DNA from: Nitrospinota bacterium
Lineage (GTDB): Bacteria; Nitrospinota; Nitrospinia; Nitrospinales; VA-1
Assembly: GCA_014382285.1 (NCBI GenBank)
Contig: JACNKA010000124.1
Location: forward strand, 1,647 to 65,646
Direction: 5' to 3'
Length of the DNA: 64,000 nucleotides
Part shown: piece after piece, positions 1 to 64,000 of the stretch
Layout of the letters: each line of letters begins with the position of its first letter
Position numbering within the stretch: the first letter of the stretch is position 1
Program-made: the position numbers and the translations under genes
Notes under the pieces: model-generated
The model's input: only the letters and a program-made list of their open reading frames with translations
Told to the model about the DNA's origin: nothing
The model's database searches: none

Positions 1-502
1 CCTGACCACCTGTGTTTGCATAGAGCTCATTATCAAAACAAATGGTGGTGAACTTTTCCTGACGGAACCAGGACTGCATGGTCATGTCCAGCCCGATATC
101 AACGGTCGCACCGTCACCAGCCAGAACAACTACATCTTTTTCAATATCTGGAAAGCGACACGCCAAAGTACGCTTCAGACCAGAAGCAATCGCATTCTGG
201 TTGCCAAACAAAGAATGGATATTATGCACAGCAACATGCGGGAACACCAAACTGGTACAACCAGTGGAACCGACAAATACAGTATTTTCTGGTGCCGGCA
301 AACTAGCCAGAATATAACGGAAAGCAATAGATTCGGGACAACCCGCACACAAAGAATGTTGCTCGATCAACTCTTTGGAAGAACCTATGTCCTTCCAGCC
401 ACGATCCTGGTTACCATAAGTAGCCGTTTCGACCAACTCCTGATACTCCGGCGGCATGACATCAGCCAAGTCTTCACATAAAACGATCTTTTCCTTGCTC
501 AT
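1..502 (-). CDS. 2-oxoacid:ferredoxin oxidoreductase beta (TPP-binding) subunit, partial; C-terminus runs off the window start
   Basis: Own translation of the minus strand from ATG at 502: MSKEKIVLCEDLADVMPPEYQ...HSLCAGCPESIAFRY...VVLAGDGATVDIGLDM...FDNELYANTGGQ. The GDG..DIG and NxxYxNTGGQ thiamine-diphosphate motifs are typical of PorB/KorB. No stop before position 1. Absent from the ORF track because it is truncated. Confidence 0.8.
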   Translation of the reverse strand, partial: MSKEKIVLCEDLADVMPPEYQELVETATYGNQDRGWKDIGSSKELIEQHSLCAGCPESIAFRYILASLPAPENTVFVGSTGCTSLVFPHVAVHNIHSLFGNQNAIASGLKRTLACRFPDIEKDVVVLAGDGATVDIGLDMTMQSWFRQEKFTTICFDNELYANTGGQ

Positions 503-560
503 ACAATTCCCCTTTATATTTAATTCCCGTCTGGGAAAGACTTAATTAATTTTAATTGCT

Positions 561-1805
561 CTAGCCAAGGGTCCCTCGAGAAGCGACCTCCATACCCAAA
601 TGCTTTTTGATCTCTTCAACAATAACTTCTGAAGGCATGGTCATGCCGCCTGCAACGTGTGGCCCAACATAAACCCTCTCGTTATCCGGGATATTGGCCT
701 TTATTTCACGAGCCAGCCATCCGGCGACATTAAACTCTGGAACAAAAATATGCTTCGCGTTTTTGGTCGCTTGCCGAATTTCCTCATAGGGGAACGGACG
801 AATTGTTTTTATTTTAACCAGTCCCACCTTGATGCCTTCTTCTTCAAGAAGTCGGATTGCTTCCCGGCTCTGCGATACTGCAGTTCCAGAACCCACAATA
901 AGAATCTCACGGTCTATATTTTCTTCGTCAATCAAACCATCAAGAAGAGGAATGGTGTGCTTGCGAGAACGCTCAACTGCCGCTTTGATTTCCTGTTGCC
1001 AGGAGGCATGGGTGGCATAACTGATATAATTGGATTTCATAACAAACGGATCGCGCATCATACGGATCGGTGCGGTTTCCATATCCATAACCGGTTGCGG
1101 ATTTCTGTACGGATCATAGGGGGTCAGGCATTTATCCAAAGGAGAAAGGTCTACCGTGTCCTTGGTGTGAGTCACGAAAAATCCGTCACAACATACCGCG
1201 ATGGGGACATGTACATCCGGTTGCTCGGCAACAATGAAACCTTTCAAAATAAAATCATAAAGGTCTTGTGCTGTTTCAGCGTGCCAAACCAGCATTCCCG
1301 TCTCAAGCAGATAATGCATTTCCAAAGTATCAGGCTGAATGCTCAGAGGGGAGTTGATTCCTCGACAAGTCACACAAACCTGAATGGGTAAACGAGACCC
1401 CGCCCACATGGGGAAGTTTTCCATAGCTCTCAGCGTACCCGGTCCTGCAGTCGTGGTGAATACGCGATGACCTCCAAAAGAGGCACCCGCACATTGACCC
1501 ATAACAGCAAATTCACTCTCACCGCGGAAGTATTCATCCAGATAACCTTCTGCATAAATTTCGCCGATCAAAGCCGCCGCTTCACTTTGGGGTGTAATGG
1601 GGTAAGCGACAGAAGTACCAACACTGGCTCGCTTGATCGCTTCACGAATGACCTCACTACCGGTCAGGAAATTGGGCGTTTGTTCAGAGTTATAAAAAAT
1701 ATCATTGATATCAGTATAAGTCTGGTTCATCTTGTTCTTCTGGCCGAGTTTCACATGTTTCGAAGCTATGATTCTCTTATTTTTAAGCTCCACTTGTTTA
1801 TTCAT
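561..1805 (-). CDS. 2-oxoacid:ferredoxin oxidoreductase alpha subunit (PorA/KorA type)
   Basis: 414-aa ORF with GGGAG about 8 nt upstream of ATG at 1805. AYPITPQSE motif and layout are typical of OFOR alpha subunits. Lies directly upstream of the beta subunit gene on the same strand. Confidence 0.8.
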   Translation of the reverse strand: MNKQVELKNKRIIASKHVKLGQKNKMNQTYTDINDIFYNSEQTPNFLTGSEVIREAIKRASVGTSVAYPITPQSEAAALIGEIYAEGYLDEYFRGESEFAVMGQCAGASFGGHRVFTTTAGPGTLRAMENFPMWAGSRLPIQVCVTCRGINSPLSIQPDTLEMHYLLETGMLVWHAETAQDLYDFILKGFIVAEQPDVHVPIAVCCDGFFVTHTKDTVDLSPLDKCLTPYDPYRNPQPVMDMETAPIRMMRDPFVMKSNYISYATHASWQQEIKAAVERSRKHTIPLLDGLIDEENIDREILIVGSGTAVSQSREAIRLLEEEGIKVGLVKIKTIRPFPYEEIRQATKNAKHIFVPEFNVAGWLAREIKANIPDNERVYVGPHVAGGMTMPSEVIVEEIKKHLGMEVASRGTLG

Positions 1806-1881
1806 AAATTTACTCCCGTATAAAGAGTGCTTTAAAGTGATTAATTTTTCTTCTTAAATCTAAAAAGACTTTTCAAGCATA

Positions 1882-2520
1882 TTAAGCCGGAACGATCGGG
1901 CCGGAACGACTCATTTTAAATTGAGTGAAAGGAATCGCCTGAGATTCCACACCCTCCGATTTCAATTTTTTTATCGTACCCTTGAGCTTTTCTATCATAG
2001 TCAGGTCTGCGTCACGGAAAGAAAGACAAGCGTCTTCATGCCCAGACATGGCACACATTGCAATTGTATAACAACTGGTGCCGCCACGGATAATCTTTAG
2101 AGATAAATTAGCCATATGGCAATGGACTCCGATAAAAATACAGACATCGATTTTGTTATGCCAAATGGTCAGATTGGGATGGTTGGGATTAATTTCAACC
2201 GCCGCTTCGATCTTAGGGTACTTGGGACGATAGTCAGCCATCGGGATTATCCGCATCGGAGCTTCAATTGCCAACTCACGTATAGCCTTAGCTTTTTCGG
2301 CCACATGATCGGTCCATTTCCAGAGAACCAAAGGCCCCGGAAAAATAGTTGGAACTTTGGCGCCTAAAATCATTCTGGCAGCTTTTTCATATGCCTCTTC
2401 CTCAGGCACAATTTTACCCCCAATATGCGCTTCACCAGGATCAGGCAAAACGTTTCCCATTGATGCAGCGGCAGGAGGTAAAAACGCCTCCGGTCCGGGT
2501 TTGACCTCATAGTGGCTCAT
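1882..2520 (-). CDS. Conserved protein upstream of the OFOR alpha gene; possible accessory (fifth) subunit of a five-subunit-type OFOR
   Basis: 212-aa ORF, same strand, 76 nt upstream of the alpha gene. Has several Cys but no 2x[4Fe-4S] CxxCxxCxxxCP motif, so it is not the delta ferredoxin subunit. Function inferred from position only. Confidence 0.45.
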   Translation of the reverse strand: MSHYEVKPGPEAFLPPAAASMGNVLPDPGEAHIGGKIVPEEEAYEKAARMILGAKVPTIFPGPLVLWKWTDHVAEKAKAIRELAIEAPMRIIPMADYRPKYPKIEAAVEINPNHPNLTIWHNKIDVCIFIGVHCHMANLSLKIIRGGTSCYTIAMCAMSGHEDACLSFRDADLTMIEKLKGTIKKLKSEGVESQAIPFTQFKMSRSGPIVPA

Positions 2521-2904
2521 TCTGATAACCCTTCGTCTGTAAGTTAAATTTGAAGAAAAGAGTGCTTAATATAAACCAGCCAAAAAAAGTTGTCAAACCT
2601 TTATGGTTAAAATCATTTTGACCTTTCTAGCGCCTTCTCGTGTACCCAGTATATCTCGGCTCCACTGCGCACCATATTAAGTATTATCTCCAAACCCCGA
2701 AATCGCCTCAGACCCGCAGGCGCCCTCATTCAAAGAAAACCACATAACCCCCTTACTTAACAGGTCACTAGCGGAACAAAAGGCTCGAAAAATATAAAAC
2801 ATTTCGACAATTCCTGCATATCTGTCCACATCGGCAAGGGCCTGAAAAACCCAATCGCAAGCGCATCACGAATTTAACAGATCGCATGAAATATCTTTAG
2901 TGGT

Positions 2905-3048
2905 ATCCCCCCTTCGCTTGTGTCATGCTCCGAAGGGGTACGCCGAGTGGCCCCTTGCAGGGGAGGCAGATAGCAATGACTTGTTAAGCCGCCTACACGT
3001 TTTGCCCGCCAACTAAACTTATGGCTCATTGGCTCCACGCCGAGTGGG
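2905..3048. repeat. Copy (short variant) of the dispersed structured intergenic repeat family
   Basis: Hairpin CCCCTTCG-N14-CGAAGGGG (2909-2938), then TACGCCGAGTGG, CCCCTTGCAGGGG, GCAGATAGCAATGACTTGT and TTTGCCCGCCAACTAAACTT..CATTGGCTCCACGCCGAGTGG. Modules are shared with 13351-13500, 15791-15940, 7497-7630 and 60604-60649. Confidence 0.6.
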
Positions 3049-3051
3049 CAG

Positions 3052-3561
3052 TTAGAGTTTCATTTTCAGATCCTGCAACATCAAAAGGTGCTTTTTCTCC
3101 TCGACCAGCAAATGTGAAAAGATGGCCTTCACATCCAGTTTTTTCTCTTTCTCCAGTAAACTCTGAAGTATTTCTATCGATCTTTTTTCCGATTCAATTC
3201 CCAGCTCAAGAGCCTGCATGTCGTTATGAATTTCTTGCGCAGCAGAAGCCGTCAAGGCTGGAAAAATTTTGCCCTTCAGCTCTTCAACTATAAAGCGCGA
3301 CAAATGCTCTTTCGGTCTGTTCTGCCCCGCTATCGCTGGTTGCAAATAGCGGGATTTTTCCTGCAGAGTCTGAATATGCTCGCGTTCTTCATCGGCTAAA
3401 CGGGAAAACATCTCCCGCACCTGAGGGTTTTGAATCTTCTTGCCCGCCGACTCATAAAAAAACAGACCTTCCTTTTCAATGAACAGGCTGATTTCAATAG
3501 CGTCCGCACATTGAAACGAAGCTCTACTCGGATCCTCGTTTCCTGGTTTTCCTTTTTCCAT
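3052..3561 (-). CDS. Ferritin-like / rubrerythrin-domain protein
   Basis: 169-aa ORF with AGGGG SD. Paired ExxH-type helices (ADEEREHIQ, LVEEKKHLL and GIESEKRSIE) resemble diiron ferritin-like four-helix bundles. Confidence 0.6.
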   Translation of the reverse strand: MEKGKPGNEDPSRASFQCADAIEISLFIEKEGLFFYESAGKKIQNPQVREMFSRLADEEREHIQTLQEKSRYLQPAIAGQNRPKEHLSRFIVEELKGKIFPALTASAAQEIHNDMQALELGIESEKRSIEILQSLLEKEKKLDVKAIFSHLLVEEKKHLLMLQDLKMKL

Positions 3562-3748
3562 TCACACCCCTAAAATCTTAAAGGCACTTGCTAAGGACCA
3601 TCTTGCGTCGCCCCGGATTTTGAATAAACAATTTATCACAGCTTTGCGTCCACTTCTTTTGAAGAATCGACAGAAAACCACAGGAATCAAATTTCCTCAA
3701 TAAAAAGAATGTGTTATAGTTGGGATAGAAAACTTGGAGCTGGTGACC

Positions 3749-4252
3749 ATGCCTGTAAAAATGGAATTTCAACCCCGGTCAATGCCCGAAACAAATACAT
3801 CACTTAGCAGAATCCGAATTATGAAAAAAGTCGACATATTTACCGATGGGGGATGCAAAGGCAATCCAGGACCCGGCGGTTATGGGTGCATTCTCAAACA
3901 AAATGACCGCATTAAGGAAATCAAGGGGGGACACCCGCAAACCACCAATAACATAATGGAAATGACCGCCGCAATCGTTGCCCTGAAACAACTTAAGGGA
4001 CCCTGCGATATTAGATTAACGACCGACTCACAGTATGTCGTAAAGGGTATGACAGAGTGGATGAAAGGCTGGATTCGCAATGGCTGGAAAACAGCCTCGC
4101 GCCAACCGGTTAAAAACAAAGAGCTCTGGCAGGAACTGGATAAGGTGAGCCGACCTCATACCATCAAATGGATTTGGGTGAAGGGCCACAATGGCCACCC
4201 GCAAAACGAACGCTGTGACCAACTGGCTAATGAAGCCATCGCGGAACTTTAG
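3749..4252 (+). CDS. rnhA: Ribonuclease HI
   Basis: [19 protein letters not shown]...[11 protein letters not shown]...TDSQYV...[18 protein letters not shown] matches the RNase HI D-E-D-D catalytic core. Start is uncertain: ATG 3749 with GGAG upstream, or ATG 3821 (MKKVDIF), which matches canonical length. Confidence 0.9.
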
Positions 4253-4335
4253 GATGTTTACAAAAATCTACGCTGTGGCGCACGGGTATACATAACCCAT
4301 CATAATGAACCGTCAATTTTTCATCGGAAGATAGA

Positions 4336-5703
4336 ATGATGATCCCGCACCCATCTTTTTCCAAAAAAACTCTTTTGAAAAAAAAATCTGCTCTCCCGCA
4401 TATCATTATTCTCGGCCTTTTCTTTTTAGTCGCATCCTGCTCCACCAAAGGGCCCGGCTCCCCGAGCGCATCCTACCCGGATCGCACCGGAAAATATGAA
4501 GACTCCAGAAACTATAATTTCGACTACCGGCAAGACAGGCTCCAGAAACAAGATGAAAAAACGGAAAAAGAGCTGGAGCAAGATTCCGAATCGTTCGACG
4601 ATCCAGCAACACTGCTGGCGGGTTTCGCCGACGATTTGAGCCGCGCCTCTCTGGAAAAAGCCATCACGAACCAACTCCAGGCCATGTTTGAACAAGAGCT
4701 TTCCACGCCAGTGAGGTTGGGATCATTCACCCTGACGTGCGGACGTCTTGTAGAAACTCTCGAAGCTTTTTTAGAAATTCTAAAACAAGACCTGCCTTTT
4801 GAGGAATTCAATAAAAAGATTTCCGAAGAGTTCGCTCTTCATCAGGTTGGCAAAGGAAAAAACAAAAAAGTATTGTTCACCGGCTACTACCGCCCCATCA
4901 TTCAGGCCAGCCCAGTACAAACCGATCTCTACCGCTACCCCATCTACCAGATGCCCGAACAAGGCCTGCAACAAGTGAAATATAAAAAAGGCATTCAACT
5001 GGTCGGTACCAATACAGGGATAAAAAAAATCCGCGAATCATATACCGAGAACAAGGTGTGGCGGCGTTTTACCCGCGAGGAAATTGACCACAAAGGTGCC
5101 TTAAAGGGGCAAGGGCTAGAGGTCGCATGGCTTAAGGACGATCTTGAACGATTCTTCCTTCACATCCAAGGTTCCGGCATGCTGGAATTTCCCGATGGCA
5201 GTCAGCAGGGGGTTGGCTATCAGGGCTCCAATCAACATTCCTATACGGGTATCGGGAAATTGATGATTCGGGATGGGGCTATCAATACCTCACAAGGTTC
5301 CATGCAGGGCATCAAAAAATATTTCATCGATCATCCACAGGATGTCGCCAAGTACCTCTACCAAAATAAACGCTATATTTTTTTCTCTCTCAATAATGAT
5401 GAAGGGCCGCGTGGATCAGGAGGCGGAGAGCTGGTGGGCGGACGTTCTATCGCCACCGACAAATCCATATACCCGGCTGGGGGACTGGCCTTCATAAAAG
5501 TCCGGCAACCTGTGCTCGACGAGAACAACAAGATCATACGCTGGCAACCCATTTCAAGATTTGTGGTGGATCAGGATACAGGAAGCGCGATTCGCGGCCC
5601 CGGACGAGGGGATCTGTTTTTTGGCACCGGGCAAAAAGCCGGCGCTAAAGCGGGCCACTACCATGAACGGGGAGAGGTCTATTACCTGATCAAAAGAAGT
5701 TAA
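4336..5703 (+). CDS. mltA: Membrane-bound lytic murein transglycosylase A (MltA family) lipoprotein
   Basis: Lipobox LVASC near the N-terminus. LHIQGSG, GRSIATD and VDQDTGSAIRG..RGDLFFG motifs belong to the MltA/3D domain. Confidence 0.85.
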   Translation: MMIPHPSFSKKTLLKKKSALPHIIILGLFFLVASCSTKGPGSPSASYPDRTGKYEDSRNYNFDYRQDRLQKQDEKTEKELEQDSESFDDPATLLAGFADDLSRASLEKAITNQLQAMFEQELSTPVRLGSFTLTCGRLVETLEAFLEILKQDLPFEEFNKKISEEFALHQVGKGKNKKVLFTGYYRPIIQASPVQTDLYRYPIYQMPEQGLQQVKYKKGIQLVGTNTGIKKIRESYTENKVWRRFTREEIDHKGALKGQGLEVAWLKDDLERFFLHIQGSGMLEFPDGSQQGVGYQGSNQHSYTGIGKLMIRDGAINTSQGSMQGIKKYFIDHPQDVAKYLYQNKRYIFFSLNNDEGPRGSGGGELVGGRSIATDKSIYPAGGLAFIKVRQPVLDENNKIIRWQPISRFVVDQDTGSAIRGPGRGDLFFGTGQKAGAKAGHYHERGEVYYLIKRS

Positions 5704-5761
5704 AACCAGCAATCCGCCGGACCTTATTTCCCAAGGGGCACTTAAGACCAGGATGCCCCGT

Positions 5762-6304
5762 TTACTCTTCGCTGTATAACGACACCAGGCGCTTGTCGAT
5801 AAAATCCATCCTTTCATCGGGAACCATTAACTGCTCTTTTGCCGAATCGCCATGGACTGCCGAATAATCCAGCCTTGCGGGGTTTCGTTTGATCATGCAG
5901 GCAAAGGTAATGGTCTCGGGCTTCTCTTCCACTTCCAGATAATCCACTGCACGGATGAATGAATGCCCGGTGGTGGCAATGTCATCCACAATCAGCCAAT
6001 GCGTTTCCGGAGAATGAGCAGCGGCAGCGATCTGAGCGTAGTCCAAGCGTTTTTTTGGCATGATGTAGAAAGGCAGGTTCATCAGTTTGGATAACTGATG
6101 ACCGATGCGGATACCTTGAGTTTCACAGCCCACCACCACACTGAACTTGCCGTGTTGCTTTTGCCATTCCAAAAGTTTTTTCAGAAGAATCTCGCAATAA
6201 GCCTCGTTCATGGCATCCGACAGATCTCCATACTCATAGGTGTAAGTCGATTTAACCCCTGAACTGAGAACAAAATTTCCTTTTTTTGTGATTCTGGAAA
6301 ACAC
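5762..6304 (-). CDS. Phosphoribosyltransferase family protein
   Basis: WLIVDDIATTGHS PRPP-binding motif in a 180-aa ORF. Confidence 0.7.
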   Translation of the reverse strand: MFSRITKKGNFVLSSGVKSTYTYEYGDLSDAMNEAYCEILLKKLLEWQKQHGKFSVVVGCETQGIRIGHQLSKLMNLPFYIMPKKRLDYAQIAAAAHSPETHWLIVDDIATTGHSFIRAVDYLEVEEKPETITFACMIKRNPARLDYSAVHGDSAKEQLMVPDERMDFIDKRLVSLYSEE

Positions 6305-6411
6305 CTTAAACCCTCCCTAATAAAAACAAAATTAACCACTCGAGGAAAGTGTGACGCTGGATCGAATGGACACTGGCACTTTCAATCGTGATGACTATTT
6401 CCCAACCCACG

Positions 6412-7080
6412 CTATTGCGACCAACCATATTTTCCTATCAGCGGAACAAATTTACAATCACCTAAATCCCGGCGACTGACGCGATCTCCGTTTTTGCTCA
6501 ACACCACCAGCTTCTGTTTATCTGCTTCGCCGATGGGAGCCACCAGCCGGCCGCCGTCTCCCAACTGCTTGACCAGCGATTCAGGAATCTCCCGGGCCGA
6601 AGCCGTTATCAAGATAGCATCAAACGGAGCCTGATCTGGCCAGCCATAAGTTCCATCGAACATCTTAAAAACAATGTTCATATAGTTCAAGCCTTCTAAA
6701 ATATTCTGGGCTTTACGGGAAAGATTGTTCAAACGCTCAATGGTAAAAACCTGGCGGGCCAGTTCCGCAATAATAGCTGTTTGGTAACCAGAGCCAGTGC
6801 CAATTTCGAGAACCCTTTCTTCGCCTTTCAGGCCAAGTGCCTCCGTCATAGCTCCCACTATATAAGGTTGGGAAAGCGTCTGGTTTTCTCCTATCGGCAG
6901 GGGCGTGTCGCCATAGGCCCGGTGTTGCAGGGAATCCTGGGCAAACAGGTGGCGAGGCACCCGGCTCATCACTTCCAGCAGGCGTAGATCCTTGACCCCA
7001 CGTTCGACCAGTTGCTCTTCAACCATTTTGCGGCGTTGTCCGGCGTAGGATTGGATCAATTCCGGAGATAAACGATTCAT
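6412..7080 (-). CDS. pcm: Protein-L-isoaspartate O-methyltransferase
   Basis: VLEIGTGSGYQTAIIAEL SAM-binding motif, with length and remaining sequence typical of Pcm. Confidence 0.9.
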   Translation of the reverse strand: MNRLSPELIQSYAGQRRKMVEEQLVERGVKDLRLLEVMSRVPRHLFAQDSLQHRAYGDTPLPIGENQTLSQPYIVGAMTEALGLKGEERVLEIGTGSGYQTAIIAELARQVFTIERLNNLSRKAQNILEGLNYMNIVFKMFDGTYGWPDQAPFDAILITASAREIPESLVKQLGDGGRLVAPIGEADKQKLVVLSKNGDRVSRRDLGDCKFVPLIGKYGWSQ

Positions 7081-7129
7081 AACCTCTCCATAGGGTATGG
7101 AAATTCTATTTGTATAGGACTTGTTTCGC

Positions 7130-7444
7130 TCAGGAAAGAAACTGATTGTCCGGGTCCATCTCTTCCCATCTGGCTTTACGAAACGGATTCATTCCAGAGA
7201 GCGAGTAAGGCAGGGCATTCATCTTGCTGGGGTTTTGGTAAAAAACCCACTCCCAGCAGCCTGATCGTTTATCGTATTTGAGAAGGTAAATATTGTCATC
7301 ATCCGCCTTAACTTTAAAATAAGACGCACCTTCTCCATACCAACGGTCAAGGATCTCCTCCACCTTGTAACGACTGTCCTTCAGGATGAAGGCTTCCGGG
7401 TTTTCCTGTAATTGCGATCCTGTATAACATTCCACCTTAAGCAT
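7130..7444 (-). CDS. Hypothetical protein
   Basis: 104-aa ORF in a co-directional run of genes. No motif recognised. Confidence 0.5.
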   Translation of the reverse strand: MLKVECYTGSQLQENPEAFILKDSRYKVEEILDRWYGEGASYFKVKADDDNIYLLKYDKRSGCWEWVFYQNPSKMNALPYSLSGMNPFRKARWEEMDPDNQFLS

Positions 7445-7496
7445 GCGGTAATGGTATGACTTTCAATAATGATTGTAAAGAGCTAAAGCTCCAGAC

Positions 7497-7630
7497 CGCG
7501 CCCGGTGGGGATATGGCAATGACTTGTGATAGCTGCTGGAAGTCAGCGGAAAAAATATCCACCTCGTCTACACCGCCTGTTTGCATAAGAAAGCAATAGC
7601 CCATCCCCCCGTTAAGGGGCCACGGGCGGG
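7497..7630. repeat. Intergenic repeat element related to the 2.9-kb copy, with short terminal inverted repeats (MITE/REP-like)
   Basis: GGGGATATGGCAATGACTTGTGATAGC (7507-7533) resembles GGGGAGGCAGATAGCAATGACTTGTTAAGC at 2960-2989. Ends are CGCCCGGTGG (7497-7506) and CCACGGGCG (7620-7628), which are near reverse complements. Confidence 0.5.
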
Positions 7631-7719
7631 AAAATTACTGTTATAATTCACAAAAGGCCCCAGTTTTCTGGAGCCGGACAATAATTTTTCTATCCCCTTA
7701 CCAGAGAAAAACCGCCACC

Positions 7720-8583
7720 ATGACTGAACCGGAACTGGGGAAAATACGCCAGCACCTGGAAAATATAGTGGGCGAAAGAAACCCCTTCACCCAACCCGAA
7801 CATCTGGAGACAACGGCACAATATCTGCTCAACCAGTTTGAAGCAATGGGACTGGAAGTCACTCGGGAAACGGTGGAGTTTGAGGGCACCCGGTCGCAAA
7901 ATATCCTGGCGCATACGCCAGACACCAGCGATGACCTTTTTGTTCTCGCAGCGCATTACGACTCGGTCCCCGATACACCCGGAGCCGATGACAACGCCAG
8001 TGCCGTCGCGGCACTTTTAGAAATTGCCCAGGTTCTCAGCCATACCCCACTGCAAAAATCCCTGATTTTTTCAGCCTTCACTTTGGAAGAGTATGGGTTC
8101 ATCGGCGCCAAACATTTTATCGAACGCGACCCTGAACGAAAAAAAAGACTTTCTGCAATGATCTCTCTGGAAATGCTGGGCTTCAAAAATCCACAACCCG
8201 GTTCCCAGTCTTATCCTCCTTATGTAGACATCAACCAGTATCCAGATACCGGGGATTTTATAGCGGTCGTGGGAAACGAGCCATCGGCAGGTCTGGCAAA
8301 GGCTCTAGCCCATGAAATGGCCCGCTCTGTCCCCGCTCTTAAAGTGGAAACCCTAGTGGTTCCGGGGCAGGGAGAAAATTTCTCGGAAGTCCGTTTGAGC
8401 GACCATTCCCCATTCTGGGACGCAGGCATTCCTGCTGTCATGGTCACCGACACGGCTTTCTTCAGGAACCCTAATTATCACAAGCCCAGCGATACGCTCG
8501 AAACCCTGGATCTGGAGTTCATTCGAGATAATGCGCAGGCGGTGACCGCATTCCTGAAACAATTTCTGAATCAGACAAGCTGA
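7720..8583 (+). CDS. M28 family metallopeptidase (aminopeptidase)
   Basis: AAHYDSVPDTPGADDNASAVAALLE and EEYGFIGAKHF zinc-ligand regions of the M28 family. Confidence 0.8.
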   Translation: MTEPELGKIRQHLENIVGERNPFTQPEHLETTAQYLLNQFEAMGLEVTRETVEFEGTRSQNILAHTPDTSDDLFVLAAHYDSVPDTPGADDNASAVAALLEIAQVLSHTPLQKSLIFSAFTLEEYGFIGAKHFIERDPERKKRLSAMISLEMLGFKNPQPGSQSYPPYVDINQYPDTGDFIAVVGNEPSAGLAKALAHEMARSVPALKVETLVVPGQGENFSEVRLSDHSPFWDAGIPAVMVTDTAFFRNPNYHKPSDTLETLDLEFIRDNAQAVTAFLKQFLNQTS

Positions 8584-8589
8584 GGTTAA

Positions 8590-11500
8590 ATGAAGGTAGG
8601 AAGCAAAAAAAATAAAGAGCCCTCTCCTGAAAACCAGCCTGAGGAAACTCCCCCGACCCTGAAAAAAAAGAAATCGGTTGGGAGAATCCTGTTTCGCGGG
8701 CTGATGTATTCGGTATTTTTCATCTTTCTGCTCATCGCATCCGCCGGTCTCGTGCTGGAATATTATTTTCCCGCCGAAGAAGCGCGAAAAATAGCCGAAG
8801 GACAGCTCACTAAAAAACTCCAACTGCCCCTCAGAATCCAAAAACTTGGCTTCAGCCTGCTCAGCGGTATGCAGTTGGACGGCATAGCATTAGGCCCCCC
8901 ATCCAGCCCGGTCGCCCAAATAAAAAAAGTCGTTCTCGATTATGACCTGACCCAACTCCTGCAAGGGAAACTGGTCATCAACCAGATTCTGATCGATCAA
9001 CCTCAACTGACTGCGGTTGCAAAAAATGGAGTGTGGAATTTTCAACCCCTGTTGGAACTTGGAAAATCCCCCGACAAGGGCAAAGCTTTGCCAGCTTTCC
9101 CTCTGCCAGGAATTGACATCAAAGAAGTGGCTATTCGCCAGGCTTCTGCCCGCCTGGATCAGGATGGAAAACTCACCGGCCATATTGAGGGGCTCAGTCT
9201 GGAGGCCCGAGGTAAGGCAGCCAGCCTCGAAGCCTTTGAACTGAAACTAAAAGTTCTTATAAGCGCGGGCATCGCTCCCAATATCAGCTTGCAATCTACC
9301 GAATATGGAAGTTTTCAGTCCAACCTGTTCTCTGACTTGGAATTTTCAGCCAGTGACCTCCACCGACTGTCCGTCTCCGGTGCATTTGGTTTGCAGAAAA
9401 CTGAGATGCCGATGGGTAGCCCTTTGCCCGATGTCGCAATAGAAATGGATGCCGAAGTTTCTCTGCAACCAGAAGCTCTGAACCTGAAAAAGCTGTGGCT
9501 GTCTCTGGGAGAAAAAAATCGCATACAGATGTCAGGCAGTACCGCCAGTTTCTCTCAAGACCCGTCCTTCAAGCTGGTGATCGACAAGGCCTCATTCCAA
9601 CTTAAAGATCTCCTCGATTTGGGCAAGCAATGGCTCCCTCCTCTATCAGGTCAAGGACTGCTAAAAGCGGAGGCCGTAAAAGTCAACGGTCAGCTTTCCG
9701 GCCTTGCACTGACACACCTGAATATAAATGGGGGAACCCTTGCGACAGAAAACCTGTGGGTGAATCATCCCGAGCAAAATATCCAACTCAAAGACATGAA
9801 TACCCGCATTGAGTTGAAAGAAGTAACCCTTGAAAACTCGCAGCTACAAAATGCTTCTCTCAACATAAACATGCAATTGAAAAAGGCGGTGGCGCAAAAG
9901 GCAGAAATCAATAACTGGAGCCAGTCTTTGAGCCTCACCGCTAAAGGAAAGGATGATGTGCTTTGGGAGTTTGGCACCGACATAAAGTCTTTGCACTACG
10001 ACCACCCTGAAACCCAGGAGATTTATCTTCCGATTCATATGGAGGGTTCCGGGCATCTTAAAAAAAACGACCTCAACAATCTTAAACTTTCCTATCGACT
10101 GGGAACCCTCGCCAGCGGCGCGGTAACGGGAACTGCAAAAAATTTCGGCAAAGGCTCTGTTCAAATAGAGCAAAACCTCAGCATGAATCTTGCTGAAGTG
10201 GTAAGCCGTCTCCCTAAAAAATTCACCATGACTCTGGCCGGAAATTTCAACGGAACCGCCAAGGCTCAAACTTCCGTAACCGGCAGATTGGACAAAAATT
10301 TCTTACCTGTCGAGTTAAAAGGTCAGGCAAAGCTTGAGCTGGCAGGGCTGACCGCTCATCTGAAACAGCCCTCCATAAAGATCAATGACCTGAACACCCG
10401 GGCTACTTTTCCTCTGGAGTTTCACGCTGACAAGGGAATACGAATTTCCCACTTGGAATTCCACACGGAACTCCAGAATGCCGAAGCCCTGGAAACCTGG
10501 AAGATCAACACGCTCAAACTCGACACAAAGCTGGCGACAAAAAGGTTTCATAATTTAACACCCGGATTCGGTACCCTGCCAATTGAAATGGACACCCGCA
10601 TTGCACTGGCAAACCTGAACAGCCCCACCCTATCCCTGACCGACCTTAAAAGCGAAACCAAACTGAAAACAGATCTACTGCCCGATGATGTGAGAAACAC
10701 TCGAATCGAAGGAGACCTTTCTTTCGAAAACCTGTCGGCCCTGAAAACATTAAAAACCGGCGGCTGGTTTTCCCAATTCAACATGGATGTGCATGACAAA
10801 TCTCTGACCCGGGTTCGTCTTTCACAAAAAACCAGAATCGACAAACCTTCCTTTCATCAAGACGACATTGTAGTGGGTTTAAAATCGGTCAGCCTTGAAA
10901 CCTTGAGTCGGCAAAACCTGAAGAAGGGGGATGTGAACCTCGACACTCTTCTTTTAAAAATTCCAGACATGGTCAACGCCCGGCTGAAAGCAACCCTTAA
11001 AGAATGGGGAAAGAATTTCGAGATCGATGGTGAAATGGAAAAATTGCAATTGGCTTCACTCTGGAATCTACTGCCGGACATTTTCAAGTCAGAACAGGAA
11101 AACGCAGGTGGAACTCTGGACGTCAGTTTGAAGGCCAAAGGAAGCCTGCCCACCAACGAAGACACCCGTCCTCTACTGACCCGGCTACTCGCCCCTGCCA
11201 ACACAGAGGCCTCGATGGAAGTTCTCCTGAGCAATGGGTTCATGAATGGGTTCATGGGTGACAATAAGGTTCACGCTGAATCTTTGAGCCTCAAAACCCG
11301 ACTGTTATTTAAAGATGGTGGCGGGGATATTTCCGGAAATTTTTCCGGAAACCTGGAAGGGTTGGCAGGCATCCCCCTGAGCCCCGAATTTGAATTCCGC
11401 TACGCTTTGAGCAACCTGAACAGCCTGGAGATCAAACAACACCAACTGAAATTAATCAACAGTGGAGCACAACATTCTCTTGCAGGCCATATCAATGGAT

Positions 11501-12582
11501 TAAGACCTTTCATCGAAGGCCGACGCCCGATTCAAGCCAAAGAGCTCTTGAGCAAACTGGACATCAAACTCGCATCTACAAACACCCTCGACATCACCCA
11601 AGCCGCAAACTCAGAAGAATTGTTCGGCCGCTTGAAAGCTCAAGGGACGATCACGTCAAAAACAATATTCCAACAATCTGCAGGAAAAAAATTGCACCTG
11701 AATGGGAGTGTTGGATTTGACAAATTCAGCCTGCATCTGCCTTCCGGGATAGCACTGAACAACCTGAGCGGAACCTTCCCCTACACCAAAACCCTGAATC
11801 TCGACCCGGAACGGCTGAAAGATAAAACCGTTGGATTCTCCCCTGCGCAAAAAAAGTTCTTCACCCCGCTACGAAATTTCTCCCGCTATAAAAATATCAT
11901 CCGGGCCGACTCTCTGGAGGTTCACGGACAAAGCCTGAACGATATAGGACTAGACGTGGTGTTCAAAGACAATCGTTTAATGACCGAAAAATTTATTTTT
12001 GATGTGCTCGGGGGGACGGTGGCAGGCAACCTGTTTCTGATCCAGAACCGGCAGGGCCCGGTTATAAAGTTTTCAACAGAATTCGCCGGTATCGACTCTT
12101 CCAATCTTCTTGTCATAGCGACCGGGAAAAACGTTGACTCCAAAATAGACGGCAACCTGCAAGTGGAACTAAAAATACAAACCGGGGCTGAGGGCCAGCC
12201 CGTTTCTCTAGATCAGTTGAGTGTTAAAGTTGCCATCACCCGGATTGGGACAAAAACCCTGGACCAATTACTGTTATTTCTCGACCCGGAAGAGAGCAAA
12301 CCCGCCATCATGGATACCCGCGCCAAACTCAAGTTGGCAACTCCACACCGGGTAAAAATCCTCCTGGAAAACGGCAACTTGAATGTCGAAGCATGGCTTA
12401 AAAGTGATCTGCTCGGAATCATCAAGGCCCCTGAATTAAAACGGGTTCCGATAGCAGGGTTAAAACGGTTCAACACCATCCATGAAAAATTACAAGCCCT
12501 CAAAGGCCTGGAACAATTATCAAGTTACCTCTCAGCACGGGGACTGCAATTTGAAAAGGGAAAAATGATTTTGCATTATTAA
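8590..12582 (+). CDS. Giant AsmA/TamB-like envelope protein
   Basis: 1330 aa with a single N-terminal TM helix (VFFIFLLIASAGLVL). The rest is long, beta-rich and low in Cys, with repetitive L-x-L patterns as in AsmA-like lipid-transfer proteins. Confidence 0.6.
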   Translation: MKVGSKKNKEPSPENQPEETPPTLKKKKSVGRILFRGLMYSVFFIFLLIASAGLVLEYYFPAEEARKIAEGQLTKKLQLPLRIQKLGFSLLSGMQLDGIALGPPSSPVAQIKKVVLDYDLTQLLQGKLVINQILIDQPQLTAVAKNGVWNFQPLLELGKSPDKGKALPAFPLPGIDIKEVAIRQASARLDQDGKLTGHIEGLSLEARGKAASLEAFELKLKVLISAGIAPNISLQSTEYGSFQSNLFSDLEFSASDLHRLSVSGAFGLQKTEMPMGSPLPDVAIEMDAEVSLQPEALNLKKLWLSLGEKNRIQMSGSTASFSQDPSFKLVIDKASFQLKDLLDLGKQWLPPLSGQGLLKAEAVKVNGQLSGLALTHLNINGGTLATENLWVNHPEQNIQLKDMNTRIELKEVTLENSQLQNASLNINMQLKKAVAQKAEINNWSQSLSLTAKGKDDVLWEFGTDIKSLHYDHPETQEIYLPIHMEGSGHLKKNDLNNLKLSYRLGTLASGAVTGTAKNFGKGSVQIEQNLSMNLAEVVSRLPKKFTMTLAGNFNGTAKAQTSVTGRLDKNFLPVELKGQAKLELAGLTAHLKQPSIKINDLNTRATFPLEFHADKGIRISHLEFHTELQNAEALETWKINTLKLDTKLATKRFHNLTPGFGTLPIEMDTRIALANLNSPTLSLTDLKSETKLKTDLLPDDVRNTRIEGDLSFENLSALKTLKTGGWFSQFNMDVHDKSLTRVRLSQKTRIDKPSFHQDDIVVGLKSVSLETLSRQNLKKGDVNLDTLLLKIPDMVNARLKATLKEWGKNFEIDGEMEKLQLASLWNLLPDIFKSEQENAGGTLDVSLKAKGSLPTNEDTRPLLTRLLAPANTEASMEVLLSNGFMNGFMGDNKVHAESLSLKTRLLFKDGGGDISGNFSGNLEGLAGIPLSPEFEFRYALSNLNSLEIKQHQLKLINSGAQHSLAGHINGLRPFIEGRRPIQAKELLSKLDIKLASTNTLDITQAANSEELFGRLKAQGTITSKTIFQQSAGKKLHLNGSVGFDKFSLHLPSGIALNNLSGTFPYTKTLNLDPERLKDKTVGFSPAQKKFFTPLRNFSRYKNIIRADSLEVHGQSLNDIGLDVVFKDNRLMTEKFIFDVLGGTVAGNLFLIQNRQGPVIKFSTEFAGIDSSNLLVIATGKNVDSKIDGNLQVELKIQTGAEGQPVSLDQLSVKVAITRIGTKTLDQLLLFLDPEESKPAIMDTRAKLKLATPHRVKILLENGNLNVEAWLKSDLLGIIKAPELKRVPIAGLKRFNTIHEKLQALKGLEQLSSYLSARGLQFEKGKMILHY

Positions 12583-12597
12583 AAGTAGTTTTCACTT

Positions 12598-13275
12598 TTA
12601 TCTGCTTTTACGCTGACCGCCACGCCGTTGCCCCTGTTTCCCTTGCCCCATTCCCTTCTGACCTCGACCACGTTCTTCGCCTTGCCTCTGACCAAACTCG
12701 GAACGGCCTCGACCCTGACCCTCGCGCTGTTGTCCCATTCCCTGTTGGCCTCGACCTTGACCTCCTCGCTCTTCACCTTGCTTTTGACCAAACTCTCTTC
12801 GTCCCCGTTCACCACGACCTTGCTGATCCTGCCTACGGTCCTGTCGTCTTTCCTGTCTGGCCTCGCCCCGCTCCTGACGGTTTTCCTGACGTCCACCCCG
12901 ATGTTCTTGAAAATCCTGCCTACGGTCTTGCCGTCTTTCCTGTCTGGCCTCTCCTCGTTCCTGACGATTCTCTTGATTTTCATCGCGGCGGTCTTGAAAA
13001 GACTGTTTACGATCCTGTCGTCTTTCCTGCCTGGGGCCTCTTTGTTCCTGAAATTTTTCCTGACGCTCTTCACGCTTTTGCTGAAAGTCTTCCCTCCTTT
13101 CCTGACGGTTTTCCTGAAACTCATCACGCCTCTCCTGCCTGGCACCTCGGCGATCTTGACGGTTTTCTTGTAACCCTTCCCCTTCATTAGAAGACTGGCC
13201 CCACCCTTTAATTGGATTAAATCCAACAATCAAAAAAAATCCAAGTCCTGCCACAATCAGTTTAGAAGCTTTCAT
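12598..13275 (-). CDS. Secreted low-complexity R/Q/E/G-repeat protein
   Basis: Strong SD (GGAGGAG, 2 nt before ATG at 13275) and a signal-peptide-like N-terminus (MKASKLIVAGLGFFLIVG). ENRQERGEARQERRQDRRQD occurs twice with a 29-aa period. This is the only one of three open frames with a start context and signal peptide. Confidence 0.6.
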   Translation of the reverse strand: MKASKLIVAGLGFFLIVGFNPIKGWGQSSNEGEGLQENRQDRRGARQERRDEFQENRQERREDFQQKREERQEKFQEQRGPRQERRQDRKQSFQDRRDENQENRQERGEARQERRQDRRQDFQEHRGGRQENRQERGEARQERRQDRRQDQQGRGERGRREFGQKQGEERGGQGRGQQGMGQQREGQGRGRSEFGQRQGEERGRGQKGMGQGKQGQRRGGQRKSR

Positions 13276-13302
13276 AACTCCTCCGTTTTATAAAAAGAAA
13301 AA

Positions 13303-13340
13303 ACCGGGCAAAAAAAAGACCACCGGCGAGCCGCCGGTGG
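13303..13340 (-). terminator. Rho-independent terminator downstream of the 13503..14393 gene
   Basis: Minus strand reads CCACCGGCGGCTCGCCGGTGG (8-9 bp GC stem, plus-strand 13320-13340) followed by TCTTTTTTTTGCCCGGTTTTTT. Confidence 0.6.
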
Positions 13341-13350
13341 CAACGATGAA

Positions 13351-13500
13351 TAGCTTGTTCAGCCGAGACAACTCTTTTCCGGCAACAAAAGCTATTGCAC
13401 GCTGGCAGCATGTGATATTCCCTTCGCTTGTTTTACCCTTGCAGGGCACAAAATTTAATGAAGAGGGCATCACGCATGCCCCAAAGGGGTACGACGTGTG
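13351..13500. repeat. Long copy A of the dispersed structured repeat; left flank of the two-gene cassette
   Basis: About 85% identical by eye over ~140 bp to 15800-15940, same orientation. Contains an imperfect hairpin TAGCTTGTTCAGCCG..CGGCAACAAAAGCTA and a second hairpin TCCCTTCG-N~60-CAAAGGGG. Confidence 0.75.
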
Positions 13501-13502
13501 GC

Positions 13503-14393
13503 CTATTTTGGGGAGGTTTTGCTGAGTTCTTTCATGATCGACTCGGCCTCTTCCTCCACTTCCTCGCGTTTCCGCCACTCCCAGACTTTCAAATGGGAAC
13601 CCATGTAATAGGAATGGTCTAATAGGGATTCTCCGTCCATGACACCCCATCTTCCATCTTCAACCTCAGTCAGTGCTTCATAGATAGGATTTTCCACGGA
13701 AGTATAAAAAAGCTCCATATCTTCGGCGCTGATGGGTTTCCCCAGCAAAACCTTGATGGTGGTGTCATCCATTTCATAATCGTCTTTAACAGACTTCAAC
13801 GCCTCTTCCCGAGAACTGCCCGCCTGCATACTTTTTTCAATCTTATCTTCAATAGCTTTATTTCGTTTGGCGAAGGGGTAATGCGTGTAGCCAAGGTTAT
13901 GACCAATATGAAAATCCAGATCGGGAAAATATAAATACACCCAGTCATCAAAATCGATCTGAATCCCCTCGGAAGCAGCATATTCTTTTGCCTGATCAGG
14001 AGCATCCAAAATTAGCTGATTATAAATCTTCAAAAATCGTTTCATGCTGTCATAAACCAACGCATGATAATAAGCATTCATCCTGTACCAGTTATTGCTA
14101 GTATTGTGACCATTTGACAACTTCCTGAGCAGGAGCATGATCTTTTCCGCATTGCCAAACTGATGAGAGATGGGAAAAGCATTGCGAAGATATTCGTTCA
14201 ACTGCTTCTCATTTCCATCGGCTTTCTGAATATTGAGTTGCAGGTGATTCTTGGCGTAATCCAGCGCATGGTGAACCAATCGCTCGTGGTTCAATTTTCG
14301 CTGGTATTCCATATACTGTTTCAACTCATCGTTTTCAGACTCTTTGGAGTTTTTAGGCTGGCTCTGGGTGATATCTTTGGCAAAAGCTAACAT
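13503..14393 (-). CDS. Hypothetical protein (296 aa)
   Basis: Long ORF with ordinary composition, divergent from the radical SAM gene. No motif recognised. Confidence 0.6.
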   Translation of the reverse strand: MLAFAKDITQSQPKNSKESENDELKQYMEYQRKLNHERLVHHALDYAKNHLQLNIQKADGNEKQLNEYLRNAFPISHQFGNAEKIMLLLRKLSNGHNTSNNWYRMNAYYHALVYDSMKRFLKIYNQLILDAPDQAKEYAASEGIQIDFDDWVYLYFPDLDFHIGHNLGYTHYPFAKRNKAIEDKIEKSMQAGSSREEALKSVKDDYEMDDTTIKVLLGKPISAEDMELFYTSVENPIYEALTEVEDGRWGVMDGESLLDHSYYMGSHLKVWEWRKREEVEEEAESIMKELSKTSPK

Positions 14394-14691
14394 TTTTGTC
14401 TCTTCAATTAGTTTGGGAAAGTCTTATTCTGACTCTTTAATAGATTGATTTCAAGATAATTTAAGCCCGTTTCTTTTTAACGATCCGTAAAGGGATCGGA
14501 TCAGACCTTATTTATTCCTATAATTCAAAGAAAATTTCTGACATAATTTGGACATCCTTTACGTTTAGAGAAACCTGTTTTTTTATACGACACCATTAAA
14601 CGTCCAGGCCAGACCCATTGCTTGATGCCATCGGTAATAGCCAGGTTTAAATCGGTTTAAACTTGCGGGGTTGTGTTGCTCCTGCCGACAA

Positions 14692-15772
14692 ATGATGGAG
14701 ATGCCCCCTGAACATTATTCTAAATAGCTATTGTAATTTAAAATGCAATTACTGCTTTGCCGATGAGTATATGGAGGAAAACGTCAAAACTCCTGACAAG
14801 TCTATGGATTATGGCTTTTTTCTCAACGAACTTCTGCCTCGGGTAAAAAATGCCTCCCTCATCAATTTCATGGGGGGCGAACCCACCCTGCACCCGCACT
14901 TTAACGATATCCTGTCCAAAACTCTGGAAGGCATGCAACCCTTTTCCTTTTTAGGCATTTTCACAAATGGTTTGATGCCGGACAAAGTTCTCGATCTTCT
15001 TTTGCATACTGTAGGCCGGGGAGGAAGTATCGAGCGCCAGATTCAATTCTCCATTCTGCTTAACTGGCAGACTATGGAGAATATCTCTGAAAAAAATCAT
15101 GCCCGTTGCCGGGAAGTCGCAGAAGCCGTTCTCAGTAAAAACGGATTCGGACTCATGTTCAGCCTCAACCTGTATTCCGTCGATCAGGATTTATCAACAC
15201 AGTGCTGGGAAATTGATGAAATCTATCAAAGTTTGGGGTTACCACCGGGACAAAAATATAAAATTCGTGTCAGCCCGGCTTTCCCCATAGTCGGGGAACA
15301 GAGCAACCACGCATTACCCATAAAAGATTATCCGAAAATGGGCAGAATGCTGCTGGATATGGTTAAAGAATTCCCGCAATTGTGTTTCCGTTTTGACTGC
15401 TCTTTCCCGCCCTGTCTTTTAGACGAAATTGAAGAGGACGAATACCCTCTGGTTGAACGGTTTTTCTACCATGGCAGCCAGTCCGTCCCCAATATTACAG
15501 AATGGAAAGACCGGGATTTTTATTTTGGATGTGCCGATGACAGCCCAATGGATATCGACCCCAAAGGAGATTGCTTTAACTGCTTTCCCTTTCACAACAA
15601 GAAACTTGGCAATGTTCAGGATTTTCAACAGATCAACGAACTTTCAATCACCAAAATGCATACCCGATTTCTCGGCCATGTGTTTGAAGCACAACCAAAC
15701 GAGCCCTGCAAAAGTTGCCCTCATTATATGGTACGTTGTTCCAGTGGATGTTTTGCCTATAACTTCGCCTGA
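14692..15772 (+). CDS. Radical SAM / SPASM-domain protein, apparently frameshifted at a C5 run (14704-14708)
   Basis: Track ORF starts at 14771, but in-frame upstream codons read WRCPLNIILNSYCNLKCNYCFADEY, which includes the CxxxCxxC radical SAM motif, with a stop at 14693-14695 and no start codon. ATGATGGAGATG at 14692-14703 is in the adjacent frame. The C-terminus has SPASM patterns C-x11-G-x4-C (CADDSPMDIDPKGDCFNC) and CKSCPHYMVRCSSGC. Confidence 0.75.
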
Positions 15773-15790
15773 CCCACTACAACAAGCAAT

Positions 15791-15940
15791 GGTTCATTAA
15801 GCCGAGATAACTCTTTGCTCGCCAACAAAACTCATTGTACGCTGGCAACATGTGATATCCCCTTCGATTGTTTTACCCTTGCAGGGCACAAAATTTAATG
15901 AAGAGGGCAATACGCATGCCCCGAAGGGGCACACCGAGTG
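15791..15940. repeat. Long copy B of the dispersed structured repeat; right flank of the two-gene cassette
   Basis: Aligns with 13361-13500. Has a perfect 8-bp stem CCCCTTCG...CGAAGGGG and begins 19 nt after the radical SAM gene stop. Confidence 0.75.
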
Positions 15941-16024
15941 ATGCCTTGTGATTGACAAGACCTGAGCAGTCTGATAGCGTAACCCGATTAACAATATCTC
16001 TAATTTATTTGTGATCTAAAAAAT

Positions 16025-17062
16025 ATGCCCTGGGACGATTTACACGAGCCGAAAGGCCCCGAAGACCGGTTTAAAGGTGGTGGTGGAGGTTCACAAAAAC
16101 CACCTTTTGAAATTCCACAAATCAAAATTCCGCAATTCAAACCATCTATGGTGCTGGGGATCATCCTGCTCCTGTTGGTCGTATGGATTGTGCCTGGAAC
16201 CTTTTATTTTGTTGAACCCGATGAAGAAGGCGTGGTCACCCGATTTGGGAAATTCCACCGCACCACTTCACCCGGTTTGCACTTCAAGTTTCCCTCTCCT
16301 GTTGAACATGCCGCAACACCTAAAATTCGACAGGTGCGGAGGGCAGAAATCGGATTCAGAGCTTCAGAAGGACGGCCTTTGCAAAGGGTTCCCGCCGAAT
16401 CTCTGATGCTGACCGGCGACCAGAATATTATTGATATCAATCTCGTTGTTCAGTACCGGATCATGGATTCAGTGAAATACCTGTTCAATATACGACGACC
16501 TCATAAACTGATTCGCGATGCCGCAGAAACAGTCATACGCGGAATCATTGGCAGCAAAAAAATTGATGAAGCGTTGACCACCGGCAAAGCCGAGATTCAG
16601 GTTCTCGCCAAGGATCAGATTCAAGTGCTCCTTGACAATTACGGTTCCGGCCTGCAAGTCGTGACCATTCAGCTTCAGGATGTACACCCACCTGAGCAAG
16701 TTGAAGCCGCATTTAAGGATGTTGTCAGTGCCCGTGAAGATAAAGAACGGATGATCAACGAAGCTCAGGGTTACCGCAACGCAGTCATCCCGGAAGCGCG
16801 TGGACAAGCCGCAAAAATTGTTCGGGAAGCAGAAGGTTATAGAGAGCGCGTCATCAAAACAGCCGAGGGTGATGCCAAACGTTTCACACAACAATACGTG
16901 GAGTATAAAAAAGCTCCAGATATCACCCGTAAAAGGCTTTACCTTGAAACCATGGAAGAAATTCTACCTACCGTCAAAAAATTCATCATGGAAAATAAAA
17001 AGGGCAGTAGCGTTCTACCTATCCTCCCTCTGGGTGGTAACCTGATGGGAGGCAATAAATAG
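16025..17062 (+). CDS. hflK: FtsH protease modulator HflK (SPFH/band 7)
   Basis: N-terminal TM helix and an SPFH domain (VVTRFGKFHRTTSPGLHFKFP...). Followed 3 nt later by hflC. Confidence 0.9.
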   Translation: MPWDDLHEPKGPEDRFKGGGGGSQKPPFEIPQIKIPQFKPSMVLGIILLLLVVWIVPGTFYFVEPDEEGVVTRFGKFHRTTSPGLHFKFPSPVEHAATPKIRQVRRAEIGFRASEGRPLQRVPAESLMLTGDQNIIDINLVVQYRIMDSVKYLFNIRRPHKLIRDAAETVIRGIIGSKKIDEALTTGKAEIQVLAKDQIQVLLDNYGSGLQVVTIQLQDVHPPEQVEAAFKDVVSAREDKERMINEAQGYRNAVIPEARGQAAKIVREAEGYRERVIKTAEGDAKRFTQQYVEYKKAPDITRKRLYLETMEEILPTVKKFIMENKKGSSVLPILPLGGNLMGGNK

Positions 17063-17064
17063 TT

Positions 17065-17916
17065 ATGAAACAAAATTCTCTAATCATAGGCGGCGTTCTC
17101 GCCATCGTTATTTTATCGTCCTCCATGTTCACGGTTCATATGACCCAGAACGCGGTGGTCCTCGAACTGCAAAAACCCAAAGAGATCATTACCGAGCCCG
17201 GACTTTATTTCAAGATTCCCTTTTTCCAACAAGTCCGCTTTTTTTCCAGACAATTGCTGGATAACGATTCCAATCCGGCCGAGGTTATCACCCGGGACAA
17301 GAAAAACATGCTGATCGATAACTTCACCATGTTCCGCATTGTTGACCCGTTAAAATTCCTGGAAACCGTTCGCGGGGAACAAGGCGCACGGGCTCGTTTG
17401 GATGACATCATCTACTCCGAGCTGCGGGTTGAAATCGGTACCCATGACTTACACGATATTATCACGGAAACTCGCAACACGATCATGGACAAGGTCACTA
17501 AAGAAACCAACATCAAGGCGGGGGAATATGGCATTGAGGTTGTCGAGGTACGCATCAAGCGAACCGACCTGCCACCTGAAATCGCCAATTCGATTTTTAA
17601 CCGGATGCGTACAGAACGTGAGCGGATCGCTATGGAATACAGGTCTGAAGGAAAAGAAGAAGCCACCAAGATTCGCGCTGAGACAGATAAGGAAAGAACT
17701 ATTCTGGTCGCCGAAGCCTACAAACAGGAACAGTCGGTTCGGGGTGAAGGTGACGCGATCGCAACCAAAGTTTACGCGGATGCCTACAATAAAGACCCGG
17801 AATTTTATTCTTTCATGCGTTCCATGGAAGCTTACAAGAACTCTTTAAAAACCGATACCACTCTCCTTATGTCTGAGGACTCCGATTTCCTGGGATTCCT
17901 GAATAAATCCAAATAA
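17065..17916 (+). CDS. hflC: FtsH protease modulator HflC
   Basis: SPFH domain protein with an N-terminal TM helix, immediately downstream of hflK. Confidence 0.9.
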   Translation: MKQNSLIIGGVLAIVILSSSMFTVHMTQNAVVLELQKPKEIITEPGLYFKIPFFQQVRFFSRQLLDNDSNPAEVITRDKKNMLIDNFTMFRIVDPLKFLETVRGEQGARARLDDIIYSELRVEIGTHDLHDIITETRNTIMDKVTKETNIKAGEYGIEVVEVRIKRTDLPPEIANSIFNRMRTERERIAMEYRSEGKEEATKIRAETDKERTILVAEAYKQEQSVRGEGDAIATKVYADAYNKDPEFYSFMRSMEAYKNSLKTDTTLLMSEDSDFLGFLNKSK

Positions 17917-18003
17917 AACTATTTCCATGACTGGAGTGGTAAAAGCCGTGGAATATCCTTATTATATAGACTGAGAACCGTTCTCTTTACTTAATTGGGT
18001 GGC

Positions 18004-19371
18004 ATGAGAATACTCATTGTGGGTGCCGGCATAGTCGGCTACAACCTCGCGCAGGAACTTTCCCAGGAAGGCCATGATATCGCTATCGTGGATCAGGATC
18101 CGGAAAGAATTCGGCGCATTACTGACACGCTGGATGTTATGGCTGTCGAAGGCAATGCCTGTTTGCCCAGCGTACTCGTGAAGGCTGGAATCAAATCCTC
18201 CGCAATGCTGATCGCCGTCACCGAAAAAGATGAGATCAATTTACTCTCCTGTTTTCTAGCATCCCGATTTAATGTTTCCAAGCGCTTTGCCAGACTCCGC
18301 CATATGGAGTTCACCAACCAAGAAAGAATTTTCTCTCCAGAAGAATTGTTCATCGACCATGCCATCAACCCCGGTCAGATCATTGTTGAAACCATTCTTA
18401 AAATTCTTGCAACGCCCGGAGTGGTCAGCGTCGCAGAATTTGCCGGGGGTGAAGTTCTGCTACGGGAATTTGACGTACCAGAAAATGCCCCCATTGCAGG
18501 CAAGAGCATTCAGGATATCCGCAATATCACGCAAATGGACTCGTTTCTGATTGTCGCTATTGTTCGCGGCGGCGAACTGGTCATCCCAAAAGATCAGGAT
18601 GTCCTCCAGGCTGGCGACCGGTTTTACACCTTGATCGACAAGGAATTTCTACCTTTCTTTCTGCCCATGCTGAACCGGACTATGGATCAGGTGGAAAAAA
18701 TTATCATTTATGGTGCCACGTCCACATCCACCCAGTTGGCCATGATCCTGGAAGAAAATATGCGTGACGTATGTATTATTGAGCCTTCCAGGGAAAAAGC
18801 TCACCGGGCCGCCGATCAACTCGAGCGCACGGTGGTTCTGCATGGCAGTGGCACCGACATGGACTTATTCAACGAGATCAACATGAAGGATGCCGATTTT
18901 TTTCTGGCTCTCTCCCATGACGATGAAAACAATATTCTTTCTGCCTTGCTGGCAAAAAAGTATGGCGCCAAACGCGCCCTGGTCATCACCCATGACCCGG
19001 AATACCTGCCCATTCTAGATTCTATCGGAATGGATATCACCATTAACCCACGACTCATCACAGTCAGTGCCATCCTGAAACATTTGCGGAAAGGCCAGGT
19101 CATGTCCGTCTTCAAGCTGATTGAAGACGCCGAGGTGATGGAGATCGGGGTGGAAGAAGACTCTTTTATTGCCAATAAACTGATCGGCAAAATCAATTTC
19201 CCTAAAGGTGCCATCATCGGAGCCCTCCTCAGACAAGGTGAAATGTTGCTCCCCAATGACGAGGTCACCATCGAAGCGGGTGATTCAGTCATCGTGGTGG
19301 CCCTGCCCGGAACCATCGAAAAAATCGAGAAGCTGTTCGGCCGCAAGAGATCTTTCCTGCCTTTCCGATGA
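18004..19371 (+). CDS. trkA: Trk potassium uptake system NAD-binding subunit TrkA
   Basis: Two Rossmann motifs (MRILIVGAGIVGYNLA and IIIYGATSTSTQLA) plus TrkA-C domains. ATG at 18004 is preferred over the TTG at 17995 used in the track. Confidence 0.9.
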   Translation: MRILIVGAGIVGYNLAQELSQEGHDIAIVDQDPERIRRITDTLDVMAVEGNACLPSVLVKAGIKSSAMLIAVTEKDEINLLSCFLASRFNVSKRFARLRHMEFTNQERIFSPEELFIDHAINPGQIIVETILKILATPGVVSVAEFAGGEVLLREFDVPENAPIAGKSIQDIRNITQMDSFLIVAIVRGGELVIPKDQDVLQAGDRFYTLIDKEFLPFFLPMLNRTMDQVEKIIIYGATSTSTQLAMILEENMRDVCIIEPSREKAHRAADQLERTVVLHGSGTDMDLFNEINMKDADFFLALSHDDENNILSALLAKKYGAKRALVITHDPEYLPILDSIGMDITINPRLITVSAILKHLRKGQVMSVFKLIEDAEVMEIGVEEDSFIANKLIGKINFPKGAIIGALLRQGEMLLPNDEVTIEAGDSVIVVALPGTIEKIEKLFGRKRSFLPFR

Positions 19372-20840
19372 ATATCCAGTCCATCTTCAATGTTGTGGGA
19401 GTTCTGCTCGTCCTTCTTTCCGGGTTGCTTCTGGTGCCCATGGGCGTCGCGCTGTATTTCGGCGATGCTCCCATTGAAGGTTTCATGTCCGAGACCTCAG
19501 CATTTGGCTGGGCGTTTGGACTCAGCCTGGCAACTGGCCTGATATTGTGGAAACTGCTCCCCTCTGGATTAGCAAAACTTCGCGACCGTGAAGGATTTGC
19601 CATAGTCACCGTTTCCTGGCTGTCGATGTCTGCGTTCGGCGCACTCCCACTTTATTTAAGCGGAACCTGCCCGGAATTCATTGACGCATTCTTTGAAAGC
19701 ACCAGCGGTTTCACCACCACCGGAGCTTCCATCCTTCAGGATATTGATGTGGTGCCTCACGGCATCCTGTTCTGGAGAAACCTGATGCAGTGGATCGGGG
19801 GAATGGGAATCATTCTGCTTTCTCTGGCCATCTTTCCCATGCTGGGAATCGGCAGCTTCCACCTGTTCAAGGCGGAGATTCCAGGCGGATCTACAGTGGA
19901 ACAAACGCAGCCCCGGCTGGCCGAGACCGCAAAAATCCTTTGGAAAACATATATGACTCTGACGCTTATCGAAATTCTTGCTCTGCGATTTGCCGGTTTA
20001 AGTTGGTTCGACTCGGTTTGCCACACCTTTTCCACGGTGGCAACGGGTGGGTTTTCTCCACACAATGGCAGTATCGGCACTTTGAACAACGTCTATATCG
20101 AGAGCATCATCATTCTTTTCATGTTTCTGGGTGGAATCAACTTTGCCTTGCACTTTCAATTGGTTCGAAGAAATTTTTCCGTCATCTTCAAGAACCCGGA
20201 GTTCCGGGCCTATTGCGCGTTGATTCTCGCAGGTATCCTGTTTGTAACCTGGGGCCTCACCCGCGTTTCTGAAACCGGGGATGCCGGCCAGGCATTTCGC
20301 AGTGCGGCTTTCACCGTGGTTTCCATTAATACCACCACAGGTTTCGTCACGGATGATTTTAATTTATGGCCGGAATATTTAAAGCTTTTTCTCGTTACTA
20401 TTATGATGATAGGAGGATGCTCCGGCTCCACCAGCGGATCGTTCAAAGTCATTCGCATTATCATCCTGCTAAAAATCATTATGCGGGAGCTGAAAAACCT
20501 GGTACACCCTCGCGCCATTTTCCATGTCAAAGTGGGGGATAAAACCGTTGATGCGGATGACCTTTCCAATGTTGCCGCTTTGACCTTCCTGTTCATGGGC
20601 TTTACCGCCTTAGGCGGGATTCTTCTTTCCGCAATGGGCGTGGACCCCACCACGGCCTTGTCGGCAACCGTGGCTTCTCTGTTCAATATAGGTCCAGGTC
20701 TTGGCACTGTAGGGGCTATGGGAAATTATTCTACAATCCCCGCTATGGGAAAAGGTGTTCTCATCTTTTTTATGCTCTTAGGAAGACTTGAAATATACGG
20801 TGTTATTCTGCTTTTTCTGCCTATGACATGGCGCAAATAA
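19368..20840 (+). CDS. trkH: Trk potassium uptake system membrane subunit TrkH
   Basis: 490-aa polytopic protein with repeated selectivity-filter-like motifs (TTTGAS, ATGGFS, TTTGFV, GSTSGS). Overlaps the trkA stop by 4 nt. Confidence 0.9.
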   Translation: MNIQSIFNVVGVLLVLLSGLLLVPMGVALYFGDAPIEGFMSETSAFGWAFGLSLATGLILWKLLPSGLAKLRDREGFAIVTVSWLSMSAFGALPLYLSGTCPEFIDAFFESTSGFTTTGASILQDIDVVPHGILFWRNLMQWIGGMGIILLSLAIFPMLGIGSFHLFKAEIPGGSTVEQTQPRLAETAKILWKTYMTLTLIEILALRFAGLSWFDSVCHTFSTVATGGFSPHNGSIGTLNNVYIESIIILFMFLGGINFALHFQLVRRNFSVIFKNPEFRAYCALILAGILFVTWGLTRVSETGDAGQAFRSAAFTVVSINTTTGFVTDDFNLWPEYLKLFLVTIMMIGGCSGSTSGSFKVIRIIILLKIIMRELKNLVHPRAIFHVKVGDKTVDADDLSNVAALTFLFMGFTALGGILLSAMGVDPTTALSATVASLFNIGPGLGTVGAMGNYSTIPAMGKGVLIFFMLLGRLEIYGVILLFLPMTWRK

Positions 20841-21054
20841 GTGTTGATTTTGACCCGGCAATAAACTAGACTTCTTGGTTTCAGCTCGAACTTTATCTCT
20901 GGCTTTTCCTAAAATCCCCAGGCAAGAACCTGACCGGTTTTTAGGAAAAGCGAGAGGGGAAAGTGGGTCATAAGAGTTTCGGGATGATAGCCGCAATGAA
21001 TTATTATGATCAACTATCAGGGGTATCCCTGATTCCGGAAGGAAATTAATTAGT

Positions 21055-22818
21055 ATGGAAACCAACCCTCTTAAGATTACCGAGCTTGTCTTGCGGGATG
21101 CGCACCAATCTCTTCTTGCTACCCGGATGCGAACCGAAGACATGCTCCCCATCGCCGAAAAACTCGATCGAGTCGGTTTTTTCTCTCTGGAAATGTGGGG
21201 CGGGGCGACCTTTGATACCTGCATCCGATTCCTCAATGAAGATCCTTGGGAGCGCGCCCGAGCCCTCAAGAAAAAAATGCCCAACACCCCATTGCAAATG
21301 TTGCTGAGAGGACAAAATGCCGTGGGTTACCGGCACTATGCTGATGATATTGTCGAACGATTTGTCAAACAATCGGTAGAGGTCGGAATTAATATATTCA
21401 GAATATTCGATGCCCTCAATGACTTTCGTAACATTGAAACCGCTGTTAAAACTGTAAAAAAATGCGGTGAAACCGTTGAAGGATGTATCAGCTACACCGT
21501 CAGCCCGGTTCATAATATCGAACTCTACCTTGCTATGGGGAAAAGGCTGGAGGATATGGGTTCTGACATTCTTTGCATTAAAGACATGGCGGGCCTCCTG
21601 ACTCCCGATGTGACCCGGACCCTGATTACTGAACTTAAAAAAAGTATCAAGCTTCCAATCCATTTGCACACTCATGCAACAACCGGACTTGTGGGCATGA
21701 ACATGCAGTCTGCTATAGATGCCGGGGTAGATATAGTGGATACAGCCATCTCCTCCTTATCCATGGGGACATCCCATTACGCTACGGAATGCATAGTGGC
21801 CGCCTTGAAAGACACCCCCAGAGATACCGGCCTGGATCTCGAATTGCTTGAAGAAATCAACGATTACTTCACCGTAGTGAGGAAAAACTATGCGGAGTTT
21901 GAAAGCGATTTCAAGAGTGTGGATATTAATATCCTCAAGTCGCAAATTCCCGGTGGCATGATTTCCAATATGGAAAACCAGTTGCGGGAACAAAATGCCC
22001 TCGACAAACTCGATGAAGTGCTTAAAGAGGTTCCCCGTGTGCGAAAAGAAATGGGCTACCCTCCTCTGGTCACGCCCACGAGTCAGATAGTCGGCTCCCA
22101 GGCAACTTTGAACGTAATGACGGGGGAACGCTATAAAGTAATCTCCAAGGAAACCCGACAGTGCGTGTTGGGCAATTACGGAAAACTGCCCGCTCCTATT
22201 GATGAAGAATTATTGAAAAAAGTTTCTGTAGACGGGAAGATCACAGACTGCCGTCCCGCTGATTTGCTCGAACCTGAATGGGACAAAGTTTGCGAGGAAC
22301 TGGGCGATGCATACACCAGCGAAGAAGATCGGTTGACGTATGCGTTGTTTCCAAAAGTAGCTCTGAAGTTTTTTAAAACTCGAGGAAAACCTCAGCCAAA
22401 AAGCGTCCCGGCACAGGCAAGCGCACCAGCTGCCGCAAACGCACCAGCTGCCGTAGCCGCTCCGGCTGCCGCAGGGTCTTCAGTTTATAATGTTCGAGTA
22501 AATGGAAAAGATTATGCCGTTGAAGTCTCTACCGGAGGGGCCGTTGGCGCAGCAATAGCTCCTGTAGCATCCGTTGGAGCTCCGGTGGCAGTCAGCACTG
22601 CAAACGGTTCACCCTTGTTGGCACCTCTTCCAGGGGCCATCATCTCCATAAAATGCAAGGAAGGAGATGCCGTGAATGAGGGCGATGCCGTTCTTGTTAT
22701 GGAATCTATGAAAATGGAATCCGAAATCATTGCCCATCAATCCGGAACTATTCGATCCATCCTGGTTAAAGAAGGCGATAACGTAAAGACTGGCGATGAA
22801 CTCGTCACCATAAGTTGA
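21055..22818 (+). CDS. oadA: Oxaloacetate decarboxylase alpha subunit (carboxyltransferase + biotinyl domain)
   Basis: [13 protein letters not shown] carboxyltransferase (HMGL-like/5S) N-terminus, Ala/Pro linker, and C-terminal biotinyl domain with the ESMKME biotinylation motif. Followed by the beta and gamma membrane subunits. Confidence 0.8.
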
Positions 22819-24056
22819 TGGAATTCAGTTTCGGCGCGTCCGCGTCCAAGATATTAACCACCACCGGCTTCTCCAGCTTGGAAAGTGGTCATATAATCAT
22901 GATTCTGGTTTCATGCGTTCTGGTCTATCTCGCGATCTGGAAGAAGTTTGAACCGCTTCTGCTACTTCCCATGGGTTTCGGCTGTCTGCTAGCCAACATT
23001 CCCATGAGCATGATGGCTTACACCGACTCCGGGGGGCTGCTCAACTTTTTTTATCAAGGCATCACGCACGAAATTCTGCCTCCTCTTATTTTCCTGGGAG
23101 TGGGTGCGCTGACAGACTTTGGCCCGCTTTTGGCTAACCCGACAACGCTTCTTCTCGGTGCCGCCGCTCAGGTGGGTGTCTATGTCACCCTCATCGGCGC
23201 TGTACTCCTCGGGTTTAACATGCATGAAGCCAGTGCCATCGGCATCATCGGCGGGGCGGATGGTCCCACATCCATTTTTATAGCCTCCAAGCTGGCTCCG
23301 CATTTGCTCGCTCCGATTGCTGTGGCCGCTTATTCCTATATGTCTCTAGTACCGCTGATCCAACCTCCCATCATGAAACTTTTAACTACGGAGAAAGAGC
23401 GGAAAATTAAAATGGCACAGTTGAAGCCAATATCCCAAACGGTGAAGATTCTTTTCCCCGTGGTGGTGACCATCGTCTGTTGTTTGATGTTACCCGGCGT
23501 CACCCCGCTTTTGGGAATGTTGATGCTGGGCAACCTGTTCCGCGAATCCGGGGTCACCGCCCGCTTGCACGAAACAGCAGAAACTCATTTGATCAACATC
23601 GTCACTATTCTTTTAGCGTTGGCCGTAGGTTCTTCCATGACCGCCAGTTCTTTTTTGCGACTTGAAACCCTGAAAATTATTGCGCTGGGCTTGTTGGCTT
23701 TCTGTATTGCCACAATCGGAGGCATGGTTTTTGGAAAAATCATGTGTAAAATGACCGGGGGCCGGGTTAATCCACTCATTGGTTCGGCCGGTGTTTCTGC
23801 GGTTCCCATGGCGGCACGGGTTTCCCAGAAAGTGGGTGCGGATGCAGATCCCTCTAATTTTTTACTGATGCACGCAATGGGACCGAATGTCGCGGGTGTC
23901 ATTGGTAGCGCAGTGGCCGCCGGAGTGTTCATCTCCCTGTTCGGAGATACAGTCCCGGAACCACATGCCGCCATTGCTGATGCAATCGGCACTATAGAAC
24001 CCGGCGCAAAAGCTGCCATCGCCCAAGTGGTCGAAGCTATACAGCAAAACCACTAA
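22818..24056 (+). CDS. oadB: Na+-translocating decarboxylase beta subunit
   Basis: Polytopic 412-aa protein typical of OadB/GcdB/MmdB. Its ATG overlaps the oadA TGA (TGATG). Confidence 0.85.
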
Positions 24057-24067
24057 AAGGAAAAACT

Positions 24068-24337
24068 ATGGAAACTTCATTTCTCGCAGCCGTTAACGTT
24101 TCTATTCTGGCTATGGCAGTGATTTTTACCGTTCTGACTGTTTTGATCTTCACCATTCAGGGTCTGGTAAAACTGATCCCCTATCAAGCTCCCCCTCCCG
24201 CACCCTCAAGGCGCCAAACTGCGTCTTCTGCAGGCGACGACCAAGACAATCATGCTGCCGTCATTACTGCGGTGCTAGCCATGCACATGGGGAAGTCACC
24301 CAACGAATTTAGAATCGTCAATATTTCTCAACGATAA
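24068..24337 (+). CDS. oadG: Decarboxylase gamma subunit (OadG-like)
   Basis: 89 aa with one N-terminal TM helix and a Pro/Ala-rich tail. Position is directly after oadB. Confidence 0.6.
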   Translation: METSFLAAVNVSILAMAVIFTVLTVLIFTIQGLVKLIPYQAPPPAPSRRQTASSAGDDQDNHAAVITAVLAMHMGKSPNEFRIVNISQR

Positions 24338-24391
24338 AAGTCTTTAAAAATTTTTACGGAATCAAATTATCTGGACTTTTTCAGTTATCTG

Positions 24392-27300
24392 CTAATTATC
24401 TGCGGGAGCTGAGGAAGGTTGTGGCGTTGCATCGGGCAGGTTGTCTGTGATAGGACTCAGGATGTCCTGCGGAGTCTGCAAAATAGCCTGAAAGATTCCC
24501 ACCAACTTTTTCCCCAAGGATGTAAAAGGAATCGCACTAACATCAGGGTCATTAAAATCCCCTTTCACCGCATAATATGTTTTCATCAGACTTTTTTCAT
24601 CGCCGCCAGTTATGATTTTCCCCACTAGTGGAATTTTCGTCAGAAACCGGTCAAGTTGCGCCATAGGGGCGACCCCAACCACCGTATCCATCTGATCGTT
24701 CACCAGATCAAAACTACCGACTATGGATGTTCTCCGGTTTTTGGTTTCGAACACAAAGTTTTCTGTTTCAAGGACTCCACCTTTAGAAACAAAATCTCCG
24801 GAAATCTGTCTAAAGGGAGAGGGCTTGTCCTCTTCCAAGGGGGTAGATTGAGGCATCGAACTGAACAACCTGCGAACCCCTCTTTTAAGCCTGTCTGAGT
24901 TTATATTTCCTGATTGCATATCCAGAGAAATTTTACCGGACAAGGATTTAGAAATTTCCATCCAGTCTTTCCCGCGGCCCATCATCTGGACATCAACCTT
25001 TTTCACTTTTCCACTTAAACTGTCTCCAAATACATCGCCAAAAAAACCAAACAGGTTTTTTGTTTCCATATCCTGGGCGTAAATGCCTCCTTCAAAATGC
25101 CCAACACCCTGGGAGTCAATCAACATTCTCCCCTCACTTTTAACCGATGTGTTAGCAGCAAAAGTCATATCCGTCATTTCTATTTCTCTGTTTTTCAGGA
25201 CAATGCTTCCTGCAACCTGATCCAGATTTAACAGTTTGTAGCCCAATCGATCCAAATTAAACCTTATCCGGCCCTTGCCCTTGGCAAAAAATTCAGACTG
25301 GTTCAGCCGGCCTATGAGAGATGTTTCTTCACCCTGCCATTCGGGAAATATTTCATCGATGTCCAATCCCTTTCCGGCAAGATTCAAATCCAGGCTGGGA
25401 GAATCACCCCTATGATAAACGCCGGAAAACCTGAGCCCACTTTGACCGGACTTGATATTTCCCGAACGAATGTCCAAGCGGTTCTCCTTAAACTTCAAGC
25501 TGGCATCCACCGTCAAGAACGATAAAAAGTTTTTCGGGCGGATTTTCAGCTTCTTCAATTTCATCTCACCCTCAAACTTTGAACCCTGAAGGTCATTCAA
25601 GTTGCCAGAACCAATAATTTCAAAATCAGTGCTTCCGTCCATCTCTGCATCAAAAAATCGAAAAAACTGCTGGGAAGGATAAGCCTGGAAATTGTTGGCC
25701 GCCAGACTGATAGTGAATTCGGGGTTATCGAGATCAGGAATTCGGACAGTTCCTGAAACCTGGTTTCCGCCCAACTCATAAGACCATTTGTCGATAGTCA
25801 ACCCACCATTTTTTAAAACACTCCCTTTGGCCTTGAACTTACTCAAGGCGTTGGGCCGTTTTTCCATAAAACCGGGCACTTGAAACCCCACCTGTGCCAG
25901 ATCAGCCCGATGTTCGAAAGTGAAAGAGTCCCGGTTTCCATCCAAATTCAGGGAAACGTGGGCAGGACCAGAAAACTTCAAGTCTTCGAAGAGAGGAATA
26001 TCTTTCAAGTCGGACTGCACAAGTCCCGGGAAATTTAGACGGAGAGCATACTCCAGTGTCTTGATATTCCTGCGGTCGATTTCCCCTTCCAGTTGAACCG
26101 GTGAATCACCATACCGACCATTCAAGTTCTCCAACCTTATCTTTCCATCGCCATAGGAAATATTACCGTTCAGATTTATCATCGCCTGCAACCGGTCTGG
26201 ATATCTCATGGAGAAGTTTTTCAGTTCAATTTTGCCCCACTCCTTTTCAGTTGCTGGCTTAGTTGGATTGCCCTGCGACTGGTACTCCATAATTAGTTCG
26301 CCAGAAGTGAAGTCCAGACCTTCCTTCAGGCTCACCAGAGCATCCTGAGAATTATCAGACAGGACATAGGGCAAATCGCTGGATACAATTTTGTAGGTCG
26401 ATGATATTTTTTCCAGAGGCTCTCCATTACGAAAACCTATCTCCCCATTCATACCTGAAAAAGAGCTCTTGGAAAAATTTCCGGAAAGATTGTCATACCG
26501 GATGACCGGAATCCAGGAAGCGTCTTTGTGCTTGTCCGCCTCGGGCGTATGAGTGTAAATAATTTCCCCATTCAGGTTTTTCAGTCGCGGCTCAAATCCT
26601 TCGTCATTGAGCGAAACATCCTGCAGGCCAATCTTCCCAGAGATCGCCAGCTTGTCAAAATCATCCAACGGGCCCTTCACATCCAGGCGAACTTTTGCAG
26701 TCCCTTCAAACTCATCGTAAACCGCAATAGAATCGAATAAGGGATGCCCTTTGAAAATCCTTTTCAGGGTTCCATGGAACTGACTCATCTCCACTTCGTT
26801 TTCGACTTTAAGATCCACCAACGGGCTCGTCATGATGTCCGCGATCGTTCCATGCACATTGGTGATGGGCTGATTCTCATACATGGCTTTAGCAATATGC
26901 AGAGTGGCGTTCCCTTTGCTCACACTGAAAGCCCCCGTCACATTCTGCAACGCTGGCAAAGGGGCCTGCCAGTCCACGTGCTTCATTTCAAATTCTGAAG
27001 AAATTAAACCTCGATTTTCTTCCTGCGCCAGTTCCCTAAGCTGGTCCAGGCTTCCTGCAAATTTCAATGACTTTATTTTGATTGAACCGTTTTTAAACCG
27101 GGACTGCACCAACGCATGATATTCCTCCGGGAAAAACTTCAACGGAAGGTAGTCGATGCTTTTATTAACCTGAAAGGAATCGGAAACCAGATCAAAAGAG
27201 ACAGAAGGTTCTTTGGACAGAAAATTCGTGAGGGAAGCCTTGGCCGTGAATTGAAAGGGGCCGGACTCCGATTTCAATTCTTCAATATGAAGGGAATCCT

Positions 27301-28246
27301 GGTCAAGGGAAATCTTGTATTCTAACCCACCGCGATGGGGCACACGCGCATCTCTCAATGTTGCGCGCTCTTTATTTGAGTCGGAAGAATATTTCAGCGT
27401 GCCTTCCGTTTTCAGGGCACCACCAAGATTCCCTGAAAAACTGGACTTCAAAGACAACAGGCTGTCGAGAGGTGCTTTAGTCAGAACCTTTTTCAAATAA
27501 GGCTGAAAATTTGAAACATTCAGTTCATCGACCCGAACCTTGCCGTTAATGGAAATGTCAGTAAAACCCTGATCTTTAGAAAAGTTGTCAAACGCTCCTG
27601 AAACCTGGAAAGCGGTGGGTGTACTCCCGCTGGGAATTTCTCCTTGTAAATTGAATTGGAAAGGAGAATCAAGAAGGCTTTTTCGCACAGAAAAATAAAT
27701 ATGCTTCAGGCTCAATGGCAGAGGATCATCAGGAGAACGGTTAAAATAATCCTGAAAATGTATGGCCCCATCTTCCACCATGAGCTGATTCATGAGGCTG
27801 ACTCTTAGAACTTTGAACAAACCGCTTTCGGCAGGCTGGGTGATCCACTTCCTCAGGTTTCCTAAACTGAACCGCCCCTTGGCATCGCGGACCATCCTGA
27901 GAGATGCCCCCTGAACAATAATTTTCTTAACTTCAACCCGCTTGCCCAGTAACGGCAGCAACCGAACCACCACCCACACACTGCGGGCCTGCAGTTCAGG
28001 TTCCTCGGCAAACCGAGACTTTACCGAAACATCTTTCAGGCGAATGCTGAGGCCGCGAACAATATCCATCTCCGCCTCACCTATTTTCACTTCCCGCCGA
28101 GTCAACTCCTCCAGCTTATCTATAGCGAGTGTTTTGATCTCTCCCAGATTACGCAATTGATAATAAGCCAGGGAACAGACGGAAATCGCCCCAAGCATCA
28201 ACGTAAACAGAGAATAAAAAATGACCCTTTTGCGGTAAAGCGGCAT
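24392..28246 (-). CDS. Giant AsmA-family protein (YhdP-like)
   Basis: 1284 aa with an N-terminal TM anchor (VIFYSLFTLMLGAISVCSLAYY). The body is long and beta-rich, with size and layout like YhdP. Confidence 0.6.
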   Translation of the reverse strand: MPLYRKRVIFYSLFTLMLGAISVCSLAYYQLRNLGEIKTLAIDKLEELTRREVKIGEAEMDIVRGLSIRLKDVSVKSRFAEEPELQARSVWVVVRLLPLLGKRVEVKKIIVQGASLRMVRDAKGRFSLGNLRKWITQPAESGLFKVLRVSLMNQLMVEDGAIHFQDYFNRSPDDPLPLSLKHIYFSVRKSLLDSPFQFNLQGEIPSGSTPTAFQVSGAFDNFSKDQGFTDISINGKVRVDELNVSNFQPYLKKVLTKAPLDSLLSLKSSFSGNLGGALKTEGTLKYSSDSNKERATLRDARVPHRGGLEYKISLDQDSLHIEELKSESGPFQFTAKASLTNFLSKEPSVSFDLVSDSFQVNKSIDYLPLKFFPEEYHALVQSRFKNGSIKIKSLKFAGSLDQLRELAQEENRGLISSEFEMKHVDWQAPLPALQNVTGAFSVSKGNATLHIAKAMYENQPITNVHGTIADIMTSPLVDLKVENEVEMSQFHGTLKRIFKGHPLFDSIAVYDEFEGTAKVRLDVKGPLDDFDKLAISGKIGLQDVSLNDEGFEPRLKNLNGEIIYTHTPEADKHKDASWIPVIRYDNLSGNFSKSSFSGMNGEIGFRNGEPLEKISSTYKIVSSDLPYVLSDNSQDALVSLKEGLDFTSGELIMEYQSQGNPTKPATEKEWGKIELKNFSMRYPDRLQAMINLNGNISYGDGKIRLENLNGRYGDSPVQLEGEIDRRNIKTLEYALRLNFPGLVQSDLKDIPLFEDLKFSGPAHVSLNLDGNRDSFTFEHRADLAQVGFQVPGFMEKRPNALSKFKAKGSVLKNGGLTIDKWSYELGGNQVSGTVRIPDLDNPEFTISLAANNFQAYPSQQFFRFFDAEMDGSTDFEIIGSGNLNDLQGSKFEGEMKLKKLKIRPKNFLSFLTVDASLKFKENRLDIRSGNIKSGQSGLRFSGVYHRGDSPSLDLNLAGKGLDIDEIFPEWQGEETSLIGRLNQSEFFAKGKGRIRFNLDRLGYKLLNLDQVAGSIVLKNREIEMTDMTFAANTSVKSEGRMLIDSQGVGHFEGGIYAQDMETKNLFGFFGDVFGDSLSGKVKKVDVQMMGRGKDWMEISKSLSGKISLDMQSGNINSDRLKRGVRRLFSSMPQSTPLEEDKPSPFRQISGDFVSKGGVLETENFVFETKNRRTSIVGSFDLVNDQMDTVVGVAPMAQLDRFLTKIPLVGKIITGGDEKSLMKTYYAVKGDFNDPDVSAIPFTSLGKKLVGIFQAILQTPQDILSPITDNLPDATPQPSSAPADN

Positions 28247-28364
28247 ATGTTGGTTTACGGATTGCAGAAAAAGGTTAAAATAGCCTTCGCGGTTTTTTCG
28301 CGGGAAAGAAAAAATCTTCGAGGAAAAGGAGCAAAACCGGTTCGTAACCGCTCAGCAACCACCC

Positions 28365-28388
28365 ATGGATTTAGCTAGTTAAATCCAT
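28365..28388. promoter_or_regulatory. Perfect 9-bp inverted repeat in the divergent intergenic region (possible operator)
   Basis: ATGGATTTA-GCTAGT-TAAATCCAT, lying between the yhdP-like gene start (28246) and the rlmB start (28477). Confidence 0.3.
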
Positions 28389-28476
28389 TGTTTTCATAAT
28401 GTTATAGTTCATTCAGGGCTTTTCGTCCAGAAAAAAACCTGGCGCCCCTTTACACCTTTTTTATATTTAACTACTG

Positions 28477-29244
28477 ATGAAATCTGCAGAACAATCTCTA
28501 ATTGTTGGAATCAACCCGGTAATGGAGGCACTTCTAGCCTCTAAACGACGTTGTTACAGGCTGATTGTGGAGCAGGGTAAAACCCCTCCACGGATTCAGG
28601 CTGTGATCGAACTGGCCAAGGAAAAATGTATTCCCATCGAACCCCTGCCTAAGTCCGCATTTCAAAATAAGTTTAAAAAACAGGTGCATCAAGGAATCGC
28701 AGGATACTTCTCCGTCATCGTGACTCTGGAACTGGAAAGCCTGATCGAAACCGCGTTTCAAAAAAGCTCCCTGCCGACACTTGTCATTCTGGATGGTATT
28801 CAGGACCCGCAAAACCTGGGAGCGATCATCCGGTCAGCGGAAACTCTGGGGATACAGGGGATGATTCTTCCTAAACATGGCACATCGTCTCTAACCGAAA
28901 CAGTGGCTAAATGTTCATCGGGAGCCATAGAACATTTACCTATCGCCTGGGTCACCAATCTGGCCCGTTGCATGGAACAACTCAAAGAAGCTGGATTTTG
29001 GATTGCCGGTGTCGTGCCCGATGGAGAGATGCCGTGCTACCAGTACCAATTCGATACTCCTGTGGCACTGGTCATTGGAGGAGAGGAAAAAGGCATTCGG
29101 CCCTTGCTGAAAAAATCCTGTGATGTCACGCTCGCGATCCCCATGAAAGGCAAATTGGGATCCTTGAACGCAGCATCAGCCAGCACGGTGGTTTTCTACG
29201 AAAACCTGCGTCAGAAAAAAATGCGGGATAACACCAAAGAATAA
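28477..29244 (+). CDS. rlmB: 23S rRNA (guanosine-2'-O)-methyltransferase, SpoU/TrmH family (RlmB-like)
   Basis: SpoU motifs LDGIQDPQNLGAIIRSA, LVIGGEEKGI and SLNAASASTVV. Confidence 0.8.
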   Translation: MKSAEQSLIVGINPVMEALLASKRRCYRLIVEQGKTPPRIQAVIELAKEKCIPIEPLPKSAFQNKFKKQVHQGIAGYFSVIVTLELESLIETAFQKSSLPTLVILDGIQDPQNLGAIIRSAETLGIQGMILPKHGTSSLTETVAKCSSGAIEHLPIAWVTNLARCMEQLKEAGFWIAGVVPDGEMPCYQYQFDTPVALVIGGEEKGIRPLLKKSCDVTLAIPMKGKLGSLNAASASTVVFYENLRQKKMRDNTKE

Positions 29245-29251
29245 ATACACA

Positions 29252-29270
29252 GCCTTCATAATTTGAAGGC
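29252..29270. terminator. Hairpin between convergent rlmB and rpsU (possible bidirectional terminator)
   Basis: GCCTTCA-TAATT-TGAAGGC, a 7-bp stem located between the two stop codons. Confidence 0.45.
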
Positions 29271-29279
29271 GGGTAAAGT

Positions 29280-29483
29280 CTAAAGCCGGTTGTAGGATCG
29301 CATGCGACGCATGGCGGCTTTTCTTTTCTTCTTGGCTTCCTTTTGCTTGCGCTTTTTCTTTACGGAAGGCTTCTCATAAAACCTGCGGCGCTTAAGCTCC
29401 TTCAGCAGGCCTTCCTTCGTCATTTGACGTTTCAAGACTTTTAAGGCTTTTTCAACCTGATTTTGATAGACTGTGACTTCCAA
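29280..29483 (-). CDS. rpsU: 30S ribosomal protein S21
   Basis: 67-aa, very basic protein. MEVTVYQNQVEKALKVLKRQMTKEGLLKELKRRRFYEKPS is typical of S21. Confidence 0.9.
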   Translation of the reverse strand: MEVTVYQNQVEKALKVLKRQMTKEGLLKELKRRRFYEKPSVKKKRKQKEAKKKRKAAMRRMRSYNRL

Positions 29484-29656
29484 AAATCTCTCCTTTCTTC
29501 CCTGAGTTTTTTAGCAGGGGGGAACAACTGTTTTGATGGCACAAAATTATGCTTCGCTACCAAACCTCTGGCACCAATGCTCCGGCGGGCAAGCCATCTT
29601 AATGTAAAGCTTGCGATTATCAACAATAATGCTCCTAAAGTCAAGACCCTAAAATC

Positions 29657-30871
29657 ATGAGCCAAAACCCGGTCACCCAAACCATTCGCATCGTTCTCGC
29701 GACCTTGTTTTTATTCTGGTTATTGCTGTTATCGCGTGACGGGCATTCCGAGGAATTTGCCGTACCTAATTCCGGGTCCCCATACAAAAGTCTGGCAGAT
29801 CTGGATGCGGGCCAAATCCTACATCTTCCGACCGGATTGATGGTCAGCCGCGAACAGATGATGGACTCCATTTCCGCCTCCCGGGTCATCTACATTGGCG
29901 AAACCCACGATAATATCGAAGCCCATGAAGTTCAGCTACAGGTCATTCAACTGCTAGCAGAAAAATACCCACTGGCAATTGGGCTGGAAATGTTCCGACG
30001 CTCATCACAGAAGAAGCTGGATCTCTGGAACCAAAGCCAACTCTCACACAAAGAATTTAAAAACCTGTTCCGCGCCGACTGGGGTGGCAGGTTTGGTCTC
30101 TACCAACCTATATTCGAATTCGCCAAAGCTAAAGGACTGCCGTTGATCGGACTCAAATCCAGCCGCGAGGTAGAAAACCATTTTCGCGCCGGAGACCCGG
30201 CACCCGGCGACACGCTTTATCCTGAAATAGACGATACCGATCCCTATCACCGGGCTTTCTCCATGTCCGCGTTTGGCGGCCACACTGCAAAAGCCCTAGA
30301 AAAACCTTATCGCATGTTATTGCTGTGGGAAGAAACCATGGCTCAGACAGTAGCAAAGTTTTTACGCGATCCGATCAATCTGGACAAAAAGCTGGTGGTG
30401 CTGGCCGGTGGGTTTCATGTTCAATACGGATTCGGCATCCCAAAACGCGCTTACAGAAGAATACCGCATAATTATTCCATCATCCTGCCCGACATCACCG
30501 CAATTCCAGAAGGCTTGAAAGACCGGGAAATGACGGTGAAAAAAGTTTCCATCCCGCTTTACGCTTCAGACTATGCATGGAAGGTGGAATACAAAGTGCC
30601 CGGTCATAACAAGGTTAAGCTGGGGGTACAATTGACTCAGGAAAAAGGCGGGGGTGTGCGTGTTAAGTTTGTCTGGGAAAATTCCAACGCTCAAAATAGC
30701 GGAATGAAAGCCGATGACCTGCTACTCAACATGGACGGCAAAACTCTGGAGGGGGTAGATGATGTGTTGGAATTACTGGCAAACAAAAAGTTTGATGACC
30801 GCTCCACATTCCAGCTTCGGCGCGGCAACAAAACCCTGACGCTTGAAGTGGTGTTCAGGCAGTCAAAATAA
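29657..30871 (+). CDS. ChaN-like (haem-binding uptake/Tiki superfamily) protein with C-terminal PDZ domain
   Basis: Signal/TM N-terminus and VIYIGETHDNIEAHEVQLQVI, typical of the ChaN/DUF399 family. The C-terminal ~80 aa resemble a PDZ domain. Confidence 0.6.
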   Translation: MSQNPVTQTIRIVLATLFLFWLLLLSRDGHSEEFAVPNSGSPYKSLADLDAGQILHLPTGLMVSREQMMDSISASRVIYIGETHDNIEAHEVQLQVIQLLAEKYPLAIGLEMFRRSSQKKLDLWNQSQLSHKEFKNLFRADWGGRFGLYQPIFEFAKAKGLPLIGLKSSREVENHFRAGDPAPGDTLYPEIDDTDPYHRAFSMSAFGGHTAKALEKPYRMLLLWEETMAQTVAKFLRDPINLDKKLVVLAGGFHVQYGFGIPKRAYRRIPHNYSIILPDITAIPEGLKDREMTVKKVSIPLYASDYAWKVEYKVPGHNKVKLGVQLTQEKGGGVRVKFVWENSNAQNSGMKADDLLLNMDGKTLEGVDDVLELLANKKFDDRSTFQLRRGNKTLTLEVVFRQSK

Positions 30872-30874
30872 CCA

Positions 30875-30906
30875 CTTGTTCGCCAACCAAACTTATCATC
30901 CGTTGG
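30875..30906. repeat. Short fragment of the dispersed repeat family
   Basis: CTTGTTCGCCAACCAAACTTATCATCCGTTGG resembles CTTTGCTCGCCAACAAAACTCATTGTACGCTGG at 15812-15844. Lies between two convergent gene ends. Confidence 0.45.
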
Positions 30907-30928
30907 TCCATGCCGGGTCGTGATACAT

Positions 30929-31324
30929 TTAAAAATCGGTTTTATTATGCAACTGCAAATAGTATTTCTCTAAGTCCTTTACCGAAAACATTCCCACAAT
31001 CTCACCGTTCCTTGTTACAGGAACGTGGCGGATTTTTCTCGTTTCTATAATATTACACACCTCTGCAATCGTTTGATTCTCATCGATCGTATGTGTGATT
31101 TTTGTCATCACGGATGATATCTTTATTGCCTTGGGGTCGCACTCCCCCTTTAAAACCAGAAACATCCAATCCGTTTTTGTAATGATCCCGACGTATTTCT
31201 CATCCTCTTTCACTAAAAGACCACTAACTTTGTTCTTATACATTTCATCAATCGCTTCATAAGCATATTTATCGGGGCTTATTGAAAAAATTTGAGTGCT
31301 CATATAATTGCCGACTTTACTCAT
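30929..31324 (-). CDS. CBS domain-containing protein
   Basis: Tandem CBS-like segments (VSGLLV..., IRHVPVTRNGEIVGMFSVKDL). GGAGG SD lies 7 nt before ATG 31324, which is preferred over the TTG at 31345. Confidence 0.75.
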   Translation of the reverse strand: MSKVGNYMSTQIFSISPDKYAYEAIDEMYKNKVSGLLVKEDEKYVGIITKTDWMFLVLKGECDPKAIKISSVMTKITHTIDENQTIAEVCNIIETRKIRHVPVTRNGEIVGMFSVKDLEKYYLQLHNKTDF

Positions 31325-31419
31325 CTTAAACACCTCCCCACACAAAAAAACCAGCTCTTAATAAATAAAACGAGTCCGCTCTCGCTAGCCTCACGAGTCA
31401 TTGCCCTCTGCCTGCACGG

Positions 31420-31689
31420 CTAGTGAATTTCAAAAGTAGTCAGGCCCTGAGGCTCAACCCACTCAATATCCAGAGCAGAGACTTGAGCCGCAGGCGGCCC
31501 CTTTCTACACCAGTTGACAAATTGCTCAAGGAGTTCCTTTTCTCCCTCAACATGAATCTCTACAGTACCATCGGGGCAATTTTTTGCCCATCCGCACAGG
31601 CCCAGTTGCAAAGCCTGCTCGCGTGTTCCAGCCCTGAACCATACCCCTTGCACCAGACCGCGCACAATAAGGTGAGCACTCATCAACAT
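31420..31689 (-). CDS. acyP: Acylphosphatase
   Basis: VRGLVQGVWFR and GWAKNCPDGTVE signature motifs in an 89-aa protein. Confidence 0.85.
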   Translation of the reverse strand: MLMSAHLIVRGLVQGVWFRAGTREQALQLGLCGWAKNCPDGTVEIHVEGEKELLEQFVNWCRKGPPAAQVSALDIEWVEPQGLTTFEIH

Positions 31690-31695
31690 GTCCGC

Positions 31696-31935
31696 TCACT
31701 CACTCTTGCGAAACGCGTCATCAAAAAGATGCTGGACTTCGCGGTAGACTTGAAACTTGCTCCCGTCTGCGATTTTTTCTCCAAACTTGCCCAGGTCACG
31801 CATGATGCGCTGGAACTCCTGAGTCTGTCCCTTGAACTTTTCAATGAGAGGACGAAAATAGAGTTGCTCATCCTCATCCAACCGATCACAAATTAGCCGA
31901 AGCCGGGTTTTTAGTGGTTCAAAATCTCGTTCCAT
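31696..31935 (-). CDS. Hypothetical small protein
   Basis: 79-aa ORF directly upstream of acyP on the same strand. No motif recognised. Confidence 0.45.
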   Translation of the reverse strand: MERDFEPLKTRLRLICDRLDEDEQLYFRPLIEKFKGQTQEFQRIMRDLGKFGEKIADGSKFQVYREVQHLFDDAFRKSE

Positions 31936-32026
31936 GCCCTAATACTAGCCTTCAATGTGTGGGATTGCAATTGGGCATAAACCCCAGAGGGGAATCTTTT
32001 TGCAAAATTTAAGGGAAATTAGTGAA

Positions 32027-32359
32027 CTATTTTTTATCTTTAAGGCGTTCTTTCATAATGGTCTGCAGTCGGACCACGGCGGGGCTGGTCTCCGGCAGGG
32101 CAAGGAATTTTTCTCGGGTCAAAATAGCGACTTCACAATCTTCCAGAGCTATCACCGATGCGCTACGTTCCCCGGCTGAAATCATAGCCATTTCTCCAAA
32201 AAGATCATTCTCTTTCAGCAGAGCGAGTACTTTTTTGTTGCCCTCGGCATCCTCCTGATACACTTCCACCGTTCCCTTTTTAATCAGGAATGCGCTAGTG
32301 CCATGAGTGCCCTGGCGAACAATCTTTTTTCCTTTGCGATATTCTTTGATGACAAACAT
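32027..32359 (-). CDS. Cyclic nucleotide-binding domain protein
   Basis: 110 aa. GDLFGEMAMISAGERSASVIA matches the cNMP-binding phosphate-binding cassette. Confidence 0.7.
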   Translation of the reverse strand: MFVIKEYRKGKKIVRQGTHGTSAFLIKKGTVEVYQEDAEGNKKVLALLKENDLFGEMAMISAGERSASVIALEDCEVAILTREKFLALPETSPAVVRLQTIMKERLKDKK

Positions 32360-32530
32360 GATGATCTTCCGTCCCCGTAGCGAAAGAAAGTGGTAGCACT
32401 TCTACTATACAAAAATTCTATTGCTATTTTCAATCCCCAACAACCCGCAGAATCGCTTAACCCTATAAAAATCAAACTAGTAACGGGTAAACCATTTTTC
32501 ATGTCGCCGGCTTTTCTTCTTAGTGCTCTT

Positions 32531-33037
32531 CTAATTCAGGTTTTCCGGTGGCCCTGGCCTGTCCGGGTACTTTAAATATAGTCGTTTTAATTGGCGTTGC
32601 ACATTCCTTATCCGAGCATGGTTCCTTTTTTCAGAATACAAGTTCAGGGCGCGAAGCATGTGCTTAATGGCGTTGGGGCCATCCTTTAATAAATCGTAAG
32701 CCATGCTCAGATTATAATGCGCTGCAATGTATTTGGGATTAAGTTGGACCGCCTCTTGATAGGCTTCCACTTCTTCCTTGTGTTTCCCCAGGGCAAGGTA
32801 GGCCCTGCCCAGTTCGAAATAAGCGATTGCATCCAGTGGGTCTCCACGAATGATTTCCTTGTGACGCAAAATTTCAGCCCGCGCTCCCTGAAGATAGGTT
32901 TTAAAGTCCACAGCCAACGCCGCCTGTGACTCAAAAATTCCGCTTAAAGCAAAAATGACGAAAAGTCCTTTTGCTACGGGATAAAAAATGCTATGACCGA
33001 CAGAATAAGACGGACGTTTACGTGAATAGGAGTTCAT
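32531..33037 (-). CDS. TPR repeat protein with N-terminal membrane/signal segment
   Basis: YFELGRAYLALGKHKEEVEAYQEAVQLNPKYIAAHYNL is TPR-like. Confidence 0.65.
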   Translation of the reverse strand: MNSYSRKRPSYSVGHSIFYPVAKGLFVIFALSGIFESQAALAVDFKTYLQGARAEILRHKEIIRGDPLDAIAYFELGRAYLALGKHKEEVEAYQEAVQLNPKYIAAHYNLSMAYDLLKDGPNAIKHMLRALNLYSEKRNHARIRNVQRQLKRLYLKYPDRPGPPENLN

Positions 33038-33070
33038 CTCCCCAATTTATCATTTTTTTAGCGAGGCAGC

Positions 33071-34042
33071 ATGAAATACCGGACATTCGGCAATAACAAG
33101 ATTTCAGAAATTGGGCTGGGCACCTGGCAGCTTGGTGCCGATTGGGGAAATGTGGATGATTCCACTGCTGAAAAAGTTCTCGCTACTGCCGTTGAAAATG
33201 GGGTGAATTTTTTCGATACCGCCGACTGCTATGGCGAAGGCCTCTCAGAAACCCGACTTGGCAGGTTTGTTAAAACATTATCGTCGGAAGTGGTGATTGC
33301 CACTAAGATTGGCAGGTTCCCCCGGCCGGGCTGGCCGGATAATTTCTCTCAGGAGCAGTTTCGTAAACACACGGAAAATTCCCTGAAACGTTTGGGCATA
33401 GAAACCCTCGATCTGACCCAGGTGCATTGTCCACCTACCGACCTTTTGCGGCAGGGTGAGATATTCGATTGGCTGAGAACCTTGAAGCGGGAAGGCAAAA
33501 TCAAACAATTTGGATTCAGCGTGGAGTCGATGGCAGAGGCCCAGATATGCCTGCAACAAGAAGGGGTGGCTTCATTACAAATTATTTTTAATATTTTTCG
33601 GCAAAAAGCCATTGCCTCCATTTTCAAGGAAGCTCAGGAAAAACAAGTGGCCATCATAGTCCGCCTGCCGCTCGCATCTGGGCTGCTCTCTGGAAAAATA
33701 AATAAACAGACAAAGTTTGCAGAAAACGATCATCGAAATTTCAATCGGGACGGGCAGGAGTTTAATGTCGGAGAAACCTTTTCAGGCCTTCCCTTTGAAA
33801 AAGGACTCGAACTCGTTGATGGACTGAAAAAATTCGTGCCGGATAACCTGTCGCAGTTTGCCTTAAGATGGATTCTGGATTTTGATGCCGTGTCTGTGGT
33901 GATCCCCGGTTCTAAAAACCCCCGGCAAGTGGCAGATAATTGCGTAGCAAGCACCCTGCCCCCCTTGCCAAAGGAAACCCATGAGGCCTTGAGCAAATTC
34001 TACATTGACGAAGTCGCCCCCCATATTCGTGGGAAATATTAG
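33071..34042 (+). CDS. Aldo/keto reductase
   Basis: GLGTWQLG, FFDTADCYGEG and IPGSKNPRQV motifs. Confidence 0.85.
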   Translation: MKYRTFGNNKISEIGLGTWQLGADWGNVDDSTAEKVLATAVENGVNFFDTADCYGEGLSETRLGRFVKTLSSEVVIATKIGRFPRPGWPDNFSQEQFRKHTENSLKRLGIETLDLTQVHCPPTDLLRQGEIFDWLRTLKREGKIKQFGFSVESMAEAQICLQQEGVASLQIIFNIFRQKAIASIFKEAQEKQVAIIVRLPLASGLLSGKINKQTKFAENDHRNFNRDGQEFNVGETFSGLPFEKGLELVDGLKKFVPDNLSQFALRWILDFDAVSVVIPGSKNPRQVADNCVASTLPPLPKETHEALSKFYIDEVAPHIRGKY

Positions 34043-34070
34043 CCATTTGCAAAAGTGAAACTTCAAACGC

Positions 34071-34772
34071 TCAGAAACCAACCGGAACTTCTTCGTTCCG
34101 CTCCATAGCAGGAAACAGCAAATTATTTTCCTTATGGATATGAAGATGCGTGTCTTCCTCCAGTTTTCTCAACTCTTCATACAAAAGCTGAAAAGACTGA
34201 CAGCCATCTTCTGGCGCAACGTAGTCGTTAGCCAGTGTTCGCATTTGCTTTAGCAACAACCCTGCCTCGTCATGCTCATGACGCATGACCCGGATTGGTC
34301 CTGCAACAGCCTGCATTTGTAATCCTGAAAAATCGCGCTCCAGTTTTACTATCAAGGGAAAAAGCACCCGCTCCTCTTTGAGCAAGTGCGGTTCGAGGTC
34401 TGCACGTAAATTTTCAAACACTGTCTGCAAAGGTTTCAACTCAGGATGCCGGGGAGAATGTGCCTGGCAAACTTTTTCCATCAATGCCGTCAAACGCGGT
34501 AACGCCTCCTTGAGATAAACATGATGCGTGGACTGAATATGAACGGTCAATTCTCCCGGTGTTAAACCCGAAATATCTTTTTCATCGCTGGGGGAGGATT
34601 TCAACGCCATAATACGTTGATAGACCACATCGGTTTTCAGACCCTTTTCTTCACAGGCATTTTGAAGCGATACATCACCCCCGCAACAGAAGTCGATGTT
34701 CAATTCCTGAAAAACCGAGGCACAAGCAGAATTATTCTTCACAAAGCTTTTTACCGGATCGGTCATCTTCAT
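34071..34772 (-). CDS. ytfE: Iron-sulfur cluster repair di-iron protein (RIC/YtfE/ScdA family)
   Basis: N-terminal ScdA motif DFCCGG followed by hemerythrin-like His/Glu helices (HHVYLKE, HEHDEAG, HIHKENNLLFP). Confidence 0.85.
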   Translation of the reverse strand: MKMTDPVKSFVKNNSACASVFQELNIDFCCGGDVSLQNACEEKGLKTDVVYQRIMALKSSPSDEKDISGLTPGELTVHIQSTHHVYLKEALPRLTALMEKVCQAHSPRHPELKPLQTVFENLRADLEPHLLKEERVLFPLIVKLERDFSGLQMQAVAGPIRVMRHEHDEAGLLLKQMRTLANDYVAPEDGCQSFQLLYEELRKLEEDTHLHIHKENNLLFPAMERNEEVPVGF

Positions 34773-34976
34773 TTTTCAACCCTTTCCACAAAAATGTTTG
34801 CATTCAAACCAATAAAAGATAAACATATCTATTTATACTTAATGTAAAGCCTGTATAATCCATTGTCAAGGTGTGATGCCCCGACTGGCAAAGTATAATG
34901 AAAACATTTTGAACCTGATCTGCCGGGAATCCATCCTACACTCGAAAAGAAAGACTAACTTTATCAAGGAAGCACT

Positions 34977-35570
34977 ATGCAGGAAACGCAAGCTTTTACC
35001 GTTGTAAATATCGAACTGACCCCCAACCCTCGCTCGGTGAAATTTGTTCTGGATCGGAAAGTCATTGCTTCCGGCTCCAAAACCATTGAAGAGGGCGGTT
35101 ACCTGGAAACCGATGCCTTTGCCCGTAACCTGTTCGCCCTTGAAATTGTGGATGTGGCTTATTTGCGGGATAATTTCGTGTCTGTCACCCTGATCTCCGC
35201 TGACCTTTGGGTGATTTTTAAAGACAAAGTTAAAAATATTATCGAAGCCGACCTGGAGAAGTATGCCGATGGGGATGATGAGGTTTCTGCATCCATTCTT
35301 GATGATTTCGATAAGGCAAAATACCCACAACTTTCCGATGATGAAAAAGTCATCATTGTTGAGGCCGTTCTTGACTCATCCGTCCGCCCTGCCCTGGCAA
35401 ACGATGGCGGGGGCCTGGAAGTGATCGAAGTGGATGGACACATCGTTCGCATCCGTTATCAGGGTGCTTGCGGGGGATGCCCGAGTGCCACAGGCGGCAC
35501 TTTGCGAGTCATTGAAAATCATCTGCGGGATCAATTGGACCCTGAAATCAAGGTACACACTTACGTTTAA
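34977..35570 (+). CDS. NifU/Nfu-type Fe-S assembly protein (Nfu_N + NifU C-terminal domain)
   Basis: C-terminal GACGGCPSATGGTL CxxC motif and LANDGGGLEVIEVDG, typical of Nfu. Confidence 0.8.
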   Translation: MQETQAFTVVNIELTPNPRSVKFVLDRKVIASGSKTIEEGGYLETDAFARNLFALEIVDVAYLRDNFVSVTLISADLWVIFKDKVKNIIEADLEKYADGDDEVSASILDDFDKAKYPQLSDDEKVIIVEAVLDSSVRPALANDGGGLEVIEVDGHIVRIRYQGACGGCPSATGGTLRVIENHLRDQLDPEIKVHTYV

Positions 35571-35616
35571 CCAGAATCTTTCCTCTAAATAAAGACACCT
35601 TTTCTCAGGTTGAAGA

Positions 35617-36681
35617 CTATTTAAAGAATTGTCCGGTCGGGGTATTCAGAAACAGCCCCAGCGATATATCCTCCTGCTTTAAAAATCCATGATGTGGCAG
35701 GCTTCCCTGGGAAACCAGCTCAATGACCGCACAAACCGATGCGGCAGTGGTCCATGAAATGGCTTTCCAGTTTCGTGATTTGATCTCTTTCGGAAAATAA
35801 CTGCGCACAAATTCATCCCGAGCCAGCTTGCCTTCCTTCCACCCTTCCACAGCAACATGGACGTAAACAACATCATCCTTGACTGGCGGCTTGGCGTGAA
35901 CCAGAATTTCTCCTGCCTCAGTTCTCCTGTCTCTCATATACAATTCGTTAAAGAAAAAACGCATCAACTCGCCATGTCCGGGATAGCGAATGGTTTTGTA
36001 GTTCAAATGGTTCACCTTTCCATCATAGGTTTCACACAAAGTACCCAGCCCTCCTGATGTGGTGAAGGCCTCTAGCTGCACACCATCAATCACGATGGTT
36101 TCCAGTCCTTCCATCGCGGGCACACTAGCTCTTTGCCCATCCTGAATGACTTCACAGTTATTGAGGTATTCGTTGACCACTCCTTCGGCAGACCAGTTGA
36201 AGGCATAACCTAGAAGTCCGCGTGGATGCTGTGGCAAAGCCCCGACCCTGAGTTCCATACTGCGCAGGTTTTCGAATCCCTTCGCAAGATGCGCTCCGCA
36301 AATTCCGACAAACCCGGGAGCCAGCCCACATTGCGGGGCCATGATCGCTTTTGCCGATCCTGACATTTCGCGGATAGCCGAAGTGGTGGTGACATCTTCC
36401 GTCAGATCAAAATAATGTTTCCCTGCCTGATGCACTTTTTTGGCCACTGTCAAATTCAAATGAAACGGCAGGCAGGTGAGCGTGGCATCGTGTCCGGCAA
36501 TCGCCGCCTCCAGCGCAGCGTCATCCGCAACCGATGCAGAAATCACTTTGAACGGGAAATCCTCATCCGGGCTGGTATCAAAACCTGTGACCTGATATTC
36601 GTTCAACTGCAATAAAGTTGCCGCCAGGCTTCCTACGCGCCCAAGACCAATCACCAAAACAGATTTGATGTTCTTTTCCAT
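35617..36681 (-). CDS. Saccharopine dehydrogenase family NAD(P)-binding oxidoreductase
   Basis: N-terminal Rossmann VLVIGLGRVGS, with length and central region like saccharopine/homospermidine-type dehydrogenases. Confidence 0.6.
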   Translation of the reverse strand: MEKNIKSVLVIGLGRVGSLAATLLQLNEYQVTGFDTSPDEDFPFKVISASVADDAALEAAIAGHDATLTCLPFHLNLTVAKKVHQAGKHYFDLTEDVTTTSAIREMSGSAKAIMAPQCGLAPGFVGICGAHLAKGFENLRSMELRVGALPQHPRGLLGYAFNWSAEGVVNEYLNNCEVIQDGQRASVPAMEGLETIVIDGVQLEAFTTSGGLGTLCETYDGKVNHLNYKTIRYPGHGELMRFFFNELYMRDRRTEAGEILVHAKPPVKDDVVYVHVAVEGWKEGKLARDEFVRSYFPKEIKSRNWKAISWTTAASVCAVIELVSQGSLPHHGFLKQEDISLGLFLNTPTGQFFK

Positions 36682-36786
36682 TCGAAACCCTTTCTATTTT
36701 TCAAGTCAAATGACTGAATAGTATTTCCAATTATCTCCCTCTCTTCACAGATCGGGCAAGCATCGCTTCTACCAGCAAGATTTTAC

Positions 36787-38451
36787 TTATCTAATATGCG
36801 CCATCTTCCAGGTTCGATAAGAACCTGTTAGGTTTCTAACTCTAAAACCACTCTGCGCCAAAAATCGGCAAGCGTAATAAGAACGCTGACCTGTTTGGCA
36901 ATAAGCAATTATCTCCTTATCCTTCTGTAATTCAGCAAGTCGTTGACGAAGCTGTGATAGAGGGATATGAAGTGAGCCGGGGATATGCCCCTCTTCTAGC
37001 TCATCTTCATCGCGAACGTCAAGGATGGTAGTCATTTGAGAATCCAGAGTTGTGATTTCGTGCCACTGGATGTTTTGAATCTCTCCCCGCATAACATGTT
37101 GAGCCACCATTCCAGCCAAATTAACCGGATCTTTTGCCGCGCCAAAAGGTGGAGCGTAAGCTAGCTCCAAATCTTCCAAGTCGTGAACGGTCAGGCCAGA
37201 CTTTAAAGCGGTCGCCAAAACATCAATGCGTTTATCCACCCCGTCCTTTCCCAGAATTTGTGCCCCCAATAATCGGCCCTCAGTGGGATCAAACAAGATT
37301 TTCATGGCCATTCGTTGCGCCCCAGGATAATAATTTGCATGCGATGCAGGATGTAAATGCACAGTATCGTAAGGTATTTCATTTTTTTTCAGGGTTTTCT
37401 CGTTGGCTCCTGTGCAAGCCGCAACCATATCAAAACACCTTAAGATGGCGGTGCCACAGGTTCCAGAATATTTCATCGACCCACCAAATATATTTTCGGC
37501 AACAATCCGGCCCTGCCGATTTGCTGGACCAGCAAGAGGAACCAATACCCATTCTCCCGTTATAAAATCCCGCACTTCAATCGCATCCCCTATTGCCCAA
37601 ATATGCGGATCACTGGTTCCGAGACCCTCATTGACTCTAATCCCGCCCTTGTCACCAATCTCCAGACCTGCATTTTTTACTAACTCCGATTCGGGTCGAA
37701 CTCCTATCCCCAAAATAACTACATCCGCAGGAATACGCGCCCCGCTTTTTAATTCAACCACGGTGGCCTGCTCCGTATAGGGTTCGGGGTTATCAAAACA
37801 AGCAACCGCATCATCTAAATGCAGCTTGACCTCCCTGGAGACAAGCTCCTGATGAAGCCATGCGGCCATCTCAGGATCTAAAGGAGCCATGACCTGCGGC
37901 AAACCTTCAACCAGCGTGATATGCAACCCTTTCCTATGAAGTTGTTCCACCATTTCCAAACCAATGAATCCGCCGCCGACCACTACCGCCCCGGTGGCTT
38001 TCTTTTCGCTGATCCATTGGAGTATGGCCTCCATATCCGGAATTCCACGGATAGAAAAAAGACCCTCCCGATCAATTCCAGGAATGGGTGGTTTTAAAGG
38101 ACGGGCGCCTGTAGAAATAATCAGGTCGTCATAGCTTTCCCAGTAATCCTTGCGCGATTTCAGGTCGCAAATCAGGATGCGTTTCTTTGATGGATCAAGC
38201 TCAATCACCTCAGACATCACTCGAACTTCGATATTAAATCGAGCGCGTAATCCTTCCGGGGTTTGAACCAGTAAATCTTCCTTGTCCTGGATTTCACCTC
38301 CGATATAATAAGGAAGACCACAGTTAGCAAAGGAAACATATGGGCCGCGTTCAATAATAATGACCTCAGATTCCTCCGACAGTCTTCGGGCATGCGCGGC
38401 GGCTGTCGCTCCACCCGCTACTCCCCCCACAATTAAAATACGCTTCTTCAT
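36787..38451 (-). CDS. CoA-disulfide reductase-like FAD pyridine nucleotide-disulfide oxidoreductase with C-terminal rhodanese domain
   Basis: ILIVGGVAGG FAD motif, single redox Cys in SFANCGLPYYIGG, second Rossmann VVVGGGFIGLE, and a C-terminal rhodanese with active-site loop YCQTGQRS. Confidence 0.8.
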   Translation of the reverse strand: MKKRILIVGGVAGGATAAAHARRLSEESEVIIIERGPYVSFANCGLPYYIGGEIQDKEDLLVQTPEGLRARFNIEVRVMSEVIELDPSKKRILICDLKSRKDYWESYDDLIISTGARPLKPPIPGIDREGLFSIRGIPDMEAILQWISEKKATGAVVVGGGFIGLEMVEQLHRKGLHITLVEGLPQVMAPLDPEMAAWLHQELVSREVKLHLDDAVACFDNPEPYTEQATVVELKSGARIPADVVILGIGVRPESELVKNAGLEIGDKGGIRVNEGLGTSDPHIWAIGDAIEVRDFITGEWVLVPLAGPANRQGRIVAENIFGGSMKYSGTCGTAILRCFDMVAACTGANEKTLKKNEIPYDTVHLHPASHANYYPGAQRMAMKILFDPTEGRLLGAQILGKDGVDKRIDVLATALKSGLTVHDLEDLELAYAPPFGAAKDPVNLAGMVAQHVMRGEIQNIQWHEITTLDSQMTTILDVRDEDELEEGHIPGSLHIPLSQLRQRLAELQKDKEIIAYCQTGQRSYYACRFLAQSGFRVRNLTGSYRTWKMAHIR

Positions 38452-38582
38452 TAATCAGCCTCCTCAATGGATTGGCTACCTGTCAAAAAACACATACTTC
38501 TCCAACCTGGTCTATTTTTCCTTATGCGCATTCATTTCCTTTTCTATAATACAATATAGTTCTCAATAGGAAGAAAAAGACT

Positions 38583-38951
38583 ATGAATCACGACTCAAAT
38601 TTACCGGGTTTAAAGACAAGGCAGGTCACCCGTTTTGTGCTGGTCCATTTTACCGGGGAAGATTCGTCCACCTATGAACACATCAAGCAATCTCACCTTG
38701 ATGAAGGCGAGCCTGAAATCGGTTTCCATTTCATCATCACGACACAAGGCACAACTTTAATGGGAAGGCACATTTCGAAGACAGGATTTCATTATCCGGA
38801 ACTGGATGACACAAGCATTGGAATTTGTGTAATAGGAAACCGCGATGAAATGAGCGATGAGCAATCAATCGCCCTCACTTTAATACTCGAAAAATTGAAA
38901 TCCGACTATCCATCGCTGGAAACTGTAAAATACCTGTACAAAAAACACTAG
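38583..38951 (+). CDS. Short amidase_2 (AmpD/PGRP)-like domain protein, probably truncated or degenerate
   Basis: FVLVHFTG, IGFHFIIT and SIGICVIG resemble N-acetylmuramoyl-L-alanine amidase family 2. The C-terminal His/Lys/DPG region is missing at 122 aa. Confidence 0.4.
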   Translation: MNHDSNLPGLKTRQVTRFVLVHFTGEDSSTYEHIKQSHLDEGEPEIGFHFIITTQGTTLMGRHISKTGFHYPELDDTSIGICVIGNRDEMSDEQSIALTLILEKLKSDYPSLETVKYLYKKH

Positions 38952-38986
38952 CCCGCATATTGCGTGAGAGTTTCTAAATCACCCCA

Positions 38987-39007
38987 GCCCCTCTTCAGAG
39001 AAGAGGG
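38987..39007 (+). terminator. Strong hairpin downstream of the 38583..38951 gene (terminator or REP-like)
   Basis: CCCCTCTTC-AGA-GAAGAGGGG, a perfect 9-bp stem with no clear U-tract. Confidence 0.35.
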
Positions 39008-39099
39008 GTTCATTGAAGCTCCCTCTCCCACGGGAGTGGGTCGTATTTCACTTCCCCCTCTGAAAAAGTCAGATATACTGTCTGCAAGGAGGATTGCCC

Positions 39100-39606
39100 G
39101 TGATTCGACAGGTTTTAAAAGTTTTCAAAGCTTTAAACTCAAATGAAAAGCCCTGGCAGCTCAGTCTCGGCCTGGCGTTTGGCGGCGTCATTGGCTTGAT
39201 GCCATTGTGGACTCCGCACAACATCGTCCTGCTATTTCTTGCTTTCATCATTAATTTGAATTTTGCCCTCCTGCTCATCGGAGTTTTCTTTTTCTCCGGC
39301 ATCGCCTACATTCTTGACCCCCTGTTCCATCAAATCGGTTTGGCAGTTCTGACTTCAGAGGGACTGCAAAGTTTCTGGAACGGATTCTTTAGCAATTCGA
39401 TTTTCCTCTTTGACAGACTGAACAACACCTTGGTAATGGGCAGCTTGATTTTCTCCCTGATCTCTGCGGTGCCACTGTTTTTTATTTTCAATTTTCTCAT
39501 TCGAAAATACCGCGAGCATTTGATGGGGTTGCTTGAAAAAATACCTTTTCTTAAATCTCTCAAGCTGGCAAAAGCATTCAACACGGTCACGGGAGGCGGA
39601 TCATGA
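39100..39606 (+). CDS. DUF2062/TIGR03546-like small membrane protein
   Basis: AAGGAGG lies 7 nt before GTG 39100. Has 3-4 TM helices. Recalled as the conserved partner of the downstream gene family; not verified. Confidence 0.5.
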   Translation: MIRQVLKVFKALNSNEKPWQLSLGLAFGGVIGLMPLWTPHNIVLLFLAFIINLNFALLLIGVFFFSGIAYILDPLFHQIGLAVLTSEGLQSFWNGFFSNSIFLFDRLNNTLVMGSLIFSLISAVPLFFIFNFLIRKYREHLMGLLEKIPFLKSLKLAKAFNTVTGGGS

Positions 39607-41390
39607 AACTTTTCCGCTGGCAGGGAGTACTGGCTTTCGCTTTAGTCGGTGGTGTCGTGGGAGTTTTCCTGTTCCTGTTCCTCGATGGCATGATCGAAAG
39701 AGGCATTGAAGAAAAAGGCTCCGAAGTGGCAAAAACCCAGATAGACATAGGTTCCCTGACCACTTCTTTATTGTCCCAATCTGTAGCCCTGTCCAGAATT
39801 GAAATCGCCAACCCCGATAACAACATGGAAAACCTGATCCAGTTTGAAAAACTTTCACTGGACCTCAACGGGGCGCAGATTGTTTCGCACAAAATAATCA
39901 TCGACGAACTTCAGGCTCACGGCATAAAACTCAACCAGAAGCGAACCCAACCCGCCCAAGTAATCAGGAGCGCTGAATCGACTCAAGAGGCAGGACAAGA
40001 AAGTGCCGCCAGCCAAAGTAGCCTTCCCGGCTTGGGCGAACTGAGCGGGTTAAGCGTAAAATCTCCAGAAGAAATTCTCAAGTCCGAAAAACTTGAGACT
40101 CTGGAAGCCGGGAACCGGGCTAAAAAAACCATCGATGATTTAAAAGCCAAATGGGAGAAAAAGTTTGAGACCGACCTCAACCCCAACGCTCTAAAAGAAA
40201 CCCAACAGAAGCTGACTGAATTGCAGAAGAAAGTCACCGGCGGAGACTTGACAGAAATCCCCAAAGCCTTGCAAGAATTCGAAAATCTGCAAAAAGATAT
40301 TCAGGATCGAATGAACCGCATCACTTCAATGAAATCCGAATTCGAAAAAGACATGCAAATGGCAAAGCAGCAGGTCGCTGACTTGAAGAATCTGCCGCAG
40401 AAAGATTTTGAACGATTGAAAAATAAATACTCACTAAGCCCTGGAGGCGGAAAAAATATTCTTGGGTCAATGCTGGAGGGTCCGTTAAAAGAAAAACTGG
40501 ACAAGGCCTGGAAAACATACAAAATGATCAGCCCTTATTTAAATCAAGGTAAGAAATCTTCTCGGGAACAGCAGGAATACGTTCGCGGCAAGGGAATAGA
40601 TATTTCGTTCGCCAAGGCATCTCCCTACCCCGATTTCCTGCTTAAACATGGCGACCTGTCTTTGATTCTTTTCGACACGGAAGTAAAAGGCGAAGTGAAA
40701 GATTTATCAGACAACCAGACCGTCTACGGGAAACCCGCCAAGCTGAACTTTCAATCGGGCAAAAACCAAAACTTTAACTCCTTTGCTCTCGCCGTCACGA
40801 TGGATAAAACTGGCCCGCAATCCCTGGACTCCATCGCTCTGGACATGCAGGGACTCAACCTGAAAAATGTGGGTCAAGCAGAGCTTAAAGACGGCTCGGC
40901 AAAAATCAATGGCTTATTAACTATCATTGATGAAAATAATTTAAATGGCATTTTCAAAGCCGAACTGGATGGCGTGGCACTTTCAATTCCCCAACAGGAA
41001 GGCAACGAACTGGCTAACACCATCGCGCAATCGTTATCAAGCATTGACCGAATCAATATTTCTGTCGAAATCAGCGGAACAATAGAAAATTACCAGTTGG
41101 ATATAAAATCGAACCTTACCGAGATCGTCTCCAAAGCAGTCAAGAAAGCCCTGGCTGGAAAAATGAAAGGATTTGAAAGTTCCCTGATGTCCGCCATTCA
41201 AGCAAAAACTGGCGATGTCCTCTCCGGCACCAGTGGTTCGCTTTCCGGCTTGCTCGGTCAAAACAAAATTTTAAATGATAGCGGGTCTGCTTACGGCGGG
41301 TTGCTGGGTCAAGCTAAAGGCGGAGCAACAGAGCTGGCAAAACCCAAAGGCGGCCTCTCGCTACCCGGCGGATTAAAACTTCCGTTTTGA
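39603..41390 (+). CDS. TIGR03545-like / AsmA-related membrane-anchored protein
   Basis: 595 aa with an N-terminal TM helix, a central coiled-coil K/E-rich region and a Gly-rich C-terminus. Overlaps the upstream gene by 4 nt (ATGA). Confidence 0.5.
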   Translation: MKLFRWQGVLAFALVGGVVGVFLFLFLDGMIERGIEEKGSEVAKTQIDIGSLTTSLLSQSVALSRIEIANPDNNMENLIQFEKLSLDLNGAQIVSHKIIIDELQAHGIKLNQKRTQPAQVIRSAESTQEAGQESAASQSSLPGLGELSGLSVKSPEEILKSEKLETLEAGNRAKKTIDDLKAKWEKKFETDLNPNALKETQQKLTELQKKVTGGDLTEIPKALQEFENLQKDIQDRMNRITSMKSEFEKDMQMAKQQVADLKNLPQKDFERLKNKYSLSPGGGKNILGSMLEGPLKEKLDKAWKTYKMISPYLNQGKKSSREQQEYVRGKGIDISFAKASPYPDFLLKHGDLSLILFDTEVKGEVKDLSDNQTVYGKPAKLNFQSGKNQNFNSFALAVTMDKTGPQSLDSIALDMQGLNLKNVGQAELKDGSAKINGLLTIIDENNLNGIFKAELDGVALSIPQQEGNELANTIAQSLSSIDRINISVEISGTIENYQLDIKSNLTEIVSKAVKKALAGKMKGFESSLMSAIQAKTGDVLSGTSGSLSGLLGQNKILNDSGSAYGGLLGQAKGGATELAKPKGGLSLPGGLKLPF

Positions 41391-41447
41391 TTTAAAATAA
41401 TCAAGCCCTCGCCCCGTCATGCTACTCCATTAAATAAACCGACAGGT

Positions 41448-42026
41448 TTAGGCCAGCACTCGTCTTCTATAAACCACCATCAGGGAATATATCAGGCATA
41501 CTGTCGCTATGGTTGCGGGGAATAAGGCAGTCGTTAGCGAATAGTTTTCCAAGGCTAAAATAACAAAAAAGTTACGTGCTGCCATAATCACAAAAAATAT
41601 CAACTGCTCTTCAAGAGGGTACATATATGCCTTCCTAAAGGTTGGAGCAAACCCCAACACATCGACCGTCGTCAAGATCACCACGGCCCATAACGGATCC
41701 GAGGTCAGGTACCAAAGGGGTAAGGATATCATGGCAAATACAAAAAATATCCAGTCTACTCGGGTGATGGTGCTATCTGACTTCTTGATATAAGCCAAAA
41801 AAGCAACATAGATGGAAATAATACCGGAAAACCCTATTACCCAGGCACCCGCCCCGCCTTTATCTGCAAGCTGAGCCAGAAAAACAATACATGTAGAAGA
41901 CCCCCATATTACCCAGGAAAACACATGCGGCCTGATTTTACCCTGAAGAATAGAACGTATATAGGGGTAATAGGCAATTATTGTTAGCCCGATAGCAATA
42001 GCACTGAATAGCTGTTCTTGATTCAC
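41448..42026 (-). CDS. Integral membrane protein (about 6 TM helices)
   Basis: 192 aa, hydrophobic throughout. No catalytic motif recognised. Confidence 0.55.
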   Translation of the reverse strand: MNQEQLFSAIAIGLTIIAYYPYIRSILQGKIRPHVFSWVIWGSSTCIVFLAQLADKGGAGAWVIGFSGIISIYVAFLAYIKKSDSTITRVDWIFFVFAMISLPLWYLTSDPLWAVVILTTVDVLGFAPTFRKAYMYPLEEQLIFFVIMAARNFFVILALENYSLTTALFPATIATVCLIYSLMVVYRRRVLA

Positions 42027-42115
42027 AAGAGGCTCTCAATATTTTATATGTTTCCTGAAAAACCTGAATGGTACGGGTTTAAAAAAAGGCAGGAGTTAAG
42101 CGTCCCGGCTCGCCA

Positions 42116-42643
42116 TTAAGAAGATGCTCGTTCAATAGCTTCTCCTATCAGTTGGGCTGCATGCTCGGAACCTTCCCAGTCATCCAACTCGACCCATTTC
42201 CCTGGCTCTAAATCTTTATAGTGAGCAAAAAAATGGGCAATTTGCTCCAGAAGGATTTTAGGCAAATCGGTATATTCTTTGACATCTGAATAATAAGGGT
42301 TCAAGGCATCAACCGGGACAGCTAGAATTTTTTCATCCGCCCCTTTTTCATCCCTCATTTCCAAAACTCCGACAGGTCGGCAACGGACGATGCAGCCGGA
42401 TAAAAACTCCACAGGGGAGGCCACCAGAATATCAAGGGGGTCACCGTCTTCGGAAAGGGTATGCGGCACAAATCCGTAATTACAGGGGTAACGCATTGAA
42501 GTGTGCATGACGCGGTCTACATACAAAGCACCGGATTTTTTATCCATTTCGTATTTCACCGGTTCACGACCAAATGGAACCTCAATGATAACGTTGATAT
42601 CCCACGGGGGTGCTTCGCCTATCGGTATTGCATCAATATTCAT
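42116..42643 (-). CDS. ppa: Inorganic pyrophosphatase (family I)
   Basis: VIIEVPFGREPVKYEMDK...ALYVDR...YPCNYGFVPHTLSEDGDPLDILV matches the family I PPase signature. Confidence 0.9.
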   Translation of the reverse strand: MNIDAIPIGEAPPWDINVIIEVPFGREPVKYEMDKKSGALYVDRVMHTSMRYPCNYGFVPHTLSEDGDPLDILVASPVEFLSGCIVRCRPVGVLEMRDEKGADEKILAVPVDALNPYYSDVKEYTDLPKILLEQIAHFFAHYKDLEPGKWVELDDWEGSEHAAQLIGEAIERASS

Positions 42644-42810
42644 AACAGGTCACTTAATTTATAGAACGAAAATTCATTCAAGGTTTATAACTCATTCAGC
42701 ACTGGGGACAATAGATCTGTCAGGAAGTGTCAAACTGATCAGGCTTTTTAAAGCCCACTGGAAATGTTTCAACTAATGGGAAGGTAGCCAGTCACCATTC
42801 CTGTAAGGAA

Positions 42811-42885
42811 TGCCGAGGGCCGGAATCGAACCGGCACGAGGTCGTTGGTAAAATATAACGCCCTCGAGGGATTTTAAGTCCCTTT
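42811..42885 (-). pseudogene. tRNA-Leu 3' fragment (anticodon arm through 3' end); att-like direct repeat of the intact tRNA at 49751..49834
   Basis: TGCCGAGGGCCGGAATCGAACCGGCACGAGG...CCCTCGAGGGATTTTAAGTCCCTT matches the intact gene apart from 2 substitutions and a ~16-nt insertion in the variable-arm loop. The 5' acceptor and D arm are absent and replaced by AT-rich sequence. Confidence 0.75.
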
Positions 42886-43066
42886 ATTGATAATGTAACT
42901 TATTGATTTTATTGGTAATTAAAATTATTTTCCTGTGTATGTGTAAGAAACTGTGTAAGTTTTGACCGATTTTAAACCACATTCAAGCCCCTAATACAGC
43001 TTCTAATGCATTTTACTTTTTCTCCTATTAGATGTCTTCTTATTTTTTGCAGATAGGCGTCTCTGG

Positions 43067-46000
43067 CTAGGAAGGCAGTCGAATCTCTCGGAACGACTCG
43101 CCAAGCTGAAGCGCCGCACTTCGCCGATCACCCATATCGACTAGCATGTCTAGGATTCGTAAAAACTTCTGCGCCAGCGTAAGAGTCATAGGTGCGTCAC
43201 GATGTGCAAAGTGTTGTACCAGCTCCGCAATGCGCGCTGGAATGAAGGTCCCGTGCCAACCTTTTAGGTTGTCGGGACCGTCCCCTATAATTGCGAGGAC
43301 TTGGTCTGCAAAGACTTCGGCTGGGTAGTTGACCCGAGCTCGTTCAGAGAGCGTCAAAAATGGGTCCATCACTGAAGCCGCCCATCCGCCAGCGCGAATG
43401 AAGCGATCAACTAAGGGCAGGATGCGGGTGATTTCAGACCAGTCACCATTCACATAGCGGGCGGCCCCCTCCGCTCGCTCTACTGAGACAAACATCAACG
43501 TGCGAACAAGATTTGGTTGATCGAAGCCTGAAAATTCTCCACTCCTGTAGGTGTCCCGCTTTAAGACAGAGTCTTGCAGAAGCCGTTCAAGACAGAGATC
43601 AAGTATTGTAATAGAGTCCACAGGAACGATTGGCGCATCGAACACATAAGCGCAAACAAAGGTATCCGCGAATGGTGAGAGAAGGGCCCAGCAATTGTCC
43701 CCTTCAAGGTCCAAAATCGGGTCAAGAAAACGGGCCTGAAAATCGGCGAGCGGGATTAGGCCAGCTATGTGACCCAGCCGCGATCCAAGCGTATGCGTCC
43801 ACTCAAAAATTCGGGTTGCTGACCGATCACGACGCCCCGGCTTCACCCACGGCGGAGCATTTTTCTGGTTAGTCCAGTCAAGAACATTGGCAAGGAATTC
43901 GAGAAGGTTATTTTGTGCCTCGCTGTTCAGAACTTCATCGAAAGGGAGGTACTTGAGGATTTCTGCTGCCTGCTTTGAGTGCCAGAAGACATCCGGTTCA
44001 CCCCACCTCTCGGCCAAGTCAGTTGCATCACCCATATCATAATCTTCGTAGACTTGATGCCCACGTCGGCCCGTTCCGGGTTCGACTTTCACCCATGCTG
44101 GAGGAGGTAACGGAAGAGGAGCCCAGCCGCTTCCACTCTCATAGAACTCAAGCGCCGTTTTGACTTTATCTTGTGCTTCACTTGAAGTGAGAAGTGGTTC
44201 ACCATATTGACGGGGCTGGTCTTGCGGGCGTGAAGGAACGCTACAGAGAGAAAATGCCAAGATCAGAGCGGACCAAGTAAGCTTGGAGTCATTAGACCAA
44301 AGTTTGCAAGCTTCTTCAATTGCTGCTGACGAAACGACTTCAAGTGGATGCGCAATCATCTTGAGGAGGTCTCGAGCTGTGCCGTGCGCTGCAGTCCTCT
44401 CGCGAATATCCGCTGCAAGGCCACGCGCCACGTAAATCCCATGGTGCCAGGGAATAACGGATTCTGGGGACGACATTAGATCGGGTTTCTCTGGAAAACG
44501 AATTGCACGCCTTAGAATATCACGAGCCCACTCAAGATCTTGTTGTGTACGCCCTTCTCGAAAGTTAAGCACTATGGCCGCTGTCGCTGCGACTGCACCC
44601 CGATGTATTCCAAACCGCTCTTCTTCATTCTGGTTGCTCGAGTTTTCGAATAAGTTAACGGTGTCTGCTTCCTTGGCTAACTTAATGGCATCTTCAACGG
44701 TATAGGTGTCATTCAGTGCCTTTTCTTCGAAGGATTTGGATGCCCACGTCCAAAGGCCCGTTTGCCTGAGGTATTTAGTAGCCTTTTCAGCCTTAGCAAC
44801 ATTTTCAGGTTCAGCAGCAGAAGGGCTAACATGGACAATGGCAATCTGGTCTGAATCCTCTTCGGTGCGGTAGCTCTGATAGTTTTTCGGGTCCGCCAGC
44901 TCGGCATATTTGAGGGCCTGCGCTGTGAGATGCTCCCGCTCCTCCTGAATGTTGCGGTGTTCTTCGTATTGGTAGGGCAAATTGTTCTTGAAATTTAGAA
45001 TCGCTTCTCGCGCTCGGCCACGGAAAGGCTCCGTTGCAAAGACGAAGCTGGGTACCATCCAACTAAGCTGTTTCTTACGGACCGGCCTGGCATTTGCAGC
45101 CTGGACCGCTTCAAAGTGGGGTTTGTCGGTTCTACCCTTGAAACCCATCAGGTTGGCCGTTGATGAAAAGTAGTCTTGCTCCCATCGGTTATCATCTGCA
45201 GCTAACAGCCTTTGCGATGTAAAGAGTGGAAATGTTGTTTCAGACACCGTCTCGGTGTGGAGTGTAAGCATTGAAGCCATTCCTAGGATGGCTATGCATT
45301 CATTTCCCTCTACAATTTGTTGTATCAGCTCGTCAACAGACCGGTCGCGATCAAGCTCGGCGAAGCACCACTCCTCAAGCGCCATAAACCCACAGCCGAT
45401 GGCTTCGGGCGCAAACATTGACCGAAACCAAAGATACTCTCGATTCGTTCCCCAGAAAATTTGAGTGCCCCAGGGAAATGTTAGTTCAAGCGGTATAGGG
45501 ATGCCACTACGGTCGTATGAGTGGCGATGTAACTGTTGCCACGCGGTCATCGCATGATTACAGAGTTCTCGAAGGAGACGCAATGCATGGTCAGGCGATG
45601 ATTGGAATAGTGAATGAAAGGGGTCGCGCAGCGGTGAAGGGGGATTGAAGCTTTGGTGGTCGTCGTTGATCGACAGTCTTTCCCAATCGTGGTAACTGAA
45701 ATCGCCTATAGTACGTAAAGGAGAACAAGCATCAATCACCATATTCTCGTGACGTGTGCGTTCCGCCTCCGGTTTTTCCAAGATTGCTTTGCGTCGCTCA
45801 GCATGATCATGAAGTTCCTGCTTTTCTCGGGCGGCTTGCTCGTCTGGAAGTTCCTCCCGTAGAAATGCGAGTGCAAACTCAAAGACTGGCTGGGGCAACG
45901 ATTGAGCCAAGATAGGTGTGTAGTTGATAATGTTATGAAATTCATCATCTCTTATGCGCTCTAATTTGGTGACCCGTTGCAAATACTCAGCTGCAACTGT

Positions 46001-47326
46001 CGGATAAGTTTTGGATGATTTTAAGAGAAGTTGGCTCAACGATTTTCGGAAAGAGTCCATGTCGGAAATCTTTCTCCAAAACTCAGAGTTCTCGTCAGAA
46101 TTATAGAAGGGATAAATCTTGTCGATGGCGGCCAACCAAATAGCGCATTGTTGCAGAAGCGAACTAGACGTTGCGTTGCGAATGTTGACTAATGCATTTT
46201 GCCAAACCTCGAAGATGGCGACGACCTCTGGATAAAGCCGCTGGGGAATGTCTGAAATGCGCGGTAGAATAAAGTCGATGAGGCGACGCCACGCTGCGTA
46301 ATCGGAAGGCCACCCGAGGAGATCCGCGATTCGTTGGCGTTGTTCTCGGGGAAGATCACCAGTAAGAATAAGCTCATTTGGGGTTGTCTTCTCAGCCTGA
46401 ATCCATACGAGCGTCTTCCTGAAAAGTAGGAAATCATTGGCAAAGACGACCGTTGCGAATTGGTCTTCATCATTTTCAAACCTTGCATTTCCCAAGGGAC
46501 CAAGCAACCACGCTCTTAACCATTGTGACCGTAGTTCCGAATCCTCCGTTTGGGCAAGGTACGCTGACCAGTTTGTTCCCTGCGAGTACTCCCATTGGGA
46601 GTTGAGCTCGACGACGCGAGCTACTGCCGGAGGTTCACCGCAGGCCTTGATAACGTCAATCCATTGTTGTCCGCAATCTGCAAGGATATGGAAGAAGGCC
46701 CATTCGAAAAAAATATCATGGGCAAAGCGGATGGAAACCCCTTCGCGAGCATTTTGGAGTATGCCGTCTGATCTTAGATCATCAATGCGTGTGAGTGAGG
46801 TTAGCTGACTAAGGGGAACCGGCTGGCTAAGCTGGCGGGCACGAATATTTGCTAATTCGAGCAATGCGCGCTGGCGTTCAAGCGCATTTTGACCCGTTTC
46901 ATTGTAACCTCCCCGACTCCACCAATTCCCAATTAAATCGATTTCAGATTGAGGGGCGAATGTCGAAGCGCTGGGGTCGGCCATGTAATTTTGGTTCAGC
47001 ACTTTTGCAAAAAAGGGCCGTCGGACAATCTCTCGCACTTGGGCTGATCCAAATAAAAGTGGTCTCAGGTGTGGTTTGGCGTTAGCGAGTGCCTCAGCTT
47101 CATCGTCGCTCAACTGAGTAATGTTAATCGTCTCTACCTTCAGGGGGTCAAGAAATTCGCCCAGCCAATTGCGAAGCACCTCAATACCCGTATCGCGAAG
47201 GGAGACTACTATGCGCCAGTTGTTTAACAATGGCGATTTCACAATGGTGTGAATTATGTCTATGATGATGGGCTGATGTTCTTTTTCGATGCGATCAATC
47301 GCATCGATGTAGAAAATTGGGAGCAC
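43067..47326 (-). CDS. Giant protein: C-terminal part of a STAND/NACHT-like NTPase (Walker B onward) plus >1,200-aa helical domain of unknown function
   Basis: 1419 aa with a GTG start. The N-terminus PIFYIDAIDRIEKE is Walker B-like, and RIVVSLRDTG resembles the NACHT TSR motif. The remainder is W/L/E/R-rich with no recognisable motif. Overlaps the upstream ORF by 32 nt. Confidence 0.7.
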   Translation of the reverse strand: MLPIFYIDAIDRIEKEHQPIIIDIIHTIVKSPLLNNWRIVVSLRDTGIEVLRNWLGEFLDPLKVETINITQLSDDEAEALANAKPHLRPLLFGSAQVREIVRRPFFAKVLNQNYMADPSASTFAPQSEIDLIGNWWSRGGYNETGQNALERQRALLELANIRARQLSQPVPLSQLTSLTRIDDLRSDGILQNAREGVSIRFAHDIFFEWAFFHILADCGQQWIDVIKACGEPPAVARVVELNSQWEYSQGTNWSAYLAQTEDSELRSQWLRAWLLGPLGNARFENDEDQFATVVFANDFLLFRKTLVWIQAEKTTPNELILTGDLPREQRQRIADLLGWPSDYAAWRRLIDFILPRISDIPQRLYPEVVAIFEVWQNALVNIRNATSSSLLQQCAIWLAAIDKIYPFYNSDENSEFWRKISDMDSFRKSLSQLLLKSSKTYPTVAAEYLQRVTKLERIRDDEFHNIINYTPILAQSLPQPVFEFALAFLREELPDEQAAREKQELHDHAERRKAILEKPEAERTRHENMVIDACSPLRTIGDFSYHDWERLSINDDHQSFNPPSPLRDPFHSLFQSSPDHALRLLRELCNHAMTAWQQLHRHSYDRSGIPIPLELTFPWGTQIFWGTNREYLWFRSMFAPEAIGCGFMALEEWCFAELDRDRSVDELIQQIVEGNECIAILGMASMLTLHTETVSETTFPLFTSQRLLAADDNRWEQDYFSSTANLMGFKGRTDKPHFEAVQAANARPVRKKQLSWMVPSFVFATEPFRGRAREAILNFKNNLPYQYEEHRNIQEEREHLTAQALKYAELADPKNYQSYRTEEDSDQIAIVHVSPSAAEPENVAKAEKATKYLRQTGLWTWASKSFEEKALNDTYTVEDAIKLAKEADTVNLFENSSNQNEEERFGIHRGAVAATAAIVLNFREGRTQQDLEWARDILRRAIRFPEKPDLMSSPESVIPWHHGIYVARGLAADIRERTAAHGTARDLLKMIAHPLEVVSSAAIEEACKLWSNDSKLTWSALILAFSLCSVPSRPQDQPRQYGEPLLTSSEAQDKVKTALEFYESGSGWAPLPLPPPAWVKVEPGTGRRGHQVYEDYDMGDATDLAERWGEPDVFWHSKQAAEILKYLPFDEVLNSEAQNNLLEFLANVLDWTNQKNAPPWVKPGRRDRSATRIFEWTHTLGSRLGHIAGLIPLADFQARFLDPILDLEGDNCWALLSPFADTFVCAYVFDAPIVPVDSITILDLCLERLLQDSVLKRDTYRSGEFSGFDQPNLVRTLMFVSVERAEGAARYVNGDWSEITRILPLVDRFIRAGGWAASVMDPFLTLSERARVNYPAEVFADQVLAIIGDGPDNLKGWHGTFIPARIAELVQHFAHRDAPMTLTLAQKFLRILDMLVDMGDRRSAALQLGESFREIRLPS

Positions 47327-48455
47327 CAGTAGCCTCGACCTCTACGAGAAGCTGTTCCAGTGGCGCACCCGACAAGCCCTGCGAGGTCGCATAGCTAATC
47401 CAGTTGGTCCCTTCGAGTTGCTCGGCTTTAAGAAAGAGGATCGGCCCCTGTTCTAGCGAACGTTGCACTGCCCGCCTCACTAGGACTGATTTACCACTTC
47501 CCGGTAAACCCCTTACCTGGACGACATGAGCCGTAGTGAGTTTTGTGTCTAGACTCTCTAATAACTGGGTTCGGTCGAGCTTTGTTCCACCAATATCGTC
47601 AGGAATGAGGTTCGTGTAACTCTTAGCTAACTCTGTCAATTTGCCTAAGTCATGGCTTAGAGAAGTCGCACCACGGAGACGCGCGACTGGTGAAATGAAA
47701 TGCACAAGTCGTGTGCGATTAAACTGACCTGATTTACCTGCTGATGAACGTGCTAGCTGGACTACTCGCGACCAGACAAGCGAAGCCTTGGCTGCGTCGT
47801 CTGGTGCGAGACAATCCCGAATACGATTAATGGCTTCAGAAGGATCAGTAGAACCTTCGCGAAGGAAGTCGAACTGTATTAGTACAAAATGAGCAAGAAA
47901 GTGATGTACTTCTTCAGTCGTACATGACATCCCCTTTTCTTCTTCCAACAGAGTCACAACATCGTTCTTAACGGTTTTAATGTCTGGGCTGGCGTTTCCA
48001 CCCTCAACAAATCGAGCATGGAAATGGTCAGGCGTCAGACTTTCACGAGCCAAATCGCAAAGTGTTTTTAGTGCTCGTTCTTTGGAAGGGGTAATGGTTC
48101 CAACTGCCGTTCCGTAGCGGTCGACATTAAAGCGAAAGTCAGGCTTATTAAAGGTTGCCCAACTGTCTCGGATGATTTCGCGAAAGTCTTCATTCGAATT
48201 TGCACTGCTGATCGTGAGAGAACGTTTTACTTGTAGGCTAAGTCGAGCAGGGTTCTTTGAATCATCTTCAAAGTCGACAATCACATCATCGAGGGGTTCA
48301 CCGAAATCGCGTTGTTGGACCGAAACTTGAATAACAGTTCGATCATCGATCCCAGGTGCATAAGCTTCGGCTAATAACGCAGCGAGATAAAATGCAGCCG
48401 CGTCACCTTCAAAGGTAAATCCTTCGCCGCCACCGATTTCAGGTGATTGTGACAT
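47295..48455 (-). CDS. PD-(D/E)xK-like (Cap4/DUF4297-like) nuclease N-domain plus the Walker A half of a P-loop NTPase
   Basis: 386 aa. GGGEGFTFEGDAAAFYLAALL...LDDVIVDFED...LSLQVKRS at the N-terminus, and GLPGSGKS Walker A about 60 aa before the stop. Confidence 0.65.
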   Translation of the reverse strand: MSQSPEIGGGEGFTFEGDAAAFYLAALLAEAYAPGIDDRTVIQVSVQQRDFGEPLDDVIVDFEDDSKNPARLSLQVKRSLTISSANSNEDFREIIRDSWATFNKPDFRFNVDRYGTAVGTITPSKERALKTLCDLARESLTPDHFHARFVEGGNASPDIKTVKNDVVTLLEEEKGMSCTTEEVHHFLAHFVLIQFDFLREGSTDPSEAINRIRDCLAPDDAAKASLVWSRVVQLARSSAGKSGQFNRTRLVHFISPVARLRGATSLSHDLGKLTELAKSYTNLIPDDIGGTKLDRTQLLESLDTKLTTAHVVQVRGLPGSGKSVLVRRAVQRSLEQGPILFLKAEQLEGTNWISYATSQGLSGAPLEQLLVEVEATGAPNFLHRCD

Positions 48456-48807
48456 CGCTATTTTGAAAAAGGGTTTTACCCCACCACGGATGGTCGAGTT
48501 ATTCGAGAATTTCTATTCGATAGCACTACAGTCATTAAGCCGTCCTCACTGGAGTCGGGTTTTCACTTACAGAACAGATTTTTACAAAGTATACCTCAAA
48601 GATTTTTTTTCAGGGCTTTTCCTTTTTTCGCCCCTCAGTCATCTAGGTTTTTCAATTCAGGTTTTACAGCATCGGAAGTTTTAACCGGCAAGGGCGTGCC
48701 TCCTTCACTCCGTTATGCCCTGTGGGTTGCAGTTTTCTGCCGCTACTGCCTCTCCTGAAAATATGAAAGGCCCGGATGGTTCGGGCTTAAAAAATAAGGA
48801 GGAAAAA

Positions 48808-48930
48808 ATGGAACATTTGATCGTCATGCACGAACTGGAAGGTTTGAGCGAACCGGAACATCTTGGCTCTAAAAAGAACAAATGTGTAAATGTTCAAACT
48901 TTACAATTGTGCGCAAAACCGCTAAGCTGA
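48808..48930 (+). CDS. Candidate 40-aa small ORF in the island
   Basis: AAGGAGG lies 6 nt upstream of ATG 48808. Encodes MEHLIVMHELEGLSEPEHLGSKKNKCVNVQTLQLCAKPLS. No similarity recognised. Confidence 0.25.
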   Translation: MEHLIVMHELEGLSEPEHLGSKKNKCVNVQTLQLCAKPLS

Positions 48931-48967
48931 AATAAGGAGAAATTCTCTCAATACAGGAGTAAAAATA

Positions 48968-49231
48968 ATGCGACGTTTATCCATAGAGGTCACCCCGGAG
49001 CAACACCAACGGCTAAAAGCCGTCGCCGCCCTCCAAGGCAAGACCATAAAAGATTACGTTCTTGAACGTGCCTTGCCACAGCTCCCGGATTTGAGTTCCA
49101 TGTCCGAAGAAGAGGCGGTCAATAAACTGGAAGATTTTTTGAAACCCCGCATCGAGGCCGCAAGGAAGGGTGAATTTTCGCCCCGGTCGGTCGAACAGAT
49201 TTTTGAGGATGTACGGCAGGAACAAAAATAA
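48968..49231 (+). CDS. Ribbon-helix-helix antitoxin (ParD/CopG-like)
   Basis: 87 aa. The N-terminal RLSIEVTPEQHQRLKAVAALQGKTIKDYVLERAL is an RHH fold pattern. Its stop overlaps the toxin start (TAATG). Confidence 0.7.
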   Translation: MRRLSIEVTPEQHQRLKAVAALQGKTIKDYVLERALPQLPDLSSMSEEEAVNKLEDFLKPRIEAARKGEFSPRSVEQIFEDVRQEQK

Positions 49232-49539
49232 TGCGGCCTTATGAATTAACCAAGGATGCGGAAGCCGACTTGGAAGAAATTGCCCGGTACACAATTGAGG
49301 AATGGGGCGAAGCCCAAGCCGAAAGTTATCTGGGAAAAATCAGCCAGTGTTTTAAGAATATCACTAAAAACAAAGTAGCCTCCCGAACCTTTTCAGAAAA
49401 ATTCCCCGATGCGCAAGTCATCCGCTGCGAGCATCACTATATTTTCTATTTGTATCTCAAGGGGGAAAAGCCCATCATCTTCGCCGTTCTCCACGAACGG
49501 ATGGACATGTTGACGCGTTTAAAAAATCGTCTGGGATAA
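49231..49539 (+). CDS. RelE/ParE family toxin
   Basis: 102 aa. YELTKDAEADLEEIARYTIEEWGEAQAESYL...HHYIFY...IIFAVLHERMD is typical of ParE-type toxins. Confidence 0.8.
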   Translation: MRPYELTKDAEADLEEIARYTIEEWGEAQAESYLGKISQCFKNITKNKVASRTFSEKFPDAQVIRCEHHYIFYLYLKGEKPIIFAVLHERMDMLTRLKNRLG

Positions 49540-49657
49540 AAATCGGATTTATATTTCCTGATCCGTAAGGGTCGGCGAGCCGCCGTTGTTAACATCCCCA
49601 ACATTTGGAGTTTTGTAGCACTCAAAAAGCCTGAAAAGTCCCCTCCACGGGTGGTGG

Positions 49658-49673
49658 TGCCGAGGGCCGGAAT
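49658..49673. repeat. 16-nt copy of the tRNA-Leu 3' end (att remnant)
   Basis: TGCCGAGGGCCGGAAT is identical to 42811-42826. Both carry G where the intact tRNA gene has A. Confidence 0.5.
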
Positions 49674-49679
49674 GAGTTG

Positions 49680-49730
49680 TAGCTTGTTCAGCCGAGACCA
49701 GATTTTCTTGCCCAAAAAAGATATTGCTAT
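49680..49730. repeat. Fragment of the dispersed repeat family between the att remnant and the tRNA
   Basis: TAGCTTGTTCAGCCGAGACC...AAAAGATATTGCTAT matches the left part of copy A at 13351-13397. Confidence 0.55.
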
Positions 49731-49750
49731 TTTCCTCTCCCGTGAGGGAG

Positions 49751-49834
49751 TGCCGAGGACCGGAATCGAACCGGTACGAGGTTACCCTCGAGGGATTTTA
49801 AGTCCCTTGCGTCTACCAATTCCGCCACCCCGGC
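49751..49834 (-). tRNA. tRNA-Leu (anticodon UAA)
   Basis: Minus strand reads GCCGGGGTGGCGGAATTGGTAGACGCAAGGGACTTAAAATCCCTCGAGGGTAACCTCGTACCGGTTCGATTCCGGTCCTCGGCA. It folds by hand into a cloverleaf: 7-bp acceptor (one G-U), anticodon loop CTTAAAA, long variable arm CGAGG-GTAA-CCTCG, T-loop TTCGATT. CCA is not encoded. Confidence 0.9.
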
Positions 49835-50033
49835 TCAGGTGTTCATGCTTTTAAAGAAATTTCCGGCTGGAATTGGGGTTCACCGGAGTTTGTAGTGAGG
49901 GATGTTAACAGTTTCCATTTAAAATTCCAACTGCCAACAGTATCAATTTTTTTAATTTCTGCCTCAAACCCACATTGTATCCATCCCCAATTTCATCATA
50001 GAATGAAAAGTTCACAACCACTTTAATGAAACA

Positions 50034-50894
50034 TTGAGGAACTTTGCTTTGAGGGATCCTAAACGAATATTAAAGAAACTGCTGGGACCGGAAGCAACCG
50101 TCGAACCTTTTGCGGAGACTGGCGAACCTTTAGAGCAAACGGTCGCAACGTTTCGCGATGTGGTCAAATGCCGAAAAATCCGCGACTACGTGCAGGAGCA
50201 ATTTGGCTTCAACCTGGCCTTTTCACCGGAGGTTTTTCATGGCCTACTCAACATCCCGCAAATCAATTATATTGAAACGACAAAAAGAGACCTGGAAGTG
50301 GAAACAGTCTCTCTAAAAGAAATCCGTTCTCCCGACTCCCCCGTCACCATCGCTAATTTGAATTCGGTTCTGCGGGAACTCTATGCCAACCTTTTCCTGA
50401 TCAAGGAACGCATCAGTAAGGACTTCCCCAATGCCGTTTTAATCAACGAAATGCGCACCGAGCATATTGACCGGGTCCAGCACCTCGTTAAAACCATTGC
50501 GGTATTGCACGGTAACCTGACCGGGTATCTGCTCACCAGCTGGAAAGCAGGACGCATCGAAAAAGAGTTCCGGTCTCTTTTTCCCAACTCAATAAAGGCG
50601 CACCCTCTTCGCAGCACCTTCCCGCTCATTGAGCATGAACTCGAACTGTATCGCGAGGTTCTTAAAACTCAGAATAAATGGAAAGCAATAGAACTCGACC
50701 TGTTCGCCATAATTCAGCACCCTCAAGGTATTAACCCGCTGCTCGAAAATATCCAGGAAATGGGCAACCGGCTATGGCAGATCATTTATCAGAGTTCCGA
50801 CATACGGCAATGTGTAGACCTTGCGGGAATTGACTTTGGGGATATCCAACCACTGTTCGATAACGATAAAGTAGCCTTGAATCCCTCAGGCTAA
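50034..50894 (+). CDS. Hypothetical protein (TTG start in track)
   Basis: 286-aa ORF with ordinary composition and no recognised motif. Confidence 0.5.
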   Translation: MRNFALRDPKRILKKLLGPEATVEPFAETGEPLEQTVATFRDVVKCRKIRDYVQEQFGFNLAFSPEVFHGLLNIPQINYIETTKRDLEVETVSLKEIRSPDSPVTIANLNSVLRELYANLFLIKERISKDFPNAVLINEMRTEHIDRVQHLVKTIAVLHGNLTGYLLTSWKAGRIEKEFRSLFPNSIKAHPLRSTFPLIEHELELYREVLKTQNKWKAIELDLFAIIQHPQGINPLLENIQEMGNRLWQIIYQSSDIRQCVDLAGIDFGDIQPLFDNDKVALNPSG

Positions 50895-50974
50895 CCACTC
50901 GGCGTGGGGCCGATATGGCGGAGCAAACTCATCAAGCCGAGATAAATCTTTGTTAGCCAGATAAAGCATGGCTA
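50895..50974. repeat. Dispersed repeat family copy between convergent gene ends
   Basis: CCACTCGGCGTGG is the reverse complement of the CCACGCCGAGTGG module. It is followed by AAGCCGAGATAAATCTTTGTTAGCCAG, which matches 15799-15825. Confidence 0.55.
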
Positions 50975-50995
50975 CTAGCTTCCCTCGCTAGAGGA

Positions 50996-51544
50996 CTAGC
51001 CTTTGACTTGGAAGCCTTCTATTTTGTCCAATAGCAGGTGTTTAACGGTAGACATTTTTTGCGCTTCCAGGAGGGCATTTTTTCCCTCTTCCCTAAGTCG
51101 GTTGAGGCGCAAATCGAGACGTACAAGGTTGGTAAAAAGAGGCATGAATTTCGCTAAAACCACGGCTCCCTCATCGGTGATTTCATTATCCGTGAGGACG
51201 AGGTTCTGCAAGCTCAAAAGATTGTCTGAAACTGCGATGTATTTAACCCCTTCGTTGCCCAACCGATTATAAAACATATTCAGCGAAGTCAGGTTAACCA
51301 GCACTTCAGACTGGGCAATATATTTTGCCCCTTTAGCACCACATAAATTCGTGCCAAAAGCCAGATGTGTGAGGGGTCGCAAAAACTCCATGCGAGAGAT
51401 GTCCTTGGCACCATATTCTTTCAAATAAGTAGCGGTGAGATCAAGGGTTTTGCCATCTTTGCTCAAATTCATTCGAACAATCGATTCGGTCGCAGCCATG
51501 ACCCTTTCCTGCCCCATGGCGGTCTTATTACCACTGTAATCCAT
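50996..51544 (-). CDS. Leucine-rich repeat protein (ribonuclease-inhibitor-like LRRs)
   Basis: About 28-aa repeats: LTSLNMFYNRLGNEGVKYIA, LQNLVLTDNEITDEGAVVLA, LVRLDLRLNRLREEGKNALL. Confidence 0.7.
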   Translation of the reverse strand: MDYSGNKTAMGQERVMAATESIVRMNLSKDGKTLDLTATYLKEYGAKDISRMEFLRPLTHLAFGTNLCGAKGAKYIAQSEVLVNLTSLNMFYNRLGNEGVKYIAVSDNLLSLQNLVLTDNEITDEGAVVLAKFMPLFTNLVRLDLRLNRLREEGKNALLEAQKMSTVKHLLLDKIEGFQVKG

Positions 51545-51899
51545 AATTCCCTTTCTCCAGCAAATTAAAACTCAATACGGCTTCCCCGGTTTGGGTCGAA
51601 CTTTTGACGATGCCTCGATTATACACCGGTTTGAGGTTCACAGGCAACTACTCGGCGTAGGGTCAGTTGGCAACCCACTCCAGAAATAGGCTCCACGCCT
51701 TTGGCGCTCAAATCAGCGACACCGGCCCATTGCCCATTCAACCAAGATCACCCTTTTTTCGCGGAAGTGATATTTGACCTCATGTCTCGTGCCCCGCAGG
51801 GGTAAAAAGATATTGCAGTTGCCCCTACGGCTAGTAGTGGATTTTTTGCTGAAAATAATTTAAAATGCGGACTAAACCTCAATTTAGGGAGTAGATGGT

Positions 51900-52433
51900 A
51901 TGGCTGGATTATACAGAACCGAGACTGAAATGAGTCTGGGTAATAACGTAATCGTAACTCAAATGACCCAGGCCATAAACTGGGCACGAAAATATTCTTT
52001 TTTTATCTATCCCTTCATCACCGCATGTTGCGGAATGGAGTTCATGTCTGTAGCCGGCCCCCGGTACGATCTCGATCGAATGGGTGCAGCGTTTCCCCGG
52101 TTTTCACCGAGGCAGGCCGACCTGCTCATGGTCGTTGGAACCATCAGCCACAAACAGGCCCCTATTCTCACCAAGGTCTACAACCAGATGACTGAACCCA
52201 AATGGGTGGTTGCTTATGGAGTGTGCACGGTTTCCGGCGGGTTCTACGACAACTATTCCACTGTGATGGGAATTGACACCCTCATCCCGGTCGATGTCTA
52301 CATTCCAGGATGCCCACCAAGGCCCGAAATGGTGATCGATGCGCTGATGAAATTGCAGGACAAAGTGCAAGGGGAAACCTTGGAAGACCACGTCAAAGGC
52401 CCGGCTCTCGTCACCCCCGCCAGCAAACTCTAG
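51900..52433 (+). CDS. nuoB: NADH-quinone oxidoreductase subunit B homolog (NuoB / NiFe-hydrogenase small-subunit-like), orphan
   Basis: INWARKYSFFIYPFITACCGMEFM...RQADLLMVVGT...GVCTVSGG...IPGCPPRPE. All four cluster N2 Cys ligands are present. Start could be 51900 or ATG 51930. Confidence 0.8.
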   Translation: MAGLYRTETEMSLGNNVIVTQMTQAINWARKYSFFIYPFITACCGMEFMSVAGPRYDLDRMGAAFPRFSPRQADLLMVVGTISHKQAPILTKVYNQMTEPKWVVAYGVCTVSGGFYDNYSTVMGIDTLIPVDVYIPGCPPRPEMVIDALMKLQDKVQGETLEDHVKGPALVTPASKL

Positions 52434-52534
52434 CCAGCGTGACGCTGGACCCAGCGAGCAACAGCTCAGTTGGCAGGCAAAATGTTACCTCGGCTTGATG
52501 ACGAACTCTTTCTATCTGCCTCCCCTGTAAGAAG

Positions 52535-53029
52535 TCAGAGACCCCGTTCGGACAACCCCTCATAATTATCAGGACGACGACCTGGCGGCCAGTAAAATTT
52601 ACGCTCCTTTTCATTAATAGAAAGGTCATTGATGCTGGCAATACGCCTGTGCATGAGACCGTTCTCATCAAACTCCCAGTTCTCGTTGCCATACGAACGA
52701 AACCAGGAGCCAAAAGCATCACGCCATTCATAAGCAAATCGTACAGCGATGCGTGCATTATCAAAGGCCCACAGTTCTTTGATCAGGCGGTAGTCGTGTT
52801 CCTTCGACCACTTGCGTTGAAGGAACTGCACAATAGCTTTACGCCCCGACAGAAACTCCGAACGATTTCGCCAAACACTATCAGGGGTATAAGCCAGCGC
52901 AACTCGTTCAGGATCACGCATATTCCAGGCGTCTTCCGCCATTCGCACTTTCTGAGACGCTGTTTCCTGTGTAAACGGTGGGGTTGGGAGTCGAACACCC
53001 AGGTTTATCGACATTTCATTCTCCGGCAC
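52535..53029 (-). CDS. DUF1348 / SnoaL-like (NTF2 fold) protein
   Basis: [32 protein letters not shown]...IAVRFAYEW...[13 protein letters not shown] matches my recollection of the DUF1348 family. Confidence 0.65.
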
Positions 53030-53060
53030 TAATTAATTATAGTTATTCAGGTTGTTGTGT

Positions 53061-53672
53061 TTACCGGTTCACGGTTTCCTGCTTTAACAACTCTGCCTTC
53101 AGTCTATTTATTTCTTCAGTCAAAGGTTGCGTCAACGCATCGACCTGTTCCTGCGTGAAACGGGGTCGGATATGCTTGGGGCAGTTCACGTCCCAGGCTT
53201 CCACTGTGAAAGTGATGACACGTTCAGGGCGCGCCTTGTAGTCGGGGCTGGTGACCTGAGCCGTCAAGCTGGCATCATCTTCGACAACCCTGGCCCTGCC
53301 CCAGACTTTGACCCGCCGCTGATTTTCATAATCCATCAAAAAAATGAAGGCCCGGTTGTTCTCTGACAAATTTCCCAGAGTGACGTATTGGCGGTTGCCT
53401 GAAAAGTCGGCAAAGGCCAGGGTTTTTTCATCCAGAACTTTGAGAAACCCTTTCTCCCCTCCCCGGTGCTGGATATAAGGGTGCCCTTCAGAACTTGTGG
53501 TCGCCAGATAAAAGGAATCCCGCTCAGCAATAAAACCTTTAAGGTCTGGCGAAACCTCATCTTTCCAGCCACCCTTTTCTTCCATGCTGGCGTATCCTGC
53601 ACGCGAGCCAAACCGCTCCTGCTGAGACTTCACCGCAGGCGTGAACGCAATGTCGCTGACTGGTGTCTTCAT
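53061..53672 (-). CDS. Pyridoxamine 5'-phosphate oxidase-like FMN-binding protein
   Basis: FYLATTSSEGHPYIQHRGG...FADFSGNRQYVTLGNL...RVKVWGRARV is typical of the PNPOx-like split-barrel. Confidence 0.7.
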   Translation of the reverse strand: MKTPVSDIAFTPAVKSQQERFGSRAGYASMEEKGGWKDEVSPDLKGFIAERDSFYLATTSSEGHPYIQHRGGEKGFLKVLDEKTLAFADFSGNRQYVTLGNLSENNRAFIFLMDYENQRRVKVWGRARVVEDDASLTAQVTSPDYKARPERVITFTVEAWDVNCPKHIRPRFTQEQVDALTQPLTEEINRLKAELLKQETVNR

Positions 53673-53734
53673 GGTTTTTTCCTTTCATATAAAAAATAAC
53701 GGGCCCGAAAAAAGTTTTTCCGGGCCCGCAATAT

Positions 53735-54280
53735 TTAGCTTGAAACCAACTCTTCAACCTTGGGGAAGTCGTTGAGTGTCCCAACCACATTATTAAAATA
53801 GTTGCTGAAAATAGTGAACACCACCAAAGCAATGATCTCGGTGACCTCTTCATCCGAGTAACCGGCTTCGTGCATTTCTTTCACTTCTTCCGTCGCCACA
53901 GCCCCGCGGGTTTCCAAAATGCGACCGGCAAACTTTAAAGCCGCATTGGTTTTAGCGTCTGGCGACTGGCCCAGCCTTCCGTCTCGCACTTCCTCATCGC
54001 GCAACCCGGCTCCCTTGCTCAGAGCGCAATGGACCGACACACAATAAGCACAACCATTGGATTCAGAAACATGAAGCGATATCTGTTCCTTCAAATGTGC
54101 AGACAAAACTCCTGTGCTCAACAGGTTCCAGAAGTTCAAATAAGCCTCCGCCACAACAGGAGAGTGCGCCATCGTCTTGATCATATTGGGTACAGTGCCC
54201 AGACTGGCTTCCACTTCCCGATAAATGTCCTTAACCCTGCCACTCGCTTGTTCTGTTTCAATCGCCTGAATTCTTTGCAT
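53735..54280 (-). CDS. Carboxymuconolactone decarboxylase/AhpD-family peroxidase-related protein
   Basis: SESNGCAYCVSVHC CxxC motif in the AhpD-like helical fold. Confidence 0.75.
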   Translation of the reverse strand: MQRIQAIETEQASGRVKDIYREVEASLGTVPNMIKTMAHSPVVAEAYLNFWNLLSTGVLSAHLKEQISLHVSESNGCAYCVSVHCALSKGAGLRDEEVRDGRLGQSPDAKTNAALKFAGRILETRGAVATEEVKEMHEAGYSDEEVTEIIALVVFTIFSNYFNNVVGTLNDFPKVEELVSS

Positions 54281-54317
54281 GATGATCTCCTTTTTTTAAA
54301 GTTAGTTTTAATTAAAA

Positions 54318-55055
54318 TCAAGCCCTGCCATGAACATATCCACCATCTACAGGCAGGATCACGCCTGTCACAAAACTGGAAGTGGCAAGATTGAACACCA
54401 CCTCGGTAATTTCCTGCACCTCGCCGACCCGGTTCATCAACGTAGTCCCACCATAAGAGTCAACATCCAAATCTCCCCATATTGGAGTCCGAATCGTCCC
54501 GGCGGCCACCGCGTTGACACGGATATTGTCGACCGCCAGTTCACTGGCCAGACTGGTGGTCAGGGCGTGCACACCGCCTTTGGTGCTCAAAGCAGCGCTT
54601 GAGGGAAAGCTCGCAGTCGGATGGAGGACCAGCACCGTTCCGATGTTCACAATACTTCCGCCGCCCTGCTGCTTCATTTGCCGCACTGCGGCCTGACTCA
54701 CGAAATAGGTTCCCTTAAGATTGATATGGATGAATTTGTCGATATCCTCTTCCGTGTTTTCCAGAAAAGGTTTCACCCCATAAATCCCGGCGTTGTTGAC
54801 CAGCACATCAACACCGCCAAAACGTGCAACCGCCGTGCGCACCATCTTTTCACCCGTCTCCTTGTTGCCGATATCTCCTGCAACCAGGGCAATGCGGCTT
54901 TCATCCCCCAAAGTACGGGCCGCGGCAGAAAGCTTCTTTTCATCTCTGGCGTTCAACACAACGTTGAACCCTTTTTCCAGAAACCCCCTGGCAACATCGA
55001 GACCAATTCCACTGGAAGAACCCGTCACCAACACTGTTTTACTTTTCTCACTCAT
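54318..55055 (-). CDS. Short-chain dehydrogenase/reductase (SDR)
   Basis: VLVTGSSSGIGLDVA cofactor motif and NNAG. 245 aa. Confidence 0.85.
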   Translation of the reverse strand: MSEKSKTVLVTGSSSGIGLDVARGFLEKGFNVVLNARDEKKLSAAARTLGDESRIALVAGDIGNKETGEKMVRTAVARFGGVDVLVNNAGIYGVKPFLENTEEDIDKFIHINLKGTYFVSQAAVRQMKQQGGGSIVNIGTVLVLHPTASFPSSAALSTKGGVHALTTSLASELAVDNIRVNAVAAGTIRTPIWGDLDVDSYGGTTLMNRVGEVQEITEVVFNLATSSFVTGVILPVDGGYVHGRA

Positions 55056-55099
55056 CCCTAACCTCCAGTTTAAAAATTAACAAACTTATTACCCTCAAT

Positions 55100-55115
55100 A
55101 GCAGATAGTGTGCCA
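55100..55115 (-). promoter_or_regulatory. Sigma54 (-24/-12) promoter for the SDR/AhpD-like/PNPOx-like/DUF1348 gene string
   Basis: Minus strand reads TGGCAC-ACTAT-CTGCT (GG and GC at correct spacing), 45 nt upstream of the SDR start codon. A divergent sigma54 activator gene is adjacent. TCGTAAT direct repeats lie at 55194 and 55211. Confidence 0.6.
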
Positions 55116-55277
55116 AAAAACAGAAGGCCAATAAAAACCTTTATTTGCATACAGTTAGGGCAGTGGAGAGGCGGGTCACGATAATTCTATATTTCGTAAT
55201 TTATAAAATATCGTAATAAAAATTTGATTTTTCGTGTAAAGTGGGTGGCAAGTACACCACCAATTGGAAAAGCGACA

Positions 55278-56702
55278 ATGAAATATCCCACTCAACTCAT
55301 TCTCGATTCTGCCGGCGAAGGCATTTATGGGCTGGACACTGAGGGCCGCACCACCTTCATCAACCCTGCGGCCCAGAAGATGACCGGCTACTCAGCAGAA
55401 GAAATGATCGGTGCCTGCCAACACAAAATGGTGCACCATTCCAAACCTGATGGCACTCCTTACTCAAATCTGGACTGCCCGATTTATGCGGCTTTTAAAG
55501 AGGGGAAAGTTTACAAAGTTTCTAACGAAGTGTTCTGGAGAAAGGATGGCACCTCCTTCCCCGTTGACTACACCAGCACGCCCATGTTGAAAAATGGTAA
55601 ATGCGTTGGGGCAGTAGTGGTTTTCAATGACATCAGCCAACGCAAACAGGATGAAGAAGAAATACAAAAACTAAAGCAACAACTGGAACTGGAAAACGCT
55701 TATTTGAGTCAGGAAGTTCTGGAGGCCAAGGCTTATGGAGAAATCATCGGCAGGAGTCCGGCACTGGGGGCCATTTTAAGTCAGATAGAACTGGTCGCCC
55801 CCACCGAAGCCAATGTGCTCATCACTGGCGAATCGGGGACAGGCAAAGAGCTGGTGGCTCGCGAGATACACAACCGCAGCTCGCGCAAACAAAGAACACT
55901 CATTAAAGTCAACTGCGCTTCCATTCCTAAAGAACTATATGAAAGTGAATTTTTTGGTCACATCAAAGGTGCCTTCACCGGTGCGATCAAAGACCGGGCC
56001 GGCCGATTCGAAATGGCCGAGGGAGGCACCTTGTTTCTCGATGAGATCGGGGAGATCCCTTTGGACTTGCAAAGCAAATTACTGCGAGTACTTCAAGAAG
56101 GAACTTACGAAAAGGTGGGGGACGACAAAACCCGTCAGGCCGATGTTCGCATTATCGCAGCCACCAACCGCAATCTAAAAGAGGACGCTCAGGCAGGGCG
56201 TTTCCGGCAAGACCTGTTTTACAGGCTTAACGTGTTCCCCATTGAGGCACCTTCGCTTCGCGAACGCATGGAAGACATTCCTTCCCTGACGGCCCACTTT
56301 CTAACGACCGCTTCGCAAAAACTGAATGTCCCCTCGCCAAAAATCACACAGGCAAATTTGAACGACCTGCAAGCCTATGACTGGCCGGGAAATATCAGGG
56401 AACTGCAAAACGTGCTGGAGCGGGCCGCAATACTTTCGAAGGGGGGAAAACTTTTATTAAATCTACCGACCCAAACTCCCGAAAAAAAAATTAAAACCAC
56501 AGTAGCTAGAAATGAAGACAACGTATTCACTGATGAAGAAATGAAACTACGTGAAAAGGAGAATCTTCTAAGAGCCTTGCAACAATGTGGTGGAAGGGTC
56601 ACTGGAGAAAATGGTGCCGCAGAGGTTCTGAAAATGAAACCCACCACGCTTTACTCGCGCATCAAGAAATTCCGGGCCACACCCGGTGGGAACGAGGCAT
56701 AA
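55278..56702 (+). CDS. Sigma54-dependent transcriptional activator (PAS - AAA+ - HTH)
   Basis: PAS domain ([22 protein letters not shown]), Walker [15 protein letters not shown] loop, ESEFFGH, and a C-terminal Fis-type HTH. ATG 55278 is preferred over TTG 55224. Confidence 0.85.
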
Positions 56703-56748
56703 CTCGTTTGGCTAGTTGCGGATTATCTCGGCTTGAGGTAGGCTCTCT

Positions 56749-58011
56749 TCAGTCTCTTGCAGTGACAGCAGAAATACTTTCCAGCATTTTTAAAGCTCCG
56801 GCTTTCTCAATCGGGGTTAGCTTAGGCGAGTCCGCCATCTTGGCGATGTCACGGCGTTTCTCCTCGATGAACGACTTAAAGTCTTCCTCATCCGGCACCA
56901 CCAGGTTTACTTCTCCATCCTCGCCAATAAACCTTTGCTTTAAAAAGCGGAAATAGATTCCCAGCCGGACTGCCGGGTCCTTCAAGCGCAGGTGATAGGT
57001 CATGGTCATCAAGGCTTCGTGTTTGCGGTCAATACGATAACCCAGCCGGGTGTTCTCAAGCTTGTTGAACTGTATGTCCAGAATAGAAAACGCCTCTTTG
57101 AGTGATGAGGGGTCAAGATCCAATGGCGGAAGCGGTAGAGTTTTCACTGCCGCGATGTCGAGCAGTAACGAAACCGCGCGGGTCTGCTCCCCCAGATAAG
57201 CGGCCTTAAAAGGATACTTGCGGTTCAGACGCGACACTTCCTGCAACACCGGCTCCATCTTTTCGATTGCGGTTTTTATTTTCGCCTCGTGTTCAAATGG
57301 CATTAAAAACCACTGCACCTCTCTCGGAACAATCATATCCTCCCCAAGAACGTTTCCCTTCTCTTTCACCGGACGGGCAAAAAATTGGTCGAGAATGTCC
57401 CGAAATTCTGCAATGAAAAAACCTGTTACCGTGTCCGCAAAATAAGGGAAATTCAAAATCAGAAACCTGGGGTCCGAACGGATATTAAGCCCATACGCTT
57501 CCAGCTCATTGGCGATGCCCAGAAACGGCTGGGTTAAATGTAAAGACTCATGCAGGTGTGTGGCGTTACCATACACCCGACTATCAACCAGAATTGCAGC
57601 AGGAGAAATGCGAATCGTGTCAAAAGTGGTGTGGGCAAACTGACCGGGACGTAACCATTCATCCGACCAGGACTGAATAATGAATTGTTTTAACGGAGGT
57701 AGATCCGGGAAAAGTTCAGCCAGACGGCTCAGCGATTGCCGCATCCGGTCAATCGACTTGTCCAGCAATTGTTCCGGGTCATGGCACTCGCCACAGCCAT
57801 AGGCTTTGAATCCGGGAAGTGTGAAAACGGTTTCTCCACCTCCAAGGTTTACTTTTTTGGAGGGGCCACCACTCATTTCTTGGTTTTTTTTCGGCAGGTG
57901 TAGCAGAAGCAAACTATTTAGTTCACCTAACCCGACACGTTCCTCCGCCTTTAACGGAGAGACCGAAAAAAGAAGAAAGCCGATAACGGCAATATAGAAT
58001 GTTTTTTTCAA
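56749..58011 (-). CDS. Secreted protein with one CxxCH and one HExxH motif (function unknown)
   Basis: Signal peptide MKKTFYIAVIGFLLFSVSPLKA, CGECH at about residue 75, and HESLH followed by NELEAYG. 420 aa. Confidence 0.55.
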   Translation of the reverse strand: MKKTFYIAVIGFLLFSVSPLKAEERVGLGELNSLLLLHLPKKNQEMSGGPSKKVNLGGGETVFTLPGFKAYGCGECHDPEQLLDKSIDRMRQSLSRLAELFPDLPPLKQFIIQSWSDEWLRPGQFAHTTFDTIRISPAAILVDSRVYGNATHLHESLHLTQPFLGIANELEAYGLNIRSDPRFLILNFPYFADTVTGFFIAEFRDILDQFFARPVKEKGNVLGEDMIVPREVQWFLMPFEHEAKIKTAIEKMEPVLQEVSRLNRKYPFKAAYLGEQTRAVSLLLDIAAVKTLPLPPLDLDPSSLKEAFSILDIQFNKLENTRLGYRIDRKHEALMTMTYHLRLKDPAVRLGIYFRFLKQRFIGEDGEVNLVVPDEEDFKSFIEEKRRDIAKMADSPKLTPIEKAGALKMLESISAVTARD

Positions 58012-58050
58012 AATAATACTTAATCTTTCAGCAATAAAACATAAGAGGCA

Positions 58051-58116
58051 ACCCCCTCAGTCCCCCTTATCAGGGGGATGCACAGTTCCCCCCTGATAAG
58101 GGGGGCTAGGGGGGTT
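58051..58116. repeat. G/C-run double palindrome between two co-directional genes
   Basis: CCCCCTTATCAGGGGG (58062-58077) and CCCCCCTGATAAGGGGGG (58088-58105) are each hairpins and are reverse complements of one another. Flanked by further C5 and G6 runs. Confidence 0.65.
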
Positions 58117-58146
58117 AAAAATTTCCTGAATCAGGTAGCACCAAAC

Positions 58147-59847
58147 TCAAGGTTTCGGCTTCTTGATATTAAAACGTTGCCAAACACTGATCACCTTGCG
58201 TCCGTTGCGATCTTCCTTCATCCCGTCCCAAACGGCGAAGGCTATCAGGGCCGGGTCAATGCGCTGGGCAAAGTCCACATCCCATTTACCGGTTTTTAGC
58301 ATGTCACGGAGAAAAACCACCGTCCAGATCCCGTCCTTCCACTCACCGGCACCCTCCACATTCTGGTTTTCAGACGGTTGTGGTGTGACCGTGCCGAATC
58401 CTTCTGCATTCATTTCTTCAACCGGGTTCAGGCCAGTGGGGTTTAATTTGGCAACCGGGTTTGACATGATGCCACCATAGATCAGTGCGTCCATATCCAC
58501 CCCGCCGCCAGCATATTCAAGATCGTCCTCGGCTTCGAGTGCTTCTTCCAGACCGGCTTTCCAATGCCAGATATTTACCGGCTTATTGCGATTACCCATG
58601 CCAAAAAACGGTTCGTTATGCCCGTGTGTGTGAAGCGTCACCGCCCCCAGCGCAAATTGCACCGCCACCCCATCGCGGAATATGTCTGAATGCAATTCAG
58701 AAAATGCGTCATGAGTCGGGTCCTCCCACTGCAAACGTACCGCCAGTTGTTCGCCATTATTCACCGAAGCCACATTGATGAATTCCACCGCACCCCGCCG
58801 CGCCGATAACGGTCGCAATACCAGGTTTGTCGTAGCGACCCCCTCCCACACCGGACTATAAGGGTCGGTGCTCAGTTCCACCCCGACAGGAAGTGAATGA
58901 AGATCCGTTTCAAATTCCGCTTCTTTAAATTGCTTCACAAGTTTTGAACGAATATAGTGCACCAATGCCCAACGATCTTCTTCGGGAATATGGATATAGG
59001 AACCCATAGGCGTTCCATCCAGCCCAGTAGTGATGGTTCTGAAAAGGTCTTCCGGCTTGTGTCCACTTTTAAAATAATGCGGGTTGGTGATGTCCTGCAC
59101 AAACACAGCATGCTTCCAGGCGTCCATGAGCGATTCGGCCAGTTCGCCATCCCCCTTTAAAGAATCGCCGTGACAACGAAAACATTTTAATTTTTTAAAC
59201 AGCTCCTTGCCCCGGGCCACCCGTTCCGGCGTAGATGCAAGAGCCTTGGCAAACTCAATTTTCTCACCCTGCGGTTCTTTCTTGAATCGAGGAGCAAAGT
59301 TTTTAATATGATTGACCAAAGCCCAGGTGTCTTCGGGACTCAACGCATCTCCCCAGGCAGGCATGGAGGTACCAGGAACACCACTTATGATCGTCCGGTA
59401 TAAATCTTCATCGCGAGGAAGAGTGCCTGTTGGAGTGGAGCGGAATTTGAAAATTCCTTCTCTGAAATCTCTCGGCCAGGGGTATAAATAGTCAACCGCC
59501 TCGCCGCCGCCGTTACCATCTTCTCCGTGACAGAACACACACATATGCAAATAAATGTTGCGACCACGTGCAAGCAGACTTTTCGAATCCATATCCACAG
59601 GCTTGCTTTGCTCAAGTTGATCATGCGACCCGCGGGTACGGAATAAACCATCGCCGTGTTGCATGGCCCCATGATCCATGGCCCCATGATCCTCGTCAGT
59701 CCGATACTCCTCTCCAGGCACAGAGTGACTCATCGCACCATGATCCATTTCATGTTCCTGCGCCATTACTGATGAAACAATGCAACAAAAACCTGCCAAC
59801 ACCAATAACGCTATCCCTGATCGAAAAAATCGCACTTTATGTTTCAT
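58147..59847 (-). CDS. Periplasmic dihaem cytochrome c fused to an ethylbenzene-dehydrogenase-gamma/NxrC-like haem b domain
   Basis: Signal peptide, a His/Met-rich stretch with three DHGAM repeats, and two CxxCH motifs (CVFCH, CFRCH). The C-terminal ~230 aa (VAVQFALGAVTLHTHGHNEPFFGMGNRNKPVNIWHWKA...) resemble gamma subunits of type II DMSO reductase-family enzymes. Confidence 0.7.
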   Translation of the reverse strand: MKHKVRFFRSGIALLVLAGFCCIVSSVMAQEHEMDHGAMSHSVPGEEYRTDEDHGAMDHGAMQHGDGLFRTRGSHDQLEQSKPVDMDSKSLLARGRNIYLHMCVFCHGEDGNGGGEAVDYLYPWPRDFREGIFKFRSTPTGTLPRDEDLYRTIISGVPGTSMPAWGDALSPEDTWALVNHIKNFAPRFKKEPQGEKIEFAKALASTPERVARGKELFKKLKCFRCHGDSLKGDGELAESLMDAWKHAVFVQDITNPHYFKSGHKPEDLFRTITTGLDGTPMGSYIHIPEEDRWALVHYIRSKLVKQFKEAEFETDLHSLPVGVELSTDPYSPVWEGVATTNLVLRPLSARRGAVEFINVASVNNGEQLAVRLQWEDPTHDAFSELHSDIFRDGVAVQFALGAVTLHTHGHNEPFFGMGNRNKPVNIWHWKAGLEEALEAEDDLEYAGGGVDMDALIYGGIMSNPVAKLNPTGLNPVEEMNAEGFGTVTPQPSENQNVEGAGEWKDGIWTVVFLRDMLKTGKWDVDFAQRIDPALIAFAVWDGMKEDRNGRKVISVWQRFNIKKPKP

Positions 59848-59898
59848 ATCTATTATCTCCTACCAGTCAACCGCCGGTGGTAAATAGCAAAAACTCTT

Positions 59899-59946
59899 CA
59901 AGCCAAGCTAACTACTGCTAACCCGACAAAGCTATTGCACGCTGGC
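59899..59946. repeat. Dispersed repeat family fragment overlapping the 3' end of the DUF1566 gene
   Basis: CCGACAAAGCTATTGCACGCTGGC matches 13380-13406 of copy A. The last 5 sense codons and the stop codon of the minus-strand ORF lie inside it. Confidence 0.5.
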
Positions 59947-60432
59947 CTCACGCCCAGTGACCATTTTTACGCCTTGCTCCATGTCTGCCAGATCTTTAAG
60001 GTTAAAATAATTTTCTTTATTCCCGAGACCAAAATACCACGCATGATCCAGTCCGCGCTCGTCCCCACTCCAGATATAATAACTCCCTCCATCTGCAAAT
60101 CCGAGAGGAAGCCCAAGAGTTTCTCTGTCCTTGCTTTTTATCTTTCCCGAAGACACCCACAGGCGATTCAGTTCATTCAGGTTGGGCAAACGCCAATCAT
60201 CATGCCCAGCAAACTTTTCTGAGTTTTTTATGGCGACATACTCCAAAGCCTCATACCAGTTGAGTCCCTTTTTCAATTCATGAAAAGAATCGCCTTTCTG
60301 CCAGACCAAGCCAGTATCGGAATCCGTCACGCTGCCATTCTGGTTGTCAACAAGACCTGCCGCCCCAACCGGAACGACGCTGAGAAATAAAGCAAGGAAG
60401 ATTGCTGAAACAAAATATGATAAAGCTGGCAT
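59932..60432 (-). CDS. DUF1566 (Lcl C-terminal domain-like) secreted protein
   Basis: Signal-like N-terminus from ATG 60432 (MPALSYFVSAIFLALFLSVVPVGA). TGLVWQK...NWYEALEY...GHDDWRLPNLNELNRL is typical of DUF1566. Confidence 0.7.
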   Translation of the reverse strand: MPALSYFVSAIFLALFLSVVPVGAAGLVDNQNGSVTDSDTGLVWQKGDSFHELKKGLNWYEALEYVAIKNSEKFAGHDDWRLPNLNELNRLWVSSGKIKSKDRETLGLPLGFADGGSYYIWSGDERGLDHAWYFGLGNKENYFNLKDLADMEQGVKMVTGREASVQ

Positions 60433-60559
60433 GTACTCATCCCTTTTCACAATTGAGCAATTACATATAAGATTATACCGGAGAAAAAAATGGAATGAAC
60501 CCCTAACCGGCAATTCGTGGGGAACAAAATGTTTTCAAAGAGCTCCACTGGGCGGAGTG

Positions 60560-60649
60560 CCTCCGCTGATAATTAGCAATATCTTTATCTTGCCATCAAT
60601 CGGTCTCTCGGCTAAACAAGCTATCACTCCATTGTCCCACGCCGAGTGG
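60560..60649. repeat. Dispersed repeat family copy
   Basis: Ends with CATTGTCCCACGCCGAGTGG. The reverse complement of 60560-60627 (ATAGCTTGTTTAGCCGAGAG...AAAGATATTGCTAAT) aligns with 49680-49730. Confidence 0.5.
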
Positions 60650-60680
60650 TTGCAGAATGCTCCAGGCTTCGGTATTCTGA

Positions 60681-60896
60681 TTGCCGCAACAACTCAGTGT
60701 GGCATTTAAAACTCATTCAAAACTTGCGGGGTATTCATTGGACACAACACAACTCATTGAGGGCATCACAAACTTTATCACTGCCCTGCCACCCTTATTG
60801 CAACTGTTGCTAGGCATATTCGCGACCCTTGGATTCCTTAGATTATTCATGCTTGTGGTGGATTTCATCGAAGACCGCAGAGAAGGAAAGAGCTAA
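60681..60896 (+). CDS. Possible small membrane protein (weak call)
   Basis: 71-aa ORF with only TTG starts and one hydrophobic helix (LPPLLQLLLGIFATLGFLRLFMLVV). Its 5' part overlaps repeat-rich intergenic DNA. Confidence 0.25.
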   Translation: MPQQLSVAFKTHSKLAGYSLDTTQLIEGITNFITALPPLLQLLLGIFATLGFLRLFMLVVDFIEDRREGKS

Positions 60897-60909
60897 CGAT
60901 TCACTCTCT

Positions 60910-61662
60910 TCACAATTCAAATTGCATGAGGTCACGAGCCAGAGCCAGTTTGCCCTTGTAGAGAGCGGATACCGTTTCACGCATGACTTCCAAATCGCAA
61001 GGTGGATAAAAATGCGTGAGGCAAAGCGTTTTACAGTCTGCTTCTTTCGCCAACTTACCAGCCAGTGAGGGAACCAGATGTCCGGCTATTTTACCTTCAT
61101 CGGGCATGGCACATTCCAGAATCATAAGGTCTGCCTCCCGGCCCAGCTCGATCATTCCCTCACAATAATCCGTATCTCCAGATAACACCACCGACTTTCC
61201 CGCCGAGTTCTCAAACCGGTAGCCCCGACTCATCTCGATATGCCGGACTTTTTTGAAAGTCACTTGATGCGGGCCAAACTTTTTCGATCCTTCATCAATC
61301 TCCGTGATATTAAGCTGGTACTCCGTGGGGATAAGCCAACGCCCGAACGCAGACATGAGCTTATCGAAAAACTTTTGAAAGCCCGGACCGGCCACGATTT
61401 CCAGATCTTTTTTTCTTACAGAGGGACGATAACGGGCACCAAATAAAAAGGGGATCAAATCGCACATATGATCCGGGTGGTTGTGAGTGAAAAAAATCCG
61501 GTCGATATCGTGGCAGGTGATTCCCAGATGTAAAAGTTGTTTCAGCGTTCCATAGCCGAAGTCAATGAGGGTGTTTATGCCCTCTTCCTGAATGAGAACG
61601 CCCGACGAACTGCGCTCCAGCGATGGCACTGCGGTACCAGAACCCAGTATTGTGACCTTCAT
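60910..61662 (-). CDS. MBL-fold metallo-hydrolase (RNase Z/ElaC-like)
   Basis: FTHNHPDHMCD (HxHxDH) motif plus downstream His/Asp ligands. 250 aa. Confidence 0.8.
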   Translation of the reverse strand: MKVTILGSGTAVPSLERSSSGVLIQEEGINTLIDFGYGTLKQLLHLGITCHDIDRIFFTHNHPDHMCDLIPFLFGARYRPSVRKKDLEIVAGPGFQKFFDKLMSAFGRWLIPTEYQLNITEIDEGSKKFGPHQVTFKKVRHIEMSRGYRFENSAGKSVVLSGDTDYCEGMIELGREADLMILECAMPDEGKIAGHLVPSLAGKLAKEADCKTLCLTHFYPPCDLEVMRETVSALYKGKLALARDLMQFEL

Positions 61663-61716
61663 AGTTCACCAGATGGATGAAACCAAATCCCCCCAACCTT
61701 TTGTGCAATGCCAGGG

Positions 61717-62904
61717 CTATTGGCGGGATTTTCGGAAAATGCCGAACGAACTGGTGTAGCCGTGTAAAAAAGTAGTCTTTCCCACTGGCCCAATTTCCCC
61801 GTTGCAGAAAAACCCACCCAGAGGAATTTTCCCCAGTTTGTCCTGGAACATATCGGTATCGTGATTGACTTTGCCGTACAAGTATTGACCACGGCCCAGA
61901 CAGGAAAACAACAAGGCTCCCTTAGCATTCTCAGCGTTGCCCTGCCTCAGATAACGAGTCAACATGACATCCAGATCGTCTGCCGACATTTGTTTATCGC
62001 GCAAATGAAACTGCACCAGTTGTCCATTTCTTAACATGGCACCTATGGCCACGGCTCCGCTTTCCCGATCAACCCCCATCAAATTGCGGATGAGAAAATC
62101 TCCCTGCTGCGGATTGTCTTTCATGGGATCCATTTCTATCCCCAAAAACAGAGAACTCTGGATCAGTTTTTTATCAGCATCCGATAAAGTTTCGTTCAGT
62201 TCATGAAGCACTTCCAGCGGCGGCCTGCCCGCCAGTTCCTTCAACAGGTTGTGCTCACATTGGGTGATTTGCAGGGGTTCACCAATAGGGCGGCAGCCCT
62301 GCGCAACAATAGTATCGACCTCAATATCACCGCTCAACGCGATGCCGATCAATCCGTTATCATAAATTTTATCCCCAAGATACAGAGCATTCCCCCCCTG
62401 GGCTTGAGCGCCACTGGCAAGACCTCCAACCTTTTTACTGTTGGGGTAGGCAAAATCCACTCCCGCCAGAAACTCTTCGCCTCGGAATGAAAAGGGGTCT
62501 GCCAGAAATACAAAGTGAGGCTGGTCTTCCACATTCACTTTCAGCCATTCTCGCCAGACAGATGGGGAAGTATCCTGATTCGGCAAATCGGTGGTCTCTA
62601 CCTGGATGGGCTGAATTTTCACACCGGGTAAATCGGCGCAGGTGATACTGATTGCCGCCTGTTGCTCTGCCTCTTCGCCATTACCAATAATCCCTCCGCC
62701 CGAACAGCCAAAGAGCAAGCCGGGTTTGATATAGCGGCTGACCAATTCGGGAACCTTGTCATAAAACTCCTTAAACTGGGGAGAAACAAACACAACAGTC
62801 AAATCGGCATGATCTTTGCCAAGCTGTTGGACAGCGGATTCCGCCGCTTCTTGTATAGCACTATCAATGTCAGTTTGTCGTGAGAGTGCGGAAACCCACT
62901 TCAT
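61717..62904 (-). CDS. FIST N/C domain-containing sensor protein
   Basis: 395 aa. LTVVFVSPQF...LFGCSGGGIIG...GFFCNGEIGP is typical of FIST_N + FIST_C. Confidence 0.7.
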   Translation of the reverse strand: MKWVSALSRQTDIDSAIQEAAESAVQQLGKDHADLTVVFVSPQFKEFYDKVPELVSRYIKPGLLFGCSGGGIIGNGEEAEQQAAISITCADLPGVKIQPIQVETTDLPNQDTSPSVWREWLKVNVEDQPHFVFLADPFSFRGEEFLAGVDFAYPNSKKVGGLASGAQAQGGNALYLGDKIYDNGLIGIALSGDIEVDTIVAQGCRPIGEPLQITQCEHNLLKELAGRPPLEVLHELNETLSDADKKLIQSSLFLGIEMDPMKDNPQQGDFLIRNLMGVDRESGAVAIGAMLRNGQLVQFHLRDKQMSADDLDVMLTRYLRQGNAENAKGALLFSCLGRGQYLYGKVNHDTDMFQDKLGKIPLGGFFCNGEIGPVGKTTFLHGYTSSFGIFRKSRQ

Positions 62905-62942
62905 GAAGAACTCCTTTTTTTATTGGTTTTGCATATTAGATG

Positions 62943-64000
62943 CTAGGTTTCCGCTTTGGATTTTCCCATCAGTAATTCAATCGCTGACTCGGCCGACTGG
63001 GTTCCGCTCTGGATGCAGTCGGGTATGCCAATCCCACGATAGGCGCTTCCTGCAAGGAAAAGACCTTCTTGCAGCTCCTGCATGATCGCATCAATACGCT
63101 CAGAATGGTTCACCTGGTATTGCACGTTGGATTTTCGGTTATGAAAAACTTTGCAGAATACCGGCTCTTCCTTGATTCCCATTATTTCCTGAAGGTCCTG
63201 CTTGACCAGATTGGCCATGGTTTGTTCATCTTTTTCGGCAATGTCTTCCTGCAAGGCTCCTCCCAGATAACAGCGAAGCATGACATATCCTTCCGGTGCC
63301 CGGTGCGGAAACTTCGATGAGGTCCAGGTACAAGCAAGAATGCTACGGCCTTCACATTTAGGAACAACAAAGCCAAACCCGTTCAGAGCATGAGAAAAAC
63401 CTGCCTTCTTGTAAGCAATCGTCACGGTGGCGGTGGAAACATATTTGATCTGCGTTAAAAGTTCAGCCGCTTTAGGGGTGACCGATTGCAGAAACCGGGC
63501 AGTGATATGTCCGGGGGTCGCCAGTATCAGTGCTTGGGCTTTGTGTTCGCCACCACCCTCTAAACGTACGGACCAGTCGCCTTCTTCACCGGCAATGGAA
63601 TCTACTCTTGCCCCGGACTGAAATTGAATATCGGGGGATTTGTTAATCACAGCATCGACCATTTCTCCCAAACCATCCTTCAAGGTCATGAACAAGCTGA
63701 AGTTGCTTTTAGGGCGTTTACTGGCATTCAGAAGCATGGCTTTTTTTCGTGCCAGCATTCCTAAAATCAGGGATCGGTATTTACGCTCGGTCTCGACAAA
63801 CATCGGAAAGGTACTGCCAATGCTCATGGTTTCAGGGTCACTGGCATAAATGCCGGCGAGCATGGGCTCAGCCATTTTACTCAACGCTTCCTCCCCCATC
63901 CGCCTGCGAACAAACGAAGCCAGACTTTCATCGCTTTCATCGGCTTTTCTAGGGATCAAAAGATCGAACGCCATGCGGATTTTTCCCGACAGGCTGAATA
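62943..64000 (-). CDS. Protoporphyrinogen/coproporphyrinogen III oxidase (HemY/CgoX family), N-terminus beyond window end
   Basis: The reading frame stays open past the track's internal Met at 63974 to position 64000. FLAGSAYRGIGIPDCIQSG is the characteristic C-terminal FAD-domain motif of PPO. Confidence 0.75.
   Translation of the reverse strand, partial: FSLSGKIRMAFDLLIPRKADESDESLASFVRRRMGEEALSKMAEPMLAGIYASDPETMSIGSTFPMFVETERKYRSLILGMLARKKAMLLNASKRPKSNFSLFMTLKDGLGEMVDAVINKSPDIQFQSGARVDSIAGEEGDWSVRLEGGGEHKAQALILATPGHITARFLQSVTPKAAELLTQIKYVSTATVTIAYKKAGFSHALNGFGFVVPKCEGRSILACTWTSSKFPHRAPEGYVMLRCYLGGALQEDIAEKDEQTMANLVKQDLQEIMGIKEEPVFCKVFHNRKSNVQYQVNHSERIDAIMQELQEGLFLAGSAYRGIGIPDCIQSGTQSAESAIELLMGKSKAET

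What the first reader, a model, noticed from the sequence alone, without database searches (positions are those of the whole stretch)
42811..49834. Integrase-less ~6.9-kb island bounded by tRNA-Leu(UAA) 3'-end repeats
An intact tRNA-Leu(UAA) lies on the minus strand at 49751..49834. Downstream of its 3' end are two further copies of its 3' portion. One is a 16-nt piece at 49658-49673. The other is a 75-nt piece at 42811-42885 covering the anticodon arm to the 3' end, but lacking the 5' acceptor and D arms. The two partial copies share a G that the intact gene lacks. The 75-nt copy also has a ~16-nt insertion in the variable-arm loop, suggesting it came from a foreign attP-borne tRNA segment. 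Next to the 42.8-kb repeat is an AT-rich stretch with repeated TTATTGAT, possibly recombinase arm sites. No integrase or excisionase ORF is visible, so the island looks immobilised or is mobilised in trans.
Basis: seen in the sequence. Interest (0 to 1): 0.65.

Follow-up and report, generated by a model that had tools for sequence, protein, structure and literature searches.

The report
Decayed integrase-less island at tRNA-Leu
A 6.9-kb piece of foreign DNA carrying a broken anti-phage-type gene and a toxin-antitoxin pair sits in a leucine tRNA gene of a marine Nitrospina bacterium. It is the worn-down remnant of a mobile element that has lost its own integration enzyme, which is a common kind of genomic island.

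Summary
An intact tRNA-Leu(UAA) lies at 49750-49834 (-). A 75-nt copy of its anticodon-stem-to-3'-end portion lies at 42811-42885, with 18 nt replacing 2 nt in the variable loop. A 16-nt 3'-end copy lies at 49658-49673.

Two related Nitrospina species have tRNA-Leu directly next to ppa, so the 6.9 kb between them is an insertion. Other relatives carry different cargo at the same site.

The 75-nt piece is the displaced native half, and the intact gene's 3' half came in with the island.

The cargo is a 1795-aa Avs4-like STAND ATPase, inactivated by one extra base, plus ParDE. No recombinase was found in the island or among the window ORFs checked.

Next to the 75-nt piece is a 26-nt TTACACA-repeat motif and a site matching the IHF consensus. 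The exact motif occurs in 27 metagenome contigs. In 19 independent copies (18 exact, one variant) its spacing to a tRNA anticodon loop is fixed. These copies include the right ends of large conjugative elements.

The island is best read as a decayed derivative of such an element, of the CIME type. This is an ordinary kind of feature and a new member of it.

The parts
49750..49834 (-). Intact tRNA-Leu(UAA). It is a hybrid gene with the native 5' part. The part from about the anticodon loop to the 3' end has the A-T T-stem allele and was supplied by incoming DNA (attL).
   Evidence: Found by ARAGORN and Rfam at 58.4 bits. The T-stem allele differs from empty-site relatives L009 and L011 and from the displaced fragment.
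49674..49749 (-). 76-nt trailer after the tRNA. It starts with the hairpin TCCCTCACGGGA, which resembles the native Nitrospina tRNA trailer. It is probably the residue of the most recent event.
   Evidence: Shown by the trailer alignment. In the MAG contig L002 this stretch stays attached to a displaced 3' half.
49658..49673 (-). 16-nt fragment of the tRNA 3' end, running from the T loop to the discriminator base, with the native-type C. It is followed by CCA (49655-49657). It is a displaced fragment of the T-stem type from a second integration event, or a truncated one.
   Evidence: Exact 16-mer repeat. With its trailer it matches the L011 tRNA end at 26 of 27 positions.
49231..49539 (+). ParE toxin gene
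   Evidence: Pfam PF05016, E = 9.6e-15. It overlaps the parD stop codon.
48968..49231 (+). ParD antitoxin gene
   Evidence: Pfam PF09386, E = 6.3e-35.
48456..48852 (.). Conserved backbone segment. It holds the divergent promoter region and the first 14 codons of a small ORF (ATG at 48808, MEHLIVMHELEGLS...), which is truncated here.
   Evidence: 88.9% identical to L089 and 76% to L010, which carries different cargo. Positions 48765-48808 match the conjugative element L120 at 88.6%. Pfam gives no hit for the small ORF.
43067..48455 (-). Avs4-like STAND NTPase gene, 1795 aa when repaired. It is split into ORFs of 386 aa and 1419 aa by one extra base at about 47317/47318, so it is a pseudogene.
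   Evidence: PADLOC Avs4, E = 1.2e-19. NCBIfam Avs4, E = 5e-37, but far below the cut-off. PDB 8dgf Avs4, E = 3.5e-6. Homologues are single ORFs of 1794-1795 aa. The 1-nt insertion is seen against L089, L090 and L092.
42933..42958 (-). 26-nt arm motif TTACACAGTTTCTTACACATACACAG, made of three TTACACA-type direct repeats. It is a presumed arm-type integrase binding site of attR.
   Evidence: It occurs once in the window, with 0 expected by chance. It is exact in 27 metagenome contigs. It ends 53-55 nt before the anticodon loop in 19 independent sequences.
42896..42908 (-). Site matching the IHF consensus: AATCAATAAGTTA against WATCAANNNNTTR.
   Evidence: The consensus is met with at most 1 mismatch at offset 24-25 from the motif in 14 of 19 sequences.
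42811..42885 (-). Displaced native 3' portion of tRNA-Leu (attR core), from the anticodon stem to the discriminator base. It has the G-C T-stem allele. In the variable loop 18 nt (42843-42860) replace 2 nt.
   Evidence: The same insertion is present in the second strain variant L004.
42116..42643 (-). ppa (inorganic pyrophosphatase), the native flank. In empty-site relatives it lies 60-190 nt from tRNA-Leu.
   Evidence: Pfam PF00719. Layout in L009 and L011.

Best explanation
The segment from about 42886 to about 49800 is the decayed remnant of one or more integrative elements. They entered the Nitrospina chromosome by site-specific recombination in the tRNA-Leu(UAA) gene, of the kind carried out by tyrosine integrases.

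The main event crossed over in the anticodon stem-loop. The element brought its own copy of the tRNA 3' half, which now completes the gene. The native 3' half was pushed 6.9 kb downstream, next to ppa.

The far end (attR) still has a lambda-like layout. Three TTACACA-type repeats are followed 24 nt later by a site matching the IHF consensus. The core in the anticodon stem-loop follows, with the anticodon loop starting 53 nt after the motif. The same arm forms the right end of large conjugative or mobilisable elements in other phyla.

The end next to the tRNA has been eroded. In such elements that end normally carries the integrase gene and the second arm. A second event left only 76 nt and a 16-nt tRNA 3'-end fragment there.

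What remains is cargo. One part is a widely transferred Avs4-like STAND ATPase gene, a candidate anti-phage sensor, now inactivated by a one-base insertion. The other is a ParDE toxin-antitoxin pair, which would tend to stabilise the segment.

Shown: the insertion, the hybrid tRNA, the arm layout, the cargo and the lack of a recombinase. Inferred: that a tyrosine integrase did the integrating, that it was lost by deletion, and the order of events.
For: Empty sites: in L009 and L011 tRNA-Leu lies 190 and 60 nt from ppa.

Alleles: the displaced fragment has the G-C T-stem pair of the empty-site relatives and continues into the native region upstream of ppa. The intact gene has A-T. This fits the regenerated-target and displaced-fragment signature in PMC4383910.

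Arm: the 26-nt motif is exact in 27 metagenome contigs beside 3' fragments of different tRNAs, namely Leu-UAA, Leu-CAA and a CAU-anticodon tRNA. Its spacing to the anticodon loop is fixed at 53-55 nt in 19 independent cases. The IHF consensus sits at a fixed offset in 14 of 19.

Link to conjugative elements: the same motif lies just after a MobA/MobL relaxase operon, with a coupling protein nearby, in L105, L109, L120-L123 and L125. A second backbone piece, 48765-48808, matches L120.

Hotspot: L010 has the same arm and backbone segment but BrnTA and a type IIG restriction-modification gene as cargo. L089 has an intact copy of the big gene. L002 has a further element inserted in the tRNA.

Composition: the tetranucleotide distance of the island is 0.0168. 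The 88 other windows of the same size average 0.0095 +/- 0.0011 and none exceeds 0.0122.

Decay: no recombinase domain was found in the island, in 20 other window ORFs or in the recorded Pfam hits for 32-52 kb. The frameshift is present in three assemblies. No shared motif was found on the side next to the tRNA.
Against: The integrase of this element family was never found, so its type rests on the site layout and on the literature. All six fully bounded units with this arm lack an integrase (window, L089, L010, L119, L104, inner unit of L117). That is more uniform than random decay would predict, although short units are the ones most easily seen whole.

Non-coding island segments are 84-89% identical between the window and L089, while most flanking core genes are 73-80% identical. 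This suggests movement more recent than expected for an old relic.

In L010 the trailer after the intact tRNA looks native for about 75 nt. This does not fit a simple single-crossover history there.

The 18-nt replacement in the variable loop is unexplained.
Confidence: 0.78

Rival explanations
1. The island is a non-autonomous but still mobile unit, a cis-mobilisable element (CIME). It keeps usable att sites. It is excised and transferred when a related conjugative element supplies integrase, for example after integrating in tandem beside it. On this view, units with this arm but no integrase are a propagating class of defence-gene carriers and not dead relics.
For: The attR arm is perfect in the window and in L010, although the surrounding DNA is only about 80% identical or cannot be aligned. 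Six of six fully bounded units with this arm lack an integrase.

The window and L089 share the island at 84-89% identity in non-coding parts, against 73-80% for most flanking genes. They differ in the allele of the displaced fragment and in the downstream gene, which suggests separate integrations.

Tandem accretion is seen in L002 and L117. Contigs from at least 3 samples stop exactly at the tRNA 3' end, as expected if strains differ there. CIMEs and their mobilisation by accretion are documented (PMC5704250).
Against: No conserved sequence or TTACACA-type repeat lies on the side next to the tRNA in any of the units, so a second arm is not evident. No matching integrase was found in the window or in the related loci. 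The main cargo gene is frameshifted, and the small backbone ORF is truncated in the window and frameshifted in L010, as expected for decay. No empty site or circular junction from this same strain was recovered.
Confidence: 0.2
2. There was no insertion of a mobile element. The tRNA pieces are products of local duplication, or members of a dispersed repeat family, and the genes between them are ancestral.
For: GC content of the segment (0.486) is within the range of the rest of the window, 0.475 +/- 0.011. L089 carries the same large gene at the same site.
Against: Two related species have the empty site. Other relatives have unrelated cargo at the same place. The arm motif occurs once in the window and otherwise beside tRNA fragments in unrelated organisms. 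The large gene has homologues at 73-86% identity in many phyla, inside other mobile elements. Tetranucleotide composition is the most deviant in the window.
Confidence: 0.02

Closest known systems
tRNA-integrated genomic islands of the Islander type, with anticodon-centred (A) and T-stem (J) attachment sublocations (PMC4383910; Williams 2002 as cited there)
   Same: A regenerated tRNA gene plus a displaced 3' fragment in direct orientation mark the ends. The 75-nt fragment starts at the anticodon stem (A type). The 16-nt fragment starts in the T loop (J type). The site is empty in relatives and can carry tandem arrays.
   Different: There is no integrase gene in the interval, so it would fail Islander's own filter. 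The displaced fragment has an 18-nt replacement in its variable loop.
CIMEs (cis-mobilisable elements): decayed ICEs or IMEs that keep att sites, as in the ICESt1/ICESt3 family of Streptococcus thermophilus (PMC5704250 and references there)
   Same: The integration and transfer genes are lost. The island derives from a conjugative or mobilisable element family, judged by the shared arm and a shared backbone piece. Another element has accreted in tandem at the same tRNA (L002).
   Different: Only the attR arm is recognisably kept. The attL-side arm is not evident. Mobilisation is untested. The host phylum (Nitrospinota) and the target (anticodon loop of tRNA-Leu) also differ.
Lambda-type attP/attR layout: arm-type integrase sites, an IHF bend and a core
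   Same: Direct repeats lie at a fixed distance from the core, with a match to WATCAANNNNTTR between them. This recalled consensus was compared with the sequences.
   Different: No protein binding has been shown. The repeat sequence (TTACACA) and the spacing are specific to this family. The integrase is unknown.
Avs4 (AVAST type 4) anti-phage STAND NTPases (PDB 8dgf; NCBIfam NF041815)
   Same: It is a large single-gene STAND ATPase with a P-loop (GLPGSGKS) and a Walker B motif. It matches the Avs4 NTPase region and part of the sensor region. It travels as cargo in mobile elements.
   Different: It scores 126.7 bits against a family cut-off of 1500. Its N-terminal domain matches no known Avs4 effector. 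The window copy is frameshifted.

Membership tests
tRNA-integrated genomic island (Islander definition) | Intact tRNA gene plus a fragment of the same tRNA in direct orientation, bounding the interval | tested here: met
   The 75-nt and 16-nt fragments are on the same strand as the gene and downstream of it.
tRNA-integrated genomic island (Islander definition) | The interval is absent from related genomes (empty site) | tested here: met
   In L009 and L011, tRNA-Leu lies 190 and 60 nt from ppa.
tRNA-integrated genomic island (Islander definition) | Tyrosine integrase gene inside the interval | tested here: not met
   Pfam and PADLOC scans of all island ORFs give no recombinase domain. The recorded Pfam hits for L001 agree.
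CIME (cis-mobilisable element) | Integration and transfer genes are lost | tested here: met
   No integrase, excisionase, relaxase or coupling protein is present.
CIME (cis-mobilisable element) | Derives from an ICE or IME | tested here: met
   The attR arm motif is identical to the right end of elements that carry a relaxase and a coupling protein. Positions 48765-48808 match L120.
CIME (cis-mobilisable element) | Both attL and attR are retained in functional form | tested here: inconclusive
   In attR the core, the IHF-like site and the arm are intact. In attL the core is intact within the tRNA, but no conserved arm was found next to it.
CIME (cis-mobilisable element) | Excision and transfer when a related element supplies the functions | not testable with these tools
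   Only tandem accretion is seen (L002; L117).
Lambda-type attachment site | Arm-type repeats and an IHF site at a fixed distance from the core | tested here: met
   The motif ends 53-55 nt before the anticodon loop in 19 independent sequences. The IHF consensus is met in 14 of 19.
Lambda-type attachment site | Integrase and IHF bind these sites | not testable with these tools
   This needs protein-DNA binding experiments, and the integrase has not been identified.
Avs4 (AVAST type 4) | STAND NTPase core related to Avs4 | tested here: met
   PADLOC Avs4 E = 1.2e-19. NCBIfam NF041815 E = 5.3e-37. PDB 8dgf E = 3.5e-6.
Avs4 (AVAST type 4) | Reaches the curated family score (equivalog) | tested here: not met
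   126.7 bits against a cut-off of 1500.
Avs4 (AVAST type 4) | Intact reading frame | tested here: not met
   A 1-nt insertion at about 47317/47318, seen against three homologues. It is the same in three assemblies.
ParDE type II toxin-antitoxin | ParD antitoxin directly upstream of a ParE toxin, in one operon | tested here: met
   PF09386 E = 6.3e-35 and PF05016 E = 9.6e-15. The genes overlap at 49231.

The most novel reading that the evidence does not exclude
The TTACACA arm marks a family of tRNA-anticodon-loop integrating conjugative elements, not described as far as I could find, that spans several phyla. Its integrase-less derivatives, such as this island, are not relics. They are a propagating class of small carriers holding one or a few defence genes next to attR, moved in trans by the parent elements.
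Probability: 0.15. Interest if true: 0.55.

Novelty: new member of a known kind. Interest (0 to 1): 0.33.

Why it matters
The island itself is an ordinary decayed genomic island. It is still of some use in three ways.

- It shows that tRNA-Leu(UAA) is a recombination hotspot in Nitrospina, an ecologically important and hard-to-grow marine nitrite oxidiser. Different defence cargo sits at this one site in different lineages.
- It yields a short DNA signature: a 26-nt motif, a site matching the IHF consensus, and a tRNA anticodon core at fixed spacing. This signature finds the right ends of one element family across soil, sediment, freshwater and marine metagenomes. It could be used to map such islands, including those without an integrase that standard island finders discard.
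- It documents a 1795-aa Avs4-like gene kept at 73-86% protein identity across phyla. That gene is a candidate for functional study.

Tried and rejected
**Search for the family's integrase (none of these led to it)**
- The exact arm motif is absent from the viral contigs.
- BLAST of the arm gave no match in plasmids or phages.
- Walking left in L117 failed because the chosen protein is not in the protein collection. That was the last protein search.
- Relaxase contexts show elements larger than the 10 kb of flank available, and no integrase is in view.
- A plasmid with a related relaxase has no integrase.
- A short peptide after the tRNA in L104, which from memory resembles an integrase N-terminus, gave no hit in NCBIfam or in plasmids. 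I do not count it as evidence.
- A search for the invertase of L121 in viral contigs returned only generic phage invertases.

**Other negative results**
- ORFs upstream of the motif in the metagenome loci share no common recombinase family. ORFs downstream are host genes.
- Rfam found only the tRNA in the island.
- Folding the 75-nt fragment alone gave no significant structure, z = -1.9.
- GC content does not distinguish the island.

**Ideas rejected**
- That the Logan contig breaks at 42838-42842 show polymorphism of this strain. They are explained by co-occurring Nitrospina species whose tRNA-Leu shares the 32-mer up to the variable loop.
- That the frameshift is a programmed one. The homologues are single ORFs and the window has a plain 1-nt insertion.
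Full report
**1. The observation**

The window holds one tRNA gene, tRNA-Leu(UAA), at 49750-49834 on the minus strand (Rfam 58.4 bits). Two further copies of its 3' portion lie downstream on the same strand.

- A 75-nt copy at 42811-42885 runs from the anticodon stem (tRNA position 26/27) to the discriminator base.
- A 16-nt copy at 49658-49673 covers the T loop to the discriminator base and is followed by CCA.

In the long copy, 18 nt (+ strand 42843-42860) replace 2 nt of the variable loop. This 18-mer is unique in the window. The long copy also differs at the pairing partner, so the partial copies have a G-C pair where the intact gene has A-T. The description is confirmed.

**2. Organism and the empty site**

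The ppa protein is found unchanged on contigs identical to the window in three independent assemblies: ENA ERZ24794642, NCBI MAG GCA_016784525.1 and Logan SRR29139952. Its nearest relatives in the species-level genome set are Nitrospina MAGs at 83-89% identity.

Two of these have tRNA-Leu(UAA) directly upstream of ppa, 190 nt away in L009 and 60 nt away in L011. The same upstream neighbours as in the window are present: ndhK-like gene, LRR protein and a 286-aa protein. The 6.9 kb between tRNA-Leu and ppa is therefore an insertion.

Other relatives have other contents at the same place.
- L010 has a BrnTA-like pair, a 949-aa Eco57I/MmeI-type restriction-modification gene and two unknown genes.
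- L013, a single-cell genome, has a 5' tRNA fragment, an HNH endonuclease gene, an intact tRNA-Leu, a membrane pyrophosphatase gene and a 3' fragment.
- L089 has an intact copy of the window's large gene.

In the MAG contig L002 the sequence is identical to the window from 37864 to 49806. At the anticodon stem it then switches to unrelated DNA instead of the tRNA 5' half. A further element has inserted into the same tRNA in that assembly.

Contigs from at least three more samples end exactly at the tRNA 3' end. This is expected if co-occurring strains differ just there. The site is a hotspot.

**3. Which half is native**

The empty-site relatives have the G-C T-stem allele, like the window's 75-nt and 16-nt pieces. 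The window's intact gene has A-T. The sequence after the 75-nt piece aligns with the region between the tRNA fragment and ppa in L013, and its first hairpin resembles the native trailer of L009.

The 75-nt piece is therefore the displaced native 3' half. The 3' half of the intact gene came with the incoming DNA.

The 75-nt piece begins at the anticodon stem, which is the anticodon-centred sublocation. The 16-nt piece begins in the T loop, which is the T-stem sublocation. Both classes are common. The 16-nt piece plus its trailer matches the tRNA end of L011 at 26 of 27 positions.

I read the 16-nt piece as the displaced end left by a second event. Of that event only 76 nt (49674-49749) remain. 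The order of events is inference.

**4. The arm**

Next to the 75-nt piece lies an AT-rich stretch (GC 0.30). A 43-nt block within it is identical between the window and L010, although their cargo is unrelated.

Its core is TTACACAGTTTCTTACACATACACAG at 42933-42958, made of three TTACACA-type direct repeats. It occurs once in the window, with none expected by chance. The pattern, allowing T or C at one position, has exact matches in 27 metagenome contigs from soil, sediment, freshwater and marine samples. It always lies upstream of a 3' tRNA fragment that starts at the anticodon stem-loop. The fragments come from different tRNAs: Leu-UAA, Leu-CAA and a CAU-anticodon tRNA.

In 19 independent sequences the motif ends 53-55 nt before the anticodon loop. 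The one exception has 74 nt and carries a 21-nt duplication of the repeat. At offset 24-25 from the motif, 14 of 19 sequences match the IHF consensus WATCAANNNNTTR with at most one mismatch, and 6 match exactly. In the window this site is AATCAATAAGTTA at 42896-42908. The consensus is from my own knowledge, and the match to it is what was tested.

The layout of arm-type repeats, a bend site and a core is that of a lambda-type attachment site.

**5. Parent elements**

In L105, L109, L103, L120-L123 and L125 (a variant motif) the arm lies just downstream of a MobA/MobL relaxase operon. A type IV coupling protein and other conjugation-related genes lie within 10 kb. The arm is thus the right end of large integrative conjugative or mobilisable elements.

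A second small piece of the island backbone is the ribosome-binding site and start of a small ORF (48765-48808). It matches the conjugative element L120. The same segment is shared with L089 (88.9%) and L010 (76%). The small ORF is complete only in L089.

The Nitrospina islands therefore look like derivatives of such elements, with cargo between two backbone pieces.

**6. Cargo**

*The large gene.* The ORFs at 47295-48455 and 43067-47326 are one gene. Three intact homologues show that the window has one extra base at about 47317/47318. The insertion is present in all three assemblies.

The repaired protein has 1795 aa. It has a P-loop and a Walker B motif. It matches Avs4 models weakly: PADLOC E = 1.2e-19, NCBIfam E = 5e-37 at 126.7 bits against a cut-off of 1500, and PDB 8dgf E = 3.5e-6.

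Homologues of 1794-1798 aa at 73-86% identity occur in Chrysiogenota, Beta- and Gammaproteobacteria and Acidobacteriota. In L090 the gene sits beside AlpA and a P4-type integrase. In L092 it sits beside an IS91-type transposase. It is a highly mobile cargo gene and a candidate anti-phage sensor, and it is inactivated here.

*The toxin-antitoxin pair.* ParD (48968-49231) and ParE (49231-49539) are clear.

**7. No recombinase**

No integrase, excisionase, relaxase or transposase domain appears in the island. None appears in the recorded Pfam hits for window positions 32-52 kb or in 20 further window ORFs.

The integrase of the family could not be reached with the searches available. Its being a tyrosine recombinase is inferred from the site layout and from the statement that only tyrosine recombinases are known to target tRNA genes.

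**8. Composition**

GC content is 0.486 in the island against 0.475 +/- 0.011 in the rest of the window, which is not distinctive. The tetranucleotide distance to the rest of the window is 0.0168. For 88 other windows of the same size it is 0.0095 +/- 0.0011 with a maximum of 0.0122. One long gene dominates this measure.

**9. Relic or still mobile**

*For a relic.* The side next to the tRNA shows no shared sequence or TTACACA-type repeat in any integrase-less unit. The cargo gene is frameshifted and the small backbone ORF is truncated.

*For continued mobility.*
- All six fully bounded units with this arm lack an integrase (window, L089, L010, L119, L104, inner unit of L117).
- The arm is perfectly kept.
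- Non-coding parts of the island are 84-89% identical between the window and L089, while most flanking genes are 73-80% identical.
- The two lineages differ in the allele of the displaced fragment and in what lies downstream. This suggests separate integrations.
- Tandem accretion is seen.

Elements that have lost integration and transfer genes but keep att sites, and move after accretion with a functional element, are known as CIMEs (PMC5704250). I put about 0.78 on a decayed island that is now probably immobile. I put about 0.2 on a unit that can still be moved in trans.

**10. Verdict**

The finding is real and its main interpretation holds. It is a composite, integrase-less island at tRNA-Leu(UAA) in Nitrospina, derived from a family of conjugative elements that integrate into tRNA anticodon loops. 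It is a new member of a known kind and of modest interest. The arm signature and the recurrence of integrase-less units that carry defence genes are the parts worth following up.

Noticed in passing
L117 3480-3860 (metagenome contig Ga0114931_10003827): Inside a tandem island in a Nitrospinota-like contig there is a second tRNA-Leu(UAA) gene whose anticodon loop is interrupted by a group I intron. Rfam Intron_gpI matches 3511-3729 at 64.1 bits against a gathering score of 50. This arrangement is classically known from cyanobacteria and plastids, and here it seems to be carried by a mobile element.
   Followed up: partly
L013 4298-9854 (Nitrospinae single-cell genome RIS_SAG_05): Here the native tRNA-Leu is split at the anticodon loop, with 11-nt direct repeats ACTTAAAATCC. 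The insert does not restore the gene at the junction. Instead it carries a complete tRNA-Leu of its own, an HNH homing-endonuclease-like gene and a membrane H+-pyrophosphatase gene.
   Followed up: partly
window 43067-48455; P0001-P0120: The 1795-aa Avs4-like protein family keeps 73-86% protein identity and about 78% DNA identity across distant phyla (Nitrospinota, Chrysiogenota, Proteobacteria, Acidobacteriota). That is unusually high for a gene of this size. Its N-terminal 275 aa match only a PADLOC model named DUF626_VIII.
   Followed up: partly
L120 1-2923; L121-L123 1-3123: The conjugative elements that share the arm motif also carry a tail-fibre-like gene (Peptidase_S74 or GP38 domains). 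An adjacent serine invertase gene suggests a switchable host-range or adhesin module inside a conjugative element.
   Followed up: no
L002 1-2840 (GCA_016784525.1 contig JADHUL010000065.1): A further element is inserted in the same tRNA-Leu in this MAG. It carries a Sel1-repeat protein, a 194-aa secreted protein and a 340-aa protein with no Pfam match. Its right arm is unrelated to the TTACACA motif, so a second element family uses the same anticodon-loop site.
   Followed up: partly
window 42843-42860: An 18-nt sequence with complementary ends (CGTT...AACG in the tRNA sense) replaces 2 nt in the variable loop of the displaced tRNA fragment. It is unique in the window and present in two strain variants. 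Its origin is unexplained.
   Followed up: partly
L089 15627-15951: In this Nitrospina relative the displaced tRNA fragment is followed almost at once by the end of the 595-aa gene homologue. The ppa gene and the 192-aa gene are missing from this position.
   Followed up: no
L094-L119, upstream of the arm motif: The genes just inside the attR arm in unrelated hosts are often of defence type. Judged by sequence inspection or Pfam, they include an AbiEi/AbiEii-like pair, a DUF262/DUF1524-like nuclease, a Fic-domain protein, a type IIG restriction-modification gene and the Avs4-like gene. This suggests a cargo hotspot next to attR.
   Followed up: no

Follow-up and report, generated by a model that had tools for sequence, protein, structure and literature searches.

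A frameshifted gene for a probable Avs4-related receptor with a Cap4-type nuclease on a tRNA-linked islet of a Nitrospinota bacterium

The window, a 64,000-nucleotide stretch of contig JACNKA010000124.1 from a Nitrospinota bacterium, carries two overlapping open reading frames next to a tRNA-Leu(UAA) gene (Table 1). ORF1 (386 aa) starts with ATG and ORF2 (1419 aa) with GTG; they overlap by 32 nt, and the frame of ORF2 is +1 relative to that of ORF1. A preliminary description of this DNA had placed both frames on the minus strand, quoted a set of motifs and read the pair as one modular protein. Our analysis confirmed the two frames and their strand, and every quoted motif was found: GGGEGFTFEGDAAAFYLAALL, DDVIVDFED and LSLQVKRS in ORF1, with GLPGSGKS close to its 3′ end, and PIFYIDAIDRIE and RIVVSLRDTG in the N-terminal part of ORF2.

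Table 1. Coordinates of the features of the locus (positions in the window; residues numbered in the corrected protein)
Feature	Position	Strand	Basis or remark
Whole disrupted gene	43067..48455	-	Removal of one base gives a 1,795-aa protein: Cap4-like nuclease, STAND NTPase, Avs4-type sensor
ORF1	47295..48455	-	Nuclease domain, and the NTPase as far as Walker A
ORF2	43067..47326	-	Remainder of the NTPase from Walker B, and sensor
Frameshift site	47317..47321	-	CCCAA versus CCAA or CCCA in homologs; 1-nt insertion
Predicted Cap4/DUF4297-like PD-(D/E)xK nuclease, residues ~1-290	47586..48455	-	AF2 model, Foldseek, residue conservation
Putative catalytic residue E16	48408..48410	-	At least 90% conserved
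Putative catalytic residues D56/D57	48285..48290	-	Invariant
Putative catalytic residue Q75	48231..48233	-	Invariant
Putative catalytic residue K77	48225..48227	-	Invariant
STAND NTPase, residues ~293-640 (boundaries approximate)	46535..47579	-	Family profile versus EcAvs4; frameshift inside module
Walker A GLPGSGKS, residues 316-323	47487..47510	-	G319, G321 and K322 invariant (94 homologs)
Walker B strand IFYIDAIDR, residues 380-388	47291..47317	-	D384 invariant; D387 and R388 at least 90% conserved
RIVVSLRDTG, sensor-1 Arg R420 in T/S-x-R motif	47186..47215	-	R420 invariant
Predicted Avs4-type alpha-helical sensor, residues ~641-1795	43070..46534	-	AF2 model, Foldseek, Avs4 profiles
Sensor segment matched directly by Avs4 sequence models	44495..45679	-	PADLOC and NCBIfam, ORF2 550-944
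tRNA-Leu(UAA)	49750..49834	-	ARAGORN; islet starts at tRNA 3′ end
Right direct repeat	49747..49808	.	3′ part of tRNA-Leu, anticodon arm to 3′ end; repeat search
Left direct repeat	42807..42884	.	Partial copy of tRNA-Leu 3′ part; other islet border, adjoins ppa
ParD antitoxin, 87 aa	48968..49231	+	ORF; PF09386 ParD on an identical gene at another locus (L034)
ParE toxin, 102 aa	49231..49539	+	ORF; PF05016 ParE_toxin

The conceptual fusion of ORF1 and ORF2 aligned over 100% of its length with more than 120 single-ORF proteins of 1,775-1,823 aa, at 73-86% identity. Because these homologs span both halves end to end, ORF1 and ORF2 are the two halves of one gene of about 1,795 residues, as had been proposed, and not a chance pair of reading frames. 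The last eight codons of ORF1 (NFLHRCD and the stop) are out-of-frame read-through. The corrected protein, like every full-length homolog, combines an effector, a STAND NTPase and a large sensor; despite this tripartite layout, the polypeptide encoded in the window is broken by a frameshift.

Besides the Avs-like gene and the ParD/ParE pair, the surrounding islet (42885..49746, about 6.9 kb) contains just a 71-aa ORF, and neither an integrase nor a reverse transcriptase was found in it. Its left repeat consists of two blocks, 92% and 100% identical to the tRNA copy, has 16 additional bases in the loop of the variable arm, and was not called as a tRNA by ARAGORN. The tRNA-Leu(UAA), its 3′-half repeats and ParDE bear out the earlier reading of a tRNA-linked island next to a toxin-antitoxin pair; the structure is a decayed tRNA-linked islet.

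Regarding the N-terminus, the AlphaFold (AF2) model reached a pLDDT of 91.8 and displays an alpha-beta-beta-beta-alpha-beta core. Its top 24 Foldseek matches were all Cap4, LmuA, HamA, Avs3 or HerA-DUF4297, among them Cap4 6VM5 (2.4e-7), LmuA 9HR5 (3.5e-7), HamA 8ZUE (7.5e-7), SeAvs3 8DGC (3e-4) and HerA-DUF4297 9C1M (3e-4). The pattern D57-x17-Q75-x-K77 is invariant, as is G12, and its spacing equals that of the DUF4297 triad D41/E59/K61 (bioRxiv 10.1101/2024.10.24.620088). The acidic position of the (D/E)xK motif is occupied by a glutamine (Q75), and E16, on helix 1, may supply the second carboxylate. No Pfam model, DUF4297/Cap4 included, matched residues 1-290 at E<=1, and none matched this domain in five intact homologs at E<=0.01. 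The Cap4/DUF4297-type PD-(D/E)xK assignment of the preliminary description was thus upheld by the predicted fold and its structural matches, and not by the Pfam profiles. The model supports a predicted Cap4-type PD-(D/E)xK fold for this domain, which would be expected to have nuclease activity.

The second module was aligned with the NTPase of EcAvs4 through the family profile, positions 274-780 corresponding to EcAvs4 187-672 (domain E=3.8e-21) and RIVVSLRDTG to WQVVFTTRNN. Across 94 sequences G319, G321, K322, D384 and R420 never vary, and the window copy has all five. The window ORFs showed weak AAA_16, nSTAND and NB-ARC matches and no match to Pfam NACHT PF05729 (gathering threshold 26.7 bits), on which four relatives scored 30.7 (P0198), 26.2 (P0237), 23.8 (P0215) and 18.6 bits (P0269). 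The alignment with EcAvs4, the invariant sensor-1 arginine and the one relative above the NACHT threshold agree with the STAND NTPase recognised earlier.

The sensor was modelled as residues 600-1795 with a pLDDT of 88.6; these C-terminal 1,196 aa are predicted to be nearly all helical, in line with the more than 1,200 aa of apparently helical sequence first described. Foldseek matched the model to EcAvs4 (8DGF_A) with E=5e-18 and TMq 0.59 over about 1,250 columns, at a structure-based identity of about 14%; the next matches were unrelated generic solenoids with a TM of about 0.2. Searching the PDB with the family profile also retrieved EcAvs4 8DGF (E=2.8e-39), in three colinear stretches (274-780, 915-1318 and 1674-1763), the next PDB match standing at 9e-4, while single-sequence searches of the PDB returned no match. 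The NCBIfam Avs4 model (NF041815 equivalog) matched ORF2 with E=2.1e-26 and 91.5 bits, and ORF1 with 21 bits, for a cutoff of 1500 bits. With partial profile coverage, the PADLOC Avs4 model matched ORF2 (E=1.2e-19, 67 bits) and five of five intact relatives (58-98 bits); the window gene does not reach the thresholds of the curated Avs4 models. Profile comparison and predicted structure show homology to Avs4 (AVAST type 4) for the NTPase and for the sensor over its whole length, so that the earlier statement that the sensor matches no nameable family no longer holds. Given the low identity to EcAvs4 and the empty single-sequence searches, ligand specificity may have diverged from portal.

The clade comprises 612 clusters at 50% identity (E<=1e-30), with members in nitrifiers, sulfur oxidisers, Burkholderia, Pseudomonas, Halomonas and Aeromonas and on rhizobial plasmids; the D. 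indicum protein WP_226507994.1 is an example of an intact homolog. Fragmented copies also occur, as 771-aa and 1196+506-aa fragments in Burkholderia and Paraburkholderia. No conserved neighbour gene was found in 35 homolog loci. Individual loci carry toxin-antitoxin pairs, IS91, an integrase, a KAP NTPase or CBASS on an ICE, and 150 neighbouring ORFs included 7 integrases, 4 rve transposases, relaxases, AbiEii and MADS components. Homologs were borne by 24 plasmids, 10 of them conjugative. These associations are raw counts at the loci. They fit the antiviral-STAND-like gene in mobile or defence settings that had been suggested, and the survey of the 35 neighbourhoods found no consistent core-genome setting. 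In one relative (P0253), a trypsin-like N-terminus precedes the same NTPase and sensor, an exchange of effectors of the kind that is typical of Avs. Phage and viral collections yielded no homolog, which is neutral for a host defence gene.

These data also bear on whether the protein could be a STAND protein outside defence, such as a signalling or regulatory ATPase with a helical repeat domain. Many STAND clades have no defence role (PMC13581612), and public annotation names the homologs only as 'ATP-binding protein', 'NACHT domain-containing protein' or 'hypothetical protein'. We nevertheless regard this reading as extremely unlikely: the N-terminus has a predicted Cap4-type nuclease fold with invariant catalytic residues and is replaced by a protease in one relative, the homology is specific to Avs4 and not to regulators, and homologs are patchily distributed, at 73-86% identity between phyla. 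They are moreover carried by plasmids, an ICE and integrase-linked islands, beside CBASS, TA and MADS genes, in place of a constant core-genome neighbourhood.

The split of the window gene, first taken for its architecture, is instead a 1-nt frameshift in the nucleotide-binding domain that is absent from intact homologs, and for this reason the window copy is most likely dead. Protein alignment and DNA comparison with seven homologous loci placed the frameshift between Walker A and Walker B, in Pro/Asn codons. In a Nitrospinota organism sampled several times, 13 contigs carry the identical 386+1419 split with the same neighbours (ENA ERZ24794644; Logan SRR29139952 and SRR29139948; different samples and assemblers), a recurrence which makes it probable that the pseudogene is real and recent. 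An artefact of sequencing or assembly in an organism carrying an intact, functional 1,795-aa gene would agree with a gene that is otherwise flawless, keeping 98 of the 98 alignment columns with conservation of 90% or more among 94 homologs and showing no further stop or frameshift, and with a change of a single base within the short run CCCAA. Such an artefact is improbable, however, given the recurrence of the split across samples and assemblers; in addition, no intact allele above 86% identity was found among 5.8 billion clusters, and a run of two to three bases is not the kind of homopolymer that is prone to error. In the NCBI MAG, Ppa (MBC8287546) and NuoB (MBC8287551) are separated by just four protein accessions, as would fit if the gene had been flagged there as a pseudogene.

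It could also be imagined that the split is tolerated or bypassed, either by reassembly of the two polypeptides or by a +1 slip giving a low level of full-length receptor. CCC-N sites are prone to +1 slippage, and a tRNA-Pro slipping at CCC-A (GCU CCC AAU becoming GCU CCC, then AUU) would restore APIFYID; a +1 shift exactly there would restore the ancestral APIFYIDAIDR, and continued selection would be consistent with the lack of any other damage. We consider a bypass very unlikely all the same: no stimulatory element is visible at CCC-A, the A site holds neither a rare nor a stop codon, no SD-like signal was noted upstream, and the more than 120 homologs all do without such a site. The protein is broken inside the nucleotide-binding fold, after the P-loop strand and before that of Walker B, where the fragments are unlikely to complement each other, and the fragmented copies in Burkholderia and Paraburkholderia suggest ordinary decay. 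Taken alone, residual activity of the Nitrospinota allele through slippage at CCC-A has a very slim chance. The window gene should be annotated as one frameshifted pseudogene rather than as two proteins.

With good confidence, we interpret the locus as a single-gene Avs receptor that belongs to a large clade distantly related to Avs4, carries a Cap4-type nuclease and is frameshifted here. The gene is of a recognisable kind in defence, and not a new one. More tentatively, the clade could form a separate Avs family beside Avs4 proper, with the Avs4 sensor scaffold and another ligand specificity, spreading between phyla; its ligand would then differ from portal, or be a class of portal outside the range of EcAvs4.

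For intact members, a mechanism can be proposed by homology to EcAvs4, SeAvs3 and SeAvs7, following what is described for these relatives (PMC13581612; bioRxiv 10.64898/2026.08.25.746987). The sensor would wrap around a conserved phage structural protein, most likely portal by analogy with Avs4, and ligand binding would lift the autoinhibition of the receptor. ATP-bound NTPase modules would then oligomerise, as tetramers in the solved relatives, and bring the nuclease domains together as active dimers, whose indiscriminate cutting of DNA would abort the infection. In the Nitrospinota copy, the 1-nt insertion parts the nuclease and the P-loop from the remaining protein. The clade, which is large, has been transferred widely and is unnamed in Pfam, NCBIfam and PADLOC 2.0, appears with its proteins of about 1,800 aa as a group of Avs4-like pattern-recognition receptors with a Cap4 nuclease, which leads to a testable prediction, portal-triggered DNA degradation in many environmental bacteria, and suggests that the curated Avs4 models could be broadened.

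Among known systems, Cap4 of CBASS, LmuA of Lamassu, HerA-DUF4297 and HamA of Hachiman have the nuclease fold in common with the window protein (Foldseek probability 1.0), together with the catalytic pattern D-x17-(E/Q)-x-K. Their activators differ, being cyclic oligonucleotides (SAVED), SMC-like partners, and HerA or helicase partners, and none of these nucleases is fused to a STAND NTPase. Residues 1-275 of ORF1 also match positions 1-250 of the 474-position PADLOC profile 'DUF626_VIII' (E=2e-27), the retron type VIII accessory protein, described as a putative serine esterase (Mestre et al.); the likeness is limited to the N-terminal domain, and no reverse transcriptase lies on the islet. 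Intact homologs match the PADLOC candidate PDC-M54A (a profile of about 1,620-1,660 positions) from the N-terminus through the NTPase, with E down to 1e-12.

SeAvs3 (8DGC) and SeAvs7 likewise join a Cap4 nuclease to a STAND NTPase and a large helical sensor, and once the ligand is bound their Cap4 domains form tetramers and cut dsDNA (PMC13581612). The combination, initially thought to match no family, was therefore already represented. The NTPase and sensor have no detectable sequence kinship with those of Avs3, the profile search having retrieved only Avs4 and, weakly, Avs2; the ligand of Avs3 is terminase and that of Avs7 the major capsid protein. The portal-sensing Avs4 (EcAvs4, PDB 8DGF) is also a single gene with an N-terminal nuclease effector, and is colinear with the window protein over the NTPase and the whole helical sensor. 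The effector of the window protein is Cap4-like, whereas that of EcAvs4 is Mrr-like (bioRxiv 10.64898/2026.08.25.746987). The window protein is also about 200 aa longer. Effector identity is said to vary within Avs families, a point attributed to Gao and colleagues in 2022, and the Mrr-like effector would for that reason define Avs4 only weakly.

The two overlapping minus-strand reading frames, ORF1 and ORF2, were examined in translation and contained all the motifs quoted in the preliminary description, which had read them as one modular protein. They share 32 nt, and ORF2 is read in a frame shifted by one base. A search with the conceptual join of both frames against 5.8 billion protein clusters confirmed that they form one gene: the fusion aligns over its whole length (100%), at 73-86% identity, with more than 120 proteins of 1775-1823 aa that are each encoded by a single ORF. 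Their sources are as diverse as Desulfurispirillum, Nitrosomonas, Salinisphaera, Acidobacteriota, Pseudomonas, Burkholderia and Halomonas. Protein alignment gave ...EATG(T/A)P(I/V)(F/L)(Y/F)IDAIDR... as the junction in intact homologs. At the DNA level, the window reads GGTGCTCCCAATTTTCTACATCGAT and the homologs read GGTACTCCAATTTTC... or GGCACTCCCATTTTG..., and deletion of one base of the window's CCCAA yields a 1,795-aa protein, to which the residue numbers below refer. The frameshift falls inside the nucleotide-binding fold, with Walker A on one side and Walker B on the other.

An assembly error is an unlikely cause of the split, because 13 contigs, drawn from several samples in ENA and Logan, carry the identical 386+1419 arrangement beside the same neighbours, ParE/ParD and pyrophosphatase, and no intact allele more than 86% identical is on record among the 5.8 billion protein clusters. 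The gene is otherwise intact: all 98 columns showing at least 90% conservation among 94 homologs are kept in the window copy, which suggests that the extra base arose recently. As the frameshift would uncouple the nuclease and P-loop from the remainder of the protein, the window copy is expected to be a pseudogene giving no signalling-competent receptor. Housekeeping proteins at 36787..52433 of the window are identical to the Nitrospinota MAG proteins MBC8287540-51; the NCBI record of this MAG lists only four protein accessions between Ppa and NuoB, and its numbering leaves no space there for ORF1 or ORF2. We read this numbering as a sign that the gene is already handled as a pseudogene in the public record. 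Broken copies of homologs are also present in Burkholderia and Paraburkholderia genomes.

Pfam revealed no domain in the N-terminal region of either the window protein or its intact homologs. In a 43-sequence alignment, G12, D56, D57, Q75 and K77 are invariant and S4, G10, E16, Q47 and P54 nearly so. The AlphaFold2 model of residues 1-292 (pLDDT 91.8, pTM 0.86) displays a predicted order of elements that is that of a PD-(D/E)xK core. Top Foldseek matches of this model in the PDB were exclusively Cap4-type defence nucleases: MoCap4 (6VM5, E=2.4e-7), LmuA (9HR5, E=3.5e-7), HamA (8ZUE, E=7.5e-7), AbCap4 (6WAM, 6VM6 and 6WAN, E=1.7e-6 to 1.6e-5), SeAvs3 (8DGC, E=3e-4) and HerA-DUF4297 (9C1M, E=3e-4). 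Furthermore, D57-x17-Q75-x-K77 has the same spacing as the D41/E59/K61 triad of DUF4297, established by experiment (bioRxiv 10.1101/2024.10.24.620088). The model core, structural matches, invariant residues and spacing all support the Cap4/DUF4297-type nuclease first proposed from the motifs.

Residues 1-275 also match positions 1-250 of 474 of the PADLOC profile DUF626_VIII (PDLC02918, E=2e-27), a type VIII retron accessory protein that Mestre et al. (2020) regarded as a putative serine esterase. A serine esterase N-terminus was ruled out by the lack of GxSxG among the conserved residues and by the Cap4-like fold. The first ~250 profile positions are common to the retron accessory protein and the Cap4-like nuclease domain. 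Given this match at the start of the profile, the type VIII retron effector may possess an N-terminal nuclease domain.

Around the P-loop, ORF1 gave AAA_16, nSTAND and NB-ARC matches, all sub-threshold, and Pfam detected no domain in the sensor. When each ORF was compared singly with the PDB by phmmer, nothing useful was obtained; only a family profile reached Avs4. Residues 550-944 of ORF2 match positions ~760-1160 of the Avs4 profiles of PADLOC (E=1.2e-19) and NCBIfam (E=2.1e-26), and all five intact relatives chosen across the family match Avs4 at 58-98 bits. The family profile, built from 94 full-length members, aligned with EcAvs4, the portal-sensing antiviral STAND (8DGF_A), at E=2.8e-39 over three colinear stretches, the second-best PDB match being Avs2 (E=9e-4). 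The invariant R420 (...VVSLRD...) lines up with the TTR of EcAvs4.

The C-terminal region, previously described as apparently helical and containing the sensor (residues ~641-1795), is indeed nearly all helix in the AlphaFold2 model of residues 600-1795 (pLDDT 88.6, pTM 0.80). The sensor had been considered unlike any nameable family, but its model matches 8DGF chains A and B over ~1,250 columns (Foldseek E=5e-18, TM 0.59). Since this is far above the remaining matches, generic solenoids with E around 1e-5 and TM ~0.2, the modelled sensor is of the Avs4 type. One relative, P0253 (1727 aa), has the same NTPase and sensor, with a trypsin-like peptidase (Trypsin_2, 29.2 bits) replacing the nuclease, an effector swapping of the kind seen in Avs families. 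P0230 (1733 aa) and P0220 (1943 aa) also belong to this NTPase and sensor clade; their N-termini are not Cap4 and have no Pfam match.

To size the family, residues 1-1190 were scanned exhaustively with HMMER against 1.84 billion 50%-identity representatives, giving 2,548 matches at E<=1e-3, 1,621 at E<=1e-10 and 612 at E<=1e-30. The ~1,720-1,820-aa architecture persists down to ~27% identity, with alignments mostly beginning at query residue 1-4. Members of the family include WP_226507994.1, WP_090287471.1, WP_073434282.1 and WP_056361174.1, and intact homologs are encoded by Pseudomonas mendocina (MBF8164729.1) and Aeromonas bestiarum. No match to the locus was found in E. coli genomes and plasmids by megablast, and no relatives were found in phage genomes by tblastn or in scanned viral contigs. 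Homologs are carried by 24 plasmids, of which 10 are conjugative, under the annotations 'NACHT domain-containing', 'ATP-binding' or 'hypothetical'. Homologs at 73-86% identity occur in Pseudomonadota, Desulfobacterota, Campylobacterota, Chrysiogenota, Acidobacteriota and Chlorobiota and in an actinomycete MAG, some pairs reaching 95%. Such identities across these phyla imply that this 5.4-kb single gene has probably moved between them recently.

All-against-all BLAST of the flanking ORFs at 35 homolog loci revealed no conserved neighbour gene, an integrase, AlpA or guaA neighbour being common to at most 3-4 loci. A multi-gene system was rejected because no partner is conserved across these loci. 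Among 150 ORFs within ~4 kb at 30 loci, the commonest Pfam families were phage integrase (7) and rve transposase (4), and PADLOC recognized MADS components, AbiEii, RT, PD-T4-6 and Cas1 in neighbouring ORFs. The homolog of D. indicum has a PIN toxin pair, IS91, an integrase and a KAP NTPase nearby, and that of a JGI contig follows a RES-Xre pair. With integrases, transposases, MADS, AbiEii, CBASS and plasmids, this survey agrees with the proposed defence and mobile context.

The Halomonas cupida homolog lies on an ICE, with a type II CBASS-like operon immediately upstream (3820..8970 in L038/L039) that encodes a SAVED effector, a 424-aa protein without Pfam match, a ThiF E1-like protein and JAB; the element also carries TraG, ArdC and an SNF2 helicase. 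At two or three unrelated loci, the gene immediately upstream of the Avs4-like one encodes an RNase_T/DEDDh exonuclease (~190-200 aa); at L040 and L011 it comes after an Xre-RES toxin pair. This exonuclease gene shows no conservation over the remaining homolog loci.

In the window, repeats of the tRNA-Leu(UAA) 3' part delimit a ~6.9-kb islet on which no integrase was found. In the distal copy, the loop of the variable arm is longer by 16 bases. The presence of this 3' part three times points to two or more rounds of integration and to an islet that has since decayed, without an integrase. A tRNA lies within 10 kb at only 2 of the 35 homolog loci, so tRNA linkage was ruled out as a general family trait and is specific to the window. 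On the chromosomal side past the tRNA, a 182-aa protein has ribonuclease-inhibitor-like leucine-rich repeats, unusual for a bacterium.

Coordinates of the gene, its islet, the protein models and genes compared at other loci
Feature	Position	Strand	Remarks
ORF1	47295..48455	-	386 aa, ORF list
ORF2	43067..47326	-	1419 aa, ORF list
Frameshift site	47317..47321		CCCAA, one extra base relative to homologs (DNA comparison)
ppa	42116..42643		flanks gene on one side
tRNA-Leu(UAA)	49750..49834		flanks gene on other side
ParD/ParE pair	48968..49539	+	same islet, divergent from Avs-like gene; stop/start codons overlap
71-aa ORF	48715..48930		between Avs-like gene and ParD/ParE; no known domain
tRNA 3' part, real gene end	49747..49808		repeated blocks 49747-49782, 49785-49808
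Distal repeat beside ppa	42807..42884		78 nt; blocks 42807-42842 (92%), 42861-42884 (100% identity)
Third tRNA 3' fragment	49648..49673		26 nt; closer to distal copy than to real tRNA
Leucine-rich repeat protein	50996..51544	-
Walker A	residues 316-323		GLPGSGKS
Walker B			IFYIDAIDR
Model helix	residues 15-28		carries E16
Model strand	residues 40-46
Model strand	residues 58-63		directly after D56/D57
Model strand	residues 69-80		carries Q75, K77
Model helix	residues 89-102
Model strand	residues 113-121
Family profile	274-780		EcAvs4 187-672; NTPase module and beyond
Family profile	915-1318		EcAvs4 762-1178
Family profile	1674-1763		EcAvs4 1484-1575; weak match
RNase_T/DEDDh gene, L040	9236..9838
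RNase_T/DEDDh gene, L038 (Halomonas cupida)	8962..9531
RNase_T/DEDDh gene, L011	9239..9835		probable

In the solved relatives, binding of a ligand (the portal for EcAvs4, the terminase for SeAvs3, the major capsid protein for SeAvs7) relieves autoinhibition, the NTPase modules assemble into tetramers with ATP bound, and pairing of the Mrr or Cap4 nuclease domains creates active sites for dsDNA degradation (PMC13581612; bioRxiv 10.64898/2026.08.25.746987). Because NTPase, sensor scaffold and effector type are shared, intact members of the clade most likely work in the same way: a phage protein bound by the sensor would lift autoinhibition, the ATP-bound NTPase modules would tetramerise, and the paired nuclease domains would degrade dsDNA. 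By analogy with EcAvs4, the portal could be the first ligand candidate for these members, with a chance that we place slightly under even.

The gene is Avs-like and homologous to Avs4. We filed it as an Avs4-like clade and not as Avs4 proper, since it failed the curated NCBIfam Avs4 threshold (91.5 versus 1500 bits) and EcAvs4 has an effector different from the Cap4-like nuclease of the clade. A census of STAND proteins counts at least 90 Avs families among 589 STAND clades (Lee et al. 2026, Nature 657:735). The combination of effector, NTPase and sensor, initially regarded as undescribed, has precedents: Avs3 and Avs7 already display the Cap4-STAND-sensor grammar, and the predicted sensor is of the Avs4 type.
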